DNA of 64,000 nucleotides from Candidatus Woesearchaeota archaeon (GTDB lineage Archaea; Nanobdellota; Nanobdellia; Woesearchaeales; 21-14-0-10-32-9). Of the stretch, positions 1-64,000 are shown piece after piece. The notes beneath the pieces were generated by a model. That model was not told the origin of the DNA. It was given only the letters and a program-made list of their open reading frames with translations, and did not search any database. The first letter of the stretch is position 1, and each line of letters starts with the position of its first letter. The position numbers and the translations under genes are program-made. The stretch spans positions 8,221 to 72,220 of the forward strand of contig JAHKLZ010000008.1 of assembly GCA_020854775.1 (NCBI GenBank), written 5' to 3'.

Positions 1-88
1 TTTAATTATTAGTTATTTAGTTATAGTGGAATAAGTGTCCTAAGAACAGAGGGCATCCTACAAAAATATACATTGAACACAAACATCA

Positions 89-910
89 TTATTTTTTATA
101 TGCTAAATTATGTTTAGCTCTTTGAGATGTTAATACTTGTCCAACCGCGCCTATGCTAAGAAAAGCCATAATTAAATAAATCCACCAAGTAGACTTTAAG
201 GTTATAAATGCTGTGATAAAAGGTATTGTTAAAAAATGAGCAAGTAATAATCCACCTATAACACCCACAACAATAGCCATAGTAGAATCGTTTTGTTCTT
301 CTTTTGAAATTTCATTTTTCTTTTTTGCCATTAAATATGCGAGTTTGTTATTATAATCTTCATCTTCATCGTATTCTTCATATTCTTTGTATTTTATTAT
401 GTTCCAATCTGCATATAATTTTTTTAATTCGTGTTTTTTAAAATAATATCCTTCAGAATCTTCTTCTTGGGAATGATCACCTTCTAAAAAAGCTTCAAAA
501 ACATTAAGCCCGTCATTTTTTGTATTATTCTTTATTTTTAATAATAATTTTTTCAAGATTTCTTCAGAAAAAAAATGAACTACACCCAAAGCTAAAATAA
601 CATCATATTTTTCTTCAAACTCAAAAGATTCTAAATCAGCAACAACTGTTTTTATTTTTAACTTTCTTTTCTTTGCTTCTTTGCTTAATTCTTTTATTGC
701 AGTTTTTGAAATATCTACGCAAGTAACATCAAATCCCTTTTCTGCTAAATGAAGACTATTTCCTCCTTCTCCACAACCTAAATCTAAAACTTTCCCACTC
801 GTTTTATTTTTTAATAGTTCGTGAATTATAGTTTCATCATATTCAAATGTAAATTCATAATTATTACTAGAAAACACATTTCTTTCAAAAAAATATTTTT
901 CTTCAGTCAT
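89..910 (-). CDS. Class I SAM-dependent methyltransferase (TehB-like small-molecule MTase) with C-terminal two-helix membrane anchor
   Basis: 273 aa. VLDLGCGEGGNSLHLAEKGFDV is the motif I SAM-binding loop. Acidic motif II VVAD. The C-terminal ~70 aa are hydrophobic (IVVGVIGGLLLAHFLTIPFITAFI, WWIYLIMAFLSIGAVG). Paralogous to 7670..8323. Confidence 0.7.
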   Translation of the reverse strand: MTEEKYFFERNVFSSNNYEFTFEYDETIIHELLKNKTSGKVLDLGCGEGGNSLHLAEKGFDVTCVDISKTAIKELSKEAKKRKLKIKTVVADLESFEFEEKYDVILALGVVHFFSEEILKKLLLKIKNNTKNDGLNVFEAFLEGDHSQEEDSEGYYFKKHELKKLYADWNIIKYKEYEEYDEDEDYNNKLAYLMAKKKNEISKEEQNDSTMAIVVGVIGGLLLAHFLTIPFITAFITLKSTWWIYLIMAFLSIGAVGQVLTSQRAKHNLAYKK

Positions 911-972
911 GTCATATTACCTTCAGATATTTCTTAAATCTAATCTTTTTACAATAATACTTACAAAGCTAT

Positions 973-1617
973 TCAAGTCTTTTCTTTTAATTTAGCAATT
1001 AAACAATAATGGTTGTGTTTATCGGTGTAAATTTCGAATATTTTAAAGTTCTTGAAATATTTTTTTAATAGTGCTTTTGTATAGATGTAATGAGGAACTC
1101 CTTTTTCAGGTCCGTCAAGCATAATATATGTTCTTGGTTCTATAAGTTTTACTTTAGATGCTCTTCCTTTCATTTTGTTTTTCGTGACTGTAATAAAAAC
1201 TAATCCGTTTGGTTTGAGCACTCTTTCAATTTCTGAAATGCAAAAATTGATTTCTTTTAATTTTGCATGATGTATTACTTGAGTAGAAATTATTGCATCA
1301 AAAGTATTATCTTTGTAAGGGAAAGGTTTGTAGCAAGAGGAATTTTTTAGTTTTGCTTTTAATTTTAATTCATTAAGCCACGACCTTGTATGTTTTAAAC
1401 CAGATTCAGAATTATCCATACCATAAACATCAAAACCTTCTTTTGAAAGTAAAACGATGTGCCTACCTGAACCGCATCCAAGATCAAGAACTTTTTTTAC
1501 TTTATTTTTTTTAAAAAGATTTATGACTTTATTCATATCTTCGTGTGGCTTATGAAAAACTTTTCCGCTTTTTTTAAATATTGCATCCCAACCCATAAAC
1601 ATCTTATATACAGACAT
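973..1617 (-). CDS. Class I SAM-dependent methyltransferase
   Basis: 214 aa. VLDLGCGSGRHIVLLSKEGFDVYGMD glycine-rich SAM loop. VLKPNGLVFI post-II motif. Confidence 0.7.
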   Translation of the reverse strand: MSVYKMFMGWDAIFKKSGKVFHKPHEDMNKVINLFKKNKVKKVLDLGCGSGRHIVLLSKEGFDVYGMDNSESGLKHTRSWLNELKLKAKLKNSSCYKPFPYKDNTFDAIISTQVIHHAKLKEINFCISEIERVLKPNGLVFITVTKNKMKGRASKVKLIEPRTYIMLDGPEKGVPHYIYTKALLKKYFKNFKIFEIYTDKHNHYCLIAKLKEKT

Positions 1618-1718
1618 TTATATATAAATTTTTGGAAAGAACTGGCTAATAGGAACTTCTTTGTTTTCTGAAAAAAATTCACAATATTGCTTTTTCATAC
1701 AAATTAATAATTGAAAAA

Positions 1719-1840
1719 GAAACATTTATAAGAATCAAGCACTCAATACGTTTTGTAAGTAATTCTTTTAATCAAAACCGAACAAAGACACGTGTTCGCA
1801 CATCGCTGTGTGGGAATCATCTCAGTATCTGCAGTTATTA
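1719..1840 (+). repeat. Direct repeat copy A (~122 bp, ~93% identical to 5531..5652). Core is locally GC-rich and contains the hairpin cgaaca-aagacacg-tgttcg
   Basis: Near-exact match to 5531..5652. Core tgttttgtaagtaattcttttaatcaaaaccgaacaaagacacgtgttcgcacatcgctgtgt[ggg/aaa]aatcatctcagtatctgcagttatta. Lies ~70 nt upstream of a plus-strand ORF. Confidence 0.85.
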
Positions 1841-1912
1841 TTTATTAGTGATTAATTTATTCTTTTTTAGAAATTTTTTGAAAAAAACTAAGAAATATTT
1901 ATAAAATGAAAC

Positions 1913-2152
1913 TTGTTTATTGTTATTATGAACTACGGCGCACAATCTTTAATTCACGAAAAAACATATTTGAAAAAGTTTAATTTGATATATGGTAAAT
2001 TAAATAGCAAGCCTGATAAAGTTTTAAAAAGATATAAATCTTTTTTAAATTATAAAACTAAATCTTTTTGTTTGTTATCTTTATTTGATTCCGATACTCA
2101 AATTAAATTAAATTCTATAGATGACATATTGACAATAAGAAATATTAAGTAA
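1913..2152 (+). CDS. Small hypothetical protein (79 aa), lysine-rich
   Basis: Only an ORF, with no recognisable motif. Sits directly downstream of repeat copy A. May be spurious. Confidence 0.25.
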   Translation: MFIVIMNYGAQSLIHEKTYLKKFNLIYGKLNSKPDKVLKRYKSFLNYKTKSFCLLSLFDSDTQIKLNSIDDILTIRNIK

Positions 2153-2153
2153 C

Positions 2154-2924
2154 TTATTTTAATGCTTTAATTAAACTAGTTTTTATTTTTTTACAAGAAA
2201 AAATTATTTCTTTCTCATGGAATTTAGGAACCCAATTAAAATTTTTGTCTACAAAATCACTCAGTATAAAAATAGAAGAAACTTGTACATCTCTATATTT
2301 AGCTATCGTAAAAAGTGCCGCAGACTCCATATCTATACAAACCGTACCTTCTTTTCTATATTTTTCCGCTTTCTTCTTAGATTCTTTATATCCTGCATCA
2401 GTAGTCCAAGAAATGCCTTCCTTAAAAAATATATTATCAGACTTAAAAAAATCTTTTATTTTATTATTTAAAGAGCCACTAGGATATGCATATTTTGATG
2501 CTTTTTCATAATGATAAGAAACACCTTCATCCCTAATAGATTTATCACATAAATAAATATCTCCTGCATTACCCTCAGAAATACTCCCACTTATACCAAC
2601 AGTTATGAATCTTTTTACACCTCTGACAATTAATCTTTCAAATAATAAAGAAGATAAAGGCGCACCTATTCCAAATACAATCACACCACATTTATGTTTA
2701 TTAAATATCAGTTCATAAAATTCATATTGACCTAATAAAGTCTCAACTAAAATTAATTTCTCACCATCTACAAATGAATTGAATAATTCTTTTTGAAAGA
2801 ATATAAAACAAGCATCAGGATATTGTTTTTTATGAGAAAATTTCAATTCATACATATATTCATCTTCAGGAGTAATTATGTCCTCATCATAAGGATTATT
2901 ATCTAATATTGGAATTTCATTCAT
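2154..2924 (-). CDS. Nucleoside phosphorylase family protein (PNP/UDP-1 fold; MTA/purine nucleoside phosphorylase-like)
   Basis: TVCIDMESAALFTIAKYRDV resembles the (M)ESAA motif of the PNP/MTAN family. A glycine-rich FGIGAPLSS and GISGSISEG are present. The track ORF starts at 2975 but overlaps GT2. The ATG at 2922-2924 (MNEIPILD) lies 2 nt after the GT2 stop, so I chose it as the start. Confidence 0.55.
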   Translation of the reverse strand: MNEIPILDNNPYDEDIITPEDEYMYELKFSHKKQYPDACFIFFQKELFNSFVDGEKLILVETLLGQYEFYELIFNKHKCGVIVFGIGAPLSSLLFERLIVRGVKRFITVGISGSISEGNAGDIYLCDKSIRDEGVSYHYEKASKYAYPSGSLNNKIKDFFKSDNIFFKEGISWTTDAGYKESKKKAEKYRKEGTVCIDMESAALFTIAKYRDVQVSSIFILSDFVDKNFNWVPKFHEKEIIFSCKKIKTSLIKALK

Positions 2925-3768
2925 TTTTATATAACTCAGTAGGAAATTTGTTCCCATCAAACAATACAGATACAAGGAAGCTTTTTTTATTTATATTATT
3001 TATGTTTCTTCTAGTAGTAGAATCATATTTCTTTATTTCATTGAGTAACTTGATACTTGGTTCTTGAGCTATTTCTTCTAAAGACTTGAAATTTGTTCCT
3101 AAATGATAGCCTGTACAATCATCAACTAAAGATACACAATAATTTTGTCTTAACAACCTTAACCCAAAATCTTCATCAAACCCACCCCACGAAACAAAAT
3201 CTTCATCTATCCCATTTAAATCGTAAAAAATGCTTTTTTTTATTCCTAAATTGCCACCCCACACCTTAGAATGAAAATCTATGTCTTTGAGTACTCCTTT
3301 CCTAGGATCAATATCAGATATCAAACCCTTTTGAAGTTTGTTAAATCTTTTATTTTTAATATCTTCAAAAGAAATTTGAGACAAAAAGTCTGTTGTTACA
3401 TAAAGAAGTCTGCCTAAAACTACTTTTTGAGAATTTTGTTCAAAATGATTTTCATAATCTTGAATCCATTGAGGAACAGTTATTATATCATCATCTAAAA
3501 AGATTAAATATTTCCCTTCAGCGAACTTAGCCCCTATATTTCTCATTTGTGGAACATTATAACCTTCTTTATCCAATCTTATGTATCTGCAAGGAATTTT
3601 TGAAGAATATAAATAATCCTTACAAAAATCTTTTGTGCCATCCTCAGATCCATCATCAACAATATTAATTTCAAAATTTTTATTTGATTGATTCTCTAAA
3701 CTAACTAATGTTTTTTTAAGAGTTTCTTGTCTGTTGAATGTTGTTAAAATTACAGTGTATTTCGCCAT
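2917..3768 (-). CDS. Glycosyltransferase family 2
   Basis: N-terminal TVILTTFNRQETLKKTLVSLENQ...NIVDDGSEDGT (GT-A fold). DDD at the IFLDDD motif. C-terminal GGN...DEDFG...RL acceptor motifs. Confidence 0.8.
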   Translation of the reverse strand: MAKYTVILTTFNRQETLKKTLVSLENQSNKNFEINIVDDGSEDGTKDFCKDYLYSSKIPCRYIRLDKEGYNVPQMRNIGAKFAEGKYLIFLDDDIITVPQWIQDYENHFEQNSQKVVLGRLLYVTTDFLSQISFEDIKNKRFNKLQKGLISDIDPRKGVLKDIDFHSKVWGGNLGIKKSIFYDLNGIDEDFVSWGGFDEDFGLRLLRQNYCVSLVDDCTGYHLGTNFKSLEEIAQEPSIKLLNEIKKYDSTTRRNINNINKKSFLVSVLFDGNKFPTELYKNE

Positions 3769-3770
3769 TT

Positions 3771-4496
3771 TTATTTATCCAACCTCCTAATTTCAATGTC
3801 ATTTTTGTTTAAAAAATGAAAAATATCCTCTAGATTTTTTGAATAATCACCCAACATATAATTGTGATGTAACAATATTCCTAAAAAACCATCTCTCTTT
3901 AGTTTCTTTTCAATATGAGGTATTAATGTTGCAGAATCATAAATTTTTTTTGTTGTATAATTTTCAATAATATCAATATTAACCGGAATAGACATAATTT
4001 TTTCCGATATCAACTCTATTTCAGAACCATATCCTGATATTAAATCATAATTTTGTTCAATCAACAATTCAATTTGAGGAAATTCATGTCGGGGAGGCAC
4101 AAATGACAAGACATTATTGTCAAAAAAATTTGAGAACAATAATTTGCCTTTTTGTAATCTTTTTGTATTATCTGCAATAGAAATGCTTGAATGAAACTCA
4201 CTATAATCTCCATTATGAGCAACATAATTTGTTCCATGATTAAACCCATGTTGCATAGTAAAAATATTGTCATCATATAACAATTTTGCCGAATCAAAAT
4301 CCATAAACCGGATTTCTGATGGTATAACTGCCACATTTAAAGGAATATTTCTATCAATAAAGAGCTTTGCTAAAACTTTAAATTTATCATTATCATAACC
4401 GACATCGTCATCTCTAAAAAATGCAAAAGGTTTAACACTAATTTTTCTTGAGATTTTTTTCATTCTCCAATCCGGTACATAATCAATATTATTCAT
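3771..4496 (-). CDS. Polysaccharide deacetylase-like / DUF2334-like carbohydrate esterase (tentative)
   Basis: 241 aa. FFRDDDV and HGFNHGTNYVAH resemble the Asp and His metal motifs of NodB-type deacetylases. The match is weak. Confidence 0.35.
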   Translation of the reverse strand: MNNIDYVPDWRMKKISRKISVKPFAFFRDDDVGYDNDKFKVLAKLFIDRNIPLNVAVIPSEIRFMDFDSAKLLYDDNIFTMQHGFNHGTNYVAHNGDYSEFHSSISIADNTKRLQKGKLLFSNFFDNNVLSFVPPRHEFPQIELLIEQNYDLISGYGSEIELISEKIMSIPVNIDIIENYTTKKIYDSATLIPHIEKKLKRDGFLGILLHHNYMLGDYSKNLEDIFHFLNKNDIEIRRLDK

Positions 4497-4908
4497 TTTC
4501 TGGAACTATTATATCGTTATTTATTAAATCGTCAAAATCAAATAACACATCTTTTTTTTCAAAACTTTTTTTAGAATTTAATAATTTTAAAGTATTATCA
4601 TCAAATCTTATAAAATCCCCAATATAATCATTATAAACTCCTTTATGAGATACATAACACCAAGGAGCCAAGACAAAATAATCAGAAGACTTTTTTGTTT
4701 TTAAAATTAATTTTTTATTTTTGACCACATTTTCAAAAACTCGTAAATATTTTTCTAACATACTTTGATAATTAAAATTTGTTTTAATATAATTATGAAC
4801 AATAGTAAAATCTTTTTTTGGAGAATCAAATATTTTAATAATTTGTTTATTTAATAAAAGTTCATCTTTATAATCTATTAAATTTACACAATCCATGTTT
4901 TCAGGCAA
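4489..4908 (-). CDS. Hypothetical protein (139 aa)
   Basis: ORF only. Overlaps the deacetylase-like gene by 8 nt, which suggests co-transcription. No recognisable motif. Confidence 0.35.
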   Translation of the reverse strand: MPENMDCVNLIDYKDELLLNKQIIKIFDSPKKDFTIVHNYIKTNFNYQSMLEKYLRVFENVVKNKKLILKTKKSSDYFVLAPWCYVSHKGVYNDYIGDFIRFDDNTLKLLNSKKSFEKKDVLFDFDDLINNDIIVPENE

Positions 4909-5389
4909 GTTATATCTTAAAGCACATAATGAACAACACGGTTTAGAATCAGTATCATTACGCTTTTTTAATATTTATGGACCTAAACAAGATTCAAGAA
5001 TGGTAATTCCTAGATTTTTTGAACAAGCAATTTCAAATAAACCCATCCCGATTTATGGTTCCGGACAACAAACAAGAGATTTTACATACATTGATGATGC
5101 AATTAAAGCAACAATACTTTTAAGTGAAAAAAGTAAAGGTTGCGAAATAGTCAACATAGCTAATGAGAAAGAATTAAATATTAAAGATTTAGCAGAAAAA
5201 ATACTCACAATCACAAATTCTTCTTCCAAAATAGAATTTATTAATACCATAAATAAAAGATATGATTATGAAGTTGAAAGAAGATTTGGTTGCGCTGAAA
5301 AATTATTTTCAATTACTAAATATAAACCTAAAACAAATATAGATGAAGGATTAAGAAAAATTTTTGAACACTACAATAAAAATAATTAG
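4895..5389 (+). pseudogene. C-terminal fragment of an NAD-dependent sugar epimerase/dehydratase (extended SDR). The N-terminal Rossmann half is missing
   Basis: VSLRFFNIYGPKQDSRMVIPRFFEQAISNKPIPIYGSGQQTRDFTYIDDAI matches the C-terminal half of GalE/RmlB-type enzymes. There is no GxxGxxG or YxxxK region upstream in any plus-strand frame. A minus-strand gene abuts immediately upstream. Confidence 0.6.
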
Positions 5390-5530
5390 GATAGATATTA
5401 AATTAGTAATTATTTATCAAACAACTATTCATTAAAATATTAGCGCTTATTCACAATAGAGAACAAATTCTTCTTAAAAGAACAAAAATTAACAAGTGTT
5501 AATTAAATTTAACAAAAAGTAGTAAAAAAA

Positions 5531-5652
5531 GAAACATTCATAAGATTCAATCACTCATTATGTTTTGTAAGTAATTCTTTTAATCAAAACCGAACAAAGA
5601 CACGTGTTCGCACATCGCTGTGTAAAAATCATCTCAGTATCTGCAGTTATTA
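5531..5652 (+). repeat. Direct repeat copy B (partner of 1719..1840)
   Basis: See copy A. Lies ~100 nt upstream of the MNT/HEPN pair on the plus strand. Confidence 0.85.
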
Positions 5653-5753
5653 CCATTTAGTATCAAATACTCTGTGTTTCTTTTGAAAATCATTTCATCA
5701 AAACACATTTTTAGAAAACTTTATATACTAAATGTGGTTAATATTAACCAAAT

Positions 5754-6329
5754 ATGGATAATAAGTATAAAGTTGTGCTTTTTCTTGCAAAGAAAAATGA
5801 ATCATACACTTTGCTAGAATTAAGTAAACAAGTAAAAATTCCTTATACAACGCTTCTCAGAGTAGTTAATAAACTAAACGATGTAACTACGACGATTACA
5901 AAAGGCAAGTCTAAATTAATACAAATAAAATGGAACGACATAACGACTTCTATGCTCGTTGTTGCATCTTTTGAAGAAAAAAAAGAATTCTTAAAAAAAC
6001 ATCCATTAATCAAGAAAATATCTGAGCAAGTTCAAGATATTGCTTTAGTTTTTGGAAGTTATGCTAAAGGCACACAAAAAAAAAACAGCGACATAGATTT
6101 AATCATAATAAATACTAAAGGTGAGAAGAGTGTTAGTTTTTCTAATTTAGAGATTTTGTACGACATAAAAATAAACCCTATGTTTTTTACAAAAAAAGAA
6201 TTTAAACTAATGCTTCGAGACAAAGAAGAAAACGTAGCAAAACAAGCACTAAAAAATCACGTATTACTTACTGGATTTAAAGAATTCTGGGAGGAAGTAA
6301 AAAATGCAATTTCAAAAAGAAATATATAA
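5754..6329 (+). CDS. Minimal nucleotidyltransferase (MNT) antitoxin with N-terminal winged-helix domain
   Basis: ALVFGSYAKGTQKKNSDIDLIII is the GSx9-13 Dx(D/E) Pol-beta NTase motif. The N-terminal ~70 aa have an HTH-like TLLELSKQVKIPYTTLLRVVNKL. Overlaps the downstream HEPN gene by 26 nt. Confidence 0.7.
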   Translation: MDNKYKVVLFLAKKNESYTLLELSKQVKIPYTTLLRVVNKLNDVTTTITKGKSKLIQIKWNDITTSMLVVASFEEKKEFLKKHPLIKKISEQVQDIALVFGSYAKGTQKKNSDIDLIIINTKGEKSVSFSNLEILYDIKINPMFFTKKEFKLMLRDKEENVAKQALKNHVLLTGFKEFWEEVKNAISKRNI

Positions 6330-6816
6330 TGAAAAGTTCAAAAAACTCTTAAAAGAAGATTTAATAGTGAACTCGAATGCTCAATTCAAGATCAAATTAT
6401 TTTTGAAAAAAGCCGAAAACAGTTATTTAATTGCGAATCATCATAAAACTCAAAAAGAAAATCCTGAACAAATATATTGGTGGCAATGGGCAATCACAAT
6501 AAGTTATTACTCAATGCTTTATGCAGCTAAAGCAGCAATTCTTCAAAAAGGATACGAAGTAAAAACACACGAAGCAGCAGAAGTTGCTCTTGGACATTTA
6601 CTCGTACCAAATAAATTAGAACTCGAAGACTTAGAATTATTAAATCAAACACATAAAGCATTCGAAGAAGAATACATAACATATTTTCAAGACGCAAGAA
6701 TAGAAAGTAGCACCTCAAGATATCAAGCAAGACCATCATACACCGAAAAAAGAGTAACTGAGATATTAAAAAACGCGAAGAAATTCATAAACAAAATAGA
6801 TAAAATACTTGAGTAA
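6304..6816 (+). CDS. HEPN domain protein (toxin partner of MNT)
   Basis: 170 aa, all-helical, with an Rx4-6H-like C-terminal region (SRYQARPSYTEKRV and KTHEAAEVALGH). Classical overlapping arrangement with the preceding MNT. Confidence 0.55.
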   Translation: MQFQKEIYNEKFKKLLKEDLIVNSNAQFKIKLFLKKAENSYLIANHHKTQKENPEQIYWWQWAITISYYSMLYAAKAAILQKGYEVKTHEAAEVALGHLLVPNKLELEDLELLNQTHKAFEEEYITYFQDARIESSTSRYQARPSYTEKRVTEILKNAKKFINKIDKILE

Positions 6817-6821
6817 TCCAT

Positions 6822-7661
6822 ATGATAAATAAAAAACTTTCATGCGGATTTGAAATGCCTGCTTTAGGTATTGGCACTTATTCTTTTGGTGGTGAATATG
6901 AACGTGATGAATCTAGAAAAGATGAATGGATTCAAGCAATCAAGGACGCGATAGAGTTAGGTTATACTCATATTGATACCGCAGAAATTTATGGTGCGGT
7001 TTTTACTGAGGAATTGGTTGCTGAGGCAATACGAGGCGTTGATAGGTCTAAGCTATTCTTAACTTCTAAGGTTTGGCCCACTAATTTTTCGTACGACTCT
7101 GTTTTAGAATCTGCTAAAGCTTCACTTAAAAGGCTTAATACAACTTATTTAGATTTGTATTTGCTTCATTCATTCAACCCAAATATTCCATTAAGTGAAA
7201 CTATGCGTGCTATGAATGAATTAGTTGATAAAGGCTTAGTTAAGCATGTTGGTGTTTGTAATTTTACTGCTAAGCAATTATTAGATGCTCAGAAAGTTTC
7301 TAAAGCTAAAATCGTTGTGAATCAAATGAAGCACAGTTTATGGGTTAAAAACAAGCCTGATATTGAAACCTTTAAGTTTTGTCAAGAAAATGATATCTTG
7401 ATTACTGCGTACAAGATTTTTGGCAGAAACAAAATAAATAACGATAAAATTGATTTGCTTGAAGAAATGAGTAAAAAATACGAGTTAAGTGTACATCAAT
7501 TAATGATTGCCTGGGTTTTATCAAAGAAAAACTTCACAACAATCTTTACATCAATGCATAAAGATCATTTAAAATCTAACTTGGATGCTCTAAATGTAAG
7601 AATAACTTCTGATGATGTAGCCTTATTAGATGAAGAATTGTTAATAAATAGATTTAACTAA
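6822..7661 (+). CDS. Aldo/keto reductase family oxidoreductase
   Basis: MPALGIGTY, GYTHIDTAEIYG (the catalytic Asp/Tyr region), KHVGVCNF and ITAYKIFG are all AKR signatures. Confidence 0.8.
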   Translation: MINKKLSCGFEMPALGIGTYSFGGEYERDESRKDEWIQAIKDAIELGYTHIDTAEIYGAVFTEELVAEAIRGVDRSKLFLTSKVWPTNFSYDSVLESAKASLKRLNTTYLDLYLLHSFNPNIPLSETMRAMNELVDKGLVKHVGVCNFTAKQLLDAQKVSKAKIVVNQMKHSLWVKNKPDIETFKFCQENDILITAYKIFGRNKINNDKIDLLEEMSKKYELSVHQLMIAWVLSKKNFTTIFTSMHKDHLKSNLDALNVRITSDDVALLDEELLINRFN

Positions 7662-7669
7662 AATTTTAA

Positions 7670-8323
7670 TCATTTTATTCTTTTTGCATAAATTACTCTA
7701 ATCATCAGATTTGAGTTTCTGCTTTTTACTTGATAGTGTTTTTCAATCTTAAAGTTGGTACTCAATAATTTAGTAAAGTCTTCGTATGAAATAAATGTTG
7801 TGTAGTGGCCTTTTTTGTTAATTATCCAATTTCTTTTATTTGGATGTTTAGGAAGCTTCTTATTTTCTTCACAATTACTTATGCTATGAACATAAAAATA
7901 TCCTCCTATGTTTAAATTTTCTAAAAGTGCTTCTTTATAAGTTTTCCAATAATATCTCCTAATATGATGTAAACATCCACAATCAATAACTACGTCGAAC
8001 TTATTTTTTGATTCATACTTTAGTATGCTGGAAACTTGAAAGCTAGGATTTACTTTTTGTTTAATAGAATTAATCTTAGCAATTTTTATTGCTGTTTTTG
8101 AAAAATCTACCCCTGTTGATTTAAATCCTTTTTTTTGAAAGAATATTGTGTTTTTACCGTTACCACAACCTATATCTAATAAACATCCTCTTATTTTTTT
8201 TAATTTCAAAAAATCATTGAATTTTTTAACAGATTCATCTATTTCTTCTGTTTTATATGCTTGATGTGATTCTTTGCTCCAACTATGTTCCATGTATTTT
8301 TTTTCAAGTATATCTTTTATCAT
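7670..8323 (-). CDS. Class I SAM-dependent methyltransferase (TehB-like). Paralogue of 89..910
   Basis: LLDIGCGNGKNTIFFQKKGFKSTGVDFSKTAIKIAK parallels VLDLGCGEGGNSLHLAEKGFDVTCVDISKTAIKELSK. The KFDVVIDCGCLHH motif is also present. Confidence 0.7.
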   Translation of the reverse strand: MIKDILEKKYMEHSWSKESHQAYKTEEIDESVKKFNDFLKLKKIRGCLLDIGCGNGKNTIFFQKKGFKSTGVDFSKTAIKIAKINSIKQKVNPSFQVSSILKYESKNKFDVVIDCGCLHHIRRYYWKTYKEALLENLNIGGYFYVHSISNCEENKKLPKHPNKRNWIINKKGHYTTFISYEDFTKLLSTNFKIEKHYQVKSRNSNLMIRVIYAKRIK

Positions 8324-8402
8324 TATTTAACATAAACAAAGTATTTTTATTTAAATAATCATTGTTTTATGTTTTTTATTCTAATTGTTCATTTTTCAAT
8401 AT

Positions 8403-8432
8403 TTTTATAAATGACTAGTGCACTCTTGTTCT
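8403..8432 (+). promoter_or_regulatory. Putative proS promoter. The TATA-like tttataaa lies ~25 nt upstream of the ATG, so the transcript is probably leaderless
   Basis: tttttataaatgactagtgcactcttgttcttATG. No Shine-Dalgarno sequence is present. The TATA spacing fits an archaeal leaderless start. Confidence 0.3.
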
Positions 8433-8433
8433 T

Positions 8434-9906
8434 ATGGGAGCTAATAAACAAGAATTTAGTAAAGGAATCTCTGTGTCTAAGGATGAGAATTTCTCTGAGT
8501 GGTACACTGAGCTAATACAGAAAGCTGAGCTAGCAGATATGCGTTATAATGTTAAAGGATTTATTTGTTATATGCCTTGGTCAACAATTAGTATTAAAGA
8601 GATGTATAAAAAGTATGAGTCTGCTTTGGAAAAAACAGGTCATTTACCTCTTGTTATGCCTTCCGTTATTCCTGAGAGTAATTTCTTGTTGGAAGCTGAG
8701 CACGTTGAAGGTTTTGCTCCTGAAGTCTTCTGGGTTACTGAGACCGGAGATGGTCAGAAGTTGCAGGAAAAACTTGCTTTAAGACCTACTAGCGAGACTG
8801 CTTTATATAAAATGTATAGTTACTGGGTTAGGAGTTATAATGATTTGCCGTTTAAGAGGTATCAGTCTTGTCAGGTTTGGAGAGCTGAAGCCACTAAGGC
8901 GACTCGTCCATTTTTTAGAGCCAGGGAGTTTCATTGGATTGAGGCTCATAACGTTTTTGCTACTCTTGATGATGCTAGGGCTCAAGTCGTTGAAGATATG
9001 AATATTGCTTACGATATTCTTGGTAATGAATTCGCGATTCCTGTTTTGTTTTTTCAAAGACCTGAATGGGATAAGTTCCCTGGCGCCATTCATACTTACG
9101 CAGCGGATGCTTTGATGGATTCAGGTAAGGTTTTGCAATTACCTTCTACTCATTTGCTTGGTCAAAATTTTTCTAAGCCTTTTAATGTTAAGTTCATGGA
9201 TAAGGACGGTGAAGAAAAGCACGGTTTTATTACTTGTTATGGTCCTGCTATTAGTAGGATTTATGGAGCTATGATTTCTATTCTTGGTGATGATCAAGGA
9301 TTAATTCTTCCTTTTGATTTGGCCCCTAAACAAGTAGTCATAGTGCCTGTTTTGTTTAAGGGTAAAGAAGAACAAATTATTAAGAAGTGCGAGGAATTAA
9401 AAGCTTCTTTGGAAAAAGATTATTTAGTGGAGCTTGATTTAAGAGATATTAGTCCTGGTGAGAAATATAATCATTGGGAGCTTAAAGGAGTTCCTGTGAG
9501 ATTAGAGCTAGGCCCTAAGGATTTGGAAAAGAACCAAGTTGTTTTGGTTAAGAGAACTGATAAGAAAAAAGAGTTTGTTTCTTTGAAGGATTTAAGTAAT
9601 GTTTTAATTAATATTAAAAAGAGTTACACTAAAGAATTAAGAGATAAACAAATGCAGAAATTTAATGATTACATAGTTGATTGCGATACTATTAGCGACA
9701 TAAAAAAAGTTGTAGATAATAAGAAAATGGCAAGAACAGGTATGTGTTCTATTGATATGGATTCTTATTCTTGTGCTGAAAAGATAGAGAAGCAAACTGA
9801 TTCTTTTGTTCGTGGTAAAAAATTTGATGAAGAAAACACGAAGAAGAAATGTGTTGCTTGTGGTAAACCTGCGAGCGTAACTGTTTATGTCGCTAAGAGT
9901 TATTGA
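8434..9906 (+). CDS. proS: Prolyl-tRNA synthetase, archaeal/eukaryotic type
   Basis: 490 aa. Class II motifs FRAREFHWIEAH and GFITCYGPAISRIYGA. Anticodon-binding domain VVIVPV. C-terminal zinc-binding domain ending CVACGKPA...Y. Confidence 0.9.
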   Translation: MGANKQEFSKGISVSKDENFSEWYTELIQKAELADMRYNVKGFICYMPWSTISIKEMYKKYESALEKTGHLPLVMPSVIPESNFLLEAEHVEGFAPEVFWVTETGDGQKLQEKLALRPTSETALYKMYSYWVRSYNDLPFKRYQSCQVWRAEATKATRPFFRAREFHWIEAHNVFATLDDARAQVVEDMNIAYDILGNEFAIPVLFFQRPEWDKFPGAIHTYAADALMDSGKVLQLPSTHLLGQNFSKPFNVKFMDKDGEEKHGFITCYGPAISRIYGAMISILGDDQGLILPFDLAPKQVVIVPVLFKGKEEQIIKKCEELKASLEKDYLVELDLRDISPGEKYNHWELKGVPVRLELGPKDLEKNQVVLVKRTDKKKEFVSLKDLSNVLINIKKSYTKELRDKQMQKFNDYIVDCDTISDIKKVVDNKKMARTGMCSIDMDSYSCAEKIEKQTDSFVRGKKFDEENTKKKCVACGKPASVTVYVAKSY

Positions 9907-10651
9907 TTGAGCCTTCTTGCCAGTCTTTGAGTATGGTTCTGCTTACTCTGTCGATGTCAGGCAAGTTACCTTTTTTTAAGATTTTTCTTTTTTTTGCTAT
10001 TAATTCTATTTTTTCTTCTCCTTCTAATTCTTCAGGTATTTCGTAGTATTTTTCTATTAATCCAGGGAATTCTTCTAATATTCTTAGCACTACTAAATCA
10101 GGGTCTTTTATTTTGTTGTAATCAACAGTTCCTATCATTGCGTGTTTTTCTTTGTTTTTTTCACTGTAAGGAACCACTCCCGGAGTGTCTAAAAACACTA
10201 TTTTGTTATCTGCTCTTATTCTTTGTATTCCTTTTGTGAATCCACTGACACTACTAACTCCTGCTGAGCTTCTTCCATTCATAGCATTTATCAAAGAAGA
10301 TTTACCCACGTTAGGATATCCTAGTACACCTACTTGATAACATGTTTTTTCTGGATAGTGTTGTTTTCCTAGAATTATTAGTTTTTCTCTTAGCATTTTT
10401 AAGCCGTGATACTTAGTTGAAGAAACAAATATTGAAGGCTTAAATATTTTTTTTAGGTTTTCCGAGTCTTTTTGTTGTATTAAGTCACATTTTGTTAAAA
10501 CATATATGAATGGTTTTTTTGTTCTTAATATTTTGTCTTCTACTTCTTTGTTTCTTGTTTCTAAGCTAAGACGAGAATCTATTATTAATAGTAAGATATC
10601 TGCTTCTTTAATTACTTTGTTTACCGCGTTCCAAAAGTTAACCATGAACAT
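9893..10651 (-). CDS. Circularly permuted ribosome-biogenesis GTPase (YlqF/RbgA/Nug1-like, MMR_HSR1)
   Basis: G4 (LTKCDL) precedes G1 (GYPNVGKSS) and G3 (DTPGV), which is the permuted order typical of the YlqF/YawG family. Confidence 0.75.
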   Translation of the reverse strand: MFMVNFWNAVNKVIKEADILLLIIDSRLSLETRNKEVEDKILRTKKPFIYVLTKCDLIQQKDSENLKKIFKPSIFVSSTKYHGLKMLREKLIILGKQHYPEKTCYQVGVLGYPNVGKSSLINAMNGRSSAGVSSVSGFTKGIQRIRADNKIVFLDTPGVVPYSEKNKEKHAMIGTVDYNKIKDPDLVVLRILEEFPGLIEKYYEIPEELEGEEKIELIAKKRKILKKGNLPDIDRVSRTILKDWQEGSINNS

Positions 10652-10805
10652 TAGTAAATTTTTTAATTATTTAAAGTGAACGAAAACAAACAAATCTTAA
10701 AAAAACTAATTAATCACTACTTTTAAATAGTTAATTGATAGAAAGATTTATAAATCTGATAAATTTTCTAAAAGCACCCCAAAAAAAAAACACAGAGGTA
10801 AAAAT

Positions 10806-11192
10806 ATGTTAAATAACGTAAAAAAAACAATAAAAGTAATGCTAAACACAGAATCCGTGCAAAGATTAAACAGAATAAGAGACAATTCAATAGAACAAAT
10901 GTACGGAAACTTTAGAAACGGACATAATCCAGAAGACATAGTAGAAAAAATAAAATCATACCAAAGATTCGAAAAAGGAATAACACCATCAGAAATAATA
11001 ACTTATCTAGCTCTAAGAAAAGCAGTGAGTTTCGGAGAAAAACTAGAAACAGCAGATCCTAAATTCATATACAATGCAGGAATGGAAAGAATAAAACTAT
11101 ACACAGACAACATAGTAGAACCACTAGGAATAACTCAAAGAGACATAACAGACACATTCAAAAAACAATACAATAAGTTCCTGAAAAACTAA
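10806..11192 (+). CDS. Hypothetical protein (128 aa)
   Basis: The ORF is preceded by a GAGGT Shine-Dalgarno 7 nt upstream of the ATG. No recognisable domain. Confidence 0.45.
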   Translation: MLNNVKKTIKVMLNTESVQRLNRIRDNSIEQMYGNFRNGHNPEDIVEKIKSYQRFEKGITPSEIITYLALRKAVSFGEKLETADPKFIYNAGMERIKLYTDNIVEPLGITQRDITDTFKKQYNKFLKN

Positions 11193-11202
11193 AAAAAAAT
11201 TT

Positions 11203-13707
11203 TTATTTTTTTAAATTCTTTTCAATATCAGCCTTGAATCTTTCAAGAGTTTTAATTAAGTGTTCAGGTTGAGTCTTCAAATTAATAGCTGCTTCTTCTA
11301 AGACGTTACCTTTAGATTTTTCTTTACTTTCAAGTTTTAACTCTTGAAGCTTTCCTTTCTTAGATTTTTTCCAAGCCTCAAACAATTCCTGCGCCCTAGA
11401 AGGAATCTGTTCTGCTTCACAACCAAGAAGCAATTTTGCTTCATTTATAGTCTGTCTTTCTTTTTCAAAAAAATTCTCAGCAGCAGCACCAGCTATGAAT
11501 TCAAGCCTTATCACACCGTCCTGAATCTTACTAGTCCTAATAATCTTTATCCTTCCAACATCACCAGTAACATCTAAATGAGTACCACCACAAGCCTCAA
11601 CATCAAAATCAAGAACATTAACAATTCTTAATTCCTTACCAGGAACCGCGCCACCTTGATAAATACGGACACCATACTGCGCTTCAGCTACGTTACGCTT
11701 CATAAAAGATTTGTAAATAGGACGATTCTGCGCGACTACTTCATTAGCCAAATCCTCTATTTTTTTAATTTCATCAGAAGATAATTGTTCATAATGAGTA
11801 ATATCTAACCTACTCTTCTCCAACGTCTTAGAAGCACCCGCTTGCCAAACATGATCGCCAAGAATTCTTTTTGAAGAACCAGTAAGTAAATGCGTAGCGG
11901 TGTGATGCTGAGCCAATTGCATACGCCTATCAAAATCTATTTTACACTCAACAACAACCCCTTCTTTAAAATTAATATTTTTAAGTTCGTGTAAAACAAT
12001 GTTTCCTTGTTTTTTCACACTAATAACTTCTTCTCCATTAATAGTTCCCAAATCATGAATTTGACCACCACTAGTAGGATAAAAAGCAGTACTATCAAGA
12101 ATAACAAAATAAGAACTTTGTTTAATAATCTTTATCACGTTAGCTTTAAAATGAACCAAATCATAATGATTATAATACAAAATCTTTGTATTATTAACAC
12201 CTTCTAATTCGAATTTCTCCTCAACAATTAATTCTTTTTTTTCAGACAATGCGTGCTTCTCAGTGATTAAAGAATAAAAATTATCAGGAATCTCAACAAT
12301 TACTCCTTTCTTCTTAGCTTCTTCCCTAATAACTTCAGGATCCACGCCGTTACTATCATACACCTCTATTAATTTATCAACAGTTATTTCTTTCTGAATA
12401 AGTTTCTCAACTAATTTTTTGTTTCTCTCCTTACTTTCATCATATTTTTGTTTTTCAACCAAAAGAATCTTCTTTACATGACTTAGATTATTTGATAATT
12501 CAGGAAATAAACTCTTCAAAGAAGAAGCATGCCACTCACAAACATCACCCAAATCTAAATCCCAATTATTTTCATCAATGAATCTTAAAGCTCTACGAAG
12601 AATCATCCTTAAATTATAACCTCCTTTAACATTAGAAGGAAGAGCACCATCACTTATTGCGACTAACAAACTCCTAGAGTGCTCAGCAACTGAATACAAA
12701 GCTCTTAAAGGTAATAATTTATTTTTTAATTCATCAACACCCATACTCATTCTCTTAGCCACCAAGGACCAAGAATCATTCATATTATCAGATTCATCCA
12801 TGTTCAACAAAGAACCAAAAGGTAAATACTTCTTCAAAAATACTTCGTCGCGTTCAACACCTGTTTTTTTAATTAATTTATTCATCACATCAGGAAAAAC
12901 AGCATCATAAATAGTGCCAGAACCTTGAGAGAACCAAGCGATGCGCTCATGACCCATACCCATATCCAAAACTTTTAATTTAAGATTCTTAGGACCATCA
13001 AGCGTTTGTTCAAATAACATATAAACTTGATTAGCTAATTCCGCGCCGCGACAAAAGAACTCCATGCAAGAACCAAAATTACCACCACCAGCCCAAGCAT
13101 CTTCATGAATCAACAATTCTTTCTCAGGAATACCAACAACTATGATGAACCAATCAAGCAAATCCTTAAAATATTTATCTTGATCCCAATCCTGCTCAGA
13201 CATAAACGCGTGCTGACCAATCATAACGAACCCTGTATGATGAGACATAGTTATACCCACGTTATCAACATCATTAAACCTCAAAGAAAATTGAGGAACA
13301 ACTAAAGGATTCGCAGGAGGATCAACATCACCATTCACAACGTAAGGCTGAAAATCATAAATGCTAGCCTGAACAAAATCCGTATCTTCACGCCAACGAG
13401 CAACCACTGAATAACGAGGAATAGGCGTATACCCCCTAGAACTCATAAAATCAGAAAATTCTTTCCAAACCTGAACATAAGACATATTCTTATTAACAAC
13501 GAAATCATCAAAGAACTGAAAACCCCCACTACACGAAGGCTCACCACACAAAGTCCTTTCTAAATCTTTAGTCCAAAAATAAACACCACAAGAACAATGC
13601 TTACGAACAAAACCCTCCTCAACAAGTTTCTTAGTTGGAAAATATTCATCAGGATTCTTATTAACTTCTAATTTGAATTCTTTCTTGACTTGCTTATCCG
13701 GTTTCAC
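11203..13707 (-). CDS. alaS: Alanyl-tRNA synthetase (archaeal type)
   Basis: 834 aa. N-terminal catalytic core. Editing-domain HxxxH (HHTATHLL) and CGGTH motifs. C-terminal DHHA1-like segment. Confidence 0.9.
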   Translation of the reverse strand: MKPDKQVKKEFKLEVNKNPDEYFPTKKLVEEGFVRKHCSCGVYFWTKDLERTLCGEPSCSGGFQFFDDFVVNKNMSYVQVWKEFSDFMSSRGYTPIPRYSVVARWREDTDFVQASIYDFQPYVVNGDVDPPANPLVVPQFSLRFNDVDNVGITMSHHTGFVMIGQHAFMSEQDWDQDKYFKDLLDWFIIVVGIPEKELLIHEDAWAGGGNFGSCMEFFCRGAELANQVYMLFEQTLDGPKNLKLKVLDMGMGHERIAWFSQGSGTIYDAVFPDVMNKLIKKTGVERDEVFLKKYLPFGSLLNMDESDNMNDSWSLVAKRMSMGVDELKNKLLPLRALYSVAEHSRSLLVAISDGALPSNVKGGYNLRMILRRALRFIDENNWDLDLGDVCEWHASSLKSLFPELSNNLSHVKKILLVEKQKYDESKERNKKLVEKLIQKEITVDKLIEVYDSNGVDPEVIREEAKKKGVIVEIPDNFYSLITEKHALSEKKELIVEEKFELEGVNNTKILYYNHYDLVHFKANVIKIIKQSSYFVILDSTAFYPTSGGQIHDLGTINGEEVISVKKQGNIVLHELKNINFKEGVVVECKIDFDRRMQLAQHHTATHLLTGSSKRILGDHVWQAGASKTLEKSRLDITHYEQLSSDEIKKIEDLANEVVAQNRPIYKSFMKRNVAEAQYGVRIYQGGAVPGKELRIVNVLDFDVEACGGTHLDVTGDVGRIKIIRTSKIQDGVIRLEFIAGAAAENFFEKERQTINEAKLLLGCEAEQIPSRAQELFEAWKKSKKGKLQELKLESKEKSKGNVLEEAAINLKTQPEHLIKTLERFKADIEKNLKK

Positions 13708-13770
13708 ATAATCACCTAGTATTTAATAAAAGAAAACTTTTTTGTTTTTATATGTTACTATAAAAACAAA

Positions 13771-15918
13771 TTAAGAATACTTAGCGATTAAACTTAGTAA
13801 TTCATCTCCGAACTTCTTTATTTTCTCAGAACCAATACCTTTAACAAGACCTAGTTCATCTACATCCAAAGGAGCTTTTTCTATTAATTCTAGAAGAGTA
13901 GAATCATGAAAAATAGTAAAAGCAGGAATTCCTAAAGAAATACTCTTATTTTTTCTCCAAACCTTTAACTCTTCTAAAAGTAACAACTTAGCTTTATTAT
14001 TCAAACGAGAATCAACAAAAGACTCCGATAAAACATCTTTTTTTCCTTTATCACTAAACATGAACTTAGCAGATTTACCTTTCTCAGCCAATAAACGCAT
14101 CTCAGAAGAAATAAAATAAGAAGGATTTTTACCCGAATAAGTCATCACGAGTTTTTTCTTAGCCCTACTAACAGCTACGTAAAACAAACGACGCTCCTCT
14201 TCTTCTTTATCATAATCCTTAATCTTAATAAGCTCAGCAACAGGGTGCTCAGAAGTCTTACAAGGAAAATTCATAGAGTTACAACCAAGAACAAAAACTA
14301 ATTCAGATTCTAAACCCTTAATTGCGTGAACCGTAGCCAAAGTAACTTCTCCTTTCTTAGCATCAACTTTCTTAATTTGTTCATCACTCTTCACAACGTG
14401 AGAAACATTATTATTTTTAAGAAGCCTAGAAAATTCATTAAGCGTCTTATTAGTGCGAGCAAGAACAAAAATTTCTTCTCTAGGAATTTCAGAACCTAGA
14501 ATTGCTTGAAGAACAAATAAATGCTCTTCTTCCTCTGACTTAAATTTTAAAAGCTTCAAAAAACCTTCTTCTTCCAACACAGATTCTAAGTCAGGCATAT
14601 TCAATTTTTTAATCGCCAAATTCATAAATTGAACCAACAATTTTTGAGAACGATAATTTTTTCTTAAAAAAATAACTTCTACATCATCATGACTTTGTTC
14701 AAATTCCATTATGAACTTAATATCAGAACCACGCCAACCAAAAATAGATTGTCTAGGATCACCAACACAAAACAAATTCTCAGAATTTAACAATTCAACC
14801 AAATCCATCTGAGAAGAATTAACATCTTGAAATTCATCAATTAAAATATGATCAAATTCAGGAACTAAAGAAGAATTATTTCTAAAAAAAGATAAAGCAT
14901 CAAGTAACTGATCAGAAAAATCACGAAGACCCCTCTCAGCCATGTATTCCTCTAATTCTTTACAAGTATTATACAGTAATTGAGCGCTTCTTAAAGAACT
15001 AGAAGGCGCATCCTTAGAAAAATCAACTAATCCACCTCTTGCCTTAAAAGTATCCAAAGCCAAAAAACAATCATTCATGAATATGGCTGCTAATTGATCA
15101 TCAGTTTTACCGCGTCTTTGAGCATAAGAAAAATAAATACTTAAAGCATCTCTTAAATTCAAACCTTGCTCTTGCAAAGCCCTCCTAATACCAACAATTT
15201 TATCTTTAAAAGACATAACCCTTACGGGCTTATCATAAATCAAATCGTTATGCAATCTTAAAACTTTTTCACAAAAAGAATTAAAAGTTTCAACCCTAGC
15301 ATTAGTAATTCCTGAAGATTCTAATCTATACATCATTTCTTGTCTTGCTTTCCTAGTAAAAGTAATCGCTAAAATCCTAGAAGGATTAACACCCCTGTAC
15401 TTAATCAAGAATTCCACTCTCTTAGTTAAAACCCTAGTCTTACCAGAACCCGCACCCGCGACACAAACAACGTTCTTAGAAGGAGTAACCACTGCTTTTT
15501 TTTGTTCATCATTCAAATCTTTAAGAAAAAAATCAAAATTCTTAAACAATTCTTTCTCAGAGCTTGAAATAAAAGTTTTTTGATTATTAGAAAAAGCCAA
15601 TTTTCGTTTAAAAAAAGTAGGCTTACGAAGCTCATCAACACCCTTCACAGAAATCTTTAAGACCTTAGCATATTTGTTAATAGTACTAAAAGAGATTTGT
15701 TCAATGAAACCATGCCTTATCAGAGAATCAACAACCATGCTTAATTCTTCTTTAGAATAAGCCAAATCACCAAAACAATTTAATTCATGCAATTTATTAC
15801 GCTCAACAGAAGGATTATTAATATCACCAATTAAAATATCAATCAATAAATTTTTCCCAACATTAAAAGGAACCTCTTTTAAAGCTCTCAAAACAAGTAA
15901 ATAATCTTTTTCGTCCAT
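13771..15918 (-). CDS. UvrD/PcrA-type superfamily 1 DNA helicase with an N-terminal winged-helix (RQC-like) extension and a C-terminal HRDC-like domain
   Basis: Walker A VCVAGAGSGKTRVLTKRV. UvrD motif II ILIDEFQDVN. RQSIFGWRG. C-terminal IPAFTIFHDSTLLELIEKAPLDVDELGLVKGIGSEKIKKFG is HRDC-like. N-terminal LLVLRALKEVPFNVGKNLLIDILIG is winged-helix-like. Confidence 0.8.
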   Translation of the reverse strand: MDEKDYLLVLRALKEVPFNVGKNLLIDILIGDINNPSVERNKLHELNCFGDLAYSKEELSMVVDSLIRHGFIEQISFSTINKYAKVLKISVKGVDELRKPTFFKRKLAFSNNQKTFISSSEKELFKNFDFFLKDLNDEQKKAVVTPSKNVVCVAGAGSGKTRVLTKRVEFLIKYRGVNPSRILAITFTRKARQEMMYRLESSGITNARVETFNSFCEKVLRLHNDLIYDKPVRVMSFKDKIVGIRRALQEQGLNLRDALSIYFSYAQRRGKTDDQLAAIFMNDCFLALDTFKARGGLVDFSKDAPSSSLRSAQLLYNTCKELEEYMAERGLRDFSDQLLDALSFFRNNSSLVPEFDHILIDEFQDVNSSQMDLVELLNSENLFCVGDPRQSIFGWRGSDIKFIMEFEQSHDDVEVIFLRKNYRSQKLLVQFMNLAIKKLNMPDLESVLEEEGFLKLLKFKSEEEEHLFVLQAILGSEIPREEIFVLARTNKTLNEFSRLLKNNNVSHVVKSDEQIKKVDAKKGEVTLATVHAIKGLESELVFVLGCNSMNFPCKTSEHPVAELIKIKDYDKEEEERRLFYVAVSRAKKKLVMTYSGKNPSYFISSEMRLLAEKGKSAKFMFSDKGKKDVLSESFVDSRLNNKAKLLLLEELKVWRKNKSISLGIPAFTIFHDSTLLELIEKAPLDVDELGLVKGIGSEKIKKFGDELLSLIAKYS

Positions 15919-16009
15919 AAAATCACTCTAATAAATAAAAGGATTAGAAAAAACCTTTTTAATGATTGCGCATAAATGACTAGTGCAAAAAAAATAAAAA
16001 AAAAAGTTC

Positions 16010-19000
16010 TTAAGAGCAACCAGTAGTATTGCCACAATCTTCACAAACAGCACAACTACCACTTCTCTTAAGCTTCATAGATCCACAACCAGAACATTGC
16101 TCACCAGTATAACCCTTAGATTTAGCTTCATAAACCTCTGCTTCTTTTCCAGATATTCTTAGTTGTCTTTCCTTCGAAGGCTCAGGTAATTTAGTATCTG
16201 ATTTAGTATCTGAAGCCTCCATGGTTTTAACGTGGACAAAGTCCTTTCTACCAAGATACTCATAACCAAGAGTTCTAAACACATAATCCAATATGGACGT
16301 AGCGTTTTTAATCACAGGATGACCCATAACCATACCTGCGGGTTCAAATCTTGTAAATGTAAAAGAATCCACGAATTCTTCTAAAGGAACACCATACTGC
16401 AATCCCTTAGATATAGCTACTGCGAAACAATTCAATAAAGCACCATAAGAAGCGCCTTCCTTGTAAGTATCAAGGAAAATCTCTCCTAAAGAACCATCTG
16501 CATATTCGCCTGTTCTAAGGAAAACTTTTTGACCACCAACAACTGCTTCTTGAACAAAACCCGTGCGCTTAGCAGGCATCTTTTTTTGCTTAAGCTTATA
16601 CACAACTTGCTCATGAATCTTCTTACTATCAACAGTTTCATCAATGTCATCAGATTGCTTAAGCAACAATAATTCTGCATCTTCCTCAGAAGACGAACTA
16701 AGCGGTTGACTAAGCTTACACCCATCCCTGTAAAGAGCAACTGCTTTAACCATTAATTTCCAAGCATCTTTATGAGCACGAGCAACATCATTAATACTAG
16801 CATGCTTATCCATGTTAATAGTTTTACTAATAGCCCCTGAGATAAAAGGTTGAACCGCAGCCATCATTTGAATATGACCTGAATAATTAATGAATCTTTC
16901 ACCAGTTTTACCACATCTATTCGCACAATCAAACACAGAAATATGCTCTTGCTTAAGATGAGGTGCCCCCTCAACAGTCATAGTACCACAAACATACTTC
17001 TCTGCTTTAGCAATATCTTCTTTAGAAAAACCAAGAGCTTCCAAAACATTAAGCTCAGGCTTATTTATTTGCTCATCAGTGAAACCAAGCTCTTTAAGAG
17101 CATCATCTCCTAGAGTCCACTTAGTGAAAGCATATTTCAACTCAAAAACAGTTTTAAGCTGAGACTCAACTTTTTGAATAGCCACGTCAGTGAAACCTTT
17201 TTCTTTTAAAGATTCATGATTAATACCAGGACTATCTTTTAAAGTCCCACTACCAACACAATAAGTAACTATTTCTTTAATTTCTTGATCATTATAGCCA
17301 AGAACTTCAAGAGCAGAAGGAACTGATTGGTTAACAATCTTAAAAAAACCTCCCCCAGCTAACTTTTTGAATTTGACTAAAGCAAAATCAGGCTCAATAC
17401 CAGTAGTATCACAATCCATGACTAACCCGATCGTGCCCGTAGGCGCAAGAACAGTTACTTGAGCGTTCCTATAACCATACTCTTCACCCCAAGATAATGC
17501 ATTATCCCAACAAGAACGAGCATGTTTAATCATATAATCAGGACAAGCTTCAGGACTTAAACCAACAGGCTTAATAGTTAAACCTTCATACTCAGAAGGC
17601 TTAGCATTATACGCTGCGCGTCTATGATTTCTAATTACACGAAGCATATCATCTCTGTTATTATCATATCTTGAAAAAGGACCTTGAGCTCTAGCAAGTT
17701 CAGCAGAAGTAGTATAGCTCTGACCACCCATTATAGCAGTAATAGAAGACGCAAAACCTCTTCCTTCCGGACTATCATATGCTAAGCCCATCCTCATCAA
17801 TAAAGCACCAATGTTAGCGTAACCTAAACCAAGGGTTCTGTACAAATAACTCTTTTGAGCAATTTCCTTACTAGGAAACTGAGCCATCAAAACAGAAATC
17901 TCTAAGACAGTAGTCCATAAACGCACCGCGTGTTTAAACTTATCAACATCAAACATCTTGGTACCTTCATCATAAAACTTAGTCAAATTAAGACTGGCCA
18001 AATTACAAGCAGTATCATCCAAGAACATGTATTCAGAACAAGGATTACTAGCATTAATTCTTCCATCGTTAGGACATGTATGCCACTCATTTATAGTATC
18101 ATCAAATTGAACACCTGGATCCGCACTCATCCAAGAAGAATAATTAATCAAATCCCAAAGCTTAGAAGCCTTAATTGTTTTGTGAACCTTACCATCAGTT
18201 CTTCTAAGTAAGTGCCAATCATCATCTTTATGCAAAGCTTCAAAAAACTTGTTAGGAACACGAACAGAGTTATTACTGTTTTGTCCAGCAACAGTCAAAT
18301 AAGCTTCAGATTCATAATTAGAATCCATAACTAAAAAATCAATTTCTTTTTTATCTTGCTTAACAAGCATCAAAGCACGCTGAACATAATTAATAGAAAC
18401 ATCAGCATCAAGCGCTTTTTTAACTGCTTTTCTTAAAACAGCATTTTCTTTAAGATTAACTGATTTCTTTTCATACGCAATTTTCATTATGTTATTAAGA
18501 TGATTCTTACAAGTAATACTACCTTGAACAAGCGCAGCTACTTTTTGTTCTTCTTTCATCTTCCAAGAAACAAAATCTTCAATTTCTGGATGATCAAGAT
18601 CTAAACAAACCATTTTAGCAGCTCTACGAGTAGTACCTCCTGATTTAATAGCACCAGCAGCCCTATCAAAAACAGTTAAAAAAGATAACAAACCAGAAGA
18701 TTTTCCACCACCAGATAAGTGTTCGCCTTTACCTCTAATCGTAGAGAAATTAGTACCTGTGCCAGAACCATATTTGAATAATCTTACTTCCCTGGTTATT
18801 AAATCAAATAAGCCACCTTCATTCACTAAGTCATCTCTTATTGTTTGAATAAAACAAGCATGAGGCTGTGGCCTACTATAAGCATCTTCTGATTTTCTGA
18901 CTTCACCACTTTCAGGATCCGCGTAGAAATGACCTTGAGGTTCCCCTCTGATGCCATAAGCAGTAAATAATCCTGTATTAAACCATTGCGGACTGTTAGG

Positions 19001-19480
19001 CGCGCACATTTGATTAAGCAACATATACACTAATTCATCATAAAACGCGGCCGCATCATTATCTGATTTGAAATAACCGTAACGAACACCCCAATCAGTC
19101 CAACAACCTGCTAATCTATGAACTACTTGTTTAACGCTACGTTCAGGACCGAGAACTAATTTGCCATTTTCATCAACAGCGAATCTGCCTTCATCAGTTA
19201 TTTGAGGAACACCTTTTTTTCTTAAATATTTTTGAGCCAATATATCCGTAGCCATTTGGCTCCAAGAAGAAGGAACTTCTACTTGTTTTATTTCATAAAC
19301 AACTGATCCATCATTATTCTTTATAATTGAATCTTTGTATGTATACTCAAATAATTCATAAGGAGACTTTCCTTCATGAGTAAACATTCTCTTAACTGAT
19401 AAACCCTTATCAGAAAAAACCGCGTTGGTTATGTTGTCAACAAACTTCTTACCGTACACATTGTATTTTTTTTCATCCAT
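16010..19480 (-). CDS. nrdJ: Adenosylcobalamin-dependent ribonucleotide reductase, class II (NrdJ), with C-terminal zinc ribbon
   Basis: 1156 aa. Active-site NPCSEYMFLDDTACNLASLNL. Thiyl-radical Cys loop. C-terminal CSGCGS...CAVCEDCG. Starts 17 nt downstream of nrdR. Confidence 0.9.
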   Translation of the reverse strand: MDEKKYNVYGKKFVDNITNAVFSDKGLSVKRMFTHEGKSPYELFEYTYKDSIIKNNDGSVVYEIKQVEVPSSWSQMATDILAQKYLRKKGVPQITDEGRFAVDENGKLVLGPERSVKQVVHRLAGCWTDWGVRYGYFKSDNDAAAFYDELVYMLLNQMCAPNSPQWFNTGLFTAYGIRGEPQGHFYADPESGEVRKSEDAYSRPQPHACFIQTIRDDLVNEGGLFDLITREVRLFKYGSGTGTNFSTIRGKGEHLSGGGKSSGLLSFLTVFDRAAGAIKSGGTTRRAAKMVCLDLDHPEIEDFVSWKMKEEQKVAALVQGSITCKNHLNNIMKIAYEKKSVNLKENAVLRKAVKKALDADVSINYVQRALMLVKQDKKEIDFLVMDSNYESEAYLTVAGQNSNNSVRVPNKFFEALHKDDDWHLLRRTDGKVHKTIKASKLWDLINYSSWMSADPGVQFDDTINEWHTCPNDGRINASNPCSEYMFLDDTACNLASLNLTKFYDEGTKMFDVDKFKHAVRLWTTVLEISVLMAQFPSKEIAQKSYLYRTLGLGYANIGALLMRMGLAYDSPEGRGFASSITAIMGGQSYTTSAELARAQGPFSRYDNNRDDMLRVIRNHRRAAYNAKPSEYEGLTIKPVGLSPEACPDYMIKHARSCWDNALSWGEEYGYRNAQVTVLAPTGTIGLVMDCDTTGIEPDFALVKFKKLAGGGFFKIVNQSVPSALEVLGYNDQEIKEIVTYCVGSGTLKDSPGINHESLKEKGFTDVAIQKVESQLKTVFELKYAFTKWTLGDDALKELGFTDEQINKPELNVLEALGFSKEDIAKAEKYVCGTMTVEGAPHLKQEHISVFDCANRCGKTGERFINYSGHIQMMAAVQPFISGAISKTINMDKHASINDVARAHKDAWKLMVKAVALYRDGCKLSQPLSSSSEEDAELLLLKQSDDIDETVDSKKIHEQVVYKLKQKKMPAKRTGFVQEAVVGGQKVFLRTGEYADGSLGEIFLDTYKEGASYGALLNCFAVAISKGLQYGVPLEEFVDSFTFTRFEPAGMVMGHPVIKNATSILDYVFRTLGYEYLGRKDFVHVKTMEASDTKSDTKLPEPSKERQLRISGKEAEVYEAKSKGYTGEQCSGCGSMKLKRSGSCAVCEDCGNTTGCS

Positions 19481-19497
19481 TCATATTCACCTAAACA

Positions 19498-19947
19498 CTA
19501 CTTCGAATCAAGCTTTTCCAGCTCTTTTCTAAACGACTCAATGTCTTGAAAATCATTATAAACAGAAGCAAAACGTATATAAGCGACTTGATCAAGTTTT
19601 TTTAATTGCTTAATAATAATTTCACCTATATTCTTTGTTGTTACTTCTTTTTTTGTATTAATCCTTAATTTTGATTCAACTTTTGAAGCAATAGCCTCTA
19701 TTTGTTCTTGAGTAATAGGTCTTTTTTGACAAGCAATTTGCAATGATTTTATGACTTTTTGTCTGTCAAAAATTTCTTTAGTACCATTCTTTTTTAGTAT
19801 CATTATGTTAATAAGTTCTATTTGTTCATAAGTTGTGAAACGTTTTTCGCACTTCAAACATTCCCTTCTTCTTCTTGTAATGTCTTCTTCTGTTTCTCTG
19901 GTTTCTAAAACCTTAGTTTCTGGATAGCTACAAAATGGACATTTCAT
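19498..19947 (-). CDS. nrdR: Transcriptional repressor NrdR (zinc ribbon plus ATP-cone)
   Basis: MKCPFCSYPETKVLETRE...RRRRECLKCEKRFTTYE is the canonical NrdR zinc ribbon. An ATP-cone follows. The track ORF starts at a TTG at 19965, but the canonical MKCPFC ATG is at 19945-19947. Confidence 0.85.
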   Translation of the reverse strand: MKCPFCSYPETKVLETRETEEDITRRRRECLKCEKRFTTYEQIELINIMILKKNGTKEIFDRQKVIKSLQIACQKRPITQEQIEAIASKVESKLRINTKKEVTTKNIGEIIIKQLKKLDQVAYIRFASVYNDFQDIESFRKELEKLDSK

Positions 19948-20029
19948 TTTTTTATCAAGGAGCAAACACTAAAAAATATAAGAGCAAAAACCTGAAATGT
20001 TACTACATATAGGTTAAAGCTAATCTTTG

Positions 20030-20047
20030 AACACTACCCCTAGTGTT
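20030..20047 (+). promoter_or_regulatory. Candidate NrdR box (palindrome aACACTA-cccc-TAGTGTt) ~83 nt upstream of nrdR
   Basis: The half-sites acacta/tagtgt match the outer halves of the bacterial NrdR-box consensus acaCwAtATaTwGtgt. A perfect 7-bp inverted repeat with a 4-nt spacer. A degenerate half-site acactaaaaaatataa lies at 19966..19981. Confidence 0.4.
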
Positions 20048-20285
20048 TAAACAAGTTCACAAGAGGTTTATAAATTTATCTGTTATTTCATACTATGTTT
20101 TGTAAAACATCATTTTTTTATACATATTAAATGATATGCTTTCAAAAACTAATTTCAAAAAATAACAAACCTAAGAAAAGGGTCTGAAAGGCTTCAAATT
20201 ATAAAAGATTTATATATTAGTTTAATTTACAACTATAAAGGAAGGCACAAAATTAGCAAAAAGCTTTTCTGTGGGGTGAAGCACA

Positions 20286-20600
20286 GTGGATGAAAACATA
20301 GAACTAGGCGGAAAAATATTTTTATCAGGATTTAAGAATCTGAAAAGAGATGAATTACTAATAGCGAAAAAACTCATAGGGAGCTACGCTAGAAAATTCG
20401 GAGACGGACTAAAGAATTACGAATCATTAAATCTGCACTTAAAACCAGTACACAAAACTACGCCAGACTCTGAAAAATATGAATTACACATAAAATTAAT
20501 TCACGATGGTAAAACAACCAACACAGAAGTAGTAGATCATAACGTGTTCGTATGCATAGATTCAGCACTTAAAAAAATAGAAGAACAAGTAATAAGATAA
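20286..20600 (+). CDS. Ribosome hibernation factor-like protein (HPF/RaiA/YfiA fold, tentative)
   Basis: 104 aa. The beta-alpha-beta-beta-beta-alpha pattern aligns with HPF: IELGGKIFLSGF / DELLIAKKLIGSYARKF / SLNLHLKPVH / KYELHIKLIHDGKTTNTEVV / VFVCIDSALKKIEEQV. GTG start, preceded by a GGGGTGA Shine-Dalgarno. Confidence 0.4.
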   Translation: MDENIELGGKIFLSGFKNLKRDELLIAKKLIGSYARKFGDGLKNYESLNLHLKPVHKTTPDSEKYELHIKLIHDGKTTNTEVVDHNVFVCIDSALKKIEEQVIR

Positions 20601-20626
20601 CTTTTTTTGTTTTTATTAAATAAAAA

Positions 20627-21100
20627 ATGAGAATAAAAATTCTAAAAGAAAACAGAATTAATGAATATTCTAAATTAGCAAGAGAAACAATCTCAGAGTC
20701 AAAATACTACAATGAAAACGCAAAAAAATCAGAAATACAAAAGTTAGGAATAAATCAAATCAAAAAAGATCTTAAAAACAAAAACAACATTTTCATATAC
20801 GTAGAAAATCAAAAAGAAATAATAGCATTCTGTAATGGATACAAAGAACATGGATTGTTCTGGATAAATTGGATAGGTGTGAAAGAAACACATAGAAAAA
20901 AAGGCGTAGCAAAAAAAATAATACATTATTTAGAAGAAGAAATGAAGAAAAAAAATATTCACAAAATATGGTTTGATACACTAATAAAAAATGAAGAATC
21001 AGTTCAATTAATAAAAAAACTAAAATATAAAAAAGTAAGCACATTAAAGAATCATTGGTACAACCAAGACTTTTATCTCTGGGAAAAAATAATAAACTAA
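20627..21100 (+). CDS. GNAT family N-acetyltransferase
   Basis: IGVKETHRKKGVAKKIIHYLEEEM is the acetyl-CoA-binding motif A (Q/RxxGxG/A). Confidence 0.75.
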   Translation: MRIKILKENRINEYSKLARETISESKYYNENAKKSEIQKLGINQIKKDLKNKNNIFIYVENQKEIIAFCNGYKEHGLFWINWIGVKETHRKKGVAKKIIHYLEEEMKKKNIHKIWFDTLIKNEESVQLIKKLKYKKVSTLKNHWYNQDFYLWEKIIN

Positions 21101-23215
21101 TTACTTAACTCTTCCCTTTAAATTCTTATCAACAATTATTTCAGCACCAATTAATTTTACGCCTTCAGCACTCACACCTTTATCATCAACCAATAATTCA
21201 AATTCAAAAAATTCATCAATACTTATCTCTTTGTTTTCTGATTCAACACCTTCAAAATTCAAATAAGTACCAGGCTCAGCATTAGGACACTCTAATAAAC
21301 CAACTTTTTTACCTTGAGAAACAGCGAGAAGCATACCTTCACTTAAAACACCTCTAAGTTTAGCAGGTTTAAGATTAGATACAACTATTATTTTCTTACC
21401 CACTAATTCCTCAGACTCATAATGACCTGCCAAACCAGAAACAATAGTTCTTTCTTCATCACCAAAACTAATCTTCTCAACAAATAATTTATCAGCATCA
21501 GGATGCTTAAAAACTTCTTTAATCAAAGCAACCCTAAACACAGGCTTCTTTAAAGAATCAAGATTTTTCTTCGCAACAACTTGCTTACCAGAATACTTAT
21601 CAGATAAAGACTTTATGAAATCATCATCAACTTTTTCAAATAAAGGCTTAACTTCACCAATCTTATGATTCTCTAAACTCTTACCCAAATCATTAAAAGA
21701 ATCAAAATCGCAATTTAATTGAGAAAGAATATTCTTAGAAGTTTCAGGCATAACTGGTTGAATCAATAAAGCCAAGTCTTTAATAACATTAACCAAAACA
21801 GTCAAATCATTCCTAGCAACACTTGGCTGTTCCTTTATTTTTTTCCAAGGCTCATTCTCTTGAAAAAAATGATTTGCTTTCTTAGATAAACCCATTATAG
21901 CCTTAATAGCTCTTTTAAGTTCTATATCTTCATAAAAACCAATAATTTCTTTTATTTCAGCATCATAATTCCAAGAATTAGTAATTTTTCCAACCTCGCC
22001 ATCACAAAATTTATTCACAAAAGTCAAAGTTCTATTAACCAAATTAGCAAAATTACCAACAACTTCATTATTTAACTTATCTTGAAAATCCTTCCAAGCA
22101 AAATTAGTATCAGTTCTTTCAGGTCTGTTCATCATCAAATAATAACGCCAAACATCCGCAGGAATACCTGAATCCTGAATGTTATCCCCAAAAATACCTA
22201 CCCCTCTAGATTTAGAAAACTTATCATCTTCATAATTTAGATATTCATTCACACTAAGCGTATCAACTAAAGTGTACCTATCATTCGTACCTATAAGAGA
22301 TGCAGGAAATAAAACTGAGTGAAAAGGAATATTATCTTTTCCCATGAATTGAACAAGCCTAGTCTCATCAGGCGTTTTCCACCAAATCTCCCAATCAGAT
22401 CTATTAGCCTTAGTTATAGCTATGTAACCAATAGGCGCGTCGAACCAAACATAAAAAACTTTTTCTTCGTAACCCTTAAGAGGAACAGGAATACCCCACT
22501 TTAAATCACGAGTAATAGCTCTTTCTTTTAAACCTTCTTTTAACCAAGAATTAGTTGTAGTTATAGCATTCTCAGACCAAGAATTTTTTGTTTTAATAAT
22601 GTGTTTCTCTAACAAAGATTGTAATTCTTGAAGCTTAATGTATAAATGCTTAGTTTTTTTAAGAACAGGCTTAGAACCAGTAATTTTAGACCTAGGATTC
22701 TTTAATTCCTTAGCATCCAACAATTTCCCACAATTATCACATTGATCGCCTCGAGCGTCATTAAAAGAACAAAAAGGACAAATTCCTTCAATGAACCTGT
22801 CAGATAAAAACTTTTGAGCTTCAACATCAAAAAATTGTTCTTCTTCTTTCTCGATCAAAAAATTATTTTTATAGAGTTTAAAAAAAATGTCTTGAGTTAT
22901 TTCTTTATTCTCAGGACTGGAAGTTCTACCAAAACAATCAAAGTCGCAATTAAACCAATCATAAACTTGTTTATGAATCTTAAAAAAATAATCAGTAGCT
23001 TCTTCAGGAGTCATGTTCATTTTTAAAGCAATAGCTTCAGTAGTAGTTCCATGTTCATCAGTACCAAGAACTGATAAAACTTTTTTTCCTCGTAAACGAA
23101 GAAACCTAGTATAAACATCTGCACTAACAATACAAACCATGGTTCCTAAATGAGGAACATTGTTAACGTAAGGCAAAGCACTAGTTACTAAAATCTTTTT
23201 TTCTAACTTAATCAC
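21101..23215 (-). CDS. metG: Methionyl-tRNA synthetase with C-terminal tRNA-binding (EMAP/Trbp111-like) domain
   Basis: 704 aa. HIGH-region PYVNNVPHLGT. Zinc knuckle CPFC...CDNCG. KMSKS as KFSKSRG. C-terminal OB-fold ALIKEVFKHPDADKLFVEKISFGDEERTIVSGL. Confidence 0.9.
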   Translation of the reverse strand: MIKLEKKILVTSALPYVNNVPHLGTMVCIVSADVYTRFLRLRGKKVLSVLGTDEHGTTTEAIALKMNMTPEEATDYFFKIHKQVYDWFNCDFDCFGRTSSPENKEITQDIFFKLYKNNFLIEKEEEQFFDVEAQKFLSDRFIEGICPFCSFNDARGDQCDNCGKLLDAKELKNPRSKITGSKPVLKKTKHLYIKLQELQSLLEKHIIKTKNSWSENAITTTNSWLKEGLKERAITRDLKWGIPVPLKGYEEKVFYVWFDAPIGYIAITKANRSDWEIWWKTPDETRLVQFMGKDNIPFHSVLFPASLIGTNDRYTLVDTLSVNEYLNYEDDKFSKSRGVGIFGDNIQDSGIPADVWRYYLMMNRPERTDTNFAWKDFQDKLNNEVVGNFANLVNRTLTFVNKFCDGEVGKITNSWNYDAEIKEIIGFYEDIELKRAIKAIMGLSKKANHFFQENEPWKKIKEQPSVARNDLTVLVNVIKDLALLIQPVMPETSKNILSQLNCDFDSFNDLGKSLENHKIGEVKPLFEKVDDDFIKSLSDKYSGKQVVAKKNLDSLKKPVFRVALIKEVFKHPDADKLFVEKISFGDEERTIVSGLAGHYESEELVGKKIIVVSNLKPAKLRGVLSEGMLLAVSQGKKVGLLECPNAEPGTYLNFEGVESENKEISIDEFFEFELLVDDKGVSAEGVKLIGAEIIVDKNLKGRVK

Positions 23216-23216
23216 C

Positions 23217-23648
23217 TCATAAATCCTCTACATCAATAGTTTTAGTTTTTTTCTTTTTTGGTTCTTTCATCTTCTTAGTTATAGGTATCTTAACTTTACA
23301 AGAATCACATTCAAAAACAAAAGACTTAACGCCTAAGAATGACTTTCTCTTAAAAGGAATCTTTGTTTTACCTTCATGATTACAAGAACCACAAACATAA
23401 TCAACACATAATTCTAAAGAAGATTCATACTCATCAGCAGGAACTTCATGATTACAAGAACCACAAACATATTCTTTTGCACGAATCTTAGGTCTCTTAG
23501 TTTTAGAATCAATAGGCTTAGTCATTAATTCTTTTTTACACTTAGGACAAAGTTCGCGAAAAGCCCAAGCCCTAACACTTCCTTCAGGAGTTTTTCTTCT
23601 AGTAAAGTAAACGAGTTCATTCATATCTTCAGGTTCTCTTAATTCCAT
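23217..23648 (-). CDS. Multi-zinc-ribbon protein (hypothetical)
   Basis: 143 aa with four CxxC pairs (CPKCKK, CGSCNHE twice, CDSCKV) and a lysine-rich tail. Confidence 0.5.
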   Translation of the reverse strand: MELREPEDMNELVYFTRRKTPEGSVRAWAFRELCPKCKKELMTKPIDSKTKRPKIRAKEYVCGSCNHEVPADEYESSLELCVDYVCGSCNHEGKTKIPFKRKSFLGVKSFVFECDSCKVKIPITKKMKEPKKKKTKTIDVEDL

Positions 23649-23650
23649 GA

Positions 23651-24496
23651 TTATTCCTCCAACGATTTCTTTTTTATCTCAATAGAGATTGCTTTCTTTA
23701 AAGTTCTTATATAAAGCGGACAATTCAAATACTCTAATTCGTGTTCTGCGCAGAACTTTATTAAATTTTCCTTTTCTAAATCAGATGAAAATCCGACAAA
23801 TATATTAATTGATTCAGCAGGATTTAAAACATCAAAATTTTTTGCTATCAAAATTTTTTTCAAACTAGAAGAATACTCAACCCATTTTTTTTTCTTAACA
23901 TCAAAATTTTTAAGAGCCCATAATAATTCTTTGAAATCTATTTTTTCTCCTGAACCTGAATAAAAAGAATTTTTTAAAAAAAGTAATTCTTTAAAAACAG
24001 AATCGTCATCACATGCTATGAACGCACCTCCTGAATTAATAGATAAAGGTTTGTGTTTTCCAAAACTACCAATTATAAAATCTCCTTTTAAAGAATTAAC
24101 ATCACCAATAGAACAAACAACGTCATTAACAACCAATGCATTAATGTTTTTAAAATCATCATAAAAACTTAAAGGATCAGAATAAGCATATCCAGGATTA
24201 GTATTTATTATAATTAAAGAATCCTCTAAGAAAGGAAACTCTTCTTTAATTAAAACGCCTTTATTCATAGGTGCTTTAATCACTTTCAAACCAACCTTGT
24301 CACCTGATTTTTCATAAGTGTACCAACCACCTTCTTCTTGAAGAATAAGATTCTTAAAACCTTTATTTTTAGAATAACGCATAATTAATTCAGCAGCGTC
24401 CCTACACTTATCCATAAAAATAACACGCTTCTTACCAACAATGCTAGTTAATAAAGAAACACATTCAACAAAATAATTCTCATCCACAAATAACAC
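23651..24496 (-). CDS. Divergent DegT/aminotransferase-fold protein (hypothetical). The PLP-lysine context is retained but the protein is truncated and active-site residues are altered
   Basis: GDFIIGSFGKHKPLSINSGGAFIACDDD parallels DegT GD..cFSFhptKnl..GeGGa..tnD. NALVVNDVVCSIG parallels L.viEDaAQA.GA. The protein is only 281 aa and lacks the N-terminal ~80 aa. Confidence 0.3.
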   Translation of the reverse strand: MLFVDENYFVECVSLLTSIVGKKRVIFMDKCRDAAELIMRYSKNKGFKNLILQEEGGWYTYEKSGDKVGLKVIKAPMNKGVLIKEEFPFLEDSLIIINTNPGYAYSDPLSFYDDFKNINALVVNDVVCSIGDVNSLKGDFIIGSFGKHKPLSINSGGAFIACDDDSVFKELLFLKNSFYSGSGEKIDFKELLWALKNFDVKKKKWVEYSSSLKKILIAKNFDVLNPAESINIFVGFSSDLEKENLIKFCAEHELEYLNCPLYIRTLKKAISIEIKKKSLEE

Positions 24497-25120
24497 CTAC
24501 TTAATTCTTTTGCCTAAAAAACCACTAATTTCTATTATTTTAACTGGTTTGTCGTGATGCTCAAATAATTTCTTTAAATGATACTTGAAATCAAATACAT
24601 CCACTACTTCAAATTCATTATCTTCAAAATATTTAACAACGTAATCTTTCGTGCTAGTCTTATGAATACTTAGAACATTATCTGATAAAGAAACTGCTTT
24701 ATTAAGAAAAGTAGTATCAACGTTTTTATTCTTAGTACCAAAAGGAGGATTCATAATCACAAAATCAAAAATTCCTGTGATACTAGAAACATCTCCTTGA
24801 ATTATTTCAAAAGAAGGCAATTCATATTCTTCTTCTACGTTCTTAATATTTTTTTCAAGAATCCTAATAGCTGAAGAATCTTTTTCTAAGAAAACAACTT
24901 TTTTAGCACCTAAAAGTAAAGCTCCAATACCTAGAATCCCTGTGCCTGCACCAAGATCAATAACTACTTTATCTTTAATTAAATTACGCATATGAGACGA
25001 CCACAATAGCTCAGCAGCGACTTCTCCGCTTGTAGCATACTGTTCTAATCCAATAATAGGATTACTAAAAACTAATAACTTAGACAACATCCTAGATAAG
25101 TGTTTTAATGACATATTCAT
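24497..25120 (-). CDS. SAM-dependent methyltransferase with NPPF(G) motif (METTL5/HemK-like RNA or protein N-methyltransferase)
   Basis: VIDLGAGTGILGIGA SAM loop. VIMNPPFGTK, the motif IV of amino-group MTases. Confidence 0.65.
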   Translation of the reverse strand: MNMSLKHLSRMLSKLLVFSNPIIGLEQYATSGEVAAELLWSSHMRNLIKDKVVIDLGAGTGILGIGALLLGAKKVVFLEKDSSAIRILEKNIKNVEEEYELPSFEIIQGDVSSITGIFDFVIMNPPFGTKNKNVDTTFLNKAVSLSDNVLSIHKTSTKDYVVKYFEDNEFEVVDVFDFKYHLKKLFEHHDKPVKIIEISGFLGKRIK

Positions 25121-25290
25121 AAGAAATATTGAATGCTTTAAATAGATTAATATTAAAAACCGTGCTAAAAAAAATAAAACACTTAAAAAAAGCCAGAATT
25201 ACTGCTTAGTGATTAAACAACGTTGTAAAAAAAAGCTGATTTTAATAAACACAAATCTTTAAAAAAAGACAATAGTTACCATTAAATAAA

Positions 25291-25821
25291 GTGTTTGGGG
25301 TAATAAGTGCAAAAAGTGAAACAAAGAAGTTGAAAGATTTTCAAACAGGAATAAAATCCGCGTTTGACGCAGTAAAAATGGAACTAGATGAGCACTTAGA
25401 TTCTATAAATCACAGCACAAGAGAAATACAATCAATCTATGATTACATGAGTGAATTAGATGCTAAAATAGAGAAATTAAACGAACGAATAGACGATATG
25501 CAAATGCTAATAAATCCTGAACAACAAAAAGAAGAACCTATAAACTTAACCAACAGAGAACAAGAAGTATTCTTAGTGCTTTATTCAGAAGAAAAAATAA
25601 TAATAAAAGAAATAGCAAAAAAACTAGGATTCACAGAAGAAATGGTTAATAAATATATATATAACTTAATATCAAAAGGAATACCTGTTCTGAGAGAATA
25701 CAACGAAAAAACAGTTTCATTCTCCCTAGACCTAAAATTCAAAGATTTACAAGCAAAGAAAAACATTCTGAACATAAACGAATCAATATCTAAAGAAGTC
25801 CTAGCAGAAAAAACACTTTGA
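25291..25821 (+). CDS. HTH-containing putative transcriptional regulator with N-terminal coiled coil
   Basis: LTNREQEVFLVLYSEEKIIIKEIAKKLGFTEEMVNKYIYNLISKGIPV is a winged-HTH / LuxR-TrmB-like segment. Confidence 0.45.
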   Translation: MFGVISAKSETKKLKDFQTGIKSAFDAVKMELDEHLDSINHSTREIQSIYDYMSELDAKIEKLNERIDDMQMLINPEQQKEEPINLTNREQEVFLVLYSEEKIIIKEIAKKLGFTEEMVNKYIYNLISKGIPVLREYNEKTVSFSLDLKFKDLQAKKNILNINESISKEVLAEKTL

Positions 25822-25880
25822 AACAATTCTAAAAATGTTTAATAGTTAATTTTATAAATTAAACAATGTTCCAATAAGAC

Positions 25881-26156
25881 ATGAAACTCACAATAATAGA
25901 AAATAAAGCACAAAAACTAGTATTTGAATTAGAAGGCGCAGACCACACATTATGCAATATTCTAAAAGACGAACTAAAAAATAATGATTCAGTAAGCGTA
26001 TCAACCTACACAATAAGTCATCCACTAGTAGGAAAACCAAAATTCTTCTTAGAAACAAAAAAAGGAGAAAAACCAGTTGATGCCCTTAAAAAAGCAATAG
26101 ATAACATAAAAAAACAAAACGCGACGATGCAAAAAGCATTCAAAACAATGAAGTGA
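25881..26156 (+). CDS. rpoL: DNA-directed RNA polymerase subunit L (Rpo11)
   Basis: VFELEGADHTLCNILKDELKNNDSVSVSTYTISHPLVGKPKFFLETKKGEKPVDALKKAI closely matches archaeal RpoL (EDHTLGN...HPL.G.P.F.I.T). Confidence 0.85.
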   Translation: MKLTIIENKAQKLVFELEGADHTLCNILKDELKNNDSVSVSTYTISHPLVGKPKFFLETKKGEKPVDALKKAIDNIKKQNATMQKAFKTMK

Positions 26157-26858
26157 TTACTTCCCAAATCTTCTATCACGCTTAGAAAAATCATTAATGC
26201 ACTTAACCAAGTCTTCTTTGCTAAATTCAGGCCATTTCTTATCTAAAAATACCCATTCAGAATACGTGCTTTGCCAAGGCAAAAAATTACTAGTTCTACG
26301 CTCACCACCCGTTCTAATAATCAAATCAGGACAAGAACTAAGATAAAGATTATCCTCAAAAACAGACTCATCAATATCCTCAACACTTAAATTCTTAGTT
26401 AACACATCATTAGCTATTCTTTTAACAGCCCTAAGAATTTCTTCTCTACCACCATAACCCAGCGCGACATTAAAAAAATAAGAATCATTATTCTTAGTTT
26501 TCTCAACTAATTCATCAATCCTTAATCTGACATCTTCAGGAAATAAAGATAAATCACCAAGAACTCTGATACGAACACCAGAATTTAAAAACTTAGAATC
26601 ATTAAGAAGATTCTCAGAACATTTAAGAAATATATTCATCAAATAATCAAATTCGAGCTTAGGCCTATTAATATTCTGAACAGAAAACGCATAAACAGTT
26701 ACTTCCTTAATATTAAGATCTTTACACCACTCAAGCAATTCAAAAACCTTTTTTTCACCGTACTCATGACCCTTCCAAGGACTAAGATTTAAAGACTTCG
26801 CAAATCTGCGATTACCATCCATTATTATACCGACATGACCAGGCTTAATATTAATCAC
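26157..26858 (-). CDS. uppS: Cis-prenyltransferase (undecaprenyl/dolichyl diphosphate synthase, UppS family)
   Basis: PGHVGIIMDGNRRFAK N-terminal motif. VTVYAFSVQN. RTGGERRTSNFLPWQ. Confidence 0.9.
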   Translation of the reverse strand: MINIKPGHVGIIMDGNRRFAKSLNLSPWKGHEYGEKKVFELLEWCKDLNIKEVTVYAFSVQNINRPKLEFDYLMNIFLKCSENLLNDSKFLNSGVRIRVLGDLSLFPEDVRLRIDELVEKTKNNDSYFFNVALGYGGREEILRAVKRIANDVLTKNLSVEDIDESVFEDNLYLSSCPDLIIRTGGERRTSNFLPWQSTYSEWVFLDKKWPEFSKEDLVKCINDFSKRDRRFGK

Positions 26859-27293
26859 CTAAACAGATTTATGTTCATCTGGCAGAAACTCAAACATACT
26901 ATCTAATAAATCAGGCTCAATACCAAAAATGTCCTTCATAGTAACAATACCTTGCAAAACACCCTTCTCAATAACAGGCAAACGACGAACATCATTATTA
27001 TTCATCAAAACCATAGCAGTATAAATACTTCTACCAGGCTCAATACTAATAATATCTTTAGAAGGAGTCATAATATCTTTAACAAGTATTTTATCAGGAC
27101 TAATACCTGAAGAAACAACCTTAACAACTAAGTCTTGCTCAGTAACTATACCACAAAAAGCTTGCTTATTCATAACCACTAAGCTACCAACTTCTTTAGA
27201 AGCCATTATCTCAGCACAAGTCCTAGCAGTCTCAGAAACCTGAATAGTAACAGGTGTCGTCGTCATAATATCTCTTATAAAATAAGTCCTCAT
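26859..27293 (-). CDS. CBS domain pair protein
   Basis: Two CBS repeats (VRDIMTTTPVT..., VKDIMTPSKDI...). Confidence 0.7.
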   Translation of the reverse strand: MRTYFIRDIMTTTPVTIQVSETARTCAEIMASKEVGSLVVMNKQAFCGIVTEQDLVVKVVSSGISPDKILVKDIMTPSKDIISIEPGRSIYTAMVLMNNNDVRRLPVIEKGVLQGIVTMKDIFGIEPDLLDSMFEFLPDEHKSV

Positions 27294-27306
27294 AAATAAT
27301 ACCCCC

Positions 27307-29121
27307 TCAAAGTATTAACTTTATCTTATCTTTAAAAATTTTACCTAAATCAATAATTAAAGATTCACAAACCTGCAAGTCCCTACCAGAACTAGGAGAA
27401 TCCAACGCATCCTCAAAATCCTTAGGCTCACAACTCACAACCCTAGTTATTTTACCATCTTTCAAAAAAGCCTTCCTAATATTTTTCTCAGGAACCTCTA
27501 TGTCCTCAATTAAAAACAATTCATCACCCGTCAAAATGATTTCACCAGTCTTAGAACCATGCAAGAACCTAACTCTTGTTTTTTGAACCTCTAATAAACG
27601 CCTACGCTGAGCATGCTCCAACAACTCAGCTATAACAAATTTAGAATTAGACACTAACTTATTAACCTCTGATTTTGTAAGTTTTCCAGCATCAAAATCT
27701 TTCTTAGCAGAAAAAATGCTTTTCAACTCAGAAAAAATATTAGGAGACAACAACCCCTTATCAGCGAGCTTAGACTTAGTAATAGTTATCAAAGAGTTTT
27801 CATCAACCTCATCCAACCCGTGAAGTCTAAGAACTTCCTTTAAAGCATGAACTAATTCATCAAACAACTTAACAAAAACCTCTTTGTCTTTCAAAGCCTG
27901 AATCTCCTCAAACAATTTCTTCATACGACTAAGAAAAATCTCCGTTTCTTCATACAACTCATCCAATAATTTACCAGATACTTTCTTCAAAATACCATGC
28001 TCCAAGTCCTTCCTAACCTTAACTAATCTTTCCAGAATCTTAACGTGCTTATCCTCTAACAATTTTTCTTTCTTAACAAATAAATGTCTAAGAACATCAG
28101 AACACTCCTTAGGCGTAGGAGGAGGCAAACCATAAATCATGACCGCTGCTTGACCAGTAGTAAGCGCAGCCCAATAAAAATCCTCCATACCAATCTCTTT
28201 AAATTTTAAAGAAACACGATCAAGAACTTGATCGCCCGCTTGAGCATACATATCAATAGCTTCAGGACTAGGTTTAATCCTACCCATTTGAAGAAGTTGC
28301 TTCCAAGGCATAAATGTGCCACGATCAAATAAAGGAACACCATCCCTTAAAAAAGTAAAAATCACAGGGTTAGCTTCTTTAACACTCTCCCAGAAATCAG
28401 TCAATAAATAAACTTGAACACCTAACTCTTTATCAATACCCGTCATTTTTCTAACTTCATAAACCATGCTAATAATAATAGATCTTAACTTATCTTTAAG
28501 TTCTACCCTAGTCATTTTTTTAACATCAGTATCATCAATAACCACGAAGGTATCAACATCAGACTCAGGCGTAGCCCTACCCTGAACTAAGCTACCTGCT
28601 AAGACATAAGAAACAATGTATTTCTCAAATTTCTTAGTAACCATAGCTTTATGAATCTCAGCCAATTTCAAAGAAGATAAAATACCCGTATCATAAACCG
28701 TGGCGGAATTAGCAATAAGCTCCATCAAATCATACTTAGCATCAAAACAATTCTGCCAAATATCAGTAACTAAAACAGTTAAAGGATTAAAAGATTTCTT
28801 AATACTCTCAGCCATTTTAGAAACAACTTCTGCGACTTTACCACGAAGCTCATCCTTACTCATTTTTTTACTATCAGAATCATCAATTACAACTAAGACA
28901 TTAACTTTCTCCTTTTTCTCATCATCCTTACTAGGAGGAAGAAGAGCCAAACCCGACAAGTTACCTTCAAACTTAGCAACTAATTTATCTTTCAAAGATT
29001 CTAGATTTTTCTTGATATCATCAAGTTTTTTCTGAGAATCAACATCTAAGCCAGGAACATTAGCAGATTCTTTTTTATTATCAGACACACTTTTTTTTGA
29101 TTTGTTATTTTTCTTAGCCAT
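27307..29121 (-). CDS. Large tandem nucleotidyltransferase-domain protein with long helical C-terminal region (hypothetical)
   Basis: Second repeat YVLAGSLVQGRATPESDVDTFVVIDDTD is a Pol-beta NTase GS...DxD motif. The first repeat VNVLVVIDDSDSKK is a degenerate copy. The likely start is the ATG at 29119-29121 (MAKKNNKSKK). The track uses a GTG at 29133. Confidence 0.5.
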   Translation of the reverse strand: MAKKNNKSKKSVSDNKKESANVPGLDVDSQKKLDDIKKNLESLKDKLVAKFEGNLSGLALLPPSKDDEKKEKVNVLVVIDDSDSKKMSKDELRGKVAEVVSKMAESIKKSFNPLTVLVTDIWQNCFDAKYDLMELIANSATVYDTGILSSLKLAEIHKAMVTKKFEKYIVSYVLAGSLVQGRATPESDVDTFVVIDDTDVKKMTRVELKDKLRSIIISMVYEVRKMTGIDKELGVQVYLLTDFWESVKEANPVIFTFLRDGVPLFDRGTFMPWKQLLQMGRIKPSPEAIDMYAQAGDQVLDRVSLKFKEIGMEDFYWAALTTGQAAVMIYGLPPPTPKECSDVLRHLFVKKEKLLEDKHVKILERLVKVRKDLEHGILKKVSGKLLDELYEETEIFLSRMKKLFEEIQALKDKEVFVKLFDELVHALKEVLRLHGLDEVDENSLITITKSKLADKGLLSPNIFSELKSIFSAKKDFDAGKLTKSEVNKLVSNSKFVIAELLEHAQRRRLLEVQKTRVRFLHGSKTGEIILTGDELFLIEDIEVPEKNIRKAFLKDGKITRVVSCEPKDFEDALDSPSSGRDLQVCESLIIDLGKIFKDKIKLIL

Positions 29122-29278
29122 AAAAACAAACACCCCTAATTTTTTATAATAAGGTCATGAATAAAAAAAAACAAACTCTAGTTATATAAATGTTTTGCCA
29201 AAAAAATCAAAAAATATCCGAGAAAGAATTAGTAAAAGCAAAATTTTATTAATAAAAAACTAAAAACCAAAAAGTAAA

Positions 29279-29830
29279 ATGAAAATAACAATATCTGGAA
29301 CATTAGGAAGTGGAAAGAGCACAGTAGCAAAAATAATCTCAGAGAAACTAAACATAAAAAGATTTAATAGTGGAGGCCTAATGAGGCAAATGGCTGAAGA
29401 AAGAAATATGACTCTGAATGAATTACAAGAAATCGCTGAGAAAGACAGAAGCGTAGATGATGAAATAGATAGAAGACAAAAAGAACTAGGAGAAAAAGAA
29501 AATGATTTCATATTCGAAGGCAGATTAGGTTATCACTTCATACCTGATTCTTATAAAATATTCTTAAAAACAGATGTTGAAGTAGCTGCTGAAAGAATCT
29601 TAAAATCCATGAACGAAGAAAATAAAGAAAGACAACAAGAAGGACTAAAAAAAGATAAAAACGAGATAATAAACAGTCTTAAAAAAAGAAGAGAATCAGA
29701 ACAAAAAAGATACCAAGAATTGTATGATTTAAACTACGAAGACGAAACTAATTATGATTTAATAATAGACACAACGAATATTAACGCGGAAGAAGTCAGC
29801 AATAAAATAATAAAAGAAATAAAAAAATAA
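29279..29830 (+). CDS. cmk: Cytidylate kinase, archaeal type, with charged C-terminal extension
   Basis: MKITISGTLGSGKSTVAKIISEKL P-loop. Archaeal CMP kinase architecture. ~60 aa K/E-rich tail. Confidence 0.75.
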   Translation: MKITISGTLGSGKSTVAKIISEKLNIKRFNSGGLMRQMAEERNMTLNELQEIAEKDRSVDDEIDRRQKELGEKENDFIFEGRLGYHFIPDSYKIFLKTDVEVAAERILKSMNEENKERQQEGLKKDKNEIINSLKKRRESEQKRYQELYDLNYEDETNYDLIIDTTNINAEEVSNKIIKEIKK

Positions 29831-29833
29831 CAA

Positions 29834-30244
29834 TTATTCTTCTTTAGGTGCTTCAACAGGAGATTCTTCTGCAGGAGCTTCAAACAAAGGCGTTTTTCCT
29901 TGTTTAGTAACCTTAAGATTGATTTGAACAGTTTTAGTAATAACTGTGTTACCTGCAACTGTTCTTCTAGCCTTACGACCATCCTCGTTTTTTCTAATAC
30001 CTATACCTTTAACTATCAATATTTTCTTTCGGTTACCACCTAATACGTCTTTACGCATAGGAAACCCAGCATAATCACTACCACCTGTAATAACGAATTC
30101 ATAACCAGGTAAACCAAAAGAATCACCTTTTATAGACTCCCCAATTTTTTTACCAATAAAAGCCTCAGCTTCTGCATCTTTAACATCCTTCTTCAAAGTC
30201 TTCTTAGAAACAGGATCCCCAATGTTTAACTTAAATTCTACCAT
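29834..30244 (-). CDS. rps6e: 30S ribosomal protein S6e
   Basis: MVEFKLNIGDP...ITGGSDYAGFPMRKDV...RRTVAGNTV matches archaeal S6e. A GGAGGT Shine-Dalgarno lies 7 nt upstream of the ATG at 30242-30244, whereas the track start is at 30265. Confidence 0.85.
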   Translation of the reverse strand: MVEFKLNIGDPVSKKTLKKDVKDAEAEAFIGKKIGESIKGDSFGLPGYEFVITGGSDYAGFPMRKDVLGGNRKKILIVKGIGIRKNEDGRKARRTVAGNTVITKTVQINLKVTKQGKTPLFEAPAEESPVEAPKEE

Positions 30245-30347
30245 TTTTTTTACCTCCGAGAGCATCCGTAACCAATAAATGATTAGGCCTCAGTAAACAA
30301 TAGAAAAAACTATTCATTTTTAAATCTAACTACAAAAAAACAAAGAA

Positions 30348-30740
30348 TTAACGCTTAATCCTTCTAATCTTGTTCTTTAAACCAAAAAAATACCTAGAAA
30401 ACAAAGAATAAGACAAATCCAAATCATGTTTTCCTTTAACAGTTAAAAAATAAACTTTTCTCCTACCCTGCTTCTCAAACCTGACTAAACGCTTATTTTT
30501 AAGTTTCTTAAGAGCAGGATAAATAGTACCCGGAGTCAAAACAGTTCCTTTTCTCTTACCAATTTTTTTAGCTAAGTCCTCACCTGCTAAAGCCTTACTG
30601 CTTAACTCATGAAGAATTAAGAAACTAAGCAACCCTTTAAATTCGATGAAAGGAGACTCAGAAACAACATTAGCTTTAACAACTTTTTTAGATTTCTTCT
30701 TAACAACAACTTTTTTATCAACCACTACGACACAACTCAC
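30348..30740 (-). CDS. PadR-family transcriptional regulator with K/V-rich N-terminal extension
   Basis: LLSFLILHELSSKALAGEDLAKKIGKRKGTVLTPGTIYPALKKLKNKRLV is a PadR winged helix. Confidence 0.65.
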   Translation of the reverse strand: MSCVVVVDKKVVVKKKSKKVVKANVVSESPFIEFKGLLSFLILHELSSKALAGEDLAKKIGKRKGTVLTPGTIYPALKKLKNKRLVRFEKQGRRKVYFLTVKGKHDLDLSYSLFSRYFFGLKNKIRRIKR

Positions 30741-31177
30741 TTTTTTAATTCAAACTTCTTAATTTTATTAATCCTACGAAGATGTCTTCCCTTCAAAAAA
30801 TCAGAAACAAAAAAAGCTTTAACAATACCAGGAACATTTTTTTTAAGAGTTTTACCACTAAGCACTAAAACATTAGCATCATTATGAGACCTGCTCAACT
30901 TAGCCTCAGAAGGCGTATGACAAAGAGCAGCTCTAACCCCTTTATACTTATTAGCAGCGATACTCATACCAATACCTGAACCACAAACAAGAATTCCTAA
31001 AGACTTATTCTTAATAACTGCTTCAGAAACCTCGAAAGCAAAATCAGGATAATCATCCGATTCCTTATTAGAAGGAGAAAAATCCTCATAATTAAAATCA
31101 TTATCTTCCAAGAACTTAGTAACTGCTTCTTTAACTTTTACGCCTGCATGATCACTAGCAACAAACACTCTCTTCAT
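30737..31177 (-). CDS. rpiB: Ribose-5-phosphate isomerase B (RpiB/LacAB family)
   Basis: MKRVFVASDHAGVKVKE. GILVCGSGIGMSIAANKYKGVRAALCH. Confidence 0.85.
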   Translation of the reverse strand: MKRVFVASDHAGVKVKEAVTKFLEDNDFNYEDFSPSNKESDDYPDFAFEVSEAVIKNKSLGILVCGSGIGMSIAANKYKGVRAALCHTPSEAKLSRSHNDANVLVLSGKTLKKNVPGIVKAFFVSDFLKGRHLRRINKIKKFELKK

Positions 31178-32445
31178 AAAGAACCCCTCTTACCATACTT
31201 CATCCTAGGAAAAACACTGCTAATTCTTAATAATTGATTATATTTAGCAGTTCTTTCACCACGAGCAGGAGCACCTAACTTTATTTGACCACAACCAATA
31301 CCCACCGCTAAATCAGAAATAAACGCGTCTTCAGTTTCACCACTCCTATGACTAACCATGACGTTCCAACCCGCACTCTTAGCTAAAAAAACCGCGTCAA
31401 GAGCCTCAGTAACTGTGCCTATTTGATTAACTTTCAAAAGCAAAGCGTTACAAAGCTTTTTCTGAATAGCCACTTTTATTCTTTCAATATTAGACACAGT
31501 TAAATCATCACCCACTATTTGAACTTTTTTACCAACCCTCTTAGTAAGAGCTGCGAAGCCATCAAAATCATCTTCAGAGAAAGGATCCTCAATACTAATA
31601 ATTTTGTAATCATTAACTAATCCAACATAATACTCAACTAATTCAGAAGAAGACATAAACTTATTTTTATAAACTTCGTACCTCTTAACATCTTTATGAT
31701 AAAATTCAGAAGCCGCAGGATCTAACGCGAAACCAACTTTAGAGAAATAACCTGCTTTTTTAGACGCGATAGTTAACAAATCAAGAGCTTCCTCCGCTCT
31801 AGTAATAGGAGGTGCAAATCCGCCTTCATCACCCACAGACGTAGCAAAAGAACCAAAAGACTCAGCGAGAATATCTTTTAAAGAATGATAAATTTCAACT
31901 ACTATCCTAACAGCTTCCTCAAAATTCTTAGCCTTATAAGGCACAACCATGAATTCTTGAAACAACAATTCATTACCACAATGCTTCCCTCCGTTAATAA
32001 CGTTAGCAAAAGGAACAGGTAAAACAAACTTAGAATTATTAACTAATTTTCCCAAGTATTCATGAAGCGTTAAATCATAACTAATCGCACCAACCCTAGC
32101 ACAAGCCATACTAACACCTAGTATAGCATTAGAACCAATAATTTTTTTATTAGGACTCCCATCTTTAGCAATCATGGTTTCATCAATTAAGAATTGATCA
32201 TCTATAGCTAATCCCTTCAAAACAGGACTAATAACGCGTTTAACTTTATTAACTGCTTTAGAAACATTCTTACCTCTGTACTCTTTAGTTTTATCTCTTA
32301 ATTCAACAGCCTCATGAGAACCCGTACTAGCACCAGAAGGAACCATCGCGGAAGCGACAAAAGAAGACGTAAAAACCTCTGCTTCGACAGTAGGATTACC
32401 CCTAGAATCAAGAATCATACGCGCATTAATATTCTCAATTTTCAC
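31174..32445 (-). CDS. eno: Enolase (phosphopyruvate hydratase)
   Basis: ARMILDSRGNPTVEAEV. GDEGGFAP. SHRSGETED. Metal-binding and catalytic motifs are present. Confidence 0.95.
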   Translation of the reverse strand: MKIENINARMILDSRGNPTVEAEVFTSSFVASAMVPSGASTGSHEAVELRDKTKEYRGKNVSKAVNKVKRVISPVLKGLAIDDQFLIDETMIAKDGSPNKKIIGSNAILGVSMACARVGAISYDLTLHEYLGKLVNNSKFVLPVPFANVINGGKHCGNELLFQEFMVVPYKAKNFEEAVRIVVEIYHSLKDILAESFGSFATSVGDEGGFAPPITRAEEALDLLTIASKKAGYFSKVGFALDPAASEFYHKDVKRYEVYKNKFMSSSELVEYYVGLVNDYKIISIEDPFSEDDFDGFAALTKRVGKKVQIVGDDLTVSNIERIKVAIQKKLCNALLLKVNQIGTVTEALDAVFLAKSAGWNVMVSHRSGETEDAFISDLAVGIGCGQIKLGAPARGERTAKYNQLLRISSVFPRMKYGKRGSL

Positions 32446-32512
32446 AAAAAAACACCTCTATTATTACAAATAAAAGACAAAGAACTAAGATATAAAAACT
32501 TTTTGGAAAAAA

Positions 32513-33001
32513 CTAATTAAGTTCTTCATTAACATTTTTAAGTTTCCTAGATGAAGAAACAGAATTAAAAGCAATAAAATCCTTAACTTTAGCGCAACCA
32601 AGAAAATCAGATTCATTTTTCAAAATAACAAAACCCGATTCCACACCTATTCTTACATCAAACCCTTTGAACCAATCATGCTTTTCTTCCTGATTAATCT
32701 CAACAACGTTACAATTACACCTATCACCTATTAGCTGAGAACCTTCAATGCTTAATCTGAAACCATCCTTGTAAAACTTACCAAAATATAATCCGAGAGC
32801 ATCAACCCTTAATTTATCAAAATCAAGCAACTCAACATCCCTATTAATTAAAAAAACCTTTTCTTTTTTACTAAGAACAAAAACATAATCAAGCTTTTCA
32901 TCAAAACAAAATTGTTCCCTCAAAAAAAACATTATCTGCTTCACAGCCTTAGCATTCAAAACTTCATATTTACCAATATTAACCAAAACTAAACACCCCA
33001 C
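32513..33001 (-). CDS. PUA-domain RNA-binding protein (Nip7-like, tentative)
   Basis: GLYFGKF...FRLSIEGSQLIG...VVEINQEE...GFVILKNESDFLGCAKV resembles an archaeal Nip7/PUA fold. The start is uncertain (GTG). Overlaps the aIF5B stop. Confidence 0.35.
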   Translation of the reverse strand: MGCLVLVNIGKYEVLNAKAVKQIMFFLREQFCFDEKLDYVFVLSKKEKVFLINRDVELLDFDKLRVDALGLYFGKFYKDGFRLSIEGSQLIGDRCNCNVVEINQEEKHDWFKGFDVRIGVESGFVILKNESDFLGCAKVKDFIAFNSVSSSRKLKNVNEELN

Positions 33002-34749
33002 ACAGGGTTATGCTTACGCTTAATAGCAACAATTTCCTTCAAAACATCAAGCTCTAACTTAGACAAATGCTTAGTTAATTTCTTAATCTTCCTAAAATCA
33101 TGCTCAGACATATCAGAAAAATAAATTTCTCCTTCAACTAAGCGTTTCTCCGCGATGATATTAGGAAAACTAGCCGCGACTTGTCTTCCCTTCTCAACTT
33201 CAGAAATACTTTTATTCTCAGATTGCATACTCTTAATAACATCAACCTTATTACCTTGCTTATCCATCAAAAAAGTACCTGACTTAACAAATCCTTCAAT
33301 CACTTCTATACCTGCAATACAAGGATTACTCTGTCTAAAAATACAATTTTGCAAAACCTCTACTTTAGCAGGTCTAACTAAAGATTTAAGCTCTTCAGCC
33401 TCAAGCTTAGCAGTGACCTCATCAGACCACAATTTGTACTCATCAAGCAAAGAATAAATAATATCTTTAACAACCACTTTAACCTTATCCGTAGATTTTT
33501 CTTGTTTAATATTAAAACCAAGAATGACAGAGTGTAAAGGATCATCATCATAAGATGATTCAGCATCAGACAAATCCTTCTTAGTAATATTACCAATGCT
33601 AGCACGCCTAATACTAATATTTTGCTCCCTAAGCAACTTAATCAAAGCTTCCAAGCTACCAATAGTATCAGCTTTAACAATAATACCTTTTTTATCAGTT
33701 TCAAAAGCAACTTCATTAATTTGCTTCATTAAAGACTCTCTTAAAACATACTCATCCTGATCCTTTAAACCATGCAAAGGCATCCCCGCAACGACTTCCT
33801 CAGTAAAATCAGGACTACTAATCTTCACACCAGTAGCCGCAATTATTTCCTTAACGACTTTGAACCTAGACTTTTTATCACGCATATCCATTAATTCCTG
33901 AGGCATCAACAAAGCCCTAACCCTTGCAATTAACGGTTCAGATAAGGTACCAATCATCACAGTATCTCCTGCTTTCAAAGAACCATCATAAATAATTGCG
34001 TCAACACAACGACCAAGACCTTTATCATCCTTAACTTCTAAAATAATACCCTTAGCAGGCCCAGAAATATTTAATTTAAGACTTTCTTCTAAGAATTTTT
34101 GAGCTAAACCAGTAATAACCATTAACAACTCATCTAAACCAATACCCTGAGTCGCCGAACAAGGAATAATAGCGACTTGCTTAGTATAATCATCAACACG
34201 ATCAAAACGCTCCGCGCTAATACTAAAACGTTCATAAAGAAAACCAATTAATTCATAAATCTTAGTTTCAACGACTGTACGAACAGACTCGCTTTGATCC
34301 TTAAAAGAAGCAGAAAACAAAGAACTAGTCTTTCTAAAACCCTGAATCAAATCAACTTTGTTAGCAGCAATAACAAAAGGCGTCTTAAACGCCCTAAGAA
34401 TCTCAATAGCCTCAACTGTTTGAGGCTTTAAACCTTCATTAATATCAATAACAACAATAGCTATATCCGCTAAGTTACCCCCTCTTTTTCTAAGACTAGT
34501 AAAAGCCGCGTGACCAGGAGTATCAATAAATAAAATACCAGGAATAGTTATATTCATCTTTAAAGAATCAATTATAGGACCACACTTCTTTCTAATTACA
34601 TCAATAGGCATAATAGATGCGCCAATTGCTTGAGTAATAGCACCAGCTTCACCTTTAACAATATTAGTACCTCTAACCGCGTCAAGAATACTAGATTTGC
34701 CATGATCAACATGACCCAGCACCGAAATAATAGGTGAACGAATAGCCAT
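32989..34749 (-). CDS. infB: Translation initiation factor aIF5B (IF2 homologue)
   Basis: VLGHVDHGKSSILDAVRG G1. DTPGHAAF G3. NKVD G4. Domain II and domain IV beta-barrels. Confidence 0.9.
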   Translation of the reverse strand: MAIRSPIISVLGHVDHGKSSILDAVRGTNIVKGEAGAITQAIGASIMPIDVIRKKCGPIIDSLKMNITIPGILFIDTPGHAAFTSLRKRGGNLADIAIVVIDINEGLKPQTVEAIEILRAFKTPFVIAANKVDLIQGFRKTSSLFSASFKDQSESVRTVVETKIYELIGFLYERFSISAERFDRVDDYTKQVAIIPCSATQGIGLDELLMVITGLAQKFLEESLKLNISGPAKGIILEVKDDKGLGRCVDAIIYDGSLKAGDTVMIGTLSEPLIARVRALLMPQELMDMRDKKSRFKVVKEIIAATGVKISSPDFTEEVVAGMPLHGLKDQDEYVLRESLMKQINEVAFETDKKGIIVKADTIGSLEALIKLLREQNISIRRASIGNITKKDLSDAESSYDDDPLHSVILGFNIKQEKSTDKVKVVVKDIIYSLLDEYKLWSDEVTAKLEAEELKSLVRPAKVEVLQNCIFRQSNPCIAGIEVIEGFVKSGTFLMDKQGNKVDVIKSMQSENKSISEVEKGRQVAASFPNIIAEKRLVEGEIYFSDMSEHDFRKIKKLTKHLSKLELDVLKEIVAIKRKHNPVWGV

Positions 34750-34805
34750 AACTCAAAGAACAACCTTTTATTATAAAAAACTAACTAAAAAAAAAAGAAA
34801 AAAAA

Positions 34806-36296
34806 TTAAAAGAAATCCTCTTGTTTTTGCTTCTTCGTCTTCTTAAAATAAGGAGGATTAGACAAAACAGTTCTTTCTTTATTATTACTGGATTCAAACT
34901 TAGCTTTAGCCTTAGGAAGAGTTAAATCACCAACAACTTTTAATCTGGCTTTTACTTTATAAGTAAAAATTCTTTCTTCAAAAGGTTCTAATTCTTCAAT
35001 ATCCCAATAAAGCAACGTGCCTTTCTTAGAAGTCTTATTAACCCTAGACGGCCTAACATGACCAAGCTGAGTAGATTCAACGTAATCAGTTATACCTGAT
35101 ACTTTATCAATCACAGTTAAGTTCTTAACGGAACTACCTGAACGACTCCTAACAAATAATCTTATTCTAATATCAGAAGAACCTTCTCCTTTATCATGAT
35201 CAATAACCACAACTTCTTTCTCGACAACCACAGGGCTTCTAAGATTAAAATACATAAATATTGCTAAAACAACCAATAATAAGAAAATAACCAAAGGCCA
35301 ATAATTAGTTCTAACAATTATTATTTTTTGTTCGGTCGGCTTCAAAGTATGAGTCCACAAGAAACTAGATTCGCCATCAACAACTACGAATTCAGCACTA
35401 GGCGAAGTCTTAGAAAATAATTTCTTTAACCAACCAGCAGATAATGTAACTTCAGCTACTGCGTCCCTATTACCAAAGTTCTCAACAATTATCGTGTTAG
35501 TAACAATGAACAAAGCACTCCTAGAAGTTTCAAGTCTTGAAGGAGTAGACGAATAACCCTCCACTATGACTGTACCTCTATCCTGAGAAATAACTCTGTC
35601 AGTTTTAGGATAATAAATTTGAACAACTACTTCATATTCTCCAGGTGCTTGTAAAGGATCAAGCTGAAAAATGAATTCACTAGGAGGAATTTCTTGCAAA
35701 GGACCAATATTTATTTTTTCTTGACCTCTAAACAAATCACTAATAATCCTAATTTCTGCATCTTCAATATTTAAAGGATTCCTGTTTTTCAAACCCACAG
35801 TTAACCTAGCAGTATACCTAGGATCATATTTCTGAGGAAGATTAAGAATTACTTCTACGTTAGGAACAAAATCAAAAAATAATCCATCATAACTCATATG
35901 AACAGGAACTTGAAAAGTTTCAGATTCACCAGTTATTTGAGATTTTAAAATCAGATTCAAAGTATACACACCAATAGGCGTAGCTGGCTTAGGCCAAATA
36001 TTAAGAACAAAACTCTCCGTGCTCTTAGGACGAACAAGTACTGAGGAAGGAGAACTCATCCAATTAAGAGAGTCACCAAGAGAAAGACGAACATCATATC
36101 TTCCTTCAGTTTCAAGCAAATTAGTTATAGTTATGTTATACGTAGCAAACTCATCAGGACTAATCCTGAAATTAATATTATTCTGACTCATAGCGAATTC
36201 AGAAGCTAAAGTAGAAGTTGACAAAAACAACAAGAACATAAAAGATGCTAAAATTATTGATGAAACCCCAAACATTGATGATTTTTTAAATACCAT
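34806..36296 (-). CDS. Secreted/membrane-anchored hypothetical protein (signal peptide, ~300-aa ectodomain, one TM helix, ~145-aa C-terminal tail)
   Basis: N-terminal hydrophobic SSIILASFMFLLFLSTSTLASEF. TM YWPLVIFLLLVVLAIFMYF. No recognisable catalytic motif. Confidence 0.5.
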   Translation of the reverse strand: MVFKKSSMFGVSSIILASFMFLLFLSTSTLASEFAMSQNNINFRISPDEFATYNITITNLLETEGRYDVRLSLGDSLNWMSSPSSVLVRPKSTESFVLNIWPKPATPIGVYTLNLILKSQITGESETFQVPVHMSYDGLFFDFVPNVEVILNLPQKYDPRYTARLTVGLKNRNPLNIEDAEIRIISDLFRGQEKINIGPLQEIPPSEFIFQLDPLQAPGEYEVVVQIYYPKTDRVISQDRGTVIVEGYSSTPSRLETSRSALFIVTNTIIVENFGNRDAVAEVTLSAGWLKKLFSKTSPSAEFVVVDGESSFLWTHTLKPTEQKIIIVRTNYWPLVIFLLLVVLAIFMYFNLRSPVVVEKEVVVIDHDKGEGSSDIRIRLFVRSRSGSSVKNLTVIDKVSGITDYVESTQLGHVRPSRVNKTSKKGTLLYWDIEELEPFEERIFTYKVKARLKVVGDLTLPKAKAKFESSNNKERTVLSNPPYFKKTKKQKQEDFF

Positions 36297-36391
36297 TTAT
36301 AATTCCCTCCCTATAATAACGAAGATAGAAATCATTATTTAAATATTTTTCTTTGAAAAACACCTTAAATAACATAAAATGAAGAAAATAA

Positions 36392-37339
36392 TTATTTAAA
36401 ATACATGAACAACAAATAAGATGCGTAAAGAATTAAAAAAATTAAACCATGATATTTATTCAAATGATAATGATTCTTGATTTTGTTTTTCATTAAAAAA
36501 AACGTTAATAACAAAATACTAATAATTACGAATAAAAAATTTAAAACTCCGAACGAAGAAAAACCAATAGGAGCAACTAATGCTGAAACTCCTAGAACTA
36601 GCAAAACATTAAAAATATTAGAACCTATAACGTTACCAACAGCTAAATCATTTTTATTCTTTAACACACTAATAATAATAGTAACTAGTTCAGGAAGCGA
36701 AGTACCAAACGCGATAATAGAAGAACCAATAAACATAGTTGAGATTCCTAAAGACTCAGAAATAGATATAGCTCCCCCCACCACCCAATTACCCCCAAAA
36801 TATAAACCTAGAGAACCAATCAATACGTAAAAAACAGAGAGTTTAGAATTGACTTTTTCCACGTTTTCAACGAACTCCTTCTTTCTACGAAGAATAATAA
36901 ACAAATAAACAAAGAACAACAATAACAACAAAACACCATGAAACCTAAACAAAACAAGTTCTCCAAATAATAAAAAAGAAGAAAAAATAAGTAACAACAA
37001 AGCAAACACAGAACCTAAACTAAAAGGAATATCTATCTTAAAAGAATTCTTAGAAAAAACCAAAGAAACAAATAAAGCACCAACACCAAGAACTAGTAAA
37101 GTATTAGCAACATTACTGCCCGCTATGTTACCAATAATCAAATCATTCTCTCCTCTAATAGATGAATAAATATTAACAACTAATTCAGGAAGCGAAGTAC
37201 CAAGAGCAACAACAGTTAAACCAATAGTCATCTCAGAAACATTATATTTAAGAGAAATCGCTGAAGCCCCTTTAATTAATAAATCCGCCCCTTTAATCAA
37301 GAACAAAAAACCTAAAAAAAATAGTAAATATTCAAACAT
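36392..37339 (-). CDS. Na+/Ca2+ exchanger (CaCA family, YrbG-like)
   Basis: Two alpha-repeats, GNIAGSNVANTLLVLG and GNVIGSNIFNVLLVLG. 10 TM topology. Confidence 0.85.
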   Translation of the reverse strand: MFEYLLFFLGFLFLIKGADLLIKGASAISLKYNVSEMTIGLTVVALGTSLPELVVNIYSSIRGENDLIIGNIAGSNVANTLLVLGVGALFVSLVFSKNSFKIDIPFSLGSVFALLLLIFSSFLLFGELVLFRFHGVLLLLLFFVYLFIILRRKKEFVENVEKVNSKLSVFYVLIGSLGLYFGGNWVVGGAISISESLGISTMFIGSSIIAFGTSLPELVTIIISVLKNKNDLAVGNVIGSNIFNVLLVLGVSALVAPIGFSSFGVLNFLFVIISILLLTFFLMKNKIKNHYHLNKYHGLIFLILYASYLLFMYFK

Positions 37340-37372
37340 GTATACACCAAGAAAAATAATAATTTAAACAAT

Positions 37373-39358
37373 TTATAAATATTCTGGTTCGTACTTAACA
37401 ACGAAACAATCAGAATCATCAACGACGTTAGTAAAACCTCTAAGCTTATCCAATAAAGAATCAACATCCACTAAGACTTGTTTTTCCTCACTAAAACTTA
37501 CAGATTCAAAATTAATATCATCATGATTGGCCAACTTAGATAACTTAGAAAAAACATAATCATCACAAAGAACAAAAGAATCATTCTTATTAATCAAGAA
37601 CCCTTTATTTAACAAAGACAAAATTTTTTCATTAACACCTAAAGAAAAACCTTGCTTAATAAGATCTTGCTCTTTAAACTCTTTTGACCTAAACGCGAAT
37701 CTTAAAATACTGATTTCAGAATCATCAAGACTTTTCAAATCAGGAATCTTCTTAGTAACAAAATCATCCTTATTAATAATTATTTCACCATTAACCAATT
37801 CTATAAGCAAAGAATACTCACCTTCCTTATCTTTACAAGTAATCTTCTTACAAGGAATAAGCACATTACGAATCTCACCAATAGGAGAATCACTCATCAA
37901 CCTCAAATCCTTATGAGACAAACCATGCTTAATCAAAGGCATAACTTTTTCTTCCTCAAAACTAGATACTTTATCCAAAAAATCAGAAGAAGACTCACTA
38001 ATAACAGTGTGAGCTTTCCCCCCATGAAGACTCATCCTAGGCCTAATATTAACAAATAAAGGAACATCAGTTAAACCCGTAACTAACGCAGTACCAATAG
38101 GTAAATTCTGAATTTCTTTCTCAACAGAACCAGTAAGACCCTCAACAGAAGCACTAAGAGCCTTCAAATCATTAGGATTAGTAACTTTTAAAATTAATTG
38201 AGTAGAACACTGACTAAGCACGGATTTATCAACCCTAGCAGGCCTTTGACTTATAGCACAAAGCCCCAACCCGAACTTCCTACCCTCAGAAGCAATATTC
38301 CTTATAATCTTACTAGCTTTAGTCTCACCAAAACTACGCTCAGGACAATAATTATGCGCTTCTTCAAGAACCAAGAAAAAAGGAGGAACTTTATTCTTTT
38401 TACGAAGCTCAAACAAATCCTTACAAAGCTTAAACACAATAACTTCTTGAACATCAGGATTAATACCTTTAAGATTAATAATAGTTGCCTTACCAGGTTT
38501 TAAAAAATCAGAATAAGGAACAGGCGTACCAGAAAAAATATGCATATCCTTCAAGTGCTCAACCATGCTCATAATGCTCCACTTAGCACTACTCTCCTCA
38601 GATTCTAAAGCAAACATAATAGAATCAAAATCAGAACTCTTAGCAGTTTTTAAAGCACTAAAAAGAATCGCTAACTGAGTATTAGACATCTTACCAGGCA
38701 TTAAATGAACAAGCTCTTGCTTATCAGAAGTCCTAGATAAACGAAGAGGCCTACAACCCTTAACAATTTCAGAATCACCAAATTCAATAACTTCAAAAGA
38801 CTCAGGTTTCAAATCCAAAAAAGAAAGCTTCTCCAAATCCTGAACGACATCATTCTTAAAACGAAGAGAAGAATACTCCCCGTGAGGATCAATTATTAAC
38901 AAAGGAATATTTCGTCTAATCATTTCCTCTAACAAAACACCTACTGCATAAGACTTACCAGACCCTGACTTAGCAAGAACAGCTAAATGCATAGACAAAA
39001 CCTTGTTAAGATCCAAAAAAACCTTAATGTTCTTACCTTCTAATTCACCAATAAACGCTCCATTAGAAACATTAATCTTAATAACTTCCTCAATGAAATC
39101 ATCCTCAGCCTCTAAAACCTCAGAACCAATATCTAAAGGAATCCTAAGCTTCTTAACCTTTTCATCCTCTTTAAAACCAATAATTTGACAAAACCCCGTA
39201 GTAGCATTAACTTCCTTTAAAATTTCAACTACTTGAGCCAAGACATAACCATAAGAAGGATGCATAACTTGAACGTACTGAAACTTTTTAGGTTCTTTTT
39301 CTGCATGAAAAAAGAAATCATTAGTCGTCGACTTTCCTACTATTCTACCTAAAATCAT
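37373..39358 (-). CDS. HerA/DUF87-family ATPase (FtsK-HerA superfamily) with C-terminal extension
   Basis: N-terminal HAS-barrel-like region. Walker A LAKSGSGKSYAVG...LLIIDPHGEY. Walker B FFLVLEEAH. No NurA-like nuclease gene is adjacent. Confidence 0.7.
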   Translation of the reverse strand: MILGRIVGKSTTNDFFFHAEKEPKKFQYVQVMHPSYGYVLAQVVEILKEVNATTGFCQIIGFKEDEKVKKLRIPLDIGSEVLEAEDDFIEEVIKINVSNGAFIGELEGKNIKVFLDLNKVLSMHLAVLAKSGSGKSYAVGVLLEEMIRRNIPLLIIDPHGEYSSLRFKNDVVQDLEKLSFLDLKPESFEVIEFGDSEIVKGCRPLRLSRTSDKQELVHLMPGKMSNTQLAILFSALKTAKSSDFDSIMFALESEESSAKWSIMSMVEHLKDMHIFSGTPVPYSDFLKPGKATIINLKGINPDVQEVIVFKLCKDLFELRKKNKVPPFFLVLEEAHNYCPERSFGETKASKIIRNIASEGRKFGLGLCAISQRPARVDKSVLSQCSTQLILKVTNPNDLKALSASVEGLTGSVEKEIQNLPIGTALVTGLTDVPLFVNIRPRMSLHGGKAHTVISESSSDFLDKVSSFEEEKVMPLIKHGLSHKDLRLMSDSPIGEIRNVLIPCKKITCKDKEGEYSLLIELVNGEIIINKDDFVTKKIPDLKSLDDSEISILRFAFRSKEFKEQDLIKQGFSLGVNEKILSLLNKGFLINKNDSFVLCDDYVFSKLSKLANHDDINFESVSFSEEKQVLVDVDSLLDKLRGFTNVVDDSDCFVVKYEPEYL

Positions 39359-39427
39359 TAAAAAGAGTTATTAATCATCATTTATAATTATTTCTACAAA
39401 CAAAAAAAGAAAAAAAAGAAAAAAGAA

Positions 39428-39652
39428 TTATTTTTCGTGAGGCTTTAACCTCTTAATCTGCATAGGCAAAACACCTTCTTCAAATTCCTTCTTAGCAATC
39501 TCTAAAGGATTATACTTAAGCTCCTCTAATTGCTTCTTAGAAAGCTTAATCAAAAAAGGAGCACCCATACCTATCTGAAGAGCCCTAGCCCCAATTAATC
39601 TAGCTTTCTCATACTTAGTCACATAACCCTCTGGCAAAGATATCCTAGTCAT
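39428..39652 (-). CDS. rpoK: DNA-directed RNA polymerase subunit K (Rpo6)
   Basis: TKYEKARLIGARALQIGMGAP matches the Rpo6/RPB6 core motif. Confidence 0.8.
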   Translation of the reverse strand: MTRISLPEGYVTKYEKARLIGARALQIGMGAPFLIKLSKKQLEELKYNPLEIAKKEFEEGVLPMQIKRLKPHEK

Positions 39653-40441
39653 TCAATTCACCTCGACTATTTTAGATCTTAAAACTTTAGAAGTCTTAAT
39701 CGCTAAATCAACCATTTTCTCAATGTCCTTCATAGTTAAAGGAGAATCTCCTCCTTTCTGCAAAGCACAAATCTTATCATCATCCAAAACAGTCACAGTT
39801 AAACGAGCATCAACAGCCTTCTCCTCCTCATCAGTAGGATCAACGATTAACAAATCACCAATCTTACAAACAGTAATAGGAACAGGCATTTTTTGAAGCT
39901 CCAAAGTCTTATCAGTCTTAACATGATAATCAACAGTACCATCCTCATTCATCTTAGGAAACCTAGCATTCTTCAAAGCAGCAAGAGCAGCCAAGCCACC
40001 CATATCAATTAAGTTCCCATCATAATTCAAAGGAACAATATCAATAGCCACAGTCCAAACTTTTTCTCCTTTCTCCAAACAAAGAGACTTAGTATTGAAA
40101 GCCTTACTCTCCCTAATACCCCTATCTATAACTCTAGCAGTCTCAATGGATTCAATACTAGGAGGACCAGATTCAAATTCAGGATTACTAAGAGGAAGAA
40201 GCTCAGCTCCAACCATTAATACTCCGTCTTCAGGTGTATCAGGATAAGGCTTCTCAATAGCCATCTTAACACCTGCAAGAACCTCTGCGTCACCAAAAAT
40301 GATCTTCGCAGAACCCTCAGCAGTAGATAAAAAACCAGTCTCAATACTTATAGGTCTTAATTCTTCAAGCTTCCTACCATCAATCCTTATACCTTTCTTT
40401 AAAGCATTCCTTATATGTTCTTTTACTTCATGATTCATCAT
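39653..40441 (-). CDS. rrp42: Exosome complex component Rrp42 (RNase PH-like, non-catalytic)
   Basis: RNase PH fold. Position after rrp41 in the conserved superoperon. Confidence 0.8.
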   Translation of the reverse strand: MMNHEVKEHIRNALKKGIRIDGRKLEELRPISIETGFLSTAEGSAKIIFGDAEVLAGVKMAIEKPYPDTPEDGVLMVGAELLPLSNPEFESGPPSIESIETARVIDRGIRESKAFNTKSLCLEKGEKVWTVAIDIVPLNYDGNLIDMGGLAALAALKNARFPKMNEDGTVDYHVKTDKTLELQKMPVPITVCKIGDLLIVDPTDEEEKAVDARLTVTVLDDDKICALQKGGDSPLTMKDIEKMVDLAIKTSKVLRSKIVEVN

Positions 40442-40448
40442 AATTACC

Positions 40449-41144
40449 TCATTTATACTTATTCTTTAAAGCTTCTCTTTGCTTCTCAGCAATTAATCTC
40501 AAAGCAGGCTTAACCATTTCCAAGCCTTTAAAAAAATCCTCCTTTGAAACAATACCATCCATTTGAAGAAGAGTAATTTCTTCAGTGCTAGGAATCATCG
40601 CAATAGGAACATCCGCAGCTTCATTCTCATCCATGTGTTCTTCATCACCATCCAAGTCAACCAATAAATTACCACGAACCATACCCACTGAAACAGAAGA
40701 TACCATGTCTTTCATAGTTAAACCCGCATCAGCCAAAGCAATAGCCGCTGCACAAATACCAGCACACCTACTACCCGCATCTGTTTGAGGAAGCTCAATA
40801 AAAACATCCACTACTGTGTTAGGATAATCCCTTAAATCAAGAACAGGCCTTAAAGCCTTCTCAGTCACCATACTAATCTCTTTACTTCTACGAGAAGGAC
40901 CAGGTCTAACCCTAGAACCATCACCTGAAAAAGGAAGCATGCTGTAATTACACCTAAGAATCCCTGTTTTAGGATCTTGCAAAAACTTAGGATGCAATTC
41001 CCTAGGACCATAAACAGCCGCGTAAGCCTCAGTATCTCCTATTTTAAAACGAGCAGAACCATCCGCTTTCTTTATAACACCAGCCTCTGCTTCTACAGGC
41101 CTAGCTTCATCAAATTTTCTCTTACTTGGTCTTTCAAAAGTCAT
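40449..41144 (-). CDS. rrp41: Exosome complex exonuclease Rrp41 (RNase PH)
   Basis: AVYGPRE...LRCNYSMLPFSG...DAGSRCAGICAA phosphorolytic site. Confidence 0.85.
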   Translation of the reverse strand: MTFERPSKRKFDEARPVEAEAGVIKKADGSARFKIGDTEAYAAVYGPRELHPKFLQDPKTGILRCNYSMLPFSGDGSRVRPGPSRRSKEISMVTEKALRPVLDLRDYPNTVVDVFIELPQTDAGSRCAGICAAAIALADAGLTMKDMVSSVSVGMVRGNLLVDLDGDEEHMDENEAADVPIAMIPSTEEITLLQMDGIVSKEDFFKGLEMVKPALRLIAEKQREALKNKYK

Positions 41145-41887
41145 TGTTGATCACCTTGATTATTATGCTCAGATTCATCTTGCTCAGATAAATCAATAAT
41201 TCTACCAGTTCTTTGTTCTAAGAACACCTTTATTTTATCAGTCATACCTTGATGATGACTTTCTTTTTCAATCTTCTTAATGGTTTCAGAAACAATCACT
41301 TCCATGTCAGGAGTACCCTCAAACCAAATCAAGCCATTCTGACCAATCATTATTTTACAATCAGTCCCTTTCTTAATCATAGAAACCATAGAACCTTTTT
41401 TACCAATAATCCTAGGAACCTTGTTAGGATTAACTTTCATAACTCTACCACCCCTAAGCTTTTTAAGCCCAGGACCCTTAGCAGTTACATCTATTAAGTT
41501 CTGACTAGTAACATTAGTTATTTTAACCATCACGAAATCTTCCAAATTAAAATACCTAGTAAGATCAGCGCCTTTAGCAATGAAATCAAAACTAGCATCC
41601 TTCAAAGGAAGAACAGCGGAATAAGGACAATTAATATCAAGCCTCCAACCACTCATTAAAATGTCATCGACCTTACCAATAATAACGTCGTTTCTTTGAG
41701 GTAAGTACCTACCCGCCATAGGAATAGATCTAAGCACTTTGCCTTCAACAGAGATAACTCCTAATCTATTCGCTAAGATGTCTTCGCTCAATCTGTAAGT
41801 CCCGTTACTTGGCAAGAAATCCAAGCCCTTAGCAAGAATTTGCCCAGGAACTACTACTTCTTTATCTTTCACTAATAATTCTCCCAT
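41141..41887 (-). CDS. rrp4: Exosome RNA-binding subunit Rrp4 (S1 plus KH domains)
   Basis: N-terminal domain plus S1 (VIIGKVDDILMSGWRLDI) plus KH (IIGKKGSMVSMIKKGTDCKIMIGQNG). Confidence 0.85.
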   Translation of the reverse strand: MGELLVKDKEVVVPGQILAKGLDFLPSNGTYRLSEDILANRLGVISVEGKVLRSIPMAGRYLPQRNDVIIGKVDDILMSGWRLDINCPYSAVLPLKDASFDFIAKGADLTRYFNLEDFVMVKITNVTSQNLIDVTAKGPGLKKLRGGRVMKVNPNKVPRIIGKKGSMVSMIKKGTDCKIMIGQNGLIWFEGTPDMEVIVSETIKKIEKESHHQGMTDKIKVFLEQRTGRIIDLSEQDESEHNNQGDQQ

Positions 41888-41903
41888 TTTTCTTTTTCAC
41901 CTT

Positions 41904-42632
41904 TCATTTATTAACATTAACTTCCGCGGAACCCTTAGTCCTCGAACCTAACTCATCCACTAAGTCCGCGTACATACCCGCAGGAATCTTCATTTTACAA
42001 ACATAAGAACCATCACTCAACCAATCCTCAGACACAACAGAGCCTTGAGCCTTCAAAAAACCATGAAGCTTAGCAGCGAACTGCATAGGCAACCTTATCT
42101 GAAGAACTTTCTCCTCAACCCTGATAGGAAGAACAGGTTTTAAACCAGAAATAATTTCTTGAACTTGGTCTTCTGCTTTTCTATATTCATCAATTTTTAA
42201 TTTAGATTCATTCAACGCGGACTCAATTCTATTAACAGGATGAGGTAACCCAGACCTAGGATCAATAGCTATTCTATGAATAGCATTAATTATTTGTTTT
42301 CTCTTCTCATCACGAAGCTTCTCTCTGTGCTCAGAAGATAATTGAACTTCTCCTTGTTTAATTAATTTCAAAGCAGCCTTAAAAAAGTCTTTAGTCAAAA
42401 AAGCTTGTTCTATGTCTTCTTCATTAGCTAATTCGCCTTTCTTCGCGTCAGAAAAAATATTCTCAGATTTTAACAACTCAGATAAATCCTCTATTGAATC
42501 AGAATTCTTATTCTTGAAATCAATAGCTAAGTCAGGATCAACAACTATTTCAAAGTTCTTACCGAACTTAGTAAACCTAACAAGGTTAAACTGAACTTTT
42601 TCATGAGCAAATATTTTTTCTTTCATTCTCAT
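41904..42632 (-). CDS. sdo1: Shwachman-Bodian-Diamond syndrome protein homologue (SBDS)
   Basis: KVQFNLVRFTKFGKNFEIVVDPDLAIDF is the FYSH-domain signature. Sits in the superoperon position. Confidence 0.8.
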   Translation of the reverse strand: MRMKEKIFAHEKVQFNLVRFTKFGKNFEIVVDPDLAIDFKNKNSDSIEDLSELLKSENIFSDAKKGELANEEDIEQAFLTKDFFKAALKLIKQGEVQLSSEHREKLRDEKRKQIINAIHRIAIDPRSGLPHPVNRIESALNESKLKIDEYRKAEDQVQEIISGLKPVLPIRVEEKVLQIRLPMQFAAKLHGFLKAQGSVVSEDWLSDGSYVCKMKIPAGMYADLVDELGSRTKGSAEVNVNK

Positions 42633-42654
42633 AACGAATCACCTAATCTTTTTT

Positions 42655-43371
42655 TTATTTACAAAATTTTTCTAATTTATCTTTTGGAACTTTTTCCATT
42701 TGCTTTGTGCTTAAAGGAATAATAGCTGCGTCGATTCGCTCAGGCTTAAAATTATCATTCAAAAATTTTTTAAGCATCTTAATAGCTAGTTGAAGACCTT
42801 CATCAACACTCATAGAGTCTTTGTATTCTTTATGAAGCATTTCTTCTATTTCAGGTTCTCCCTCACCAATAACAGTTGCCTTGTATTGATAATAAAGACC
42901 TGTCGGATCCGTTTCGAACAAAGTCAAACCAGTAGAATCAATGCCTGCAACTAATAAAGACACCCCAAACGGTCTTAAGCCTCCCGATTGAGTACAAAGT
43001 TGTTTTAGATTACACATGTCTTTGACAACCGCTAAGTTATCAATAGGATTATCATATTCTACGCGGTGTTGCTGAGCCTTAACCTGAGCTCTTTCAACTA
43101 AGACACGAGCATCAGATAATATACCTGCAGCAGTAGCCATGACGTGATCATCAATCTTAAAGATTTTCTCTATTGTATCAGGAACTACTAATTTGTCAAC
43201 TAATCTCTTATCCGTCACTAATATAACGCCGTCTTTACAAACCATGCCTATAGCCGTGTTTCCTAATCTAACTGTTCTCTTCGCGTATTCAACTTGAAGA
43301 AGCCTACCATCAGGACTAAACATAGTTATAGCTCGGTCATAACCCATCATTTGATGTTGTACTGGTTCCAT
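42655..43371 (-). CDS. psmA: Proteasome subunit alpha
   Basis: YDRAITMFSPDGRLLQVEYA alpha-type N-terminal motif. Confidence 0.9.
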   Translation of the reverse strand: MEPVQHQMMGYDRAITMFSPDGRLLQVEYAKRTVRLGNTAIGMVCKDGVILVTDKRLVDKLVVPDTIEKIFKIDDHVMATAAGILSDARVLVERAQVKAQQHRVEYDNPIDNLAVVKDMCNLKQLCTQSGGLRPFGVSLLVAGIDSTGLTLFETDPTGLYYQYKATVIGEGEPEIEEMLHKEYKDSMSVDEGLQLAIKMLKKFLNDNFKPERIDAAIIPLSTKQMEKVPKDKLEKFCK

Positions 43372-43372
43372 A

Positions 43373-43735
43373 TTAATTACCTCCTAAACGTCTTGGTTCA
43401 GTTCTCGCTTTGTTAACTGAACCTGAAACTTTTTTTGTTGTTAAAATAACTTTTCTCGACCCTAATTCATTAATAAAAAGAAGAGAAGCTTTAACCCTGT
43501 CTAAGTACTTCGCTGAAGCCCTAATCAAAGCACAATTATCTTTAAAATCTAAAGGAATCAATCCCGCGCCCGCAGCATCTATTATTCCTAAGTTGTGATT
43601 AATCTTAGTCACTAATTCATTTAATGGTCTACCCACAAATTTATTAGTATCTAAAGTTATTAGTTCAATGTTCAAATACCTTTTTTTTTCTTTAAGGCTA
43701 GGCATAAGACCTTTTATTCGTCTCATAATAGTCAC
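43373..43735 (-). CDS. rnp2: RNase P protein component Pop5 (Rnp2)
   Basis: MPSLKEKKRYLNIELI matches Pop5 L(R)xKxRYxxFE. Superoperon position is immediately upstream of psmA. Confidence 0.6.
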   Translation of the reverse strand: MTIMRRIKGLMPSLKEKKRYLNIELITLDTNKFVGRPLNELVTKINHNLGIIDAAGAGLIPLDFKDNCALIRASAKYLDRVKASLLFINELGSRKVILTTKKVSGSVNKARTEPRRLGGN

Positions 43736-43960
43736 CTAGAAGAACCAACCCTCGCTCCATTCTTCTTTATATAGAGGGGGAACAAAAATTTGTTTATAAA
43801 GTTTTGTTTTTAACAGTACCAAGCGCCTTAAAAAAGACTCGGACTAAAAACAGGAAGTATTAAAAAAAAAGTAACTATTTATAAATGAATAACCGAAAAG
43901 AATAAAAACAAAAGAAACAACTCAAGATTCATAAAACTTTAAAATCTTAAAATTACGAAG

Positions 43961-44683
43961 GTGATACCTATGGCTAAGAAAAAAGATGAAAAACCCGAAC
44001 ACATGAAACACGTAGATACATACATGAAACACGCTGATGCAATAGATGTGTTCTCTGATAATTTACACTTGAAAATAATGAATGCTACTTCTAAGACTTT
44101 ATTAAAAGAAGGATCATCATGGGTTAAAGACGGTGAATATGATAGAAAAGCTATTGCTAAAGGTGGAAAAGTAATAGATGATTTAACTGACGCTATGCTT
44201 AATGACTTAATAGCTGCTTCGTCACCACAATTCAAAAAGATGTATAATATTGATTTACCAAAATTAGGAGATGATCCTGCTTCAAAGCATTTCTATGAAA
44301 AATTCTTAGGTATAAATAAGAAAAATGTTAGAGAATTCGTAGATAAAAACAAGAAGAATTGGAGTCCTGAAGTACACCACGATTTCACGAGTGATTACGC
44401 TAAAAACTGGGTTAACGAACTTAGTTCTTATGCACACTCACACATAGACGCTGAGAAACACTTAGATGATTACATAAAAGAATACAAATTAAAAGACATC
44501 ATAGACGATAAGATGCTTCCCGCATTTAAGAAATCAAATGAAGCTTCTTTACTAATAAGAGGAATGCTTGATTATTACAGAAAAGAAGGAAAGAACCCTG
44601 ATGCAGGCGTAGTGCAAAACTTAGCGAATGCATACAAGCAAGAATCTAAAGGAAAAATAGACATAACAAAATACCTAAAATAA
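43961..44683 (+). CDS. Hypothetical lysine-rich protein (240 aa)
   Basis: ORF with coding-like composition. No recognisable domain. Confidence 0.4.
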   Translation: MIPMAKKKDEKPEHMKHVDTYMKHADAIDVFSDNLHLKIMNATSKTLLKEGSSWVKDGEYDRKAIAKGGKVIDDLTDAMLNDLIAASSPQFKKMYNIDLPKLGDDPASKHFYEKFLGINKKNVREFVDKNKKNWSPEVHHDFTSDYAKNWVNELSSYAHSHIDAEKHLDDYIKEYKLKDIIDDKMLPAFKKSNEASLLIRGMLDYYRKEGKNPDAGVVQNLANAYKQESKGKIDITKYLK

Positions 44684-44721
44684 AAAATAAAAAAACTTTT
44701 TTTCTTTTTTTTCTTATTGTT

Positions 44722-46938
44722 TTATCTTTCGAATTTAGGAACGAATAATTCTTTGTGTTCTTCTTCCATCTCCACGACTTTACCCATAATAGTTAAGTCA
44801 TGATGATATCTTACATCCTTAATATTATAAGAAGGATAATACAAATACAAGAAATTATTATACTTCAAATCCTCTACATTAATGGAAAAGAAATCAGGTT
44901 CATTAATGAATAATCCGCCTATTACGACTGAGTCGTTAAATGCTGTTTCATTAAATGTTACTTCTTCTTCACCTTTGAATAAGTCCCTAAAGAAACCAGA
45001 ACTAATAGAATATGTTTTTTCAGGAACTAACAAAACAGGATTTTGTTCATTCGCACCAAGAACTCTTTCAGAAACAAGAATAACTTCGTAATTACCAGGT
45101 AATAAAGAAGTTTTTATCTCAGTTTCAGGATAAGACAAATTAAATATTCTTACAAAGCCCGGATTATCTTTCATTATTAACATAACAGTTAATATTTCAT
45201 TTTCTTCAAGAACACGACCATCTTCCATTGCTAAATCCAAAGACCATGTTCTTTTCTCAGCGTCTTCTAATTCATTAATTTCTACGTTATTAACAAAATA
45301 AGATTTTTTTCTAGGCCTAATAATTATTTCTTTTTCAGGATACACTTCTAATATGAATTCATAAGACTCCTCAACTGTTAAATCAGAATCATAACTAACT
45401 TGGTAGTTCCCAGTTAAACTATGAAATTCTCCTCCGAAGCAAGGAGGAAGAAAACCTTCAATAACTGCTGAACCATCTTTCATCTTAGAATTACCAACAG
45501 GAATCGTAACGTCCAAACAAGTATATGCAAGAGCAAAATCCTCAACAGGACTCTCATCATAACCATTTCTAACAATTACTTTAACAGGAATAGTTCTTTG
45601 ATCAGGATACCCGAATCCACCAAAATCATCTTCTAATTCATAAGAATCATAAACTATTTCTTCGAAGTCAGTTAACAAGAACTCGTTTTGTCTAACATTA
45701 ACTTCAACTACGAACCTAAAAATATAACCTTCGTCATTAAAAGCAAAGGGATCCTCTACGGTAACTAGTACAGGATAAGCAATATCATAAAAGAATTCAT
45801 AATCAGTCATAGCAAAATTAAACAAACCAAGCATACTAATTTGGAGCTTAGGCACCGCGGTAATAACAGGACCAAAACCAGGCTTTATGTTCAAATACAT
45901 AGGCCAAGAAGGCATATAATCAAAAGAAACCCTTGTTCTTTCAAGCTTATCAGCATCAATATCAAAAGGTGGAAAAATAAAAGATGAATAAATCAAGTTA
46001 GCATAAGGATCATTAGTTAAAGGAATAAAAGAATCATAAGCACCCATAACTTGCAAGAAACCAGAATTATCAGCTAATTCAGTTCTCAAAAGTTCTTTAG
46101 ATTCAAACAAGTTCCAAATAGCAGGAGAACTAACAGTGTGCTCACTATAACGACTAATAGGGGGAATAACAGCATTTTTACCACCCATACTCATTAATTC
46201 AAGCACTTTAATAGTGTACTCTTCCAAGAAAGAAGCATCAGAATAAAGTTGTGATTCATACAATAATTGCTTAGCAAAATCAAAAGTTTTTCTAAATTCC
46301 AAATCAACAACGTCATTAAACTTATTAAGCTTAGCAACAGTGTCATCCTCAAAGAACTCAACTTCTAAACCCCAATCAAGCTCAACAAAAACATCATCCA
46401 TTCTAAACAAAACATTAGCAAAAGGCTCAGAATAAGAAATAGAATACAAAGAAGCATAATTACTAAAATCATTCAAACAATCAACGATGTTAGATTCAAT
46501 GTAATCCTCAACTTGAGCCTTAACAGAATTAGGGCCGGATTCAAGAGATGGCACACCCATAATTAAAGAAACACTATCACCACCAGGATTATTAGGAGAA
46601 TAATACCAATAAGGAATAACTTGATTACTACCAGGAAAAAACTCTAAAGCAGTATTCAAATACTCAGGGACTAAACCATGCTGAAACTGAGAAACATCTA
46701 TGTAACCCCCTTGCAAACCCACCCTTATTAGAGCTTCTTTAGTTAAAGAACCAACACAATAATTAACATCAAGAACTAAAGGACTAAGCCTAGCGTCAAA
46801 CTCAGTAACCAAAGCATCAGTAGGATCAGGCTCTACTTCATCAAACAAAAGAAAAAAAGCAATAAAAACTAAAACAAACACTATTAAACCCAAAATAACA
46901 AACACCGTAACTTGACCCTTTTTTTTATCCCAAACCAT
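44722..46938 (-). CDS. Large membrane-anchored extracytoplasmic protein (738 aa), no recognisable domains
   Basis: N-terminal signal-anchor VTVFVILGLIVFVLVFIAFFLLF, then ~700 aa of acidic, aromatic-rich sequence. A 3-nt gap to the upstream 1379-aa gene suggests an operon. Confidence 0.6.
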   Translation of the reverse strand: MVWDKKKGQVTVFVILGLIVFVLVFIAFFLLFDEVEPDPTDALVTEFDARLSPLVLDVNYCVGSLTKEALIRVGLQGGYIDVSQFQHGLVPEYLNTALEFFPGSNQVIPYWYYSPNNPGGDSVSLIMGVPSLESGPNSVKAQVEDYIESNIVDCLNDFSNYASLYSISYSEPFANVLFRMDDVFVELDWGLEVEFFEDDTVAKLNKFNDVVDLEFRKTFDFAKQLLYESQLYSDASFLEEYTIKVLELMSMGGKNAVIPPISRYSEHTVSSPAIWNLFESKELLRTELADNSGFLQVMGAYDSFIPLTNDPYANLIYSSFIFPPFDIDADKLERTRVSFDYMPSWPMYLNIKPGFGPVITAVPKLQISMLGLFNFAMTDYEFFYDIAYPVLVTVEDPFAFNDEGYIFRFVVEVNVRQNEFLLTDFEEIVYDSYELEDDFGGFGYPDQRTIPVKVIVRNGYDESPVEDFALAYTCLDVTIPVGNSKMKDGSAVIEGFLPPCFGGEFHSLTGNYQVSYDSDLTVEESYEFILEVYPEKEIIIRPRKKSYFVNNVEINELEDAEKRTWSLDLAMEDGRVLEENEILTVMLIMKDNPGFVRIFNLSYPETEIKTSLLPGNYEVILVSERVLGANEQNPVLLVPEKTYSISSGFFRDLFKGEEEVTFNETAFNDSVVIGGLFINEPDFFSINVEDLKYNNFLYLYYPSYNIKDVRYHHDLTIMGKVVEMEEEHKELFVPKFER

Positions 46939-46941
46939 TTT

Positions 46942-49900
46942 TTATTCACTCACCAATTTTTGACAAATATAATTCTTATCCCCAACGACATCAAAATAAT
47001 CACGAAGACCATTAACACTCACAGAGAACTCTAAACAAACCTTAACGAAGTCACCTTCATGCCTTATAATCTTACTACCCATACCCCCGAAGTTCTCAGG
47101 AACACCACTAGACGCCATAGGCTCCTCAGAACCAATAACTAACTTAGTAAAATCAACTTTATTACCTGCAGAGTCATACATATAAATATTATAACCTAAC
47201 TCACCACCTTTACTAGTATAAATTCCTCCTTCAACCCAATAATTATAATAAGAATCCTCACCAGGAACTCTTTGAATACTTGATTTTCTACCCGTTATAA
47301 AAGCGCCAGGCCTATGACCCGCAGCACCCGCCTTAACCAATAAACCACCAGTATCAGGACTAACCGCTCTAAAACTCTTACTACAGAAACCCCAATCACC
47401 ACTACCCGTATCAGCGAACCACTGAGAAAGCTGACCCATAGCTGTATGCCTTCCAAAATCAGAAGAAGACTCATCATCATCTCCCCCAAAGAAAGAACCA
47501 AGACTCCTAATAGCAGTTATACCACTAGAAACACCCCACGCAGTTTTAACACCCGTAGTAATAGAACCAAAATGATCCTCAAACTTCATATCAACAGCAT
47601 TATTCCTTTGCTGACGAGACAAATTCTTTTCAGCGCCTTTAATAAGCTTAGCCGTATCCCTACTCTCCTTATTAATATTTGACCTTGAACATTCATCAAT
47701 ATTAAAAGGTTCACTATTACATAAAGCTAATGCTTCCGAATAAGCAGTATGTTTTTCTTGAGCCCTACGACAAGACCTAGACTGCTCATTACTTTCACAA
47801 GAATCTATAACCTCTTGACGAGCTGCATTCACCACTTCTTTATCTATAATTTTATTAGATTCAAAAATACTAATACCTGAAGCAACACGATTTAACTCAT
47901 CAATATTTTCCTGATGTTCAGCTTTAGTTTTATAAAAATCATTCAAAAGTTTAACTTCAGTAGCTAAACCTTTCTTAAGATCAGGATACTTCTCAATTAA
48001 TGCTTCATATTTCTTTTGGTTAGCTTCAGAAACCATATTAAAAGATTCAACGTTACCGAAAATACCGACGAATTTATTTATATCATGACTACTAAGCTGA
48101 GTTTCTAAATCTGAAATCTCTTTTTCCACACTAGCTAATTCCTTTTCTAACTCTTGTTTTGATTCTTCAAGTCTTATTAAATCCGCTAAATGCTCATTTT
48201 CCTCACCTATAATCTCAGGATGTTTTTCAAGATCTTCTATTTCAACCCTAATACTTTCCAACTCTTTTTCTAAATTTAAATACTTATCAGTTTTTCTGTT
48301 CAAATCATTATTAATTACTTCATACTTTCTAATATTAGATCTGGCAAAAGAATCTTGATTGAAATTACCAATAAGTTTACCTTCAGGAGAATAAACATTA
48401 TAAGAATCAACAACTATTTTATCACCATCAAATCTGACATTATCAGGACTAACAATTCCTATGACTGTTTCAGTAACTTCATCCTTCTTTGTGATTCTTT
48501 CAACTACTTGGAACTGATAATCATCCTCATCATAAACCAAGTACTTGTTACCACCTAAAGATTCGCTGTAAGATAAATCAACAGCTTTAGGGAAGTGACC
48601 TACTTGTTGATCAATAGCTAATCTGCTCTTAATAATCCTATCAGCCTGAGTTAAAGGAACCTGACAGAAAGGAGCAGGATCAACCTTGTTAATATTCTTA
48701 GCTTGTTCAACCACGCTCTTCAAAGTGCTTATGAAAGTTCCTAAGCTTTGAACAAACACATTAGTTAAACACGCACCTTTAAGCAAGTTATTAACAGAGT
48801 TACCTTGAGCCATTATGCTACACGCAATAGGGAAAGCAAAACCAAACAAATTATAAGGATTATTAACAACATCGCTGAATCTAGAAGAAAAATCCCTAAA
48901 CATATTAACAAAAGGAATCGCATCTAAAACACCTGTAGCTGTGTAAACACACGTAGAATAAGATCTTTCAGCCTCACAATAAGAAACACTTTGACCATGT
49001 TCAATCATACCAGTAGTTAAACAATCAAGATAATTACACTCAATGGATTGTTCAACTTTCAAATGATGAATAACAGCAGGAACACACTGCATAGCATAAG
49101 CAACATATTTACTCTTGTAAGGATCGTAGAAACTAGAATAACTATCTCTACCAAGCATTTGAGGAACCATATCCGCATCAACAGATAAATAATTCATAAA
49201 ATCATCCAAGCCACTAACCAAATCAAAACCAACAATATCAGAAACAAAACTACCTTTACACATTAAGTAATTACAAAACTTAGCTGCATTCTTCACCATT
49301 TTATCATCTGATTTAAGAAGATTAATTGAAGACCCTGTTTCAATCATACCCAGTCCCGCATTTTGTTGACCCATCATTAAACCCACAACTTCTAAGACTT
49401 CACCAGCAGAACTCAATAAGCCCCCAACACTTTCTATGCCTGTTAACATAGTGCAAAACCTTATAGCGTTATCCATACTAGAATCCAACCCTTCAAAGAC
49501 TTCTTCGGATCTCTCAATTTGCTCCCTTGTTGACTCAATACTATTATAGATCTTATCAGTTAAAGTATCCCTATTATCAAGAGTAATACTAAAAGTAAGA
49601 TTTACTTTTTCAGGCTGAGAATAAAAATAACCATCTTTCTTAGATAATATTTCAAATTCACAAACATGCTTTAATTCACGAATATCAGAGTACCTATTAT
49701 TGCTAGGATTATCAAGACCTGTTTGTCTTAAACCAACCCTAACATAAACTTTTTTAGAATCTTTATCAAAATTAAGAACATCAAACTTAGTAACATCTCC
49801 GCGAGTACCTGTTTCATTCACAATAACAGGAACACAACTACCAGTGTTCCCTTTAACACTTAACAATTCAGCACCTGAAACTCCTGATAAAATAGCTTCA

Positions 49901-51081
49901 ACATAAAAAGTTCTTTCATAACCCATGTTACGAACATTCATTTTATTAGAAGACTGCACAGTAGCACCAAGACTCCAAAAATTAGGAATAATTTCTCTTT
50001 CAACTTCTACTAATTCAACTTCTAAATCTTCACGAACCTTATTTCCCGCAGCATCAGTAAAAATAACAGGAACAACATAAGTTCCTTTAGTAGTAACTAA
50101 AGACCTAACCCCCGCGGAACAATCAAATAATCCATCACGCAAAATACACTGACCAGTAATATTAGCCGAACCAACACTTTCACCTATTACTAACATATCC
50201 AAGACCGGGCTAACCGCGTCATAAACCTTAGCACTAATCCTGAACGTGTCATCAACACCAGTAAATCCAATTTCTCTAGCATCCACAACTTTTATTTCCT
50301 TAATCTCAGGAGGAGAAGCATCGCAAACTAAATTAAAATTATTATGCGTCACTTGTCTTCCTGCATCATCACTACTAGGACGACCCTCAAAAGGAAACAA
50401 TGAAGCTCTAAATGCTTGATTATCTTCACAAACAATATTAACAGTACCATTACAATTATCAAAATCACAACCAATTATGTAACCCCTAGTACCCCCCAAG
50501 CTAAAACCTAAAAGACCACGAAAAAAACCAGCTTCTGAACTTTCAAATTTTAAAATAATATTATTAAAACCTGAAGAGATATAACAAACTTCTTCGTGAC
50601 AAAACCTAGTCCCTATTAAATTAACCTTAGGATTAGCAGTCGTTCTCTTAAGAGGAATAATATTAGAAGAAACATCATCACCACGTTTTGCTATTATTTC
50701 AACTTCAGAAACATGAGTTGATTTTTCAAGAATTAACCCTCTAAACAAACAATTATAATATTCTTCTCTTTGTTCACAAGACGCTTTGCTTATATCCCAA
50801 GAACCATATTGACTCACATAACTATTCGTATAAATATTATCGTTTAAGTCACTAACATCAAAAACTATTCCTTGAAGAAAATCAGCATGAACTTTAACTT
50901 CTAAGTCAACAACGATAGGCGCCCTCTCAGAATAATAAGTAAGAGTTTTATTATTCCAAACTAATCTAGAATCAGTAATTTCAAGCGCGAACACACTATT
51001 TAACAAAGAAATAAAAATGAACAATAACAAAAATACCTTAACACCTTTCAAATGACTCACACCTTTTTTGAATTTAAACAT
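46942..51081 (-). CDS. Giant secreted protein (1379 aa): signal peptide, Cys-rich N-terminal region, central coiled coil, Gly/Ser-rich C-terminal domain. No recognisable domains
   Basis: N-terminal KVFLLLFIFISLLNSVFA|LEI signal. The first 700 aa are Cys-rich. Heptad segments LEKELESIRVEIEDLEKH...ELEKELASVEKEISDLETQL. Lies 43 nt downstream of the AI-2E gene. Confidence 0.6.
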   Translation of the reverse strand: MFKFKKGVSHLKGVKVFLLLFIFISLLNSVFALEITDSRLVWNNKTLTYYSERAPIVVDLEVKVHADFLQGIVFDVSDLNDNIYTNSYVSQYGSWDISKASCEQREEYYNCLFRGLILEKSTHVSEVEIIAKRGDDVSSNIIPLKRTTANPKVNLIGTRFCHEEVCYISSGFNNIILKFESSEAGFFRGLLGFSLGGTRGYIIGCDFDNCNGTVNIVCEDNQAFRASLFPFEGRPSSDDAGRQVTHNNFNLVCDASPPEIKEIKVVDAREIGFTGVDDTFRISAKVYDAVSPVLDMLVIGESVGSANITGQCILRDGLFDCSAGVRSLVTTKGTYVVPVIFTDAAGNKVREDLEVELVEVEREIIPNFWSLGATVQSSNKMNVRNMGYERTFYVEAILSGVSGAELLSVKGNTGSCVPVIVNETGTRGDVTKFDVLNFDKDSKKVYVRVGLRQTGLDNPSNNRYSDIRELKHVCEFEILSKKDGYFYSQPEKVNLTFSITLDNRDTLTDKIYNSIESTREQIERSEEVFEGLDSSMDNAIRFCTMLTGIESVGGLLSSAGEVLEVVGLMMGQQNAGLGMIETGSSINLLKSDDKMVKNAAKFCNYLMCKGSFVSDIVGFDLVSGLDDFMNYLSVDADMVPQMLGRDSYSSFYDPYKSKYVAYAMQCVPAVIHHLKVEQSIECNYLDCLTTGMIEHGQSVSYCEAERSYSTCVYTATGVLDAIPFVNMFRDFSSRFSDVVNNPYNLFGFAFPIACSIMAQGNSVNNLLKGACLTNVFVQSLGTFISTLKSVVEQAKNINKVDPAPFCQVPLTQADRIIKSRLAIDQQVGHFPKAVDLSYSESLGGNKYLVYDEDDYQFQVVERITKKDEVTETVIGIVSPDNVRFDGDKIVVDSYNVYSPEGKLIGNFNQDSFARSNIRKYEVINNDLNRKTDKYLNLEKELESIRVEIEDLEKHPEIIGEENEHLADLIRLEESKQELEKELASVEKEISDLETQLSSHDINKFVGIFGNVESFNMVSEANQKKYEALIEKYPDLKKGLATEVKLLNDFYKTKAEHQENIDELNRVASGISIFESNKIIDKEVVNAARQEVIDSCESNEQSRSCRRAQEKHTAYSEALALCNSEPFNIDECSRSNINKESRDTAKLIKGAEKNLSRQQRNNAVDMKFEDHFGSITTGVKTAWGVSSGITAIRSLGSFFGGDDDESSSDFGRHTAMGQLSQWFADTGSGDWGFCSKSFRAVSPDTGGLLVKAGAAGHRPGAFITGRKSSIQRVPGEDSYYNYWVEGGIYTSKGGELGYNIYMYDSAGNKVDFTKLVIGSEEPMASSGVPENFGGMGSKIIRHEGDFVKVCLEFSVSVNGLRDYFDVVGDKNYICQKLVSE

Positions 51082-51124
51082 TTTTATTTAAAAAGTTTTC
51101 TGAAAAACTCCTTGAAAATACTCA

Positions 51125-52171
51125 TTAATTCTTTCTTATTAACACTGCTTGATTAAAAAAATTAATTAATAACACACAAAGCGCAACCAATATAGGACCC
51201 ATAATTATTCCAAAAACACCAAATAATTTTAATCCGCCAAAGATTGCCATCACCATTAAAACAGGATGCATGCCTGCTTTTTCACCTAAAAATTTAGGCT
51301 TGAAAACATTCTCCATATACAATATTATGAAAGTTCCAAAAGCTAAAACACCTATGCCTGCAAATAGATTTCCTTGAACTAATTGAAATAAACCAGCAGG
51401 TATCCAAACCATGGCAGTCCCAACCAAAGGAATCAACGCTAAAACAGTCATCATTAATCCCCAAAAAATAGGATTTTTAAGACCGAAAATAAAAAACGCG
51501 AATCCCCCAAGGAAACCCTGAACGAAAGCCATCAATATGTGCCCATACATCACTCCATGAAGAACTTTTTTAGATTCTTTTGTTATTTCATCTTTATGCC
51601 TATTAGATACAGGAAGCATACCCATTATGCTAGCCAGAATCTTTTCACCCTCTTTAAATATATAAAATAATAAGAATAACAATATTAACAAACCAACAAA
51701 TATCTCCGCTAACGAATTAATTATACTAGAAACGGACACCGAAAACGTGTCTCTAATAGCGCTAAACAAAGGAACAACTATGTTTTCACTAGACACATTT
51801 AAACCAAGAGATGACTCAATAGCTGAATCAACATCTTCAAAATTATAATGTGAAACCAAATTGTAAGTATTAGTAACTTCTTTTACCACGCTATTAACAA
51901 ATAAGTAAGAAGAAACACCAATTAATAAAACTATTAATACAACGAGTAAAGAAGCTGACAAATTAGGACCTAAACCTTTGTTTCTTAAAAACTTATTAAG
52001 AGGAAAAAAGAACACTCCCAGCGTAGCGCCGAGAACTAAAGAATAAATAAAAGGTTTAAACAATAATGCTAAAGCTAAAACAGCCAATACATAAGCAAAT
52101 AACAAGAAATAAAAAGCATTTTTAGAACCATTAGGAAATTCACTTTTTATTTTGTCGGATTTTTTCTTCAA
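51125..52171 (-). CDS. AI-2E family (PerM/UPF0118) membrane transporter
   Basis: Multi-TM protein with an AI-2E-like core (GIIMGPILVA, FGLKNPIFWG). The track ORF runs to 52336 and overlaps the HIT gene. The likely start is the TTG at 52169-52171, preceded by a GGTGAG Shine-Dalgarno, giving ~349 aa. Confidence 0.65.
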   Translation of the reverse strand: MKKKSDKIKSEFPNGSKNAFYFLLFAYVLAVLALALLFKPFIYSLVLGATLGVFFFPLNKFLRNKGLGPNLSASLLVVLIVLLIGVSSYLFVNSVVKEVTNTYNLVSHYNFEDVDSAIESSLGLNVSSENIVVPLFSAIRDTFSVSVSSIINSLAEIFVGLLILLFLLFYIFKEGEKILASIMGMLPVSNRHKDEITKESKKVLHGVMYGHILMAFVQGFLGGFAFFIFGLKNPIFWGLMMTVLALIPLVGTAMVWIPAGLFQLVQGNLFAGIGVLAFGTFIILYMENVFKPKFLGEKAGMHPVLMVMAIFGGLKLFGVFGIIMGPILVALCVLLINFFNQAVLIRKN

Positions 52172-52273
52172 ACACTCACCTTTTACAAAGAAGACGAAAC
52201 TTTTTAGTATATAAATGTGTTGATAATCCTTAAAAGAAAAGATTTTTATAAAAAAAGAAGTGTATCTTATTCC

Positions 52274-52876
52274 ATGAGTGGTATCAGCGAAGAAGAATGG
52301 CAAAAAATGAGCCCTGAAGAAAGAGAAGAATTTCAAATAAAGAATTGCGTGTTTTGTAAAATTATTAGCGGAGAAATACCTTCTAAAAAAATTTATGACG
52401 ATAATAACTTCGTAGGCATACTAGATATTAATCCCGGAGTGAAAGGACACATTTTAGTTCTTCCTAAAAAACACGTTCAAATAATGCCTCAACTAGGCAC
52501 TGAGCTTAGTGGTGAATTAGGAATTGTTTGCAAAAAAATATCTGAGAAAATGAAAAAAGCATTAAGTGTTAATGATGTTTCAGTATTTGTTGCTAACGGC
52601 GCAGTCGCCGGACAAAACGCGCCTCATTTCATGATGCATATTATTCCAAGAAAAGAAAATGATAATATATCTCTTAATCCTGAATTAAAAAAATTTAGTT
52701 TAGAAAAAATTAATGATTACAGAAAAAAAATAATCAAAGGTCTAGGTTTGCCTGATTTAACAAATGAAAAAAAACAAGATGACTCCAAAGAAGAAAAACA
52801 AGAAGTTAAAGAATTAGAAACACAAAATGTTCCTGACAAGGATCTATTAGATAAAATATCAAAAATGTTTAATTAA
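52274..52876 (+). CDS. HIT-family (histidine triad) nucleotide hydrolase with K/E-rich C-terminal tail
   Basis: CVFCKIISGEIP. Histidine triad APHFMMHIIPR. The start is ambiguous between the ATG at 52274 and the ATG at 52307. Confidence 0.75.
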   Translation: MSGISEEEWQKMSPEEREEFQIKNCVFCKIISGEIPSKKIYDDNNFVGILDINPGVKGHILVLPKKHVQIMPQLGTELSGELGIVCKKISEKMKKALSVNDVSVFVANGAVAGQNAPHFMMHIIPRKENDNISLNPELKKFSLEKINDYRKKIIKGLGLPDLTNEKKQDDSKEEKQEVKELETQNVPDKDLLDKISKMFN

Positions 52877-52885
52877 AGAAAAAAA

Positions 52886-53377
52886 ATGGAATTGCAATTA
52901 GAACAAGTAATAATTAGGGATGAAGAATTAGTTGTTTTTTTCCCAGAAGAAACAATTGTTGAAGGAGAACTAGTAGTTGCACCCATACACGCGTTTAAAA
53001 CATTAGAAGATATACCTGAAGCACTTATTGAGAAAATGTTTCACGTGGTTAACAAAATGAGTTCTAGCTTGTTTGATTTATTAGGATGTCATGGAACTAA
53101 TTTGTTAATACAGAACGGAGAAATAGCGGGACAAAAATCAGAATCATTATTCATAAGAATAATACCTAGATTCCAAGATGATTCTTTACAATTAAAATGG
53201 GATTCTTCTCCGAGCAGTCCTGAAGATTTGGAAAACGTGGTGAAATCTTTTAAAGATGCTGATGAAGAAAAAATACAAGAAGCATATTTAGAAGAACAAA
53301 AAAAACAAGCAACACAAAAAGTTCCTGAAGAAGAACAAAATGATTACTTGTTAAAATCTTTAAAAAGAAATCCTTAA
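52886..53377 (+). CDS. HIT-like protein, degenerate (histidine triad lost)
   Basis: Same fold as the upstream gene (VVAPIHAFKTLEDIP, IAGQKSESLFIRIIPR), but the His triad is replaced by S-L-F-I-R-I. Tandem paralogue. Confidence 0.55.
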   Translation: MELQLEQVIIRDEELVVFFPEETIVEGELVVAPIHAFKTLEDIPEALIEKMFHVVNKMSSSLFDLLGCHGTNLLIQNGEIAGQKSESLFIRIIPRFQDDSLQLKWDSSPSSPEDLENVVKSFKDADEEKIQEAYLEEQKKQATQKVPEEEQNDYLLKSLKRNP

Positions 53378-53391
53378 TTCTAAAAAAAAAA

Positions 53392-54360
53392 TTATTTTTT
53401 TCTAAGAGTGGAAGCTATTAATAAAGGAAAAGTCAAAGAAAAATCAGCTCTCACTTTAGCAGTAGGTGCATCTAATTTAATTTTTGCCCAAGTCTTAGCT
53501 TCTTCTTGGTTACCCCCTGAATCAGAACCGTCAAACTCAGAAGCAGTAGTTAAATAAATCGCGTAATCAAAACCTTCTCTGAATATTTGAGCATTAAGAT
53601 TGTAATGCTTAGAAATGCCCCCTCCTAGAATTAATGCGCCTGCTTTTTCTTGTTGAAGAACTTCATTAACAAGACTAACATGATCCTCAGTTACATCTAT
53701 AATAAAATCTTTATTTTTTTGTTTGAAGAAATAAACTATGTCTCCAAAAGAACCATCCATTATGCCCGGACAATAAACAGGGACGTCGTTCTTAGCGGCC
53801 CAGTACAAATAAGAATCTTCACCTAGTTTCAATCCTGCTTTTTTAAGTAAATAAGAAGGAGAAACAACTTTTTTTTCTTTGAAAACTTCTGTTAATAATT
53901 CGTTTAAAAAACGTTCAAAATACAAATACCTGTTATTAGGAACAAATATGTTGCCTATTCTACCTACGCCGTGTTCAAACAAGGAACGACCAGACACATC
54001 AAATTCACCTAATTTAAATGAACTAAGACTCTTAATTATGTCTTCTTCTACTCCGCTAGCAGTAGTTATTATTGTGTGCATCTTTTTTTGTTTTACCAAA
54101 AAAGTAATTATATCTCTTAACCCTGAAGAAATAGCGTTACCTGTAAAAGAAAAATAAATAGGAACTTTTTCTTCAATCATAGTATTCATAATCGTTACTG
54201 CTTTAAAGAATTCTGTTGCTTGAAAACCAGTAGACCCAAAGCTCTTAATGAAAGAATCAAAATCAAAATCATTAGAAAAATCATAACCTTTTATCAAAGG
54301 ATGATTATCTAACTCATTAGTTTTAACCATGTGTTTTTGATCACTGTAAGAACGTTTCAT
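53392..54360 (-). CDS. dys: Deoxyhypusine synthase
   Basis: FTGNAISSGLRDII...TASGVEEDIIK...GRIGNIFVPN are DHS family motifs, with the NAD-binding region. Confidence 0.85.
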   Translation of the reverse strand: MKRSYSDQKHMVKTNELDNHPLIKGYDFSNDFDFDSFIKSFGSTGFQATEFFKAVTIMNTMIEEKVPIYFSFTGNAISSGLRDIITFLVKQKKMHTIITTASGVEEDIIKSLSSFKLGEFDVSGRSLFEHGVGRIGNIFVPNNRYLYFERFLNELLTEVFKEKKVVSPSYLLKKAGLKLGEDSYLYWAAKNDVPVYCPGIMDGSFGDIVYFFKQKNKDFIIDVTEDHVSLVNEVLQQEKAGALILGGGISKHYNLNAQIFREGFDYAIYLTTASEFDGSDSGGNQEEAKTWAKIKLDAPTAKVRADFSLTFPLLIASTLRKK

Positions 54361-54370
54361 AAATCATCAA

Positions 54371-54568
54371 CTATTCATTATTTAAATCAATATTAGAAGG
54401 TGGAATCTGAACTCCTCTTCCTAAAACATCTGCACAATCAGGACAATCATCAGTTTCCCAATCTTCACATATCCCATCATAATTACAACGCGTCTCAGGA
54501 GAACGCATACAACCCGTAGCTAACACTGATAAAATCAGCAAAACTAAAACAATTACTTTCTTATTCAT
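54371..54568 (-). CDS. Small cysteine-rich secreted (lipo)peptide, 65 aa
   Basis: Signal peptide with lipobox-like LATGC. Mature ~45 aa with 6 Cys (CNYDGICEDWETDDCPDCADV). Confidence 0.45.
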   Translation of the reverse strand: MNKKVIVLVLLILSVLATGCMRSPETRCNYDGICEDWETDDCPDCADVLGRGVQIPPSNIDLNNE

Positions 54569-54622
54569 TTTTAAACCCCCTAATACTTGCGAATATTTAC
54601 TTATTTAAATATTTTGAGTTAA

Positions 54623-55702
54623 TTATCTTTTTCTTTTAGTATTTTTTTTAATATTAATATTGTCAGAGTAAATCTTCCTAGCAGGAACAGGAATCTCTAT
54701 TTTGTTTTTAATTAATAAAGAGTAAATAGCTTTAGTTATCTCGCTTTTCTTAACGAATAAATCATGATAATCATTAATGAATACCCCTATCATTAATTCT
54801 AAGTAATACTCCGCTACTTTAACAAAGAAAAATTTAGGCCTAGGATATTTTAATATGTCTTGTCTTTTATCTAACATATCAAAGATTAATTTTTCAACTT
54901 TTTCAACGTCTGTCCCTATCGCCACAGGCATAATAATTTTTAACCTTATAGATTTTGTTGGTTGAGCATAGTTCCTTATTTTCATGTTAGCTAAAACAGA
55001 GTTAGGAACATATATTTCTTCTAAATCAAAATTCTTAAGCTTTGTACTTCTAAGAGATGTTTCCATGATGAATCCAACTTCTCCATCAGGTAATTCAATT
55101 AAGTCCCCTTTACGAAACGTATCATCAAGAACTAAAGCTATACCTCCAAATATGTTTGTTAAAGAATCCCTAAACGCGAATCCTATGATTACGCTCGCTA
55201 TACCTAGGCTTGTTAGTAATGCACCCACAGATATTTCCCATGTTTGTAAAATGAAAATTAAAGCAACAAATCCTAGTATTATGTCAACAACGCTTTTCAT
55301 TAAAGGAATTATTCCTTCGTGAGTTTCGTCATTCCTATTTTTTTTAATTTTCTTGCTCCAATTTTCTAAGGAAATATGACTTATTATACTTAACATATAC
55401 GTAATGAGTATAATGGATAAAGATATTAAGAAGCTATTAAGATTAGAATGAATCCTAGGATAGTCTCTTAAGTATGTGCTAACAATTGCTTGAACACCTA
55501 AAACAACTATTATGAAAAGAAGAGGGTGTTCTAGTCTTATTATTTTTTTAACATCATACATTGATTTTTTCTTTACGAATTTGTAAATGTATTTTCCTAT
55601 TTGATGAACAAGAACCATTAGTAAAAGAACAGAAATTATTATTAAGATAGTTAATAAGAAGTCCGGATTAGATCCAAATAATTCAAGTAGTAGTTCTTTC
55701 AT
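54623..55702 (-). CDS. Small-conductance mechanosensitive channel (MscS family)
   Basis: Three N-terminal TM helices. Pore-lining TM3 SLGIASVIIGFAFRDSLTNIFGGIALVLDDTF. Beta-domain GDLIELPDGEVGFI. Confidence 0.85.
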   Translation of the reverse strand: MKELLLELFGSNPDFLLTILIIISVLLLMVLVHQIGKYIYKFVKKKSMYDVKKIIRLEHPLLFIIVVLGVQAIVSTYLRDYPRIHSNLNSFLISLSIILITYMLSIISHISLENWSKKIKKNRNDETHEGIIPLMKSVVDIILGFVALIFILQTWEISVGALLTSLGIASVIIGFAFRDSLTNIFGGIALVLDDTFRKGDLIELPDGEVGFIMETSLRSTKLKNFDLEEIYVPNSVLANMKIRNYAQPTKSIRLKIIMPVAIGTDVEKVEKLIFDMLDKRQDILKYPRPKFFFVKVAEYYLELMIGVFINDYHDLFVKKSEITKAIYSLLIKNKIEIPVPARKIYSDNINIKKNTKRKR

Positions 55703-55775
55703 CTTATTTCAAGCAATACTCCGAGTATTTATACATTTGTTACAATTATGAGATGATTAAAAAACTAAAAAAAAT

Positions 55776-56306
55776 TTATGCAGAAATAATTTTTTGGTCA
55801 ACACTTATTGAGAAGTCACAAGGAAACTTTTTTCTTGCTCTGTTAAGTGCGTCTTTAGCAACACTTAATTTGTCTTTGTTAACTTCGACTTCAAGAACTG
55901 CTTGACCTTTTCTTACACGGGCAGCCAATCCTACTGCTTTACCAAATGAATGCGCCATACCTGTACTCATACGGTCAGCACCTGCACCTGCTGCTAGAGG
56001 ATTATTTCTTAAAACATGATGAGGATAAACTTTTATTCTTAATTTATAATTTAAAGGTGCTTTTTCTTCTAGTAATTTATTTGTTGTTTTTCTGGCTGAT
56101 TCTAATGCATTGTGTCTTAGTTGAATATCAGATTTTGATCTTAGAGATAAAACATAAGAATATTCTTTTTTCTGATTACCCATTACGTATTTTACTATTT
56201 TGTTGTTTGGAACTGCTCTTACGAAAGCTTTTTTTCTGTATTTTGATTTTCTAGTGTAAGGTCTTTCTAAGCGTCTCCAAGCCACTGCTCTCATTAATTT
56301 TGCCAT
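55776..56306 (-). CDS. rpl10e: 50S ribosomal protein L10e (uL16)
   Basis: AWRRLERPYTRKSKYRKKAFVRAVP...RIKVYPHHVLRNNPLAAGAGADRMSTGM matches L10e. Confidence 0.9.
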   Translation of the reverse strand: MAKLMRAVAWRRLERPYTRKSKYRKKAFVRAVPNNKIVKYVMGNQKKEYSYVLSLRSKSDIQLRHNALESARKTTNKLLEEKAPLNYKLRIKVYPHHVLRNNPLAAGAGADRMSTGMAHSFGKAVGLAARVRKGQAVLEVEVNKDKLSVAKDALNRARKKFPCDFSISVDQKIISA

Positions 56307-56514
56307 GTTGGTGAGAAAAATATGTTTGTTTAAAAAGCTTACGGAAACTAATGGTTGTTTTTCTGACTATTTAACTAAATGTTTGTTAAGTTATTCTTAA
56401 AGTTTTATAAAAAAAACATTATGATGAAAAACATATTTTAATATACAATAATGTATATCATTATACTAAAAAATGGAAATATTTATATAGTGGCTATGAC
56501 AAACAAACATAATA

Positions 56515-56946
56515 ATGAGCTACTTAGACCAATTACAAAGAACAGGAACCATGGACGCGGTCCAAAGACAAACAACACAATTTAGCAACGCACCAAGAAC
56601 AGAAACAACAAGAAAAGAAGACCCAATCACGAATTTTCAAGAACAAATAAACCAATTACAAACAACACTACTAGAACAAAAAAACAAATTCGACAGATTC
56701 CTCACAATAAACCAGAACAGAATAATGACCCTGGAGAAAGAGGTAAACCAGCTCAGAGAAGAGCTAAACAAAAAAACACAAATGCTCGATAAACTGAGCG
56801 ATAAAGAAACCGTACAAAGAACTAGAGAAGCCCTGTTCAACAGAAAAGACAGGGCGCCTCTAGACAGCCCCGTAGACAGAAACAACGTAGCACCATCACA
56901 AGTCCAAATCGAAAAAATTTTCAATTGTAGCGGGAAAAAATTCTAA
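56515..56946 (+). CDS. Hypothetical coiled-coil protein (143 aa)
   Basis: Q/N/T-rich N-terminus, then heptad segments (INQLQTTLLEQKNKFDRFL, LEKEVNQLREELNKKTQMLDKL). TATA-like atttatata ~35 nt upstream. Confidence 0.45.
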   Translation: MSYLDQLQRTGTMDAVQRQTTQFSNAPRTETTRKEDPITNFQEQINQLQTTLLEQKNKFDRFLTINQNRIMTLEKEVNQLREELNKKTQMLDKLSDKETVQRTREALFNRKDRAPLDSPVDRNNVAPSQVQIEKIFNCSGKKF

Positions 56947-56971
56947 ACCACCCCTCTTCAACCCGCTACAA
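56925..56971 (+). other. Perfect 10-bp inverted repeat (ttgtagcggg / cccgctacaa) with a 27-nt loop spanning the stop codon of 56515..56946
   Basis: Read directly from the sequence. The arms are exact reverse complements and are GC-rich relative to the background. Confidence 0.5.
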
Positions 56972-57110
56972 ATGAAATTAAAAATTGTCAAGAACGAGAG
57001 TTAAGCCGAAAGGGCAACTCCACCTTGGCAATCATATTTCTAAAATAACCGAAAAATAACCAAAAAACGTATAAAAAACAATATTAAAAACAAAACAAAA
57101 ATAACAAACC

Positions 57111-57425
57111 GTGAAAGATAACGAACTAGAAAGAATAGCATTAATAGCAACAATAATCGGACTAATACTAATTCTAATAATGATGCCAAAATACGAACCA
57201 GTAGACGCACACTATTTAACAAACGACGATAACAATGCTTACCTAGAAGGAACAATAGTAAAAAAATCCTACAACGACGAAACAGGATGGAGTTACCTAG
57301 AAATAAACACCTGCAAAAATACAAAATCATTCTACAACGGAGAAATACCCTTACAAGAAAAAGAAAAAATACACATACAAGGCACATACCAAAACAACGT
57401 ATTCAACATAAAAAAATACAAATAA
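57111..57425 (+). CDS. Small membrane-anchored hypothetical protein (104 aa)
   Basis: GTG start. N-terminal TM IALIATIIGLILILIMM followed by a ~70-aa soluble domain. Confidence 0.35.
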   Translation: MKDNELERIALIATIIGLILILIMMPKYEPVDAHYLTNDDNNAYLEGTIVKKSYNDETGWSYLEINTCKNTKSFYNGEIPLQEKEKIHIQGTYQNNVFNIKKYK

Positions 57426-57944
57426 TTAATCAACCAAACTAAGAACATCAATTAACAAATCTTCAAAATCACTCATGCCCTTAAAATACATAGCATCATC
57501 AAGAAGCTGAACTTCATCACCCACAGACTCCGCCAAAAAAGCAGAATCATCTAAACTACTCTGATCATCATTTTCAGAAGCATACACAAAAAAATTCTTA
57601 GACTTATCCTTAACAACAGAAAAATCAAAATCATCAAGAGAAAAATCCTTAAAAACATTTTTCAAAGAAGAACCAGAAATAAAAAAAACACCCTTAACAT
57701 CACGAAGCTTTTCCTCCAAAACCTTAAGCACAACAACCCTACCAGCGCCGTGACCAATAAAAATAGAAGACTCATCTAAATGCTTACGAAAATCCTTCAA
57801 AGCAGAAACCCAAGAATCAAAACTCTCACCAACAGAAGGCATAACCGGTAAGAAAAAAGAATGACCACGCTTAACAAGCTCAGAACTAAGCCAATCATAC
57901 CAAGCATGACTTTCCCCATCCGATACCAAAATAATGTTAACCAT
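57426..57944 (-). CDS. RBBP9/YdeN-like alpha/beta-hydrolase fold protein, with the nucleophile serine apparently replaced
   Basis: IILVSDGESHAWYDWL parallels RBBP9 VIVPGNGGG..HGWYGW. FIGHGAG occupies the position of GHSSG (GxSxG), with Ser changed to Gly. Conserved acid region FFVYASENDD. Confidence 0.4.
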   Translation of the reverse strand: MVNIILVSDGESHAWYDWLSSELVKRGHSFFLPVMPSVGESFDSWVSALKDFRKHLDESSIFIGHGAGRVVVLKVLEEKLRDVKGVFFISGSSLKNVFKDFSLDDFDFSVVKDKSKNFFVYASENDDQSSLDDSAFLAESVGDEVQLLDDAMYFKGMSDFEDLLIDVLSLVD

Positions 57945-57965
57945 AAAAAACCATAATAAACAATA

Positions 57966-59366
57966 TTATTTAAAACCTTTGAAACCCTGCATCTTCTTCA
58001 TCATACGCTGCATATCACGCTCAGAAGAACCAGGCTTAAGCATCTTCATCATTTTCTTAGACTGACGATACTGCTTCAACATACCACGAAGATCAGAAGC
58101 AGGCAAACCAGCACCCTTACTAATCCTATCAACACGAGAACCAGAAATAATATCAGGATCCTCCAATTCTTGCGTAGTCATACTACCAAGCAAAGGCTTC
58201 CACTTCTCCAACTCTTGCTCCCTATTCTGCAACATATCCTTAGGAATGTTAGCCGAACCAAGACCTGGAATCATATCCACTATTTTGTTCAAAGGACCCA
58301 TTTTTTTCATAGCCTGCATTTGCTCATACAAATCCACAAGATTAAAATCACCTTTCAACAACTTCTTACCAATATCCTGAGCTTCCTCCTCACTAATAGC
58401 ACCACGCGTCTTCTCAAGCAAAGCCTCCAAATCACCCATACCAAGAAGCCTCCCTACAAAACCCTCAGATTTAAACTCCTCCAAATCATCACTCTTCTCA
58501 CCAACCCCAATAAAACGAACAGGAGAACCAGTAATAGCACAAGCAATCAAAGCACCACCACCCTTAGCAGTACCATCAAGCTTAGTAATCACAACGCCAG
58601 AAACTCCGCAAGTATCATGAAACGCGGACGCTTGTTTCTCCGCGGCCTGACCAATATCAGCACTCAAAACAAGCAAAGACTCATCAGGAGAAACCACTTT
58701 GTTAATACCATCAAGCTCAGAAATTAAATCATCAGAAAGAGCATCCCTACCCGCAGTATCAACAATCACCAAATCAAATTTCTCCAAATCCTTCTCAAAC
58801 TTCTTATAAATCTTAACAGGATCCTTAACTGATTTATCCGTAAAAACCTGAATACCAAGACTTTTACCAATCTGCTCTAATTGATCCGCAGCAGCAGGTC
58901 TCCAAGTATCCAAAGAAATCATACAAACACTCACACCCCTCTTCTTAAAATAAGAACCAAGCTTACCCGCAGAAGTAGTTTTACCAGAACCAAACAAACC
59001 CACCAATAAAACCTTAAAAGAACCCTTCTTAGACTCCTTCTTAGCCCTTATACCCGACTTAAAATCAACTTTGCCACCTTGACCAAGAAAATTAACCAAT
59101 TCCTCATAAACAATATTAACCAAATGCTCCTTCTTAGAAACAGACCTAGGAACTTCTTCATTCAATGCACGCTCCTTCATCTTCTTAGTCAAATCCAAAA
59201 CGAGCTTAACATTAACATCAGACTGCAACAAAGCGCGCTGAATATCCTTAATTAATTCATTAATAAGCTTCTCATCAACAAATAAAGCATTAGTAATTTT
59301 TTTAAGAGTGCTTTTCAATGAATCAGACAACGAATCCAAAACCATACTAATAGAAGGAAAAAACAA
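57966..59366 (-). CDS. srp54: Signal recognition particle protein SRP54
   Basis: N domain. G domain GLFGSGKTTSAGKL, DTAGR, TKLDG. M domain with Met-rich C-terminus (MKKMGPL, MMKMLKPG). Confidence 0.9.
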   Translation of the reverse strand: MFFPSISMVLDSLSDSLKSTLKKITNALFVDEKLINELIKDIQRALLQSDVNVKLVLDLTKKMKERALNEEVPRSVSKKEHLVNIVYEELVNFLGQGGKVDFKSGIRAKKESKKGSFKVLLVGLFGSGKTTSAGKLGSYFKKRGVSVCMISLDTWRPAAADQLEQIGKSLGIQVFTDKSVKDPVKIYKKFEKDLEKFDLVIVDTAGRDALSDDLISELDGINKVVSPDESLLVLSADIGQAAEKQASAFHDTCGVSGVVITKLDGTAKGGGALIACAITGSPVRFIGVGEKSDDLEEFKSEGFVGRLLGMGDLEALLEKTRGAISEEEAQDIGKKLLKGDFNLVDLYEQMQAMKKMGPLNKIVDMIPGLGSANIPKDMLQNREQELEKWKPLLGSMTTQELEDPDIISGSRVDRISKGAGLPASDLRGMLKQYRQSKKMMKMLKPGSSERDMQRMMKKMQGFKGFK

Positions 59367-59446
59367 TTTATAAATTTTTATGCAAAAACAAACACTAAAA
59401 AATAAATAATAAACTTTTTAATGAAACATTATTTCTTAAAATAAAT

Positions 59447-60490
59447 ATGATAACAGAACAAGAAATACAAGAAATAAGAACAAAATTAAAAGAATCAGCA
59501 AAACCATTATTCTTTTTTGATGACGACGCAGACGGCGTAACATCCTTTGTTATGATGTATAAATTAGCAGGAGATGGAAAAGGAGTGTGCGTAAAAGGAA
59601 AACCAACCTTAGAAGCAGAGTACATAAGAAAAGTAGAAGAATATAGTCCTGATAGAGTATTCATATTAGACAAACCAATAGTAGAACAAGAATTCTTAGA
59701 TCAAGTAACCCAAGAAGTTATATGGTTAGACCATCACCCAGTACAAGACAATAAGAACGTAAAATATTATAATCCAAGAAAAAAAAATGATGAAGACAAC
59801 AGACCCACAAGTTATTGGGCATACCAAGTATGTAAAGAATTACCAGAAGCGCTATGGTTAGCAGGAATAGGAGTCGTAGGGGATTGGAGCTTAGCACTAA
59901 AAGAAGAATTAAACAAAGAATATCCTGATTTGTTACCTGAAAACATCACGAGTGCTCCAGAAGCATTGTTTAAAACAAAATTAGGCGAATTAGTAAAAAT
60001 AATAGATTTTAATCTTAAAGGAACAACTACTCAAGTCATGCAATCAATAAAGATACTAACAAGAATAGAAAGTCCTTATGAAATATTGGAACAAAGCAGT
60101 CCTAAAGGCAAATATTTATACAAGAAATACGCAGCCATAAAAGAGAAATATGACTCTTTAAAAAAAGGCGTAGAAGTAACCGAGGAACCAATAATATTTT
60201 TTAAGTACACAGATAACAAATTAGCAATATCTAGTATGTTATCAAACGAATTATTATTTGAAAATCCTGATAAGATAATAATAGTAGCAAGAGAAAAATC
60301 AAATGAATTAATGCTATCGATAAGATCCACGAACATAAATGTTTCAGAAATATTAAAAGAATCACTAACAGGAACTAACGGATACGGCGGAGGACACGAT
60401 AACGCGTGCGGCGCCTGTATAAACAAAGACGGATTTGAAACATTCATGGAAGACTTCAAAAATAATTTGAATAAAAAAATAAAAAAATGA
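59447..60490 (+). CDS. DHH-DHHA1 phosphoesterase (NrnA/RecJ-like)
   Basis: FFFDDDADGVTS motif I. LDHHP DHH motif. DHHA1 GGGHDNACGA. Confidence 0.65.
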   Translation: MITEQEIQEIRTKLKESAKPLFFFDDDADGVTSFVMMYKLAGDGKGVCVKGKPTLEAEYIRKVEEYSPDRVFILDKPIVEQEFLDQVTQEVIWLDHHPVQDNKNVKYYNPRKKNDEDNRPTSYWAYQVCKELPEALWLAGIGVVGDWSLALKEELNKEYPDLLPENITSAPEALFKTKLGELVKIIDFNLKGTTTQVMQSIKILTRIESPYEILEQSSPKGKYLYKKYAAIKEKYDSLKKGVEVTEEPIIFFKYTDNKLAISSMLSNELLFENPDKIIIVAREKSNELMLSIRSTNINVSEILKESLTGTNGYGGGHDNACGACINKDGFETFMEDFKNNLNKKIKK

Positions 60491-61449
60491 ATTTTCAAAA
60501 AACACAACCAGTAGAAAAAGGAAGTTTCTATTTAGACGTAGCTGTACAAAGAGCAAAAAAACAAGTGAATGCTTTAACAATAAGAATAAAAGATGAAGAT
60601 AAAAAAGCATTAATAAAAGAAAAAACAAGAATTAAAGTAATAAAAGACACACTAATAAAAAGCTTCATTAACATAATAAATTCTTTTCCAGGACTTGATG
60701 GATTGCCTGAATTCTATTACGAATTATGCAAAAGCACTATGGATGTTGATGAAGTAAAAAAAGCATTATCAGTCATATCTTGGGCGCCAGGAAAAATATC
60801 TGAACTAGAACGAGAATTCATAAGACAAACAAGAGGAAAAACAAAAGAAGACATAATAAAAGCTAGACGCGCATTCATTGGAAGAATCTCATCCATAATA
60901 AAAAGAATGGACAAAAAACTAGAATTAATAGAACAAACAAGAAGAACAATGATAACGTATCCAGACATAAAAGATGATTTATTCACTGTGTGCATATCTG
61001 GTTTTCCAAACGTAGGAAAAAGCACGTTACTATCAAGAATAACTACTTCTAAACCCGAAATAGGAAATTATTCTTTTACAACAACAACGCTTAATACAGG
61101 TTATTTCAAGGACGGATTTGAAAAAATACAAATAATAGATGTTCCAGGAACACTTAACAGATTTGAAAAAATGAATAACGTAGAGAAACAAGCACACTTA
61201 GCATTAAAATACTTAGCTAACTTAATAGTGTATGTTTATGACTTAACAGAACCTTATTCTTTAAAAGAACAAGATGCTTTATTTGAAGAAACAAAGAAAT
61301 TAGGAAAACCAATATTGATTTATGTAAGCAAAGCCGATTTATTAGGAAAACAAAAAATTAAGGAATTCATAAAAAATAATGAAATAAAAAACGCGAATTA
61401 TGACTCTGAAGAACTAAGAAAAGAAATAACTAAACAACGAAGAAAATAA
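60487..61449 (+). CDS. NOG1-type GTPase (Obg-family, archaeal Nog1 homologue)
   Basis: N-terminal NOG1 helical domain. G1 ISGFPNVGKSTLL. G2 TT. G3 DVPG. G4 SKAD. Overlaps the DHH gene by 4 nt (ATGA). Confidence 0.7.
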   Translation: MNFQKTQPVEKGSFYLDVAVQRAKKQVNALTIRIKDEDKKALIKEKTRIKVIKDTLIKSFINIINSFPGLDGLPEFYYELCKSTMDVDEVKKALSVISWAPGKISELEREFIRQTRGKTKEDIIKARRAFIGRISSIIKRMDKKLELIEQTRRTMITYPDIKDDLFTVCISGFPNVGKSTLLSRITTSKPEIGNYSFTTTTLNTGYFKDGFEKIQIIDVPGTLNRFEKMNNVEKQAHLALKYLANLIVYVYDLTEPYSLKEQDALFEETKKLGKPILIYVSKADLLGKQKIKEFIKNNEIKNANYDSEELRKEITKQRRK

Positions 61450-61505
61450 CACAAAAAAATAAGGATTTAAACAACAAATTTTATAAATAAAAAAGGTTTC
61501 TTTAA

Positions 61506-63470
<1,965 letters not shown>

Positions 63471-63477
63471 AAAGAAA

Positions 63478-64000
63478 TTATTTGTTTTTACGAGCATAAT
63501 TCTTTTCGAAATTAAGATCCCATACATCAAAAAATAACATGTTTTTCTCATTAGGAATACCTAATAATACCTTAGCAGCTTTAGAAGCCACAACTCCCGC
63601 AGCTGTATGAACCGTAGCAGCCATTATGCCCTCTTCACTAATTCTTTTATTCTTAACATAATCAGATATCTCATTAAGAGTAGTACCTTGCTCAATCACG
63701 AATACTTGACCTTGACTACCACTAACAAAACAATAAATCATAGGAATCTTTTTCTTTGAACAATACTTATCAATAATCAAAGAAACCTCTAAGTCATTAG
63801 TACAATCAATAACCAAATCAGAATCTAATAAGTAACTATTAATAGGTGTTAATTCCTCATGAAAAGCCTTAATAGAAACCGCGTCATTAATAGAATCAAG
63901 ACGCTTCTTAGCTTGTTTAGCTTTAAACTTATTAACGTCCTCTTGTAAAAACAAAGAAGTTTGCTGAATTTCATAATCAAGTATTCTACCTTTATCAATT
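63478..64000 (-). CDS. ThiF/MoeB/HesA-family E1-like adenylyltransferase (partial; the N-terminus runs past the window end)
   Basis: DLVIDCTNDLEVSLIIDKYCSKKKIPMIYCFVSGSQGQVFV is typical of the ThiF central region. The frame remains open to position 64000. Confidence 0.5.
   Translation of the reverse strand, partial: IDKGRILDYEIQQTSLFLQEDVNKFKAKQAKKRLDSINDAVSIKAFHEELTPINSYLLDSDLVIDCTNDLEVSLIIDKYCSKKKIPMIYCFVSGSQGQVFVIEQGTTLNEISDYVKNKRISEEGIMAATVHTAAGVVASKAAKVLLGIPNEKNMLFFDVWDLNFEKNYARKNK

Follow-up and report, generated by a model that had tools for sequence, protein, structure and literature searches.

Our analysis indicates that two direct repeats in the window, the 64,000-nt stretch of Woesearchaeota DNA under study, are probably att-type recombination junctions of a variable region whose anchor is a tRNA-Met(CAT) gene. 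The central part of the repeat corresponds to the 3'-end of this tRNA gene, the copies lie in tandem beside it, and in several genomes the breakpoints of homology fall exactly at this core. Scars of this kind are familiar from genomic islands; the present ones would be unusually compact, and no integrase was found nearby. Of the readings offered in a preliminary description of this DNA, that of att-like boundaries gained support, from the identity of the core and from the exchange of its flanking arms in relatives.

The two repeats can be aligned without gaps over 127 nt (1714-1840 and 5526-5652), with 119 of 127 positions identical and 8 mismatches (93.7%). Widened to 136 nt (1714-1849 and 5526-5661), the pair retains 91% identity. 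The direct repeats of about 122 bp and about 93% identity initially reported are therefore real. Five of the 8 mismatches are clustered in the first 36 nt, the other 3 form a GGG/AAA block, and a stretch of 62 nt (1750-1811 and 5562-5623) is identical in both copies, which are intergenic and in direct orientation. A search allowing 3 mismatches, repeat finding and an nhmmer profile did not detect a third copy in the 64-kb window, and a 37-nt core of the repeat yielded 2 matches in the window versus none in 100 shuffles. The structure was assembled identically in independent assemblies, all contigs of the source population are identical at the repeat region, and a longer contig of the same organism (L001) covers the tRNA gene and both copies. 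A generic repeat, as considered in the preliminary description, is not indicated by the copy number in the window, and a MITE or IS-derived repeat was rejected, since there are only two direct copies in 64 kb and the copies found elsewhere are all tied to the tRNA-Met core.

Each repeat (copy 1, W1, 1714-1849; copy 2, W2, 5526-5661; both + strand) is composed of a conserved left arm of about 105 nt, termed b (1714-1818 in W1), a core of 15 nt, ATCTCAGTATCTGCA (1819-1833 and 5631-5645), and the start of a T-rich right arm, termed Y, which begins with GTTATTATTTATTAGTGATTAA and extends over 1834-1870 and 5646-5690. Arm b occurs in two lengths. Its short form, AAAACCGAACA...GGGAATC (1771-1818 and 5583-5630), holds the invariant blocks CGAACAAA and TTCGCAC as well as an inverted repeat CGAACA-N8-TGTTCG; the hairpin described earlier, with AAGACACG between the two half-sites, is present at 1779-1798 and 5591-5610, and the core region is, as described, GC-rich against surroundings of 26% GC. 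The full form carries in addition a 5' extension (1714-1770 and 5526-5582) and was found in W1, W2, L009 (at 6692) and L017 (at 4739), the latter two being contigs other than that of the window. This extension contains an archaeal BRE/TATA-like motif, AAACATTTATAAG (1720-1732), a putative promoter. A 29-nt inverted-repeat segment GTTTTG...CAAAAC (1750-1778) lies mostly in the extension, with its last 8 nt in the short-form arm. It occurs once per copy and nowhere else, and tandem- and direct-repeat scans revealed no array; a CRISPR repeat or mini-array was rejected on these grounds. Right arms of the Y type also follow the core in L012 (538), L009 (8166), L013 (3254) and L027 (11134), and an alternative right arm, X, adjoins the intact tRNA-Met gene of the source genome.

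The origin of the core became apparent from L001, where position 4248 corresponds to window position 1. ARAGORN found no tRNA gene in the window and an intact tRNA-Met(CAT) gene at L001 4094-4168. This gene occupies the + strand, as do the repeats; it is located 79-153 nt ahead of the first window position and precedes W1 by about 1.9 kb. Its last 15 nt, ATCTCGGTATCCGCA, recur as the core of both repeats on the same strand with 13 of 15 positions matching, and core variants in L009 and L013 match all 15. Repeat variants (E) with the exact tRNA 15-mer are located at L009 6797-6811 and L013 4010-4024, and that at L017 4845-4859 shows one G-to-A change. In terms of the tRNA, the core comprises the end of the T-loop, the 3' strand of the T-stem and the 3' strand of the acceptor stem, with the discriminator base exactly at its end. 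The bodies of repeat and tRNA are unrelated, their global alignment being worse than those of shuffles. Derivation from the tRNA is thus confined to the core, in keeping with an attP-type arm. Three cores of one orientation, at tRNA-Met, W1 and W2, lie within 5.8 kb, and the order of the locus is tRNA-Met-core-X, two methyltransferase genes, b-core-Y, a fragment of a glycan operon, b-core-Y and an MNT-HEPN gene pair.

Related Woesearchaeota contigs carry the same 15-mer two to three times downstream of tRNA-Met. L013 has it in the tRNA (2334-48) and in cores at 3239-53 and 4010-24, L011 has cores at 113-127 and 2467-81, L027 at 9816-30 and about 11120-33, and in L028 the tRNA 3'-end is followed by a second copy of that end after HEPN. 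Homology between genomes begins or ends exactly at the core, where various left arms (tRNA body, b, other sequence) meet X or Y, and the switch between X and Y falls immediately after ...GCA. For example, L009 8150-8735 and L013 3239-3820 are 93% identical from the core on and have unrelated left sides (HEPN-b versus other sequence). Window positions 5632-5800 share 87% identity with L012 524-690 starting inside the core, and the tRNA-X region of L001 matches the b-core-X of L009 from the core onward. The region is bounded by two conserved anchors, to the left a LysM protein sharing 41% identity and to the right a GTPase sharing 75%. Between them it is variable, measuring about 10 kb in the source genome versus 4.8 kb with other genes in L013. 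Neither a precise empty site nor the same 3.7-kb block elsewhere was found among the relatives examined.

These breakpoints also bear on a plain segmental duplication of about 250 bp (b-core-Y and the MNT promoter region), followed by unequal crossing-over with no site-specific enzyme. A gapped alignment of both repeat loci does extend over about 250 nt at 77% (approximately 1673-1925 versus 5484-5746), up to the start codons and promoters of the genes ORF74 and MNT, and this similarity counts for such a duplication, as does the lack of a recombinase in the loci examined. However, identity falls abruptly where the core ends on the right, from 94% in b-core to roughly 60-65% beyond, as estimated by eye from the alignment, and the intergenome breakpoints coincide with the 15-nt core instead of being spread over the shared sequence. 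Chance duplication also fails to explain why the core is the 3'-end of the neighboring tRNA gene, and we regard this origin of the repeats as highly improbable.

Between tRNA-Met/X and W1, the segment 89-1617 encodes two SAM-dependent methyltransferases on the - strand (89-910 and 973-1617). W1 is followed by ORF74, a hypothetical gene of 74 aa without family (1928-2152, +). The fragment of the glycan operon (2154-4908, -) consists of PNP_UDP_1 (2154-2975), GT2 (2917-3768) and the deacetylase-like DUF2334 (3771-4496), all assigned by Pfam, and a C-terminal remnant of a GT1/GT4 glycosyltransferase (4489-4908) with 37% identity to residues 325-461 of the 461 residues of a relative. On the + strand, a C-terminal remnant of an NAD-dependent sugar epimerase/dehydratase (4895-5389) covers only positions 149-240 of the 240 in the Pfam profile. 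The truncated 5'-ends of the two remnants abut head to head and mark a rearrangement breakpoint at about 4895-4908. Relatives possess the complete operon (rSAM, GT1, DUF2334, GT2, PNP), and the bracketed 3.7-3.8 kb, in which no mobility genes were found, are a piece of this larger conserved operon with two 5'-truncated genes. The initial gene list holds for the PNP-like, GT2, deacetylase-like and truncated epimerase genes, its hypothetical gene being the GT1/GT4 remnant, and the term glycan-modification cassette has to be given up for that of an operon fragment. Immediately outside the repeats, Pfam agrees with the proposed toxin-antitoxin pair (5754-6816, +): MNT (5754-6329) has a nucleotidyltransferase domain (NTP_transf_2/Polbeta) and a predicted N-terminal winged helix-turn-helix, and is overlapped by HEPN (6304-6816). 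The module is also found in different surroundings with 87-89% nucleotide identity, in most cases between sites that contain the core.

A duplicated promoter or 5' leader with an operator hairpin, as had been suggested, does not agree with the position of the downstream promoters. MNT and ORF74 have TATA-like boxes of their own about 33 nt before the ATG (approximately 1893-1902 for ORF74), outside the well-conserved part of the repeat, and in relatives other sequences, or nothing, precede MNT-HEPN where the repeat would be. The repeat itself might instead be transcribed, as a small RNA gene present twice or a chimeric RNA whose 3'-end resembles a tRNA, with an archaeal promoter (TATA at 1725-1732), a start near G1750 and termination in the T-rich arm Y. 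This would be in line with the BRE/TATA-like motif at a fixed distance in 4 of 4 full-length copies, with 62 nt of identity between the window copies versus 5 mismatches in the promoter-like part, with the GC-rich core in a region of 26% GC, and with the predicted hairpin loop, which takes the GGG/AAA block. However, Rfam gave no match to the repeat at gathering or relaxed thresholds, its folding was no better than that of shuffles (z-scores of -0.8 to +0.6), nor was the consensus fold of -4.8 kcal/mol better than shuffled controls, and the 7 variants contained no compensatory changes, with a two-sided change in 0 of 23 tested pairs. Furthermore, three copies begin immediately behind a stop codon, without the promoter and the 5' third, and the right flank is interchangeable. 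We therefore consider a structured RNA, which the preliminary description had also listed, very unlikely. A diversity-generating retroelement (TR/VR) was likewise rejected: the annotated loci include no reverse transcriptase, both copies lie between genes, and outside the GGG/AAA block the mismatches are not specific to adenines.

For att-type junctions, a tyrosine-type integrase encoded elsewhere or since lost would cross over within the core, which is the mode of integration of elements targeting the T-loop and 3'-end of tRNA genes. Repeated insertion, excision and re-insertion at any of the cores would then build up tandem series of small blocks and exchange their left and right arms, probably in this order. 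Arm b may be the element-side arm, perhaps with binding sites for the recombinase or accessory proteins, such as its two inverted repeats, and arm Y may form a T-rich terminator-like tail; the genes inside the bracketed block would have been truncated by later deletions. Pfam searches recognized no integrase or other recombinase in any fetched locus or within 10 kb of the repeats, and assigned none of 10 integrase-sized ORFs elsewhere in the window to a recombinase family. Several observations qualify the att-type interpretation, among them this lack of a recognizable recombinase, the truncated genes of the bracketed block together with its lack of mobility genes, and the failure to find a precise empty site or the same block elsewhere in relatives. 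The tRNA-X junction is an apparently undisturbed attB-type arrangement and both repeats are b-core-Y, which is not the attL...attR product of a simple integration and calls for several events or for a swapping of arms. At 2 of 15 positions, the core deviates from the resident tRNA. Finally, the identity of arm b between genomes (84-87.5%) is about as high as that of the neighboring coding DNA (89%), and together with the conserved TATA-like motif this makes a function of its own possible, for instance as a transcript or an outward promoter.

The small size of the units allows a further interpretation, in which b-core is a dedicated site of about 60 nt (arm b plus 15-nt core) directly after the stop codon at the 3'-end of each cassette, and a host recombinase of the XerA type or an unrecognized one shuffles units of one to few genes, including HEPN-MNT, at tRNA-Met, within and between Woesearchaeota genomes. 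The segments between cores are indeed very short and without mobility genes: 0.77 and 0.9 kb with single genes in L013, 1.2-1.4 kb with MNT-HEPN in L009, L027 and L028, 2.4 kb in L011, also with a methyltransferase, and about 3.7-3.8 kb in the source genome. The short form of b follows immediately on the stop codon in the case of two unrelated genes, HEPN (L009 8105, L027 11069) and peptidase S51 (L013 3965), and the unit with peptidase S51 recurs at 93% identity in two distinct neighborhoods, its breakpoint being at the core. Toxin-antitoxin cargo recalls the cassettes of chromosomal integrons and pdif modules. On the other hand, no IntI or other recombinase was found in the loci examined, the site has neither the R''/R' consensus of attC nor a long imperfect palindrome, the genes point in both directions and have promoters of their own, the loci examined are a handful, and decay of ordinary integrated elements is expected to give the same picture. 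Such a cassette array thus seems unlikely. As an integron attC in the strict sense the repeat was rejected, since no IntI was found in the loci examined, the site starts with ACCGAAC and ends with ...GCA followed by variable sequence, its fold reaches only -4.8 kcal/mol, and genes on both strands have their own TATA boxes.

The probable att-type junctions locate a recombination hot spot beside tRNA-Met in a DPANN archaeon, a group whose mobile elements and mechanisms of gene flux have been little explored. Full-text literature on Woesearchaeota with integrase and tRNA contained nothing about such a hot spot. It explains why accessory genes at this locus, namely those for methyltransferases, glycan-modifying enzymes, a peptidase and the HEPN-MNT pair, appear as truncated, reshuffled blocks. 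Should active exchange of the small recombinase-less units be confirmed, they would represent a new cassette-type route by which genes move between archaea with tiny genomes, and, if they are true cassettes, an archaeal analogue of integron and pdif-module systems on a tRNA-derived crossover site. If not, the locus is an ordinary decayed tRNA-linked island, of use in annotation for flagging partial tRNA copies and pseudogenes.

Several known systems share features with this locus. As in HEPN-MNT toxin-antitoxin modules, an NTP_transf_2/Polbeta and a HEPN gene form an overlapping pair; here this module is mere cargo or neighbor of the repeats, which are not part of its own promoter. Small units including a toxin-antitoxin pair, a recurring site at the 3'-end and breaks of homology at this site resemble integron arrays, which also occur in archaea (PMC9668308), and Xer-dependent pdif modules. 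In contrast to integrons, no IntI, R''/R' consensus or extended single-strand hairpin was found and the genes are in mixed orientation with promoters of their own, and in contrast to pdif modules the core is tRNA-derived and not dif-like. Cis-mobilizable elements (CIMEs) are att-flanked, recombinase-less remnants described in Firmicutes and linked to conjugative elements. Their accretion in tandem with integrative elements has been reviewed (PMC5704250), and att-type sites in a row, internal attP-type junctions (b-core-Y) and modules without recombination genes of their own are found here as well, although the host is a DPANN archaeon with no known helper element. In archaea, integration is documented to commonly leave partial copies of tRNA genes beside the inserted DNA; PYG1 of Pyrococcus yayanosii, for example, has a complete tRNA-Gln on one side and a partial one on the other, with a 44-bp identity block (PMC9897764). 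The core of 15 nt is shorter than that block. Unlike genomic islands, plasmids or viruses inserted in tRNA genes, our blocks measure only about 0.8-6.8 kb with no integrase or mobility genes found, the repeats have a long conserved non-tRNA arm, and the tRNA site itself (tRNA-X) looks undisturbed. Like them, the locus has an intact tRNA gene at one end, direct partial 3' copies downstream, accessory and apparently variable DNA in between, and an identity block that starts in the T-loop and ends with the gene.

Of the explanations offered for the repeat pair in the preliminary description, that of att-like boundaries is supported and could be sharpened: the crossover core is the 3'-end of a tRNA-Met gene located just outside the window. 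In the related contigs L027 and L028 an intact tRNA-Met(CAT) gene lies immediately upstream of the MNT-HEPN toxin-antitoxin pair, and the conserved 3'-end of the repeat, AATCATCTCAGTATCTGCA, shares homology with the 3'-end of this tRNA (…TTCAAATCTCGGTATCCGCA). ARAGORN detected no tRNA gene in the whole 64-kb window and placed the same tRNA-Met gene at positions 4094-4168 of L001, the longer contig of the same organism. The gene lies on the strand of the repeats, 79-153 nt ahead of window position 1. Hence, the gene order of the locus reads tRNA-Met/X, copy 1, copy 2 and MNT-HEPN. In full it comprises a LysM protein gene (-), tRNA-Met, the conserved trailer X, two methyltransferase genes (-), copy 1, ORF74, a fragment of a glycan operon, an epimerase remnant, copy 2, and MNT-HEPN. 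The 15-nt core (1819-1833 and 5631-5645 within the repeats) is present in three copies in a single orientation within 5.8 kb, and the resident tRNA deviates from it at two positions. In this genome tRNA-Met is followed by X, as at an unoccupied site.

The two copies are real and nearly identical, as had been described. The segments 1714-1840 and 5526-5652 give an ungapped alignment of 127 bp at 93.7% identity; of the 8 mismatches, 5 lie within the first 36 nt and 3 form one GGG/AAA block. A stretch of 62 nt (1750-1811 and 5562-5623) is free of differences, a 37-nt core of the repeat occurs twice in the window versus never in 100 shuffles, and the hairpin CGAACA-N8-TGTTCG is present. Mismatch search, repeat finding and an nhmmer profile revealed no third copy within the 64 kb. 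By exact protein matches the window belongs to a Candidatus Woesearchaeota MAG with KO361_ locus tags, from a DPANN archaeon. The locus, with a GC content of about 26% in this region, was assembled identically from several independent metagenomes. Exact 23-24-mers of the repeat had no match in genome, metagenome and viral collections, the metagenome set evidently being devoid of the JGI contigs that carry the repeat. A degenerate-pattern search returned one true match (contig L013) and three chance matches in GC-rich bacteria (L014-L016). Four viral scans, one of them for the tRNA 3'-end itself, were negative.

Every junction examined consists of a left arm, the core and a right arm. Three kinds of left arm occur: the tRNA body, the repeat body "b", and "c", an unrelated or decayed tRNA-like sequence (L011, L012, L013, L028). 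Arm b has two forms. The full one measures about 105 nt and includes a TATA-like motif (copies 1 and 2, L009:6692, L017:4739); the short one, of about 50 nt, begins with AAAACCGAACA, which directly adjoins the HEPN stop codon in L009 and L027 and that of a peptidase S51 gene in L013. Right arms start directly after ...GCA and are either X (TAACCAGTACCCTCGTTAACGTGCTAAGGG...GCCTTYGGCTCAAGCCCTTT plus a T-run), also the native tRNA trailer in L001, L011 and L027, or Y (GTTATTATTTATTAGTRATTAA-like). Several of the possible combinations of left and right arms were found. Between genomes, the core is the point where homology begins or ends. L009:8150-8735 and L013:3239-3820 are 93% identical from the core through the peptidase gene, with unrelated left sides; window positions 5632-5800 match L012:524-690 at 87%; and the tRNA-X region of L001 matches the b-core-X junction of L009 from the core onward. 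Two conserved anchors, the LysM protein (left) and a GTPase (right; 75% identity), enclose about 10 kb here versus 4.8 kb in L013, with different genes. Among the relatives compared, neither a precise empty site nor the bracketed 3.7-kb block at another location was found.

This pattern is the signature of site-specific recombination at the 3'-end of a tRNA gene; plain duplication is less likely. Repeated recombination at the tRNA 3'-end would stack small blocks in tandem and swap arms, and copies 1 and 2, both b-core-Y, would represent the attP-type junction to be expected where tandem units meet or where arms have been exchanged. The block of identity spans the T-loop to the end of the gene and fits the "T-loop" class of tRNA integration sites, reportedly described by Williams in 2002. 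None of the loci examined yielded an integrase or another recombinase.

The invariant blocks CGAACAAA and TTCGCAC, together with two inverted repeats of arm b, suggest putative protein binding. The TATA-like motif is kept in all four full copies, which leaves room for an outward promoter or transcript. An apparent resemblance between the 5'-part of arm b and the 3'-terminal coding sequence of the peptidase S51 gene (AAGTAATT) was attributed to chance. At L012:470-537, upstream of MNT, the core has a left arm that resembles a decayed 3'-half of tRNA-Met: 23 of 31 positions match the T-arm/acceptor region, preceded by a small hairpin, without a call by ARAGORN.

A small structured RNA in two copies, also considered previously, found no support. 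Rfam yielded no family anywhere in the 64-kb window at the gathering threshold, and nothing on the repeat or X at E<=10 in a search of 1600-5800 and four related loci. Single-sequence folding of both strands gave z-scores of -0.8 to +0.6 relative to shuffles, and RNAalifold and pair counting detected no compensatory changes among 7 variants. A small-RNA gene is a less likely reading of the repeat. No complementary partner of the repeat was found within the window. A tRNA, pseudo-tRNA or split-tRNA half was dismissed, given the ARAGORN result and a repeat body that shares no similarity with the tRNA body, to which it aligns more poorly than shuffles. A CRISPR-like orphan repeat was rejected since there is no array, and on the evidence of the 64-kb window and the loci compared, a DGR TR/VR pair and a MITE were rejected as well.

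X is a conserved trailer of 75-125 nt. Several Woesearchaeota genomes have it after tRNA-Met and after some of the b-core junctions (L001:4169-4245, shortly before window position 1; L011:128-200 and 2482-2560; L009:16-144 and 6812-6935; L017:4860-4935; L027:9831-9925; L013:4025-4125). It contains GC-rich blocks (GCCTTYGGCTCAAGCCCTTT), lineage-specific hairpin insertions and a terminal T-run. Rfam gave no match for it, and its consensus fold is weak; X might serve as a trailer/terminator of the tRNA or be a co-transcribed small RNA.

The proposal of a duplicated promoter or 5' leader with an operator hairpin is not supported, because MNT and ORF74, downstream of copy 1, have promoter elements of their own. 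The TATA box of MNT is located at 5720-5727, 34 nt before the ATG, and ORF74 shows the same layout. As a promoter or operator of MNT the repeat was rejected, since a conserved palindrome also lies nearer to the ATG and relatives keep both elements without the repeat. This perfect 14-bp palindrome, GGTTAATATTAACC (5736-5749, between the TATA box and the ATG at 5754), recurs unaltered or with 1-2 changes in all MNT-HEPN loci examined, even at 57% protein identity. It is a likely operator through which MNT would regulate itself via its N-terminal domain, predicted from the sequence to be winged helix-turn-helix-like.

In other Woesearchaeota contigs the MNT-HEPN pair has 87-89% nucleotide identity and different neighbours. 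More distant relatives (57-64% amino-acid identity; L029, L031, L039, L040) have neither tRNA-Met nor the repeat, so the association is limited to a sub-lineage. In L029 (9840-9900, 11100-11150) and L039 (7740-7800), MNT-HEPN (62-64% identity) is flanked by another repeat family, GACCTGT...CATCGCAGAGTCCATC, followed in L039 by X-like sequence. This family shares a CATCGC motif with arm b and may represent an older, related form of this type of junction. In L017 (5551-5670) and its relatives L018-L024, which form one population, only a 39-codon stub of the HEPN gene adjoins MNT, and after it come a second, inverted nucleotidyltransferase gene and a gene for 130 aa, indicating that the toxin partner was lost or replaced.

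Pfam agreed with the gene content named in the preliminary description. Glycan genes do lie between the repeats, but not as a tidy cassette: the block is a broken piece of an operon, because it contains two gene remnants and relatives possess the complete operon (rSAM, GT1, DUF2334, GT2, PNP). The supposed hypothetical gene at 4489-4908(-) is actually the C-terminal remnant of a GT1/GT4 glycosyltransferase. Within 4489-5389 it meets the C-terminal epimerase remnant (4895-5389, +) head to head with a 14-nt overlap. These two 5'-truncated genes mark a breakpoint, left by deletion or rearrangement, that lies within the block at a distance from the repeats. The repeats are surrounded by three SAM-dependent methyltransferase genes on the minus strand (89-910, 973-1617, 7670-8323), paralogues with 30-38% mutual identity over about 80-95 aligned residues; the 273-aa product of the first has a membrane-like C-terminal extension. 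A 55-aa ORF next to MNT in L011 (1031-1198, -) matches the first 43 residues of this protein at 67% identity; it is one more remnant of a truncated gene, here in the corresponding variable region of a relative's genome. The cumulative GC skew drops steadily across the 64-kb window, consistent with genes mostly located on the minus strand.

Units bounded by cores are very small, 0.8-6.8 kb, and carry no mobility genes, the short form of arm b adjoins stop codons directly, and the peptidase unit is present in two neighbourhoods. These features would suit an integrase-less cassette array belonging to an unrecognised cassette-exchange system akin to integrons (PMC9668308) or pdif modules. We regard such an array as improbable; the defining features of integrons were searched for and not found, and the repeat was likewise rejected as an attC site. 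Site-specific recombination at the tRNA gene has counterparts in known systems. Partial tRNA copies beside inserted DNA are common in archaea (PMC9897764), and att-flanked remnants without recombinase as well as tandem accretion have been described for bacterial integrative elements (PMC5704250).

Follow-up and report, generated by a model that had tools for sequence, protein, structure and literature searches.

A conserved, probable tandem NrdR operator downstream of an archaeal TATA box at the nrdR-nrdJ locus of a Woesearchaeota archaeon

Among the described systems that come closest to the locus reported here is nrdRJ of S. coelicolor. The S. coelicolor repressor NrdR is autoregulated and is known from the cryo-EM structures 7p37, 7p3f and 7p3q; it contacts DNA through R12, D15, R17, R26-29 and R37 (PMC9110341), where D15 and one further residue come close to the bases of the major groove (PMC9110341, Fig. 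3). An NrdR site is defined as two 16-bp, partially palindromic boxes lying 15-16 bp apart; conservation within a box is high at C4, A6, A8, T9, T11 and G13, of which the critical ones are C4 and G13 (PMC13584703). According to PMC9110341, bacterial NrdR boxes lie upstream of the transcription start and overlap it. NrdR has been reported from 77% of bacterial genomes and from 22% of those of archaea, and the large survey of NrdR boxes in the same paper covers bacterial species only (PMC13584703). A 2025 preprint describes NrdR as absent from archaea.

For archaea, operons of bacterial origin with the orders nrdR-nrdAB and nrdR-nrdBA were described in haloarchaea by Lundin et al. (2010, PMC3019208), whose passages on operon organisation contain no operator or promoter layout. 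We found no paper treating NrdR and DPANN together among the best-ranked literature matches, and the searchable literature yielded neither a description of an archaeal NrdR operator or promoter nor binding or expression results for any archaeal NrdR. Several archaeal repressors, among them MDR1, LrpA and Phr, occupy sites immediately past the TATA box and prevent RNA polymerase from being recruited; this position, or the transcription start itself, is the usual place for operators of repressors acting in this way.

We examined an nrdR-nrdJ gene pair within a 64-kb stretch of DNA (hereafter the window, meaning the whole stretch that was analysed). The host is an archaeon, as indicated by an exosome/proteasome superoperon in the window (RNase P component 2, proteasome alpha, SBDS, Rrp4, Rrp41 and Rrp42) together with aIF5B. 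Moreover, the NrdR encoded in the window has a match of 100% identity under the name 'Candidatus Woesearchaeota archaeon' in the protein database. The coding part of the locus comprises the following features:

19498..19947, minus strand: nrdR, 149 aa, ATG at 19947, N-terminus MKCPFC, a Zn-ribbon followed by an ATP-cone
19487..19492, minus strand: AGGTGA, Shine-Dalgarno sequence of nrdJ, read from the sequence within the 17-nt gap between the two genes
16010..19480, minus strand: nrdJ, 1156 aa, adenosylcobalamin-dependent (B12) class II ribonucleotide reductase, assigned by profile matches

A preliminary description of this DNA had called the first gene a canonical NrdR, and profile searches bear this out. 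The protein scores 174.1 bits with the NrdR equivalog TIGR00244 (cutoff 124.65) and 62.1 bits with the Zn-ribbon family PF22811 (cutoff 27.2), after which the ATP-cone PF03477 matches with 80.3 bits over profile positions 1-87 of 88. The N-terminus carries two CxxC motifs, formed by C3, C6, C30 and C33, which are invariant in the alignment of homologues. The protein aligns over its full length with the NrdR structures of E. coli (9fzf, E = 2.5e-38) and S. coelicolor (7p37), and the set of DNA-contact residues is conserved in this alignment, where the window protein has K12, E15, R17, R25-28 and R36.

The second gene had likewise been correctly identified as a class II ribonucleotide reductase (RNR) of 1156 aa starting 17 nt downstream of nrdR, in the same direction. 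NrdJ exceeds the cutoffs of both NF005736 (1782 bits, cutoff 1737) and TIGR02504 (580 bits, cutoff 400), and a Pfam search finds Ribonuc_red_2_N (PF08471), the barrel (PF02867), TSCPD and a C-terminal Cys-rich tail. Its nearest solved structure is 7b9p (1128 bits). GGTGA/GGAGG motifs resembling the one before nrdJ also precede other operon-internal genes of the window.

The arrangement of the two genes had been regarded as typical of bacteria, which does not hold for our sample. Among the matches listed, nrdJ lies within 5 kb of nrdR at only 3 of 69 titled bacterial loci versus 5 of 11 titled loci from archaea. At each of the nine related Woesearchaeota loci, nrdJ directly follows nrdR, and a gene for methionyl-tRNA synthetase is found near the pair in each of them. 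In the two loci of bacterial NrdJ relatives that were checked (Ignavibacteria and Calditrichaeota), no nrdR precedes nrdJ, and the same holds for a Micrarchaeota nrdJ locus.

Upstream of nrdR, the preliminary description had reported an 18-bp palindrome about 83 nt away, matching the outer half-sites of the NrdR-box consensus. This palindrome, aACACTAccccTAGTGTt, is indeed present at 20030..20047, 82-83 nt 5' of the nrdR ATG. It is part of a tandem pair of canonical geometry, whose second member had been missed:

20031..20046, minus strand: NrdR box 1, ACACTAGGGGTAGTGT, the core of the 18-bp palindrome, with perfect 6+6 arms ACACTA/TAGTGT and a G/C centre
20016..20030, minus strand: linker between the boxes, 15 bp
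20000..20015, minus strand: NrdR box 2, AACCTATATGTAGTAA, with all six conserved positions (C4, A6, A8, T9, T11 and G13)

Box 1 matches four of the six conserved positions (C4, A6, T11 and G13), having G8 and G9 instead of A8 and T9, and the critical C4 and G13 are thus present in both boxes. The exact pattern ACACTA-N4-TAGTGT, for which a motif scan had been proposed, is found only here in the 64-kb window, and none of 100 shuffles contained it. To count as a tandem site, a candidate had to agree at no fewer than 10 of 12 key positions and 23 of 32 consensus positions and to have a linker of 15 or 16; at this level the pair formed by box 1 and box 2 is the only site in the window, and none appeared in 200 first-order Markov simulations. 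Searches for single boxes behaved differently: the bacterial consensus ACACWATATATWGTGT found no match in the window with up to three mismatches, and the outer arms of the NrdR box, with two mismatches allowed, were counted at chance level. Single-box consensus searches are therefore uninformative here, and the signal is carried by the tandem geometry and by conservation.

The centre of box 1 calls for comment. Between C4 and G13, the AT fraction is 0.5 in box 1 and 0.875 in box 2, compared with 0.63-1.0 on the same measure in native bacterial promoter regions (PMC13584703, Table 4). Since a CG centre barely affects NrdR affinity in vitro (PMC13584703), we regard the G/C centre of box 1 as a variant and not as a disqualification.

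The same operator is found across the clade. For this comparison, we used the window and nine loci whose NrdR is 68-86% identical to the window protein (10 loci in total). All ten share one module, in which A(A/G/C)TTTATAAA is followed after 16-21 nt by box 1 and, past a 15/16-nt linker, by box 2. Box 1 reads ACACTA-N4-TAGTGT with (nearly) invariant arms, a single locus having ACGCTA, and its centre (GGGG, CTTG, CTGG, TCGG or GCAG) is G/C-rich and never AT. Box 2 follows the pattern nnnCT(A/G)nnnnn(A/C)AGT(A/G)n, in which the core positions C4, T5, A12, G13 and T14 are invariant and A6, A8 and T9 are conserved in at least 90% of the loci. The linker keeps its length of 15 or 16 bp in every locus, in agreement with the definition of an NrdR site (PMC13584703), but shows no conservation of sequence. 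Between box 2 and the ATG lie anything from 39 to 162 nt, with leaders of 84-207 nt that diverge in sequence.

A MAFFT alignment of the ten loci contains invariant islands at three places only, namely the TATA octamer, the arms of box 1 and the core of box 2. Moreover, an nhmmer model of the operator built from the clade gives one strong match per locus, upstream of nrdR (E about 1e-9 to 1e-10), and no further strong match, be it elsewhere in the window or among some 160 other nrdR loci. The operator accompanies nrdR-nrdJ even where the divergent upstream gene is a different one. We therefore rejected the possibility that it serves the divergent gene at 20286..20600, as it keeps to nrdR where that neighbour differs.

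The NrdR autoregulatory circuit appears to be retained in the archaeal host, as the preliminary description had proposed; the conservation of the operator in ten of ten loci with diverged flanks speaks for this part of the proposal. Its layout, a tandem pair following a TATA box, had been missed in both respects.

Tandem boxes also occur at eight more distant archaeal loci. In two further Woesearchaeota MAGs, in archaeon ARS1176 and at a Micrarchaeota nrdJ without adjacent nrdR, a TATA-like element precedes them by 18-25 nt; in Nanobdellati, Nanoarchaeota and Bathyarchaeota MAGs they abut or overlap such an element.

The promoter to which the operator would belong has the following elements:

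20075..20080, minus strand: BRE-like GATAAA, purine-rich, directly upstream of the TATA box
20067..20074, minus strand: TATA box of the distal promoter P1, TTTATAAA, of classical archaeal form and invariant in 10 of 10 loci
20041..20044, minus strand: predicted transcription start of the distal promoter, derived from the TATA-to-start calibration, at box 1 positions 3-6
19974..19981, minus strand: proximal TATA-like element (tentative), TTATATTT, starting at -34 from the nrdR ATG and overlapping 19966..19981

The two A residues located 2-3 nt 5' of the TATA box are invariant in the ten loci. The hexamer GATAAA, which we take to resemble the archaeal BRE consensus, would orient the promoter towards nrdR. 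Around the two genes, sites resembling sigma-70 promoters show no enrichment, with a count of 15 where 16.8 were expected.

To place the transcription start, we relied on the other genes of the window. TTTAWAWA octamers begin 24-40 nt, mostly 30-34 nt, before the start codons of many first genes, which suggests that these genes give leaderless mRNAs; the TATA-to-start distance can therefore be calibrated at about 30 nt. The spacer from the TATA box to box 1 measures 20 nt in the window and 16-21 nt across the ten loci, with a variable sequence. Given this conserved gap, the predicted start falls inside box 1, at positions 2-7 of the box in the relatives, and the two boxes would hence span about +1 to +47 of the predicted transcript, a placement that would mirror the overlap with the start known from bacteria.

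The predicted nrdR leader of 97 nt is atypical, as most first genes in the window look leaderless. Folding of a predicted 100-nt leader gives a structure that is in no way unusual (z = -0.61), and a riboswitch or structured leader was rejected. Rfam gives no match in the window at the gathering threshold and none in 19400..20400 at E up to 1.

We consider it likely that 20000..20080 constitutes the promoter-operator of an autoregulated nrdR-nrdJ operon, in which NrdR lying across the predicted start would block RNA polymerase. In this scheme, GATAAA-TTTATAAA would act as the BRE/TATA promoter, with the tandem operator placed 20 nt downstream. When dNTPs are plentiful, an NrdR tetramer carrying dATP and ATP would occupy both boxes, by analogy with bacterial NrdR. 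TBP and TFB would still be able to bind the TATA box while NrdR sits on the boxes, and RNA polymerase would either not be recruited or fail to escape. The repressor gene nrdR and the gene of the B12-dependent reductase, nrdJ, would be switched off together, and high ATP would lead to the release of NrdR.

The most serious competitor of this scheme places the working promoter closer to the gene. Here, the proximal element TTATATTT (19981..19974) would drive a leaderless nrdR mRNA. The boxes would then be found on the upstream side of the core promoter, at about -53 to -99, from where NrdR could act, for example, by bending DNA, by hindering TFB/TBP, as a roadblock solely to read-through from the distal TATA box, or as an activator. 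A start at -34 is the typical position for leaderless genes of the window, no clear Shine-Dalgarno sequence can be read upstream of nrdR, and a similar element lies at -34 in one related locus (L161). However, the element is not conserved, being seen in neither of two relatives (L163 and L165) and ambiguous in the others, and the variable distance between box 2 and the ATG also argues against it, whereas TTTATAAA at the distal position and the gap between it and box 1 are (nearly) invariant at all ten loci. We therefore judge a proximal promoter to be rather unlikely.

It is much less probable still that the boxes are a non-functional relic of a transferred bacterial nrdR-nrdJ cassette, or that they are bound by an unrelated archaeal factor. 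The atypical G/C centre of box 1 would fit such an origin, but a relic would not stay invariant beside a linker, spacer and leader that diverge among NrdRs only 68-86% identical. Moreover, what has been conserved are the positions critical for NrdR (C4 and G13, and A6/A8/T9 in box 2) and the 15/16-bp phasing, and the NrdR protein itself is intact, with its DNA-contact residues kept.

Finally, the operator as first proposed in the preliminary description, consisting of the single palindrome at 20030..20047 and a weaker half-site at 19966..19981, can be practically set aside: the latter contains AACACT, one arm of the box consensus, but its other half lacks C4 and A6, it is separated from box 2 by 18 bp and not by 15-16 bp, its centre is 65 bp away from that of box 1 where 31-32 bp is required (PMC13584703), and it is absent from the related loci. 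A conserved, properly spaced box 2 exists at 20015..20000.

Returning to the tandem operator at the distal promoter, the locus can be compared with the described systems. As in S. coelicolor nrdRJ (PMC9110341), nrdR comes first and nrdJ second, two 16-bp, partially palindromic boxes with a 15-16 bp linker accompany the promoter in front of nrdR, their position is at or over a transcription start that is only predicted here, and the repressor is a Zn-ribbon plus ATP-cone protein alignable over its full length. Unlike in S. coelicolor, the promoter is of the archaeal TATA/BRE type and not a sigma-70 promoter with -35/-10 elements, box 1 combines a G/C centre with perfect ACACTA/TAGTGT arms, and NrdR has E15. 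NrdJ also differs: it is long (1156 aa), and its nearest relatives are NrdJs from DPANN and FCB-group organisms and not of the actinobacterial type.

With the haloarchaeal operons (PMC3019208), the locus shares an archaeal host and an nrdR placed in front of RNR genes; those operons are evidence that genes for NrdR and RNR pass between the domains. The RNRs encoded there belong to class I and their hosts are halophiles; some of the operons lie on plasmids, and they are recent enough for bacterial donors to be traced. In contrast, the present case involves a class II RNR, a DPANN host and an arrangement that is ancestral to a large clade.

Lying over the predicted start, with the TATA box on one side and the early transcribed region on the other, the operator is placed much like those of MDR1, LrpA and Phr. 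These three are helix-turn-helix proteins that respond to metals, amino acids or heat, whereas NrdR is a Zn-ribbon/ATP-cone protein responding to ATP and dATP and using two phased boxes. Thus, the presence of NrdR in archaea is already known, while the promoter-operator layout and the box 1/E15 variant of this clade appear to be undescribed.

The E15 variant deserves a closer look. Residue 15 of NrdR is E in 14 of 14 members of the core clade, and D in 68 of 70 sampled bacterial and 11 of 16 other archaeal proteins; as far as the alignment goes, the replacement of D by E is conservative. Where upstream boxes are detectable, E15-type loci have CTA...TAG half-sites, with T at position 5 in 41 of 44, whereas D15-type loci mostly have CAA...TTG, with A at position 5 in 27 of 40. 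This association of E15 with CTA...TAG half-sites is suggestive only. It should be noted that most E15 loci come from a single clade and are therefore not independent observations, and that CTA...TAG boxes serve the NrdR of E. coli, a D15-type protein (PMC13584703).

It is conceivable, and we offer it as a tentative idea that is more probably wrong than right by a wide measure, that NrdR of this clade has been re-tuned and re-wired, with the base-reading motif (I/V)-D-S-R, to which residue 15 belongs, changed to L-E-T-R, the operator changed in parallel to strict CTA...TAG half-sites, and box 1 made a perfect palindrome with a G/C centre placed on the start of a TATA promoter. If this is true, E15-type NrdRs would be narrower in DNA specificity than bacterial D15-type proteins, and the site would lend itself, as a naturally occurring case, to work on the way in which a nucleotide-sensing repressor of bacterial type blocks archaeal transcription.

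We also examined where the two genes come from. The best 120 NrdR homologues are 55-86% identical to the window protein, and the named ones are all from Woesearchaeota or Nanoarchaeia. Identity with bacterial NrdRs is 45-54% among the matches listed, and protein-anchored scans of contigs from genomes and metagenomes gave NrdR loci of 45-58% identity, with bacteria and archaea mixed, again among the matches listed. For NrdJ, matches at 68-86% identity are from Woesearchaeota or Nanoarchaeia, and those at about 60-63% are from Micrarchaeota, Diapherotrites and FCB-group bacteria (Ignavibacteria, Kapabacteria, Bacteroidia and Calditrichaeota).

In NJ trees, the core Woesearchaeota clade of NrdR has 96.5% bootstrap support, and for NrdJ the Woesearchaeota clade reaches 98-100% and the FCB clade 100%. 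Because these clades are well supported and the gene order is conserved across the clade, the descent of nrdR-nrdJ within Woesearchaeota is, on this reading of the trees, vertical. The deep nodes have no such support: a loose NrdR grouping of DPANN with a few CPR bacteria receives 0.5%, and the relations among NrdJ clades 5-46%. A phylogeny had been proposed as a check on a bacterial origin; the well-supported nodes of these trees bear on the descent within the clade. A transfer of nrdR/nrdJ between the domains, in one direction or the other, is very likely, since the RNR is about 60% identical across them, and it would be ancient relative to the Woesearchaeota clade. The proposal that the whole regulatory unit was acquired horizontally is weakly supported: both proteins do have bacterial affinities, and a joint arrival of operator, nrdR and nrdJ as one cassette is not evidenced.

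The locus is a tidy example and an incremental addition to a well-understood system, and it introduces no new principle. NrdR attracts study as a master regulator of the dNTP supply of bacteria and as a target for antibacterials, and archaeal NrdR has so far been a mere statistic in recent papers. This locus and its relatives provide a concrete and testable layout, with a TATA box, a box 1 on the predicted start, a 15/16-bp linker and a box 2, which shows how archaeal TBP, TFB and RNA polymerase could accommodate a circuit of bacterial type. If the predicted circuit operates, tight control of dNTPs would have been kept even in the small genomes of DPANN archaea.

At residues 14-16 of NrdR (window about 19900..19908), we found that the base-reading motif reads L-E-T-R in the clade, whereas bacteria have (I/V)-D-S-R. 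The observation concerns the nine related Woesearchaeota loci (L161-L169) and the further loci L041, L060 and L143. NrdRs with Glu at residue 15 (E15-type) are paired with CTA...TAG half-sites (41/44), and those with Asp (D15-type) mostly with CAA...TTG, an association drawn from loci that are phylogenetically non-independent. E. coli is a counter-example to the D15 pairing.

Tandem NrdR boxes were also observed in Micrarchaeota (L171), where GCACAACAGGTTGTGT and GCACAATATATTGTGT, separated by a 16-nt linker, lie about 120 nt upstream of nrdJ and 24-25 nt past CTTATAAAT. Box 1 again has G/C at its centre and box 2 has AT. Despite these tandem boxes, no nrdR is adjacent to nrdJ at this locus.

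An ATCATTT-N13-AAATGAT inverted repeat is present at 20109..20135 of the window. It falls within a block, ATCATTTAATATGTATAAAAAAAnGATG on the minus strand, that precedes the nrdR promoter and is kept there in the three closest loci, L161-L163. The repeat may serve as a site for a further factor; alternatively, it may belong to the promoter that drives the divergent gene at 20286..20600 (104 aa).

Many close relatives of the window NrdJ reach lengths of 1400-2600 aa and contain domains of inteins or homing endonucleases (PF14528, PF14890); these include the homologues P0299, P0304, P0329, P0337, P0346, P0352, P0353, P0356 and P0360 and many of P0121-P0270. The long relatives align to the window NrdJ query in several separate stretches; the window NrdJ itself has no intein. 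Two full-length NrdJ proteins of Candidatus Kapaibacterium (P0328 and P0351, about 1150 aa) bear the NCBI name 'transcriptional regulator', which is probably a mis-annotation and perhaps stems from a weak TACO1/YebC-like Pfam match.

Other genes of the window are as follows:

13771..15918, minus strand: 715-aa helicase whose core is of the UvrD/PcrA type, flanked by an N-terminal RQC domain and a C-terminal HRDC domain
44722..51081, minus strand: two neighbouring ORFs of very large size (1379 aa and 738 aa)
61557..63470, plus strand: DNA gyrase subunit B of the bacterial type, scoring 1005 bits on TIGR01059

The fusion of a UvrD core to RecQ accessory domains in the helicase is an unusual arrangement, and the same architecture was observed downstream of nrdJ in L163. 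A Pfam search of the 1379-aa and 738-aa ORFs gave zero matches at E <= 1e-5; large ORFs of about 1320-1350 aa, likewise without Pfam matches, adjoin metG in L164-L166 and L169. The bacterial-type gyrB is carried here by a DPANN genome, and in the Micrarchaeota locus gyrB is located just downstream of nrdJ.

What the first reader, a model, noticed from the sequence alone, without database searches (positions are those of the whole stretch)
44722..52171. Operon of an AI-2E transporter and two giant domain-less extracytoplasmic proteins (1379 aa and 738 aa)
Three minus-strand genes are packed with gaps of 43 nt and 3 nt. The 1379-aa product has a cleavable signal peptide, a Cys-rich ~700-aa N-terminal region, a long central coiled coil and a Gly/Ser-rich C-terminal domain. 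The 738-aa product has an N-terminal signal anchor and an acidic, aromatic-rich ectodomain. Neither carries any motif I recognise (no protease, adhesin, S-layer or pilin signatures). In small-genome DPANN archaea, giant surface proteins are prime candidates for host attachment or interaction. Tight coupling with a putative AI-2E exporter suggests a dedicated export/assembly or surface-interaction system. This is the best candidate in the window for a previously undescribed system.
Basis: partly seen in the sequence, partly recalled or inferred. Interest (0 to 1): 0.75.

Follow-up and report, generated by a model that had tools for sequence, protein, structure and literature searches.

The report
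Pilin-like anchor with giant surface protein
Two adjacent genes of a small-genome (DPANN, Woesearchaeota) archaeon encode a huge secreted, disulfide-rich protein and a membrane-anchored partner with a pilin-type signal peptide. The two genes travel together in hundreds of related genomes and probably form a surface device for contacting other cells, while the neighbouring transporter gene is not part of it.

Summary
The three ORFs exist as described, in a Candidatus Woesearchaeota genome. The conserved unit is the two large genes, not the trio.

- **The 738-aa protein (family A).** It starts with a near-invariant (K/R)(K/R)(G/A)|Q-V-T-x-F-I-I motif followed by about 22 hydrophobic residues. 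Predicted structure: a novel alpha/beta head plus CnaB/Ig-like beta-sandwiches.
- **The 1379-aa protein (family B).** It has a Sec signal peptide, about five Ig-like domains, a helical core with 11 family-invariant cysteines, a heptad-repeat helical stretch and a C-terminal domain. In other genomes that last part, the heptad stretch plus C-terminal domain ("c"), is a separate gene.
- **Size of family B.** An exhaustive profile search found 1087 clusters.
- **Pairing.** In 86 loci, A almost always abuts B or a 1400–3080-aa distant relative. Some of those relatives end in peptidoglycan hydrolase domains (SLT, Amidase_3, phage tail lysozyme). These are the "large extracellular murein transglycosylase proteins" already noted in Pace- and Woesearchaeota.
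- **AI-2E.** It is adjacent only in the window and two close relatives, and the 43-nt gap holds T-runs and a TATA-like box.

Best reading: a pilin-like anchor presents a secreted giant for cell-to-cell or host contact. The function is inferred, not shown.

The parts
44722..46938 (-). Gene A: 738-aa protein with a pilin-like N-terminal anchor (family A)
   Evidence: ORF. The word-indexed search gave 33 homologues. The AF2 model has pLDDT 83.
46843..46938 (-). Class III (prepilin-type) signal-peptide-like N-terminus of A. The sequence is M-V-W-D-K-K-K-G | Q-V-T-V-F-V-I-L-G followed by a hydrophobic helix to aa 32. The putative cleavage site is G8|Q9.
   Evidence: Logo of 100 of 104 family A ORFs: -3 K/R 99%, -2 K/R 100%, -1 G/A 100%, +1 Q 100%, +3 T 97%, +5 F 98%, +7 I 96%, +9 G/A 98%, hydrophobic to +22. 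The AF2 model has a helix at aa 7-32 followed by a low-confidence acidic/Pro linker at aa 33-48. Cleavage itself is not shown.
45649..46794 (-). Conserved alpha/beta head domain of A (aa ~49-430), with invariant C61, G77-G78 (the QGGY motif), P130, C154 and P389, and near-invariant E239
44725..45606 (-). C-terminal beta-sandwich region of A (aa ~445-738), transthyretin/CnaB/Ig-like
46942..51081 (-). Gene B: 1379-aa secreted, Cys-rich giant (family B fused to 'c'). An alternative start at TTG 51051 would give 1369 aa.
   Evidence: ORF. Full-length homologues in L001 and L002 at 28-29% identity. The exhaustive profile search found 1087 clusters at E<=1e-3.
50986..51081 (-). Sec-type signal peptide of B (aa 1-32, with ...NSVFA|LE)
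   Evidence: This is the only TM-like segment in B. Homologues have comparable n-h-c N-termini. The cleavage site is inferred from the -3/-1 rule.
49579..50985 (-). Array of about five beta-sandwich (Ig/fn3-like) domains of B (aa 33-501), with conserved Cys pairs
48601..49563 (-). Family-defining helical core of B (aa 507-827). It holds seven of the family's 11 invariant Cys (543, 603, 608, 666, 682, 687, 702, 711 lie here) and the motif DPYKS..A...C.PA.I.H.K....IEC.YL.CL.
   Evidence: Invariant columns in alignment A8. All-helical in the AF2 model, pLDDT 60-92. No PDB fold match ranked above the Ig-like hits. Profile-profile matches to the hydrolase-bearing giants at 80% and 60% probability.
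49273..49455 (-). Constant-length (~55-65 aa), sequence-hypervariable loop rich in small and hydrophobic residues, between invariant C543 and C603
   Evidence: Composition across family members: 35-50% G/A/S/T and few charged residues. AF2 confidence is below 50 here. Its role is unknown.
47692..48369 (-). Charged helical region of B (aa ~905-1130), with a heptad-like stretch at aa 914-1007
   Evidence: Crude heptad score and Pro/Gly-free runs. Only weak matches to coiled-coil families in Pfam and NCBIfam.
46945..47604 (-). C-terminal domain 'c' of B (aa 1160-1379), ending in the conserved ...C-Q-x-x-V-x-E-COOH
   Evidence: Present in 31 of the top family B hits. It is encoded as a separate signal-peptide-bearing gene after B in L011, L012, L028, L030, L040, L068 and L080. 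No Pfam or PDB match.
46939..46955 (-). B/A junction: GGTGA in the last codons of B, then TAA, AAA and the ATG of A. Both genes are in the same frame.
   Evidence: Sequence read directly. Translational coupling is inferred.
51125..52171 (-). AI-2E family transporter gene (348 aa from TTG 52171). A neighbour, probably not a component.
   Evidence: PF01594 at E=4.7e-49. Called as 348 aa in public records. GGTGA at 52176-52180 and TTTATATA at 52208-52215. Adjacent to B-A only in the window, L001 and L010.
51082..51124 (-). 43-nt gap between AI-2E and B, with two T5 runs and TTTTTAAATA (51085-51094). Possibly a terminator plus a promoter for B.
   Evidence: Sequence read directly. Consensus-level inference only.
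44684..44721 (-). T-rich stretch after the stop codon of A (TTTTTTTATTTTTTATTTT), a likely end of the transcription unit
   Evidence: Sequence read directly. It is followed by a convergent + strand gene at 43961-44683.

Best explanation
The feature is a two-gene cell-surface module. It is not a three-gene export system.

**Gene B (1379 aa).** It is exported by Sec and its signal peptide is removed. It has no membrane anchor of its own. It consists of about five Ig-like beta-sandwich domains, a disulfide-stapled helical core that defines a very large DPANN family, a heptad-repeat helical spacer and a C-terminal domain that is a separate protein elsewhere.

**Gene A (738 aa).** It is made with a class III (prepilin-type) signal peptide. 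After presumed cleavage at G8|Q9 by a prepilin-type peptidase, its hydrophobic N-terminal helix keeps it in the membrane, or possibly inserts it into a type IV filament. An acidic linker, a novel alpha/beta head and CnaB/Ig-like beta-sandwiches project outward.

**How they work together.** A and B are made in fixed proportion (3-nt gap, Shine-Dalgarno-like motif in the end of B) and form a complex in which A tethers or presents B on the cell surface. The complex mediates contact with another cell's envelope, whether host or partner. In paralogous modules of related archaea the giant partner carries peptidoglycan hydrolase heads, which points to bacterial walls as one target. The window's B has no recognisable hydrolase.

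**What is shown.** Gene structure, families, N-terminal motif, predicted folds, adjacency statistics, and hydrolase domains in relatives.

**What is inferred.** Signal-peptide cleavage, A-B binding, surface display, and a role in cell contact.
For: 1. Strict adjacency. Among family A genes in 88 loci (86 after removing two duplicates), 33 abut a family B gene and 28 abut a 1400-3080-aa giant on the same strand. Only 8 with enough flank lack one, and most of those have B within 2 kb. 35 lie at contig edges.
2. The median gap is 1 nt, and both gene orders occur: partner downstream 51, upstream 12. The same pairing appears.
3. The class III-like N-terminus is the most conserved part of family A. 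The pattern [KR][KR][GA]QVT[IVL]F[IV]I alone retrieved more than 600 stretches in GTDB genomes, of which 325 were confirmed relatives.
4. B has a Sec-type N-terminus and no other TM segment. A has exactly one, at the N-terminus.
5. Predicted structures have pLDDT 83 and 82. Both contain adhesin-type beta-sandwich arrays.
6. B has 30 Cys, 11 of them invariant across 60 family members. This fits an extracellular disulfide-stabilised protein.
7. The giants paired with family A in other genomes carry SLT, Amidase_3 and Phage_lysozyme2 domains, or are followed by Amidase_2/M74 or SLT+Amidase_3 genes. They share the Cys-rich core with B: colinear HMM matches and hhalign probabilities of 80% and 60%, with 96% between the two giant types.
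8. The literature has already proposed these giants as extracellular cell-wall binding or degrading proteins (PMC8204110; PMC9723730).
9. AI-2E linkage is rare, 3 loci. The gap before B has terminator-like and promoter-like elements.
Against: - There is no experimental or expression evidence.
- No prepilin peptidase or type IV filament ATPase or platform gene lies in the 64-kb window. Processing of A is therefore untested.
- The AF2 model of A shows a 26-residue helix followed by a disordered linker, not the long continuous alpha-1 helix of canonical pilins.
- Pfam's class III signal model did not match.
- A-B binding was not modelled.
- The window's B has no hydrolase, lectin or other domain that names a ligand.
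- The module sits in a housekeeping neighbourhood and is very widespread, which would also fit a structural envelope role.
- Homology between B and the hydrolase-bearing giants rests on moderate profile-profile probabilities (60-80%).
Confidence: 0.5

Rival explanations
1. Pilus-tip complex. A is a modular minor pilin that is polymerised into a type IV filament through its N-terminal helix. B is a Sec-secreted tip adhesin carried by it, analogous to PilY1 with minor pilins. The device therefore works at a distance from the cell.
For: - The class III signal motif has Gln at +1 and a hydrophobic run of about 22 residues.
- Small pilin-like genes (KKGG|LLVQV..., ~184 aa) recur inside the sister modules in 6 loci.
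- Large adhesins, including PilY-like ones, are reported in archaeal type IV filament loci, and DPANN archaea have such systems (bioRxiv 10.64898/2026.04.22.720090).
- Modular pilins are known in Streptococcus sanguinis (PMC8179133 and PMC9934059, listed).
Against: - No filament ATPase, platform or peptidase genes lie next to A-B in the window. None is among the recurrent neighbour families in 86 loci.
- The predicted N-terminal helix is short and separated from the head by a disordered acidic linker. This resembles Sulfolobus bindosome binding proteins more than pilins.
- At 600-960 aa, A is far larger than known pilins.
Confidence: 0.2
2. Structural cell envelope. A and B are the anchor and canopy of a two-component S-layer-like lattice (SlaB/SlaA-like) in Woese-, Pace- and Nanoarchaeota.
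For: - The operon pairs a large secreted protein with a membrane-anchored partner.
- It sits in a core-genome, housekeeping neighbourhood that is conserved in relatives.
- It is very widely distributed.
Against: - 16 of 86 loci hold two or more A genes, with tandem non-identical modules.
- The giant partner is polymorphic and in many genomes ends in peptidoglycan hydrolases, which is not expected for a lattice protein.
- The SlaB similarity is confined to generic beta-sandwiches.
- There are no S-layer Pfam domains.
- The anchor is N-terminal and of the class III type, unlike SlaB.
Confidence: 0.15
3. AI-2E transporter, B and A form one three-gene system in which the transporter exports or assembles the giants.
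For: - The three genes are on the same strand with a 43-nt gap.
- The arrangement AI-2E, B, A recurs in L001 and L010.
- Many other loci contain some polytopic membrane protein: family 'D', ~270 aa, in 30 loci.
Against: - AI-2E is adjacent in only 3 of 86 loci. It is absent even from close relatives L002 and L008.
- Family D is unrelated to AI-2E (hhalign probability 2%).
- Both giants carry their own signal peptides (Sec and class III), so no dedicated exporter is needed.
- The 43-nt gap has T-runs and a TATA-like box.
- From general knowledge, AI-2E family members are small-molecule or ion transporters, not protein exporters.
Confidence: 0.07
4. Mobile-element or viral cargo, meaning structural or entry proteins of an integrated virus or plasmid.
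For: One copy of the module (L003/L033) lies next to Bro-N, integrase-like and Y1 transposase genes. Phage tail lysozyme and other lytic domains occur in sister giants.
Against: - No family A relative was found in 2.9 million IMG/VR viral contigs.
- There are no PHROG matches.
- The window locus lies between housekeeping genes and is syntenic with L001 and L010, including the exosome superoperon.
- GC content is unremarkable across the region.
Confidence: 0.03

Closest known systems
[quoted passage not shown] 2021, PMC8204110; also Vigneron et al. 2022, PMC9723730)
   Same: - Same lineages, with giant Sec-secreted Cys-rich proteins.
- Here they are found immediately next to a family A gene, like the window's B.
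- They share the Cys-rich core with B by colinear HMM matches and profile-profile comparison.
   Different: - The window's B has no SLT, amidase or lysozyme domain.
- It is shorter, and its C-terminal module ('c') has an unknown fold.
- The papers, as read here, do not mention the pilin-like partner gene or the pairing.
Archaeal class III signal-peptide proteins: type IV pilins or archaellins, and the non-pilin cargo of the Sulfolobus bindosome (sugar-binding proteins)
   Same: - N-terminus of basic residues, then G/A at -1 and Q at +1, then a hydrophobic helix of about 22 residues.
- As with bindosome proteins, a large functional ectodomain follows a linker, and the gene is not linked to filament assembly genes (for the concept).
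   Different: - The ectodomain of about 700 aa has a novel head domain.
- The motif is Q-V-T-x-F rather than the DUF361 motif Q-x-S-x-E (the latter from memory).
- There is no Pfam class III hit.
- Processing is untested.
Modular minor pilins and tip adhesins of bacterial type IV pili (S. sanguinis PilB/PilC; PilY1 with minor pilins; GspK)
   Same: The concept is the same: a pilin-type N-terminus carries a bulky functional module, paired with a large Sec-secreted adhesin.
   Different: - There is no sequence or fold similarity.
- No vWA, lectin or beta-propeller domains are present.
- No pilin globular module was recognised in the AF2 model.
Sulfolobales S-layer pair SlaA/SlaB
   Different: - The anchor is at the opposite end and of a different type.
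- The modules are multi-copy and polymorphic.
- Paralogues carry hydrolase heads.
Gram-positive CnaB/Ig-fold adhesins and sortase pilins (SpaA, BcpA, TIE protein)
   Same: These are the best fold matches for the C-terminal half of A.
   Different: There is no LPXTG sorting signal or C-terminal anchor. The similarity is fold-level only, at 8-13% identity.

Membership tests
AI-2E transporter family (PF01594), 51125-52171 | Match to the family profile above the curated cut-off, and a polytopic membrane topology | tested here: met
   E=4.7e-49, 167.8 bits against a cut-off of 34.3, over aa 78-392. About 8 hydrophobic segments.
   AI-2E is adjacent in the window, L001 and L010 only. The pair A-B or A-giant is conserved in essentially all informative loci.
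Archaeal class III signal-peptide proteins (type IV pilin-like) | Basic residues, then G/A at -1, then a hydrophobic stretch of about 20 residues at the extreme N-terminus | tested here: met
   KKKG|QVTVFVILGLIVFVLVFIAFFLLF in the window protein. The family logo is near-invariant from -3 to +9.
Archaeal class III signal-peptide proteins (type IV pilin-like) | Match to the Pfam class III signal model (DUF361-type Q-x-S-x-E motif) | tested here: not met
   No Pfam family at E<=1 for the 738-aa protein. The motif here is Q-V-T-x-F.
Archaeal class III signal-peptide proteins (type IV pilin-like) | Cleavage by a prepilin peptidase (PibD/FlaK/EppA) encoded in the genome | not testable with these tools
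   No such gene was found among the window ORFs scanned. The rest of the genome could not be read.
Canonical type IV pilin fold | A long continuous N-terminal alpha-helix whose C-terminal half packs on a globular beta-sheet domain | tested here: inconclusive
   The AF2 model has a helix at aa 7-32, then a linker at aa 33-48 with pLDDT <50, then a separate head. This is a prediction only.
Type IV filament locus | Adjacent assembly ATPase and platform protein genes | tested here: not met
   None in the window. None among the recurrent neighbour families.
Large murein lytic transglycosylase proteins of Pace/Woesearchaeota (fam00969-like) | SLT (GH23) or another peptidoglycan hydrolase domain | tested here: not met
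   No hydrolase domain in the 1379-aa protein. Such domains are present in L005, L051, L049 and L083.
Large murein lytic transglycosylase proteins of Pace/Woesearchaeota (fam00969-like) | Shared giant-protein scaffold (homologous core) and genomic pairing with a family A gene | tested here: met
   Colinear HMM matches at E from 1e-6 to 1e-2. hhalign probabilities of 80% and 60% for the Cys-rich core, and 92% for the Ig array of type 2. 28 A-giant adjacencies. The homology is moderate, not strong.
S-layer proteins (SlaA/SlaB-like or Pfam S-layer families) | S-layer domain match, and a single-copy lattice-forming pair | tested here: not met
   No Pfam match. Fold similarity is limited to generic beta-sandwiches. 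Multiple tandem modules occur per locus in relatives. Lattice formation is not testable here.
Sortase-dependent CnaB adhesins and pilins | C-terminal LPXTG-type sorting signal with a hydrophobic tail | tested here: not met
   The only hydrophobic segment is N-terminal. The C-terminus reads ...ELFVPKFER.
Phage or viral structural proteins | Match to viral protein families, or presence on viral contigs | tested here: not met
   No PHROG match beyond coiled-coil noise. No family A relative in IMG/VR.

The most novel reading that the evidence does not exclude
A and B, together with the sister A+giant modules, could be a DPANN-specific, polymorphic host-envelope-engaging apparatus. A carrier processed by a prepilin peptidase would present a giant disulfide-rich effector at the membrane or on a type IV filament. 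The effector's conserved Cys-knotted helical core, with its constant-length hypervariable hydrophobic loop, would engage or insert into the partner cell's envelope. Its C-terminal head would be exchangeable: the 'c' domain here, and SLT, amidase or phage-type lysozyme in other genomes. If so, this would be the long-sought attachment or feeding machinery of uncultured Woese- and Pacearchaeota, and its head domains would report whether the host is a bacterium.
Probability: 0.25. Interest if true: 0.85.

Novelty: new variant of a known kind. Interest (0 to 1): 0.6.

Why it matters
Woesearchaeota and Pacearchaeota are among the most abundant uncultured archaea. Their hosts and their mode of attachment are unknown.

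This analysis gives three things:
- **A concrete, widespread genetic unit.** It consists of a pilin-type anchored protein and a giant secreted partner. The unit links the previously noted "large murein transglycosylase proteins" to a presentation mechanism, the class III signal peptide.
- **A much larger family.** It includes hydrolase-less members such as the one in this window.
- **Testable predictions.** These are cleavage at G|Q, A-B complex formation, localisation at cell contacts, and head-domain type as a predictor of host wall chemistry.

The work also removes a misleading association with AI-2E transporters. The function itself remains inferred.

Tried and rejected
- **Curated libraries.** Pfam, NCBIfam, PHROGs and PDB sequence searches on both giants, and on profiles of families A, B and the 'c' domain, gave nothing beyond coiled-coil noise.
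- **Word-indexed homology search.** For the 1379-aa protein, alone and as a trimmed three-sequence profile, it found only the protein itself and one relative. Candidate lists were capped at 8000. The exhaustive profile search was needed.
- **Structure prediction with locus-derived homologues.** It was redone with proteins from the exhaustive search after two size refusals.
- **Is family D a divergent AI-2E?** No.
- **Is a VKOR/thioredoxin pair a recurrent neighbour?** It appears only in L005.
- **Viral origin.** Rejected.
- **Literature.** Searches found no description of the A-B pairing.

Full report
**Observation**

The region holds three minus-strand ORFs:
- 44722-46938, 738 aa, called A here.
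- 46942-51081, 1379 aa, called B here.
- 51125-52336, the maximal ORF of the third gene.

The third ORF is an AI-2E family transporter (PF01594, E=4.7e-49). Its likely start is TTG 52171, giving 348 aa, as called in public records. That start has GGTGA 4 nt upstream and TTTATATA at 52208-52215.

The window is from a Candidatus Woesearchaeota genome. GC content is about 32%. The context is housekeeping:
- Downstream lies the archaeal Pop5, proteasome-alpha, SBDS, Rrp4, Rrp41, Rrp42 cluster, followed by HerA.
- Upstream lie two HIT genes, deoxyhypusine synthase, MscS, L10e and SRP54.

- B has one N-terminal hydrophobic segment ending in VFA|LE.
- 23 of its 30 Cys lie in aa 102-806.
- aa 914-1007 are heptad-like and are followed by a charged helical stretch.
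- The C-terminal domain is rich in G and S.
- A has one N-terminal TM-like segment and an acidic (pI 4.2), aromatic-rich ectodomain.
- Neither protein matches Pfam, NCBIfam, PHROGs or PDB sequences.

All homologues of A share an N-terminal motif. In 100 of 104 family members collected here the pattern is as follows:
- Position -3 is K/R in 99%, and -2 is K/R in 100%.
- Position -1 is G/A in 100%, and +1 is Q in 100%.
- Position +2 is V in 91%, +3 is T in 97%, and +5 is F in 98%.
- Position +7 is I in 96%, and +9 is G/A in 98%.
- Hydrophobic residues then continue to about +22.

This is the architecture of an archaeal class III (prepilin-type) signal peptide. The window protein reads MVWDKKKG|QVTVFVILG.... 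The Gln at +1 recalls EppA-type substrates of methanogens (my recollection; the concept is covered in the papers listed and read).

The motif alone retrieved more than 600 stretches in GTDB species-representative genomes. Of these, 325 were confirmed relatives, and all 80 that were fetched came from Woese-, Pace- or Nanoarchaeota-type MAGs.

Three points remain open:
- Pfam's class III model did not match.
- No prepilin peptidase or filament assembly gene lies in the window.
- Cleavage has not been shown.

**Structure of A**

AlphaFold2 with a 33-sequence alignment gave pLDDT 83. The model has four parts:
- A helix at aa 7-32.
- A low-confidence acidic/Pro linker at aa 33-48.
- A conserved alpha/beta head at aa ~49-430. 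It has invariant C61, GG77-78, P130, C154 and P389, and near-invariant E239.
- Beta-sandwich domains from aa ~445 to the end.

The short helix followed by a linker resembles class III-anchored cargo proteins of the bindosome type more than a canonical pilin.

**Family and structure of B**

B has full-length homologues (28-29% identity) next to A homologues in L001 and L002. It has partial homologues, covering the N-terminal array and the core, in L003 and L006.

An exhaustive profile search with the core found 1087 representative clusters at E<=1e-3, and 684 at E<=1e-10. Two architectures occur:
- The core at the C-terminus of proteins of about 1000-1100 aa.
- The core in the middle of proteins of 1200-1500 aa that end like the window protein.

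In several genomes the part after the core is a separate gene with its own signal peptide. I call this gene 'c'. It lies directly after B in L011, L012, L028, L030, L040, L068 and L080. The window's B is therefore a B+c fusion.

Eleven Cys are invariant across 60 diverse members.

AlphaFold2 on aa 32-880 gave pLDDT 82:
- About five beta-sandwich domains with pLDDT >90.
- An all-helical core at aa 507-827.
- A low-confidence segment between invariant C543 and C603.

That segment has constant length (55-65 aa) and is hypervariable in sequence. It is rich in small and hydrophobic residues.

**Synteny**

I scanned 88 loci, of which 86 are non-duplicate, with HMMs built here:
- 33 A genes abut a B gene on the same strand.
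- 28 abut a giant of 1400-3080 aa on the same strand.
- 35 lie at contig edges.
- 8 with enough flank lack an immediate partner, and most of these have B within 2 kb.
- The median gap is 1 nt. Because my ORF calls take the first possible start, gaps may be slightly underestimated.
- Both gene orders occur.
- 16 loci carry two or more A genes.

In the window, the junction reads GGTGA...TAA-AAA-ATG, with both genes in the same frame.

AI-2E is adjacent only in the window, L001 and L010.

Other recurrent neighbours are:
- A polytopic membrane protein of about 270 aa, 'D', in 30 loci, typically in the order A-B-c-D.
- MetRS.
- Ribosomal protein S3Ae.
- A 414-aa family.
- Small pilin-like genes.

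D is unrelated to AI-2E and is absent from the window's clade.

The 43-nt gap between AI-2E and B contains two T5 runs and TTTTTAAATA. An alternative start for B at TTG 51051, with GGTG 8 nt upstream, has the same TATA-to-start spacing as the AI-2E gene. It also yields a signal peptide of the length seen in homologues.

The trio is thus a local neighbourhood of one clade. The pair is the unit.

**Link to known proteins**

The giants paired with A in other genomes carry peptidoglycan hydrolase domains:
- C-terminal SLT in L005 and L083.
- SLT plus Amidase_3 in L051.
- Phage_lysozyme2 in L049.
- In L004 and L035 the giant is followed by an Amidase_2/M74 or an SLT+Amidase_3 gene.

They match the B core colinearly. 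By profile-profile comparison the probabilities are 80% and 60%, and the two giant types match each other at 96%.

[quoted passage not shown] 2021 found enriched in small-genome Pace- and Woesearchaeota. They proposed that these proteins bind or degrade bacterial walls (PMC8204110). Vigneron et al. 2022 made a similar proposal (PMC9723730).

The close relatives L001 and L010 have a small SLT gene about 2 kb beyond A. The window does not.

I found no paper describing the pilin-like partner or the pairing.

**Mechanism (inferred)**

- B is exported by Sec and has no anchor.
- A is anchored, or possibly polymerised, through a class III-processed N-terminal helix.
- Tight translational coupling and near-universal adjacency in either order argue that the two proteins act as a complex, with A holding B at the surface.
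- Ig-like and CnaB-like arrays, disulfide stabilisation and lytic heads in paralogues argue for contact with another cell's envelope.
- The window version lacks a lytic head, so its ligand is unknown.

**Rivals**

- Pilus-tip complex (0.2).
- S-layer-like envelope pair (0.15).
- Mobile or viral cargo (0.03). There are no relatives in IMG/VR and no PHROG match.

**Verdict**

- It is wrong about the AI-2E coupling and about the absence of a pilin signature.
- The module is a new, hydrolase-less variant within a large and barely characterised DPANN family. Distant members of that family have been noted in the literature.
- The pairing with a class III-type anchor appears not to have been described.

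Noticed in passing
window 46939-46955: The 1379-aa and 738-aa genes are in the same reading frame, separated only by TAA plus one codon (AAA). A GGTGA Shine-Dalgarno-like motif lies in the last codons of the upstream gene.
   Followed up: partly
window 51049-51094: The 1379-aa gene may start at TTG 51051 (L11), with GGTG 8 nt upstream and TTTTTAAATA 34-43 nt upstream. This mirrors the spacing at the AI-2E gene (TTTATATA at 52208-52215, TTG at 52171). The gene may therefore have its own promoter and encode 1369 aa.
   Followed up: partly
window 43961-44683 (+): A convergent 240-aa cytoplasmic ORF (MAKKKDEKP...) has only a sub-threshold TPM hit. It has positional counterparts with similar N-termini after the A gene in L001 (208 and 218 aa) and L002 (245 aa). 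No Pfam match and no known function.
   Followed up: partly
L068:11633-12475, L040:11575-12456, L012:11819-12568 and 27 other loci: A recurrent membrane protein of about 270 aa with 5-6 TM segments ('D') follows B-c and precedes the next A gene. It has no Pfam match and is unrelated to AI-2E. It is absent from the window's clade.
   Followed up: partly
L001:9351-10370, L010:12101-13240: The closest syntenic relatives carry a small (339 and 379 aa) SLT lytic transglycosylase gene about 2 kb past the A gene. The window has no counterpart.
   Followed up: partly
L005:8918-9570: A VKOR and a thioredoxin gene lie directly upstream of an A+giant module. This could suggest help with extracellular disulfide formation, but the arrangement was seen only in this locus.
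   Followed up: yes
L003 (same contig as L033): 15161-22135: One copy of the module lies beside Bro-N, integrase-like/TPR, methyltransferase and Y1 transposase genes. This looks like a mobile-element context.
   Followed up: no
L004:17351-17926, L037:17411-17965 and 4 other loci: Small (~184-191 aa) proteins with pilin-like N-termini (KKG|S/G followed by a hydrophobic run) sit between the giant genes of the sister modules.
   Followed up: partly
L002, L003, L012, L040, L068 and others (18 loci): Methionyl-tRNA synthetase is a frequent immediate upstream neighbour of the module. In the window, MetRS is about 21 kb away (21101-23215).
   Followed up: no
window 52217-53377 (+): Two tandem HIT-family genes are divergent from the AI-2E gene. 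The maximal AI-2E ORF (TTG 52336) overlaps the first one, which supports the shorter AI-2E start.
   Followed up: no
window 34806-36296 (-) and 23651-24496 (-): ORFs of 496 aa and 281 aa have no Pfam match at E<=0.001.
   Followed up: no
window 16010-19480 (-): A class II ribonucleotide reductase of 1156 aa has its barrel domain matched in two stretches, plus a short RuvA_C-like hit. It may contain an insertion.
   Followed up: no
loci L008, L010, L012 and others (record titles): Many TPA-assembled MAGs carrying this DPANN-specific module are titled 'uncultured Methanosarcinales archaeon'. This looks like a labelling artefact of those records.
   Followed up: no
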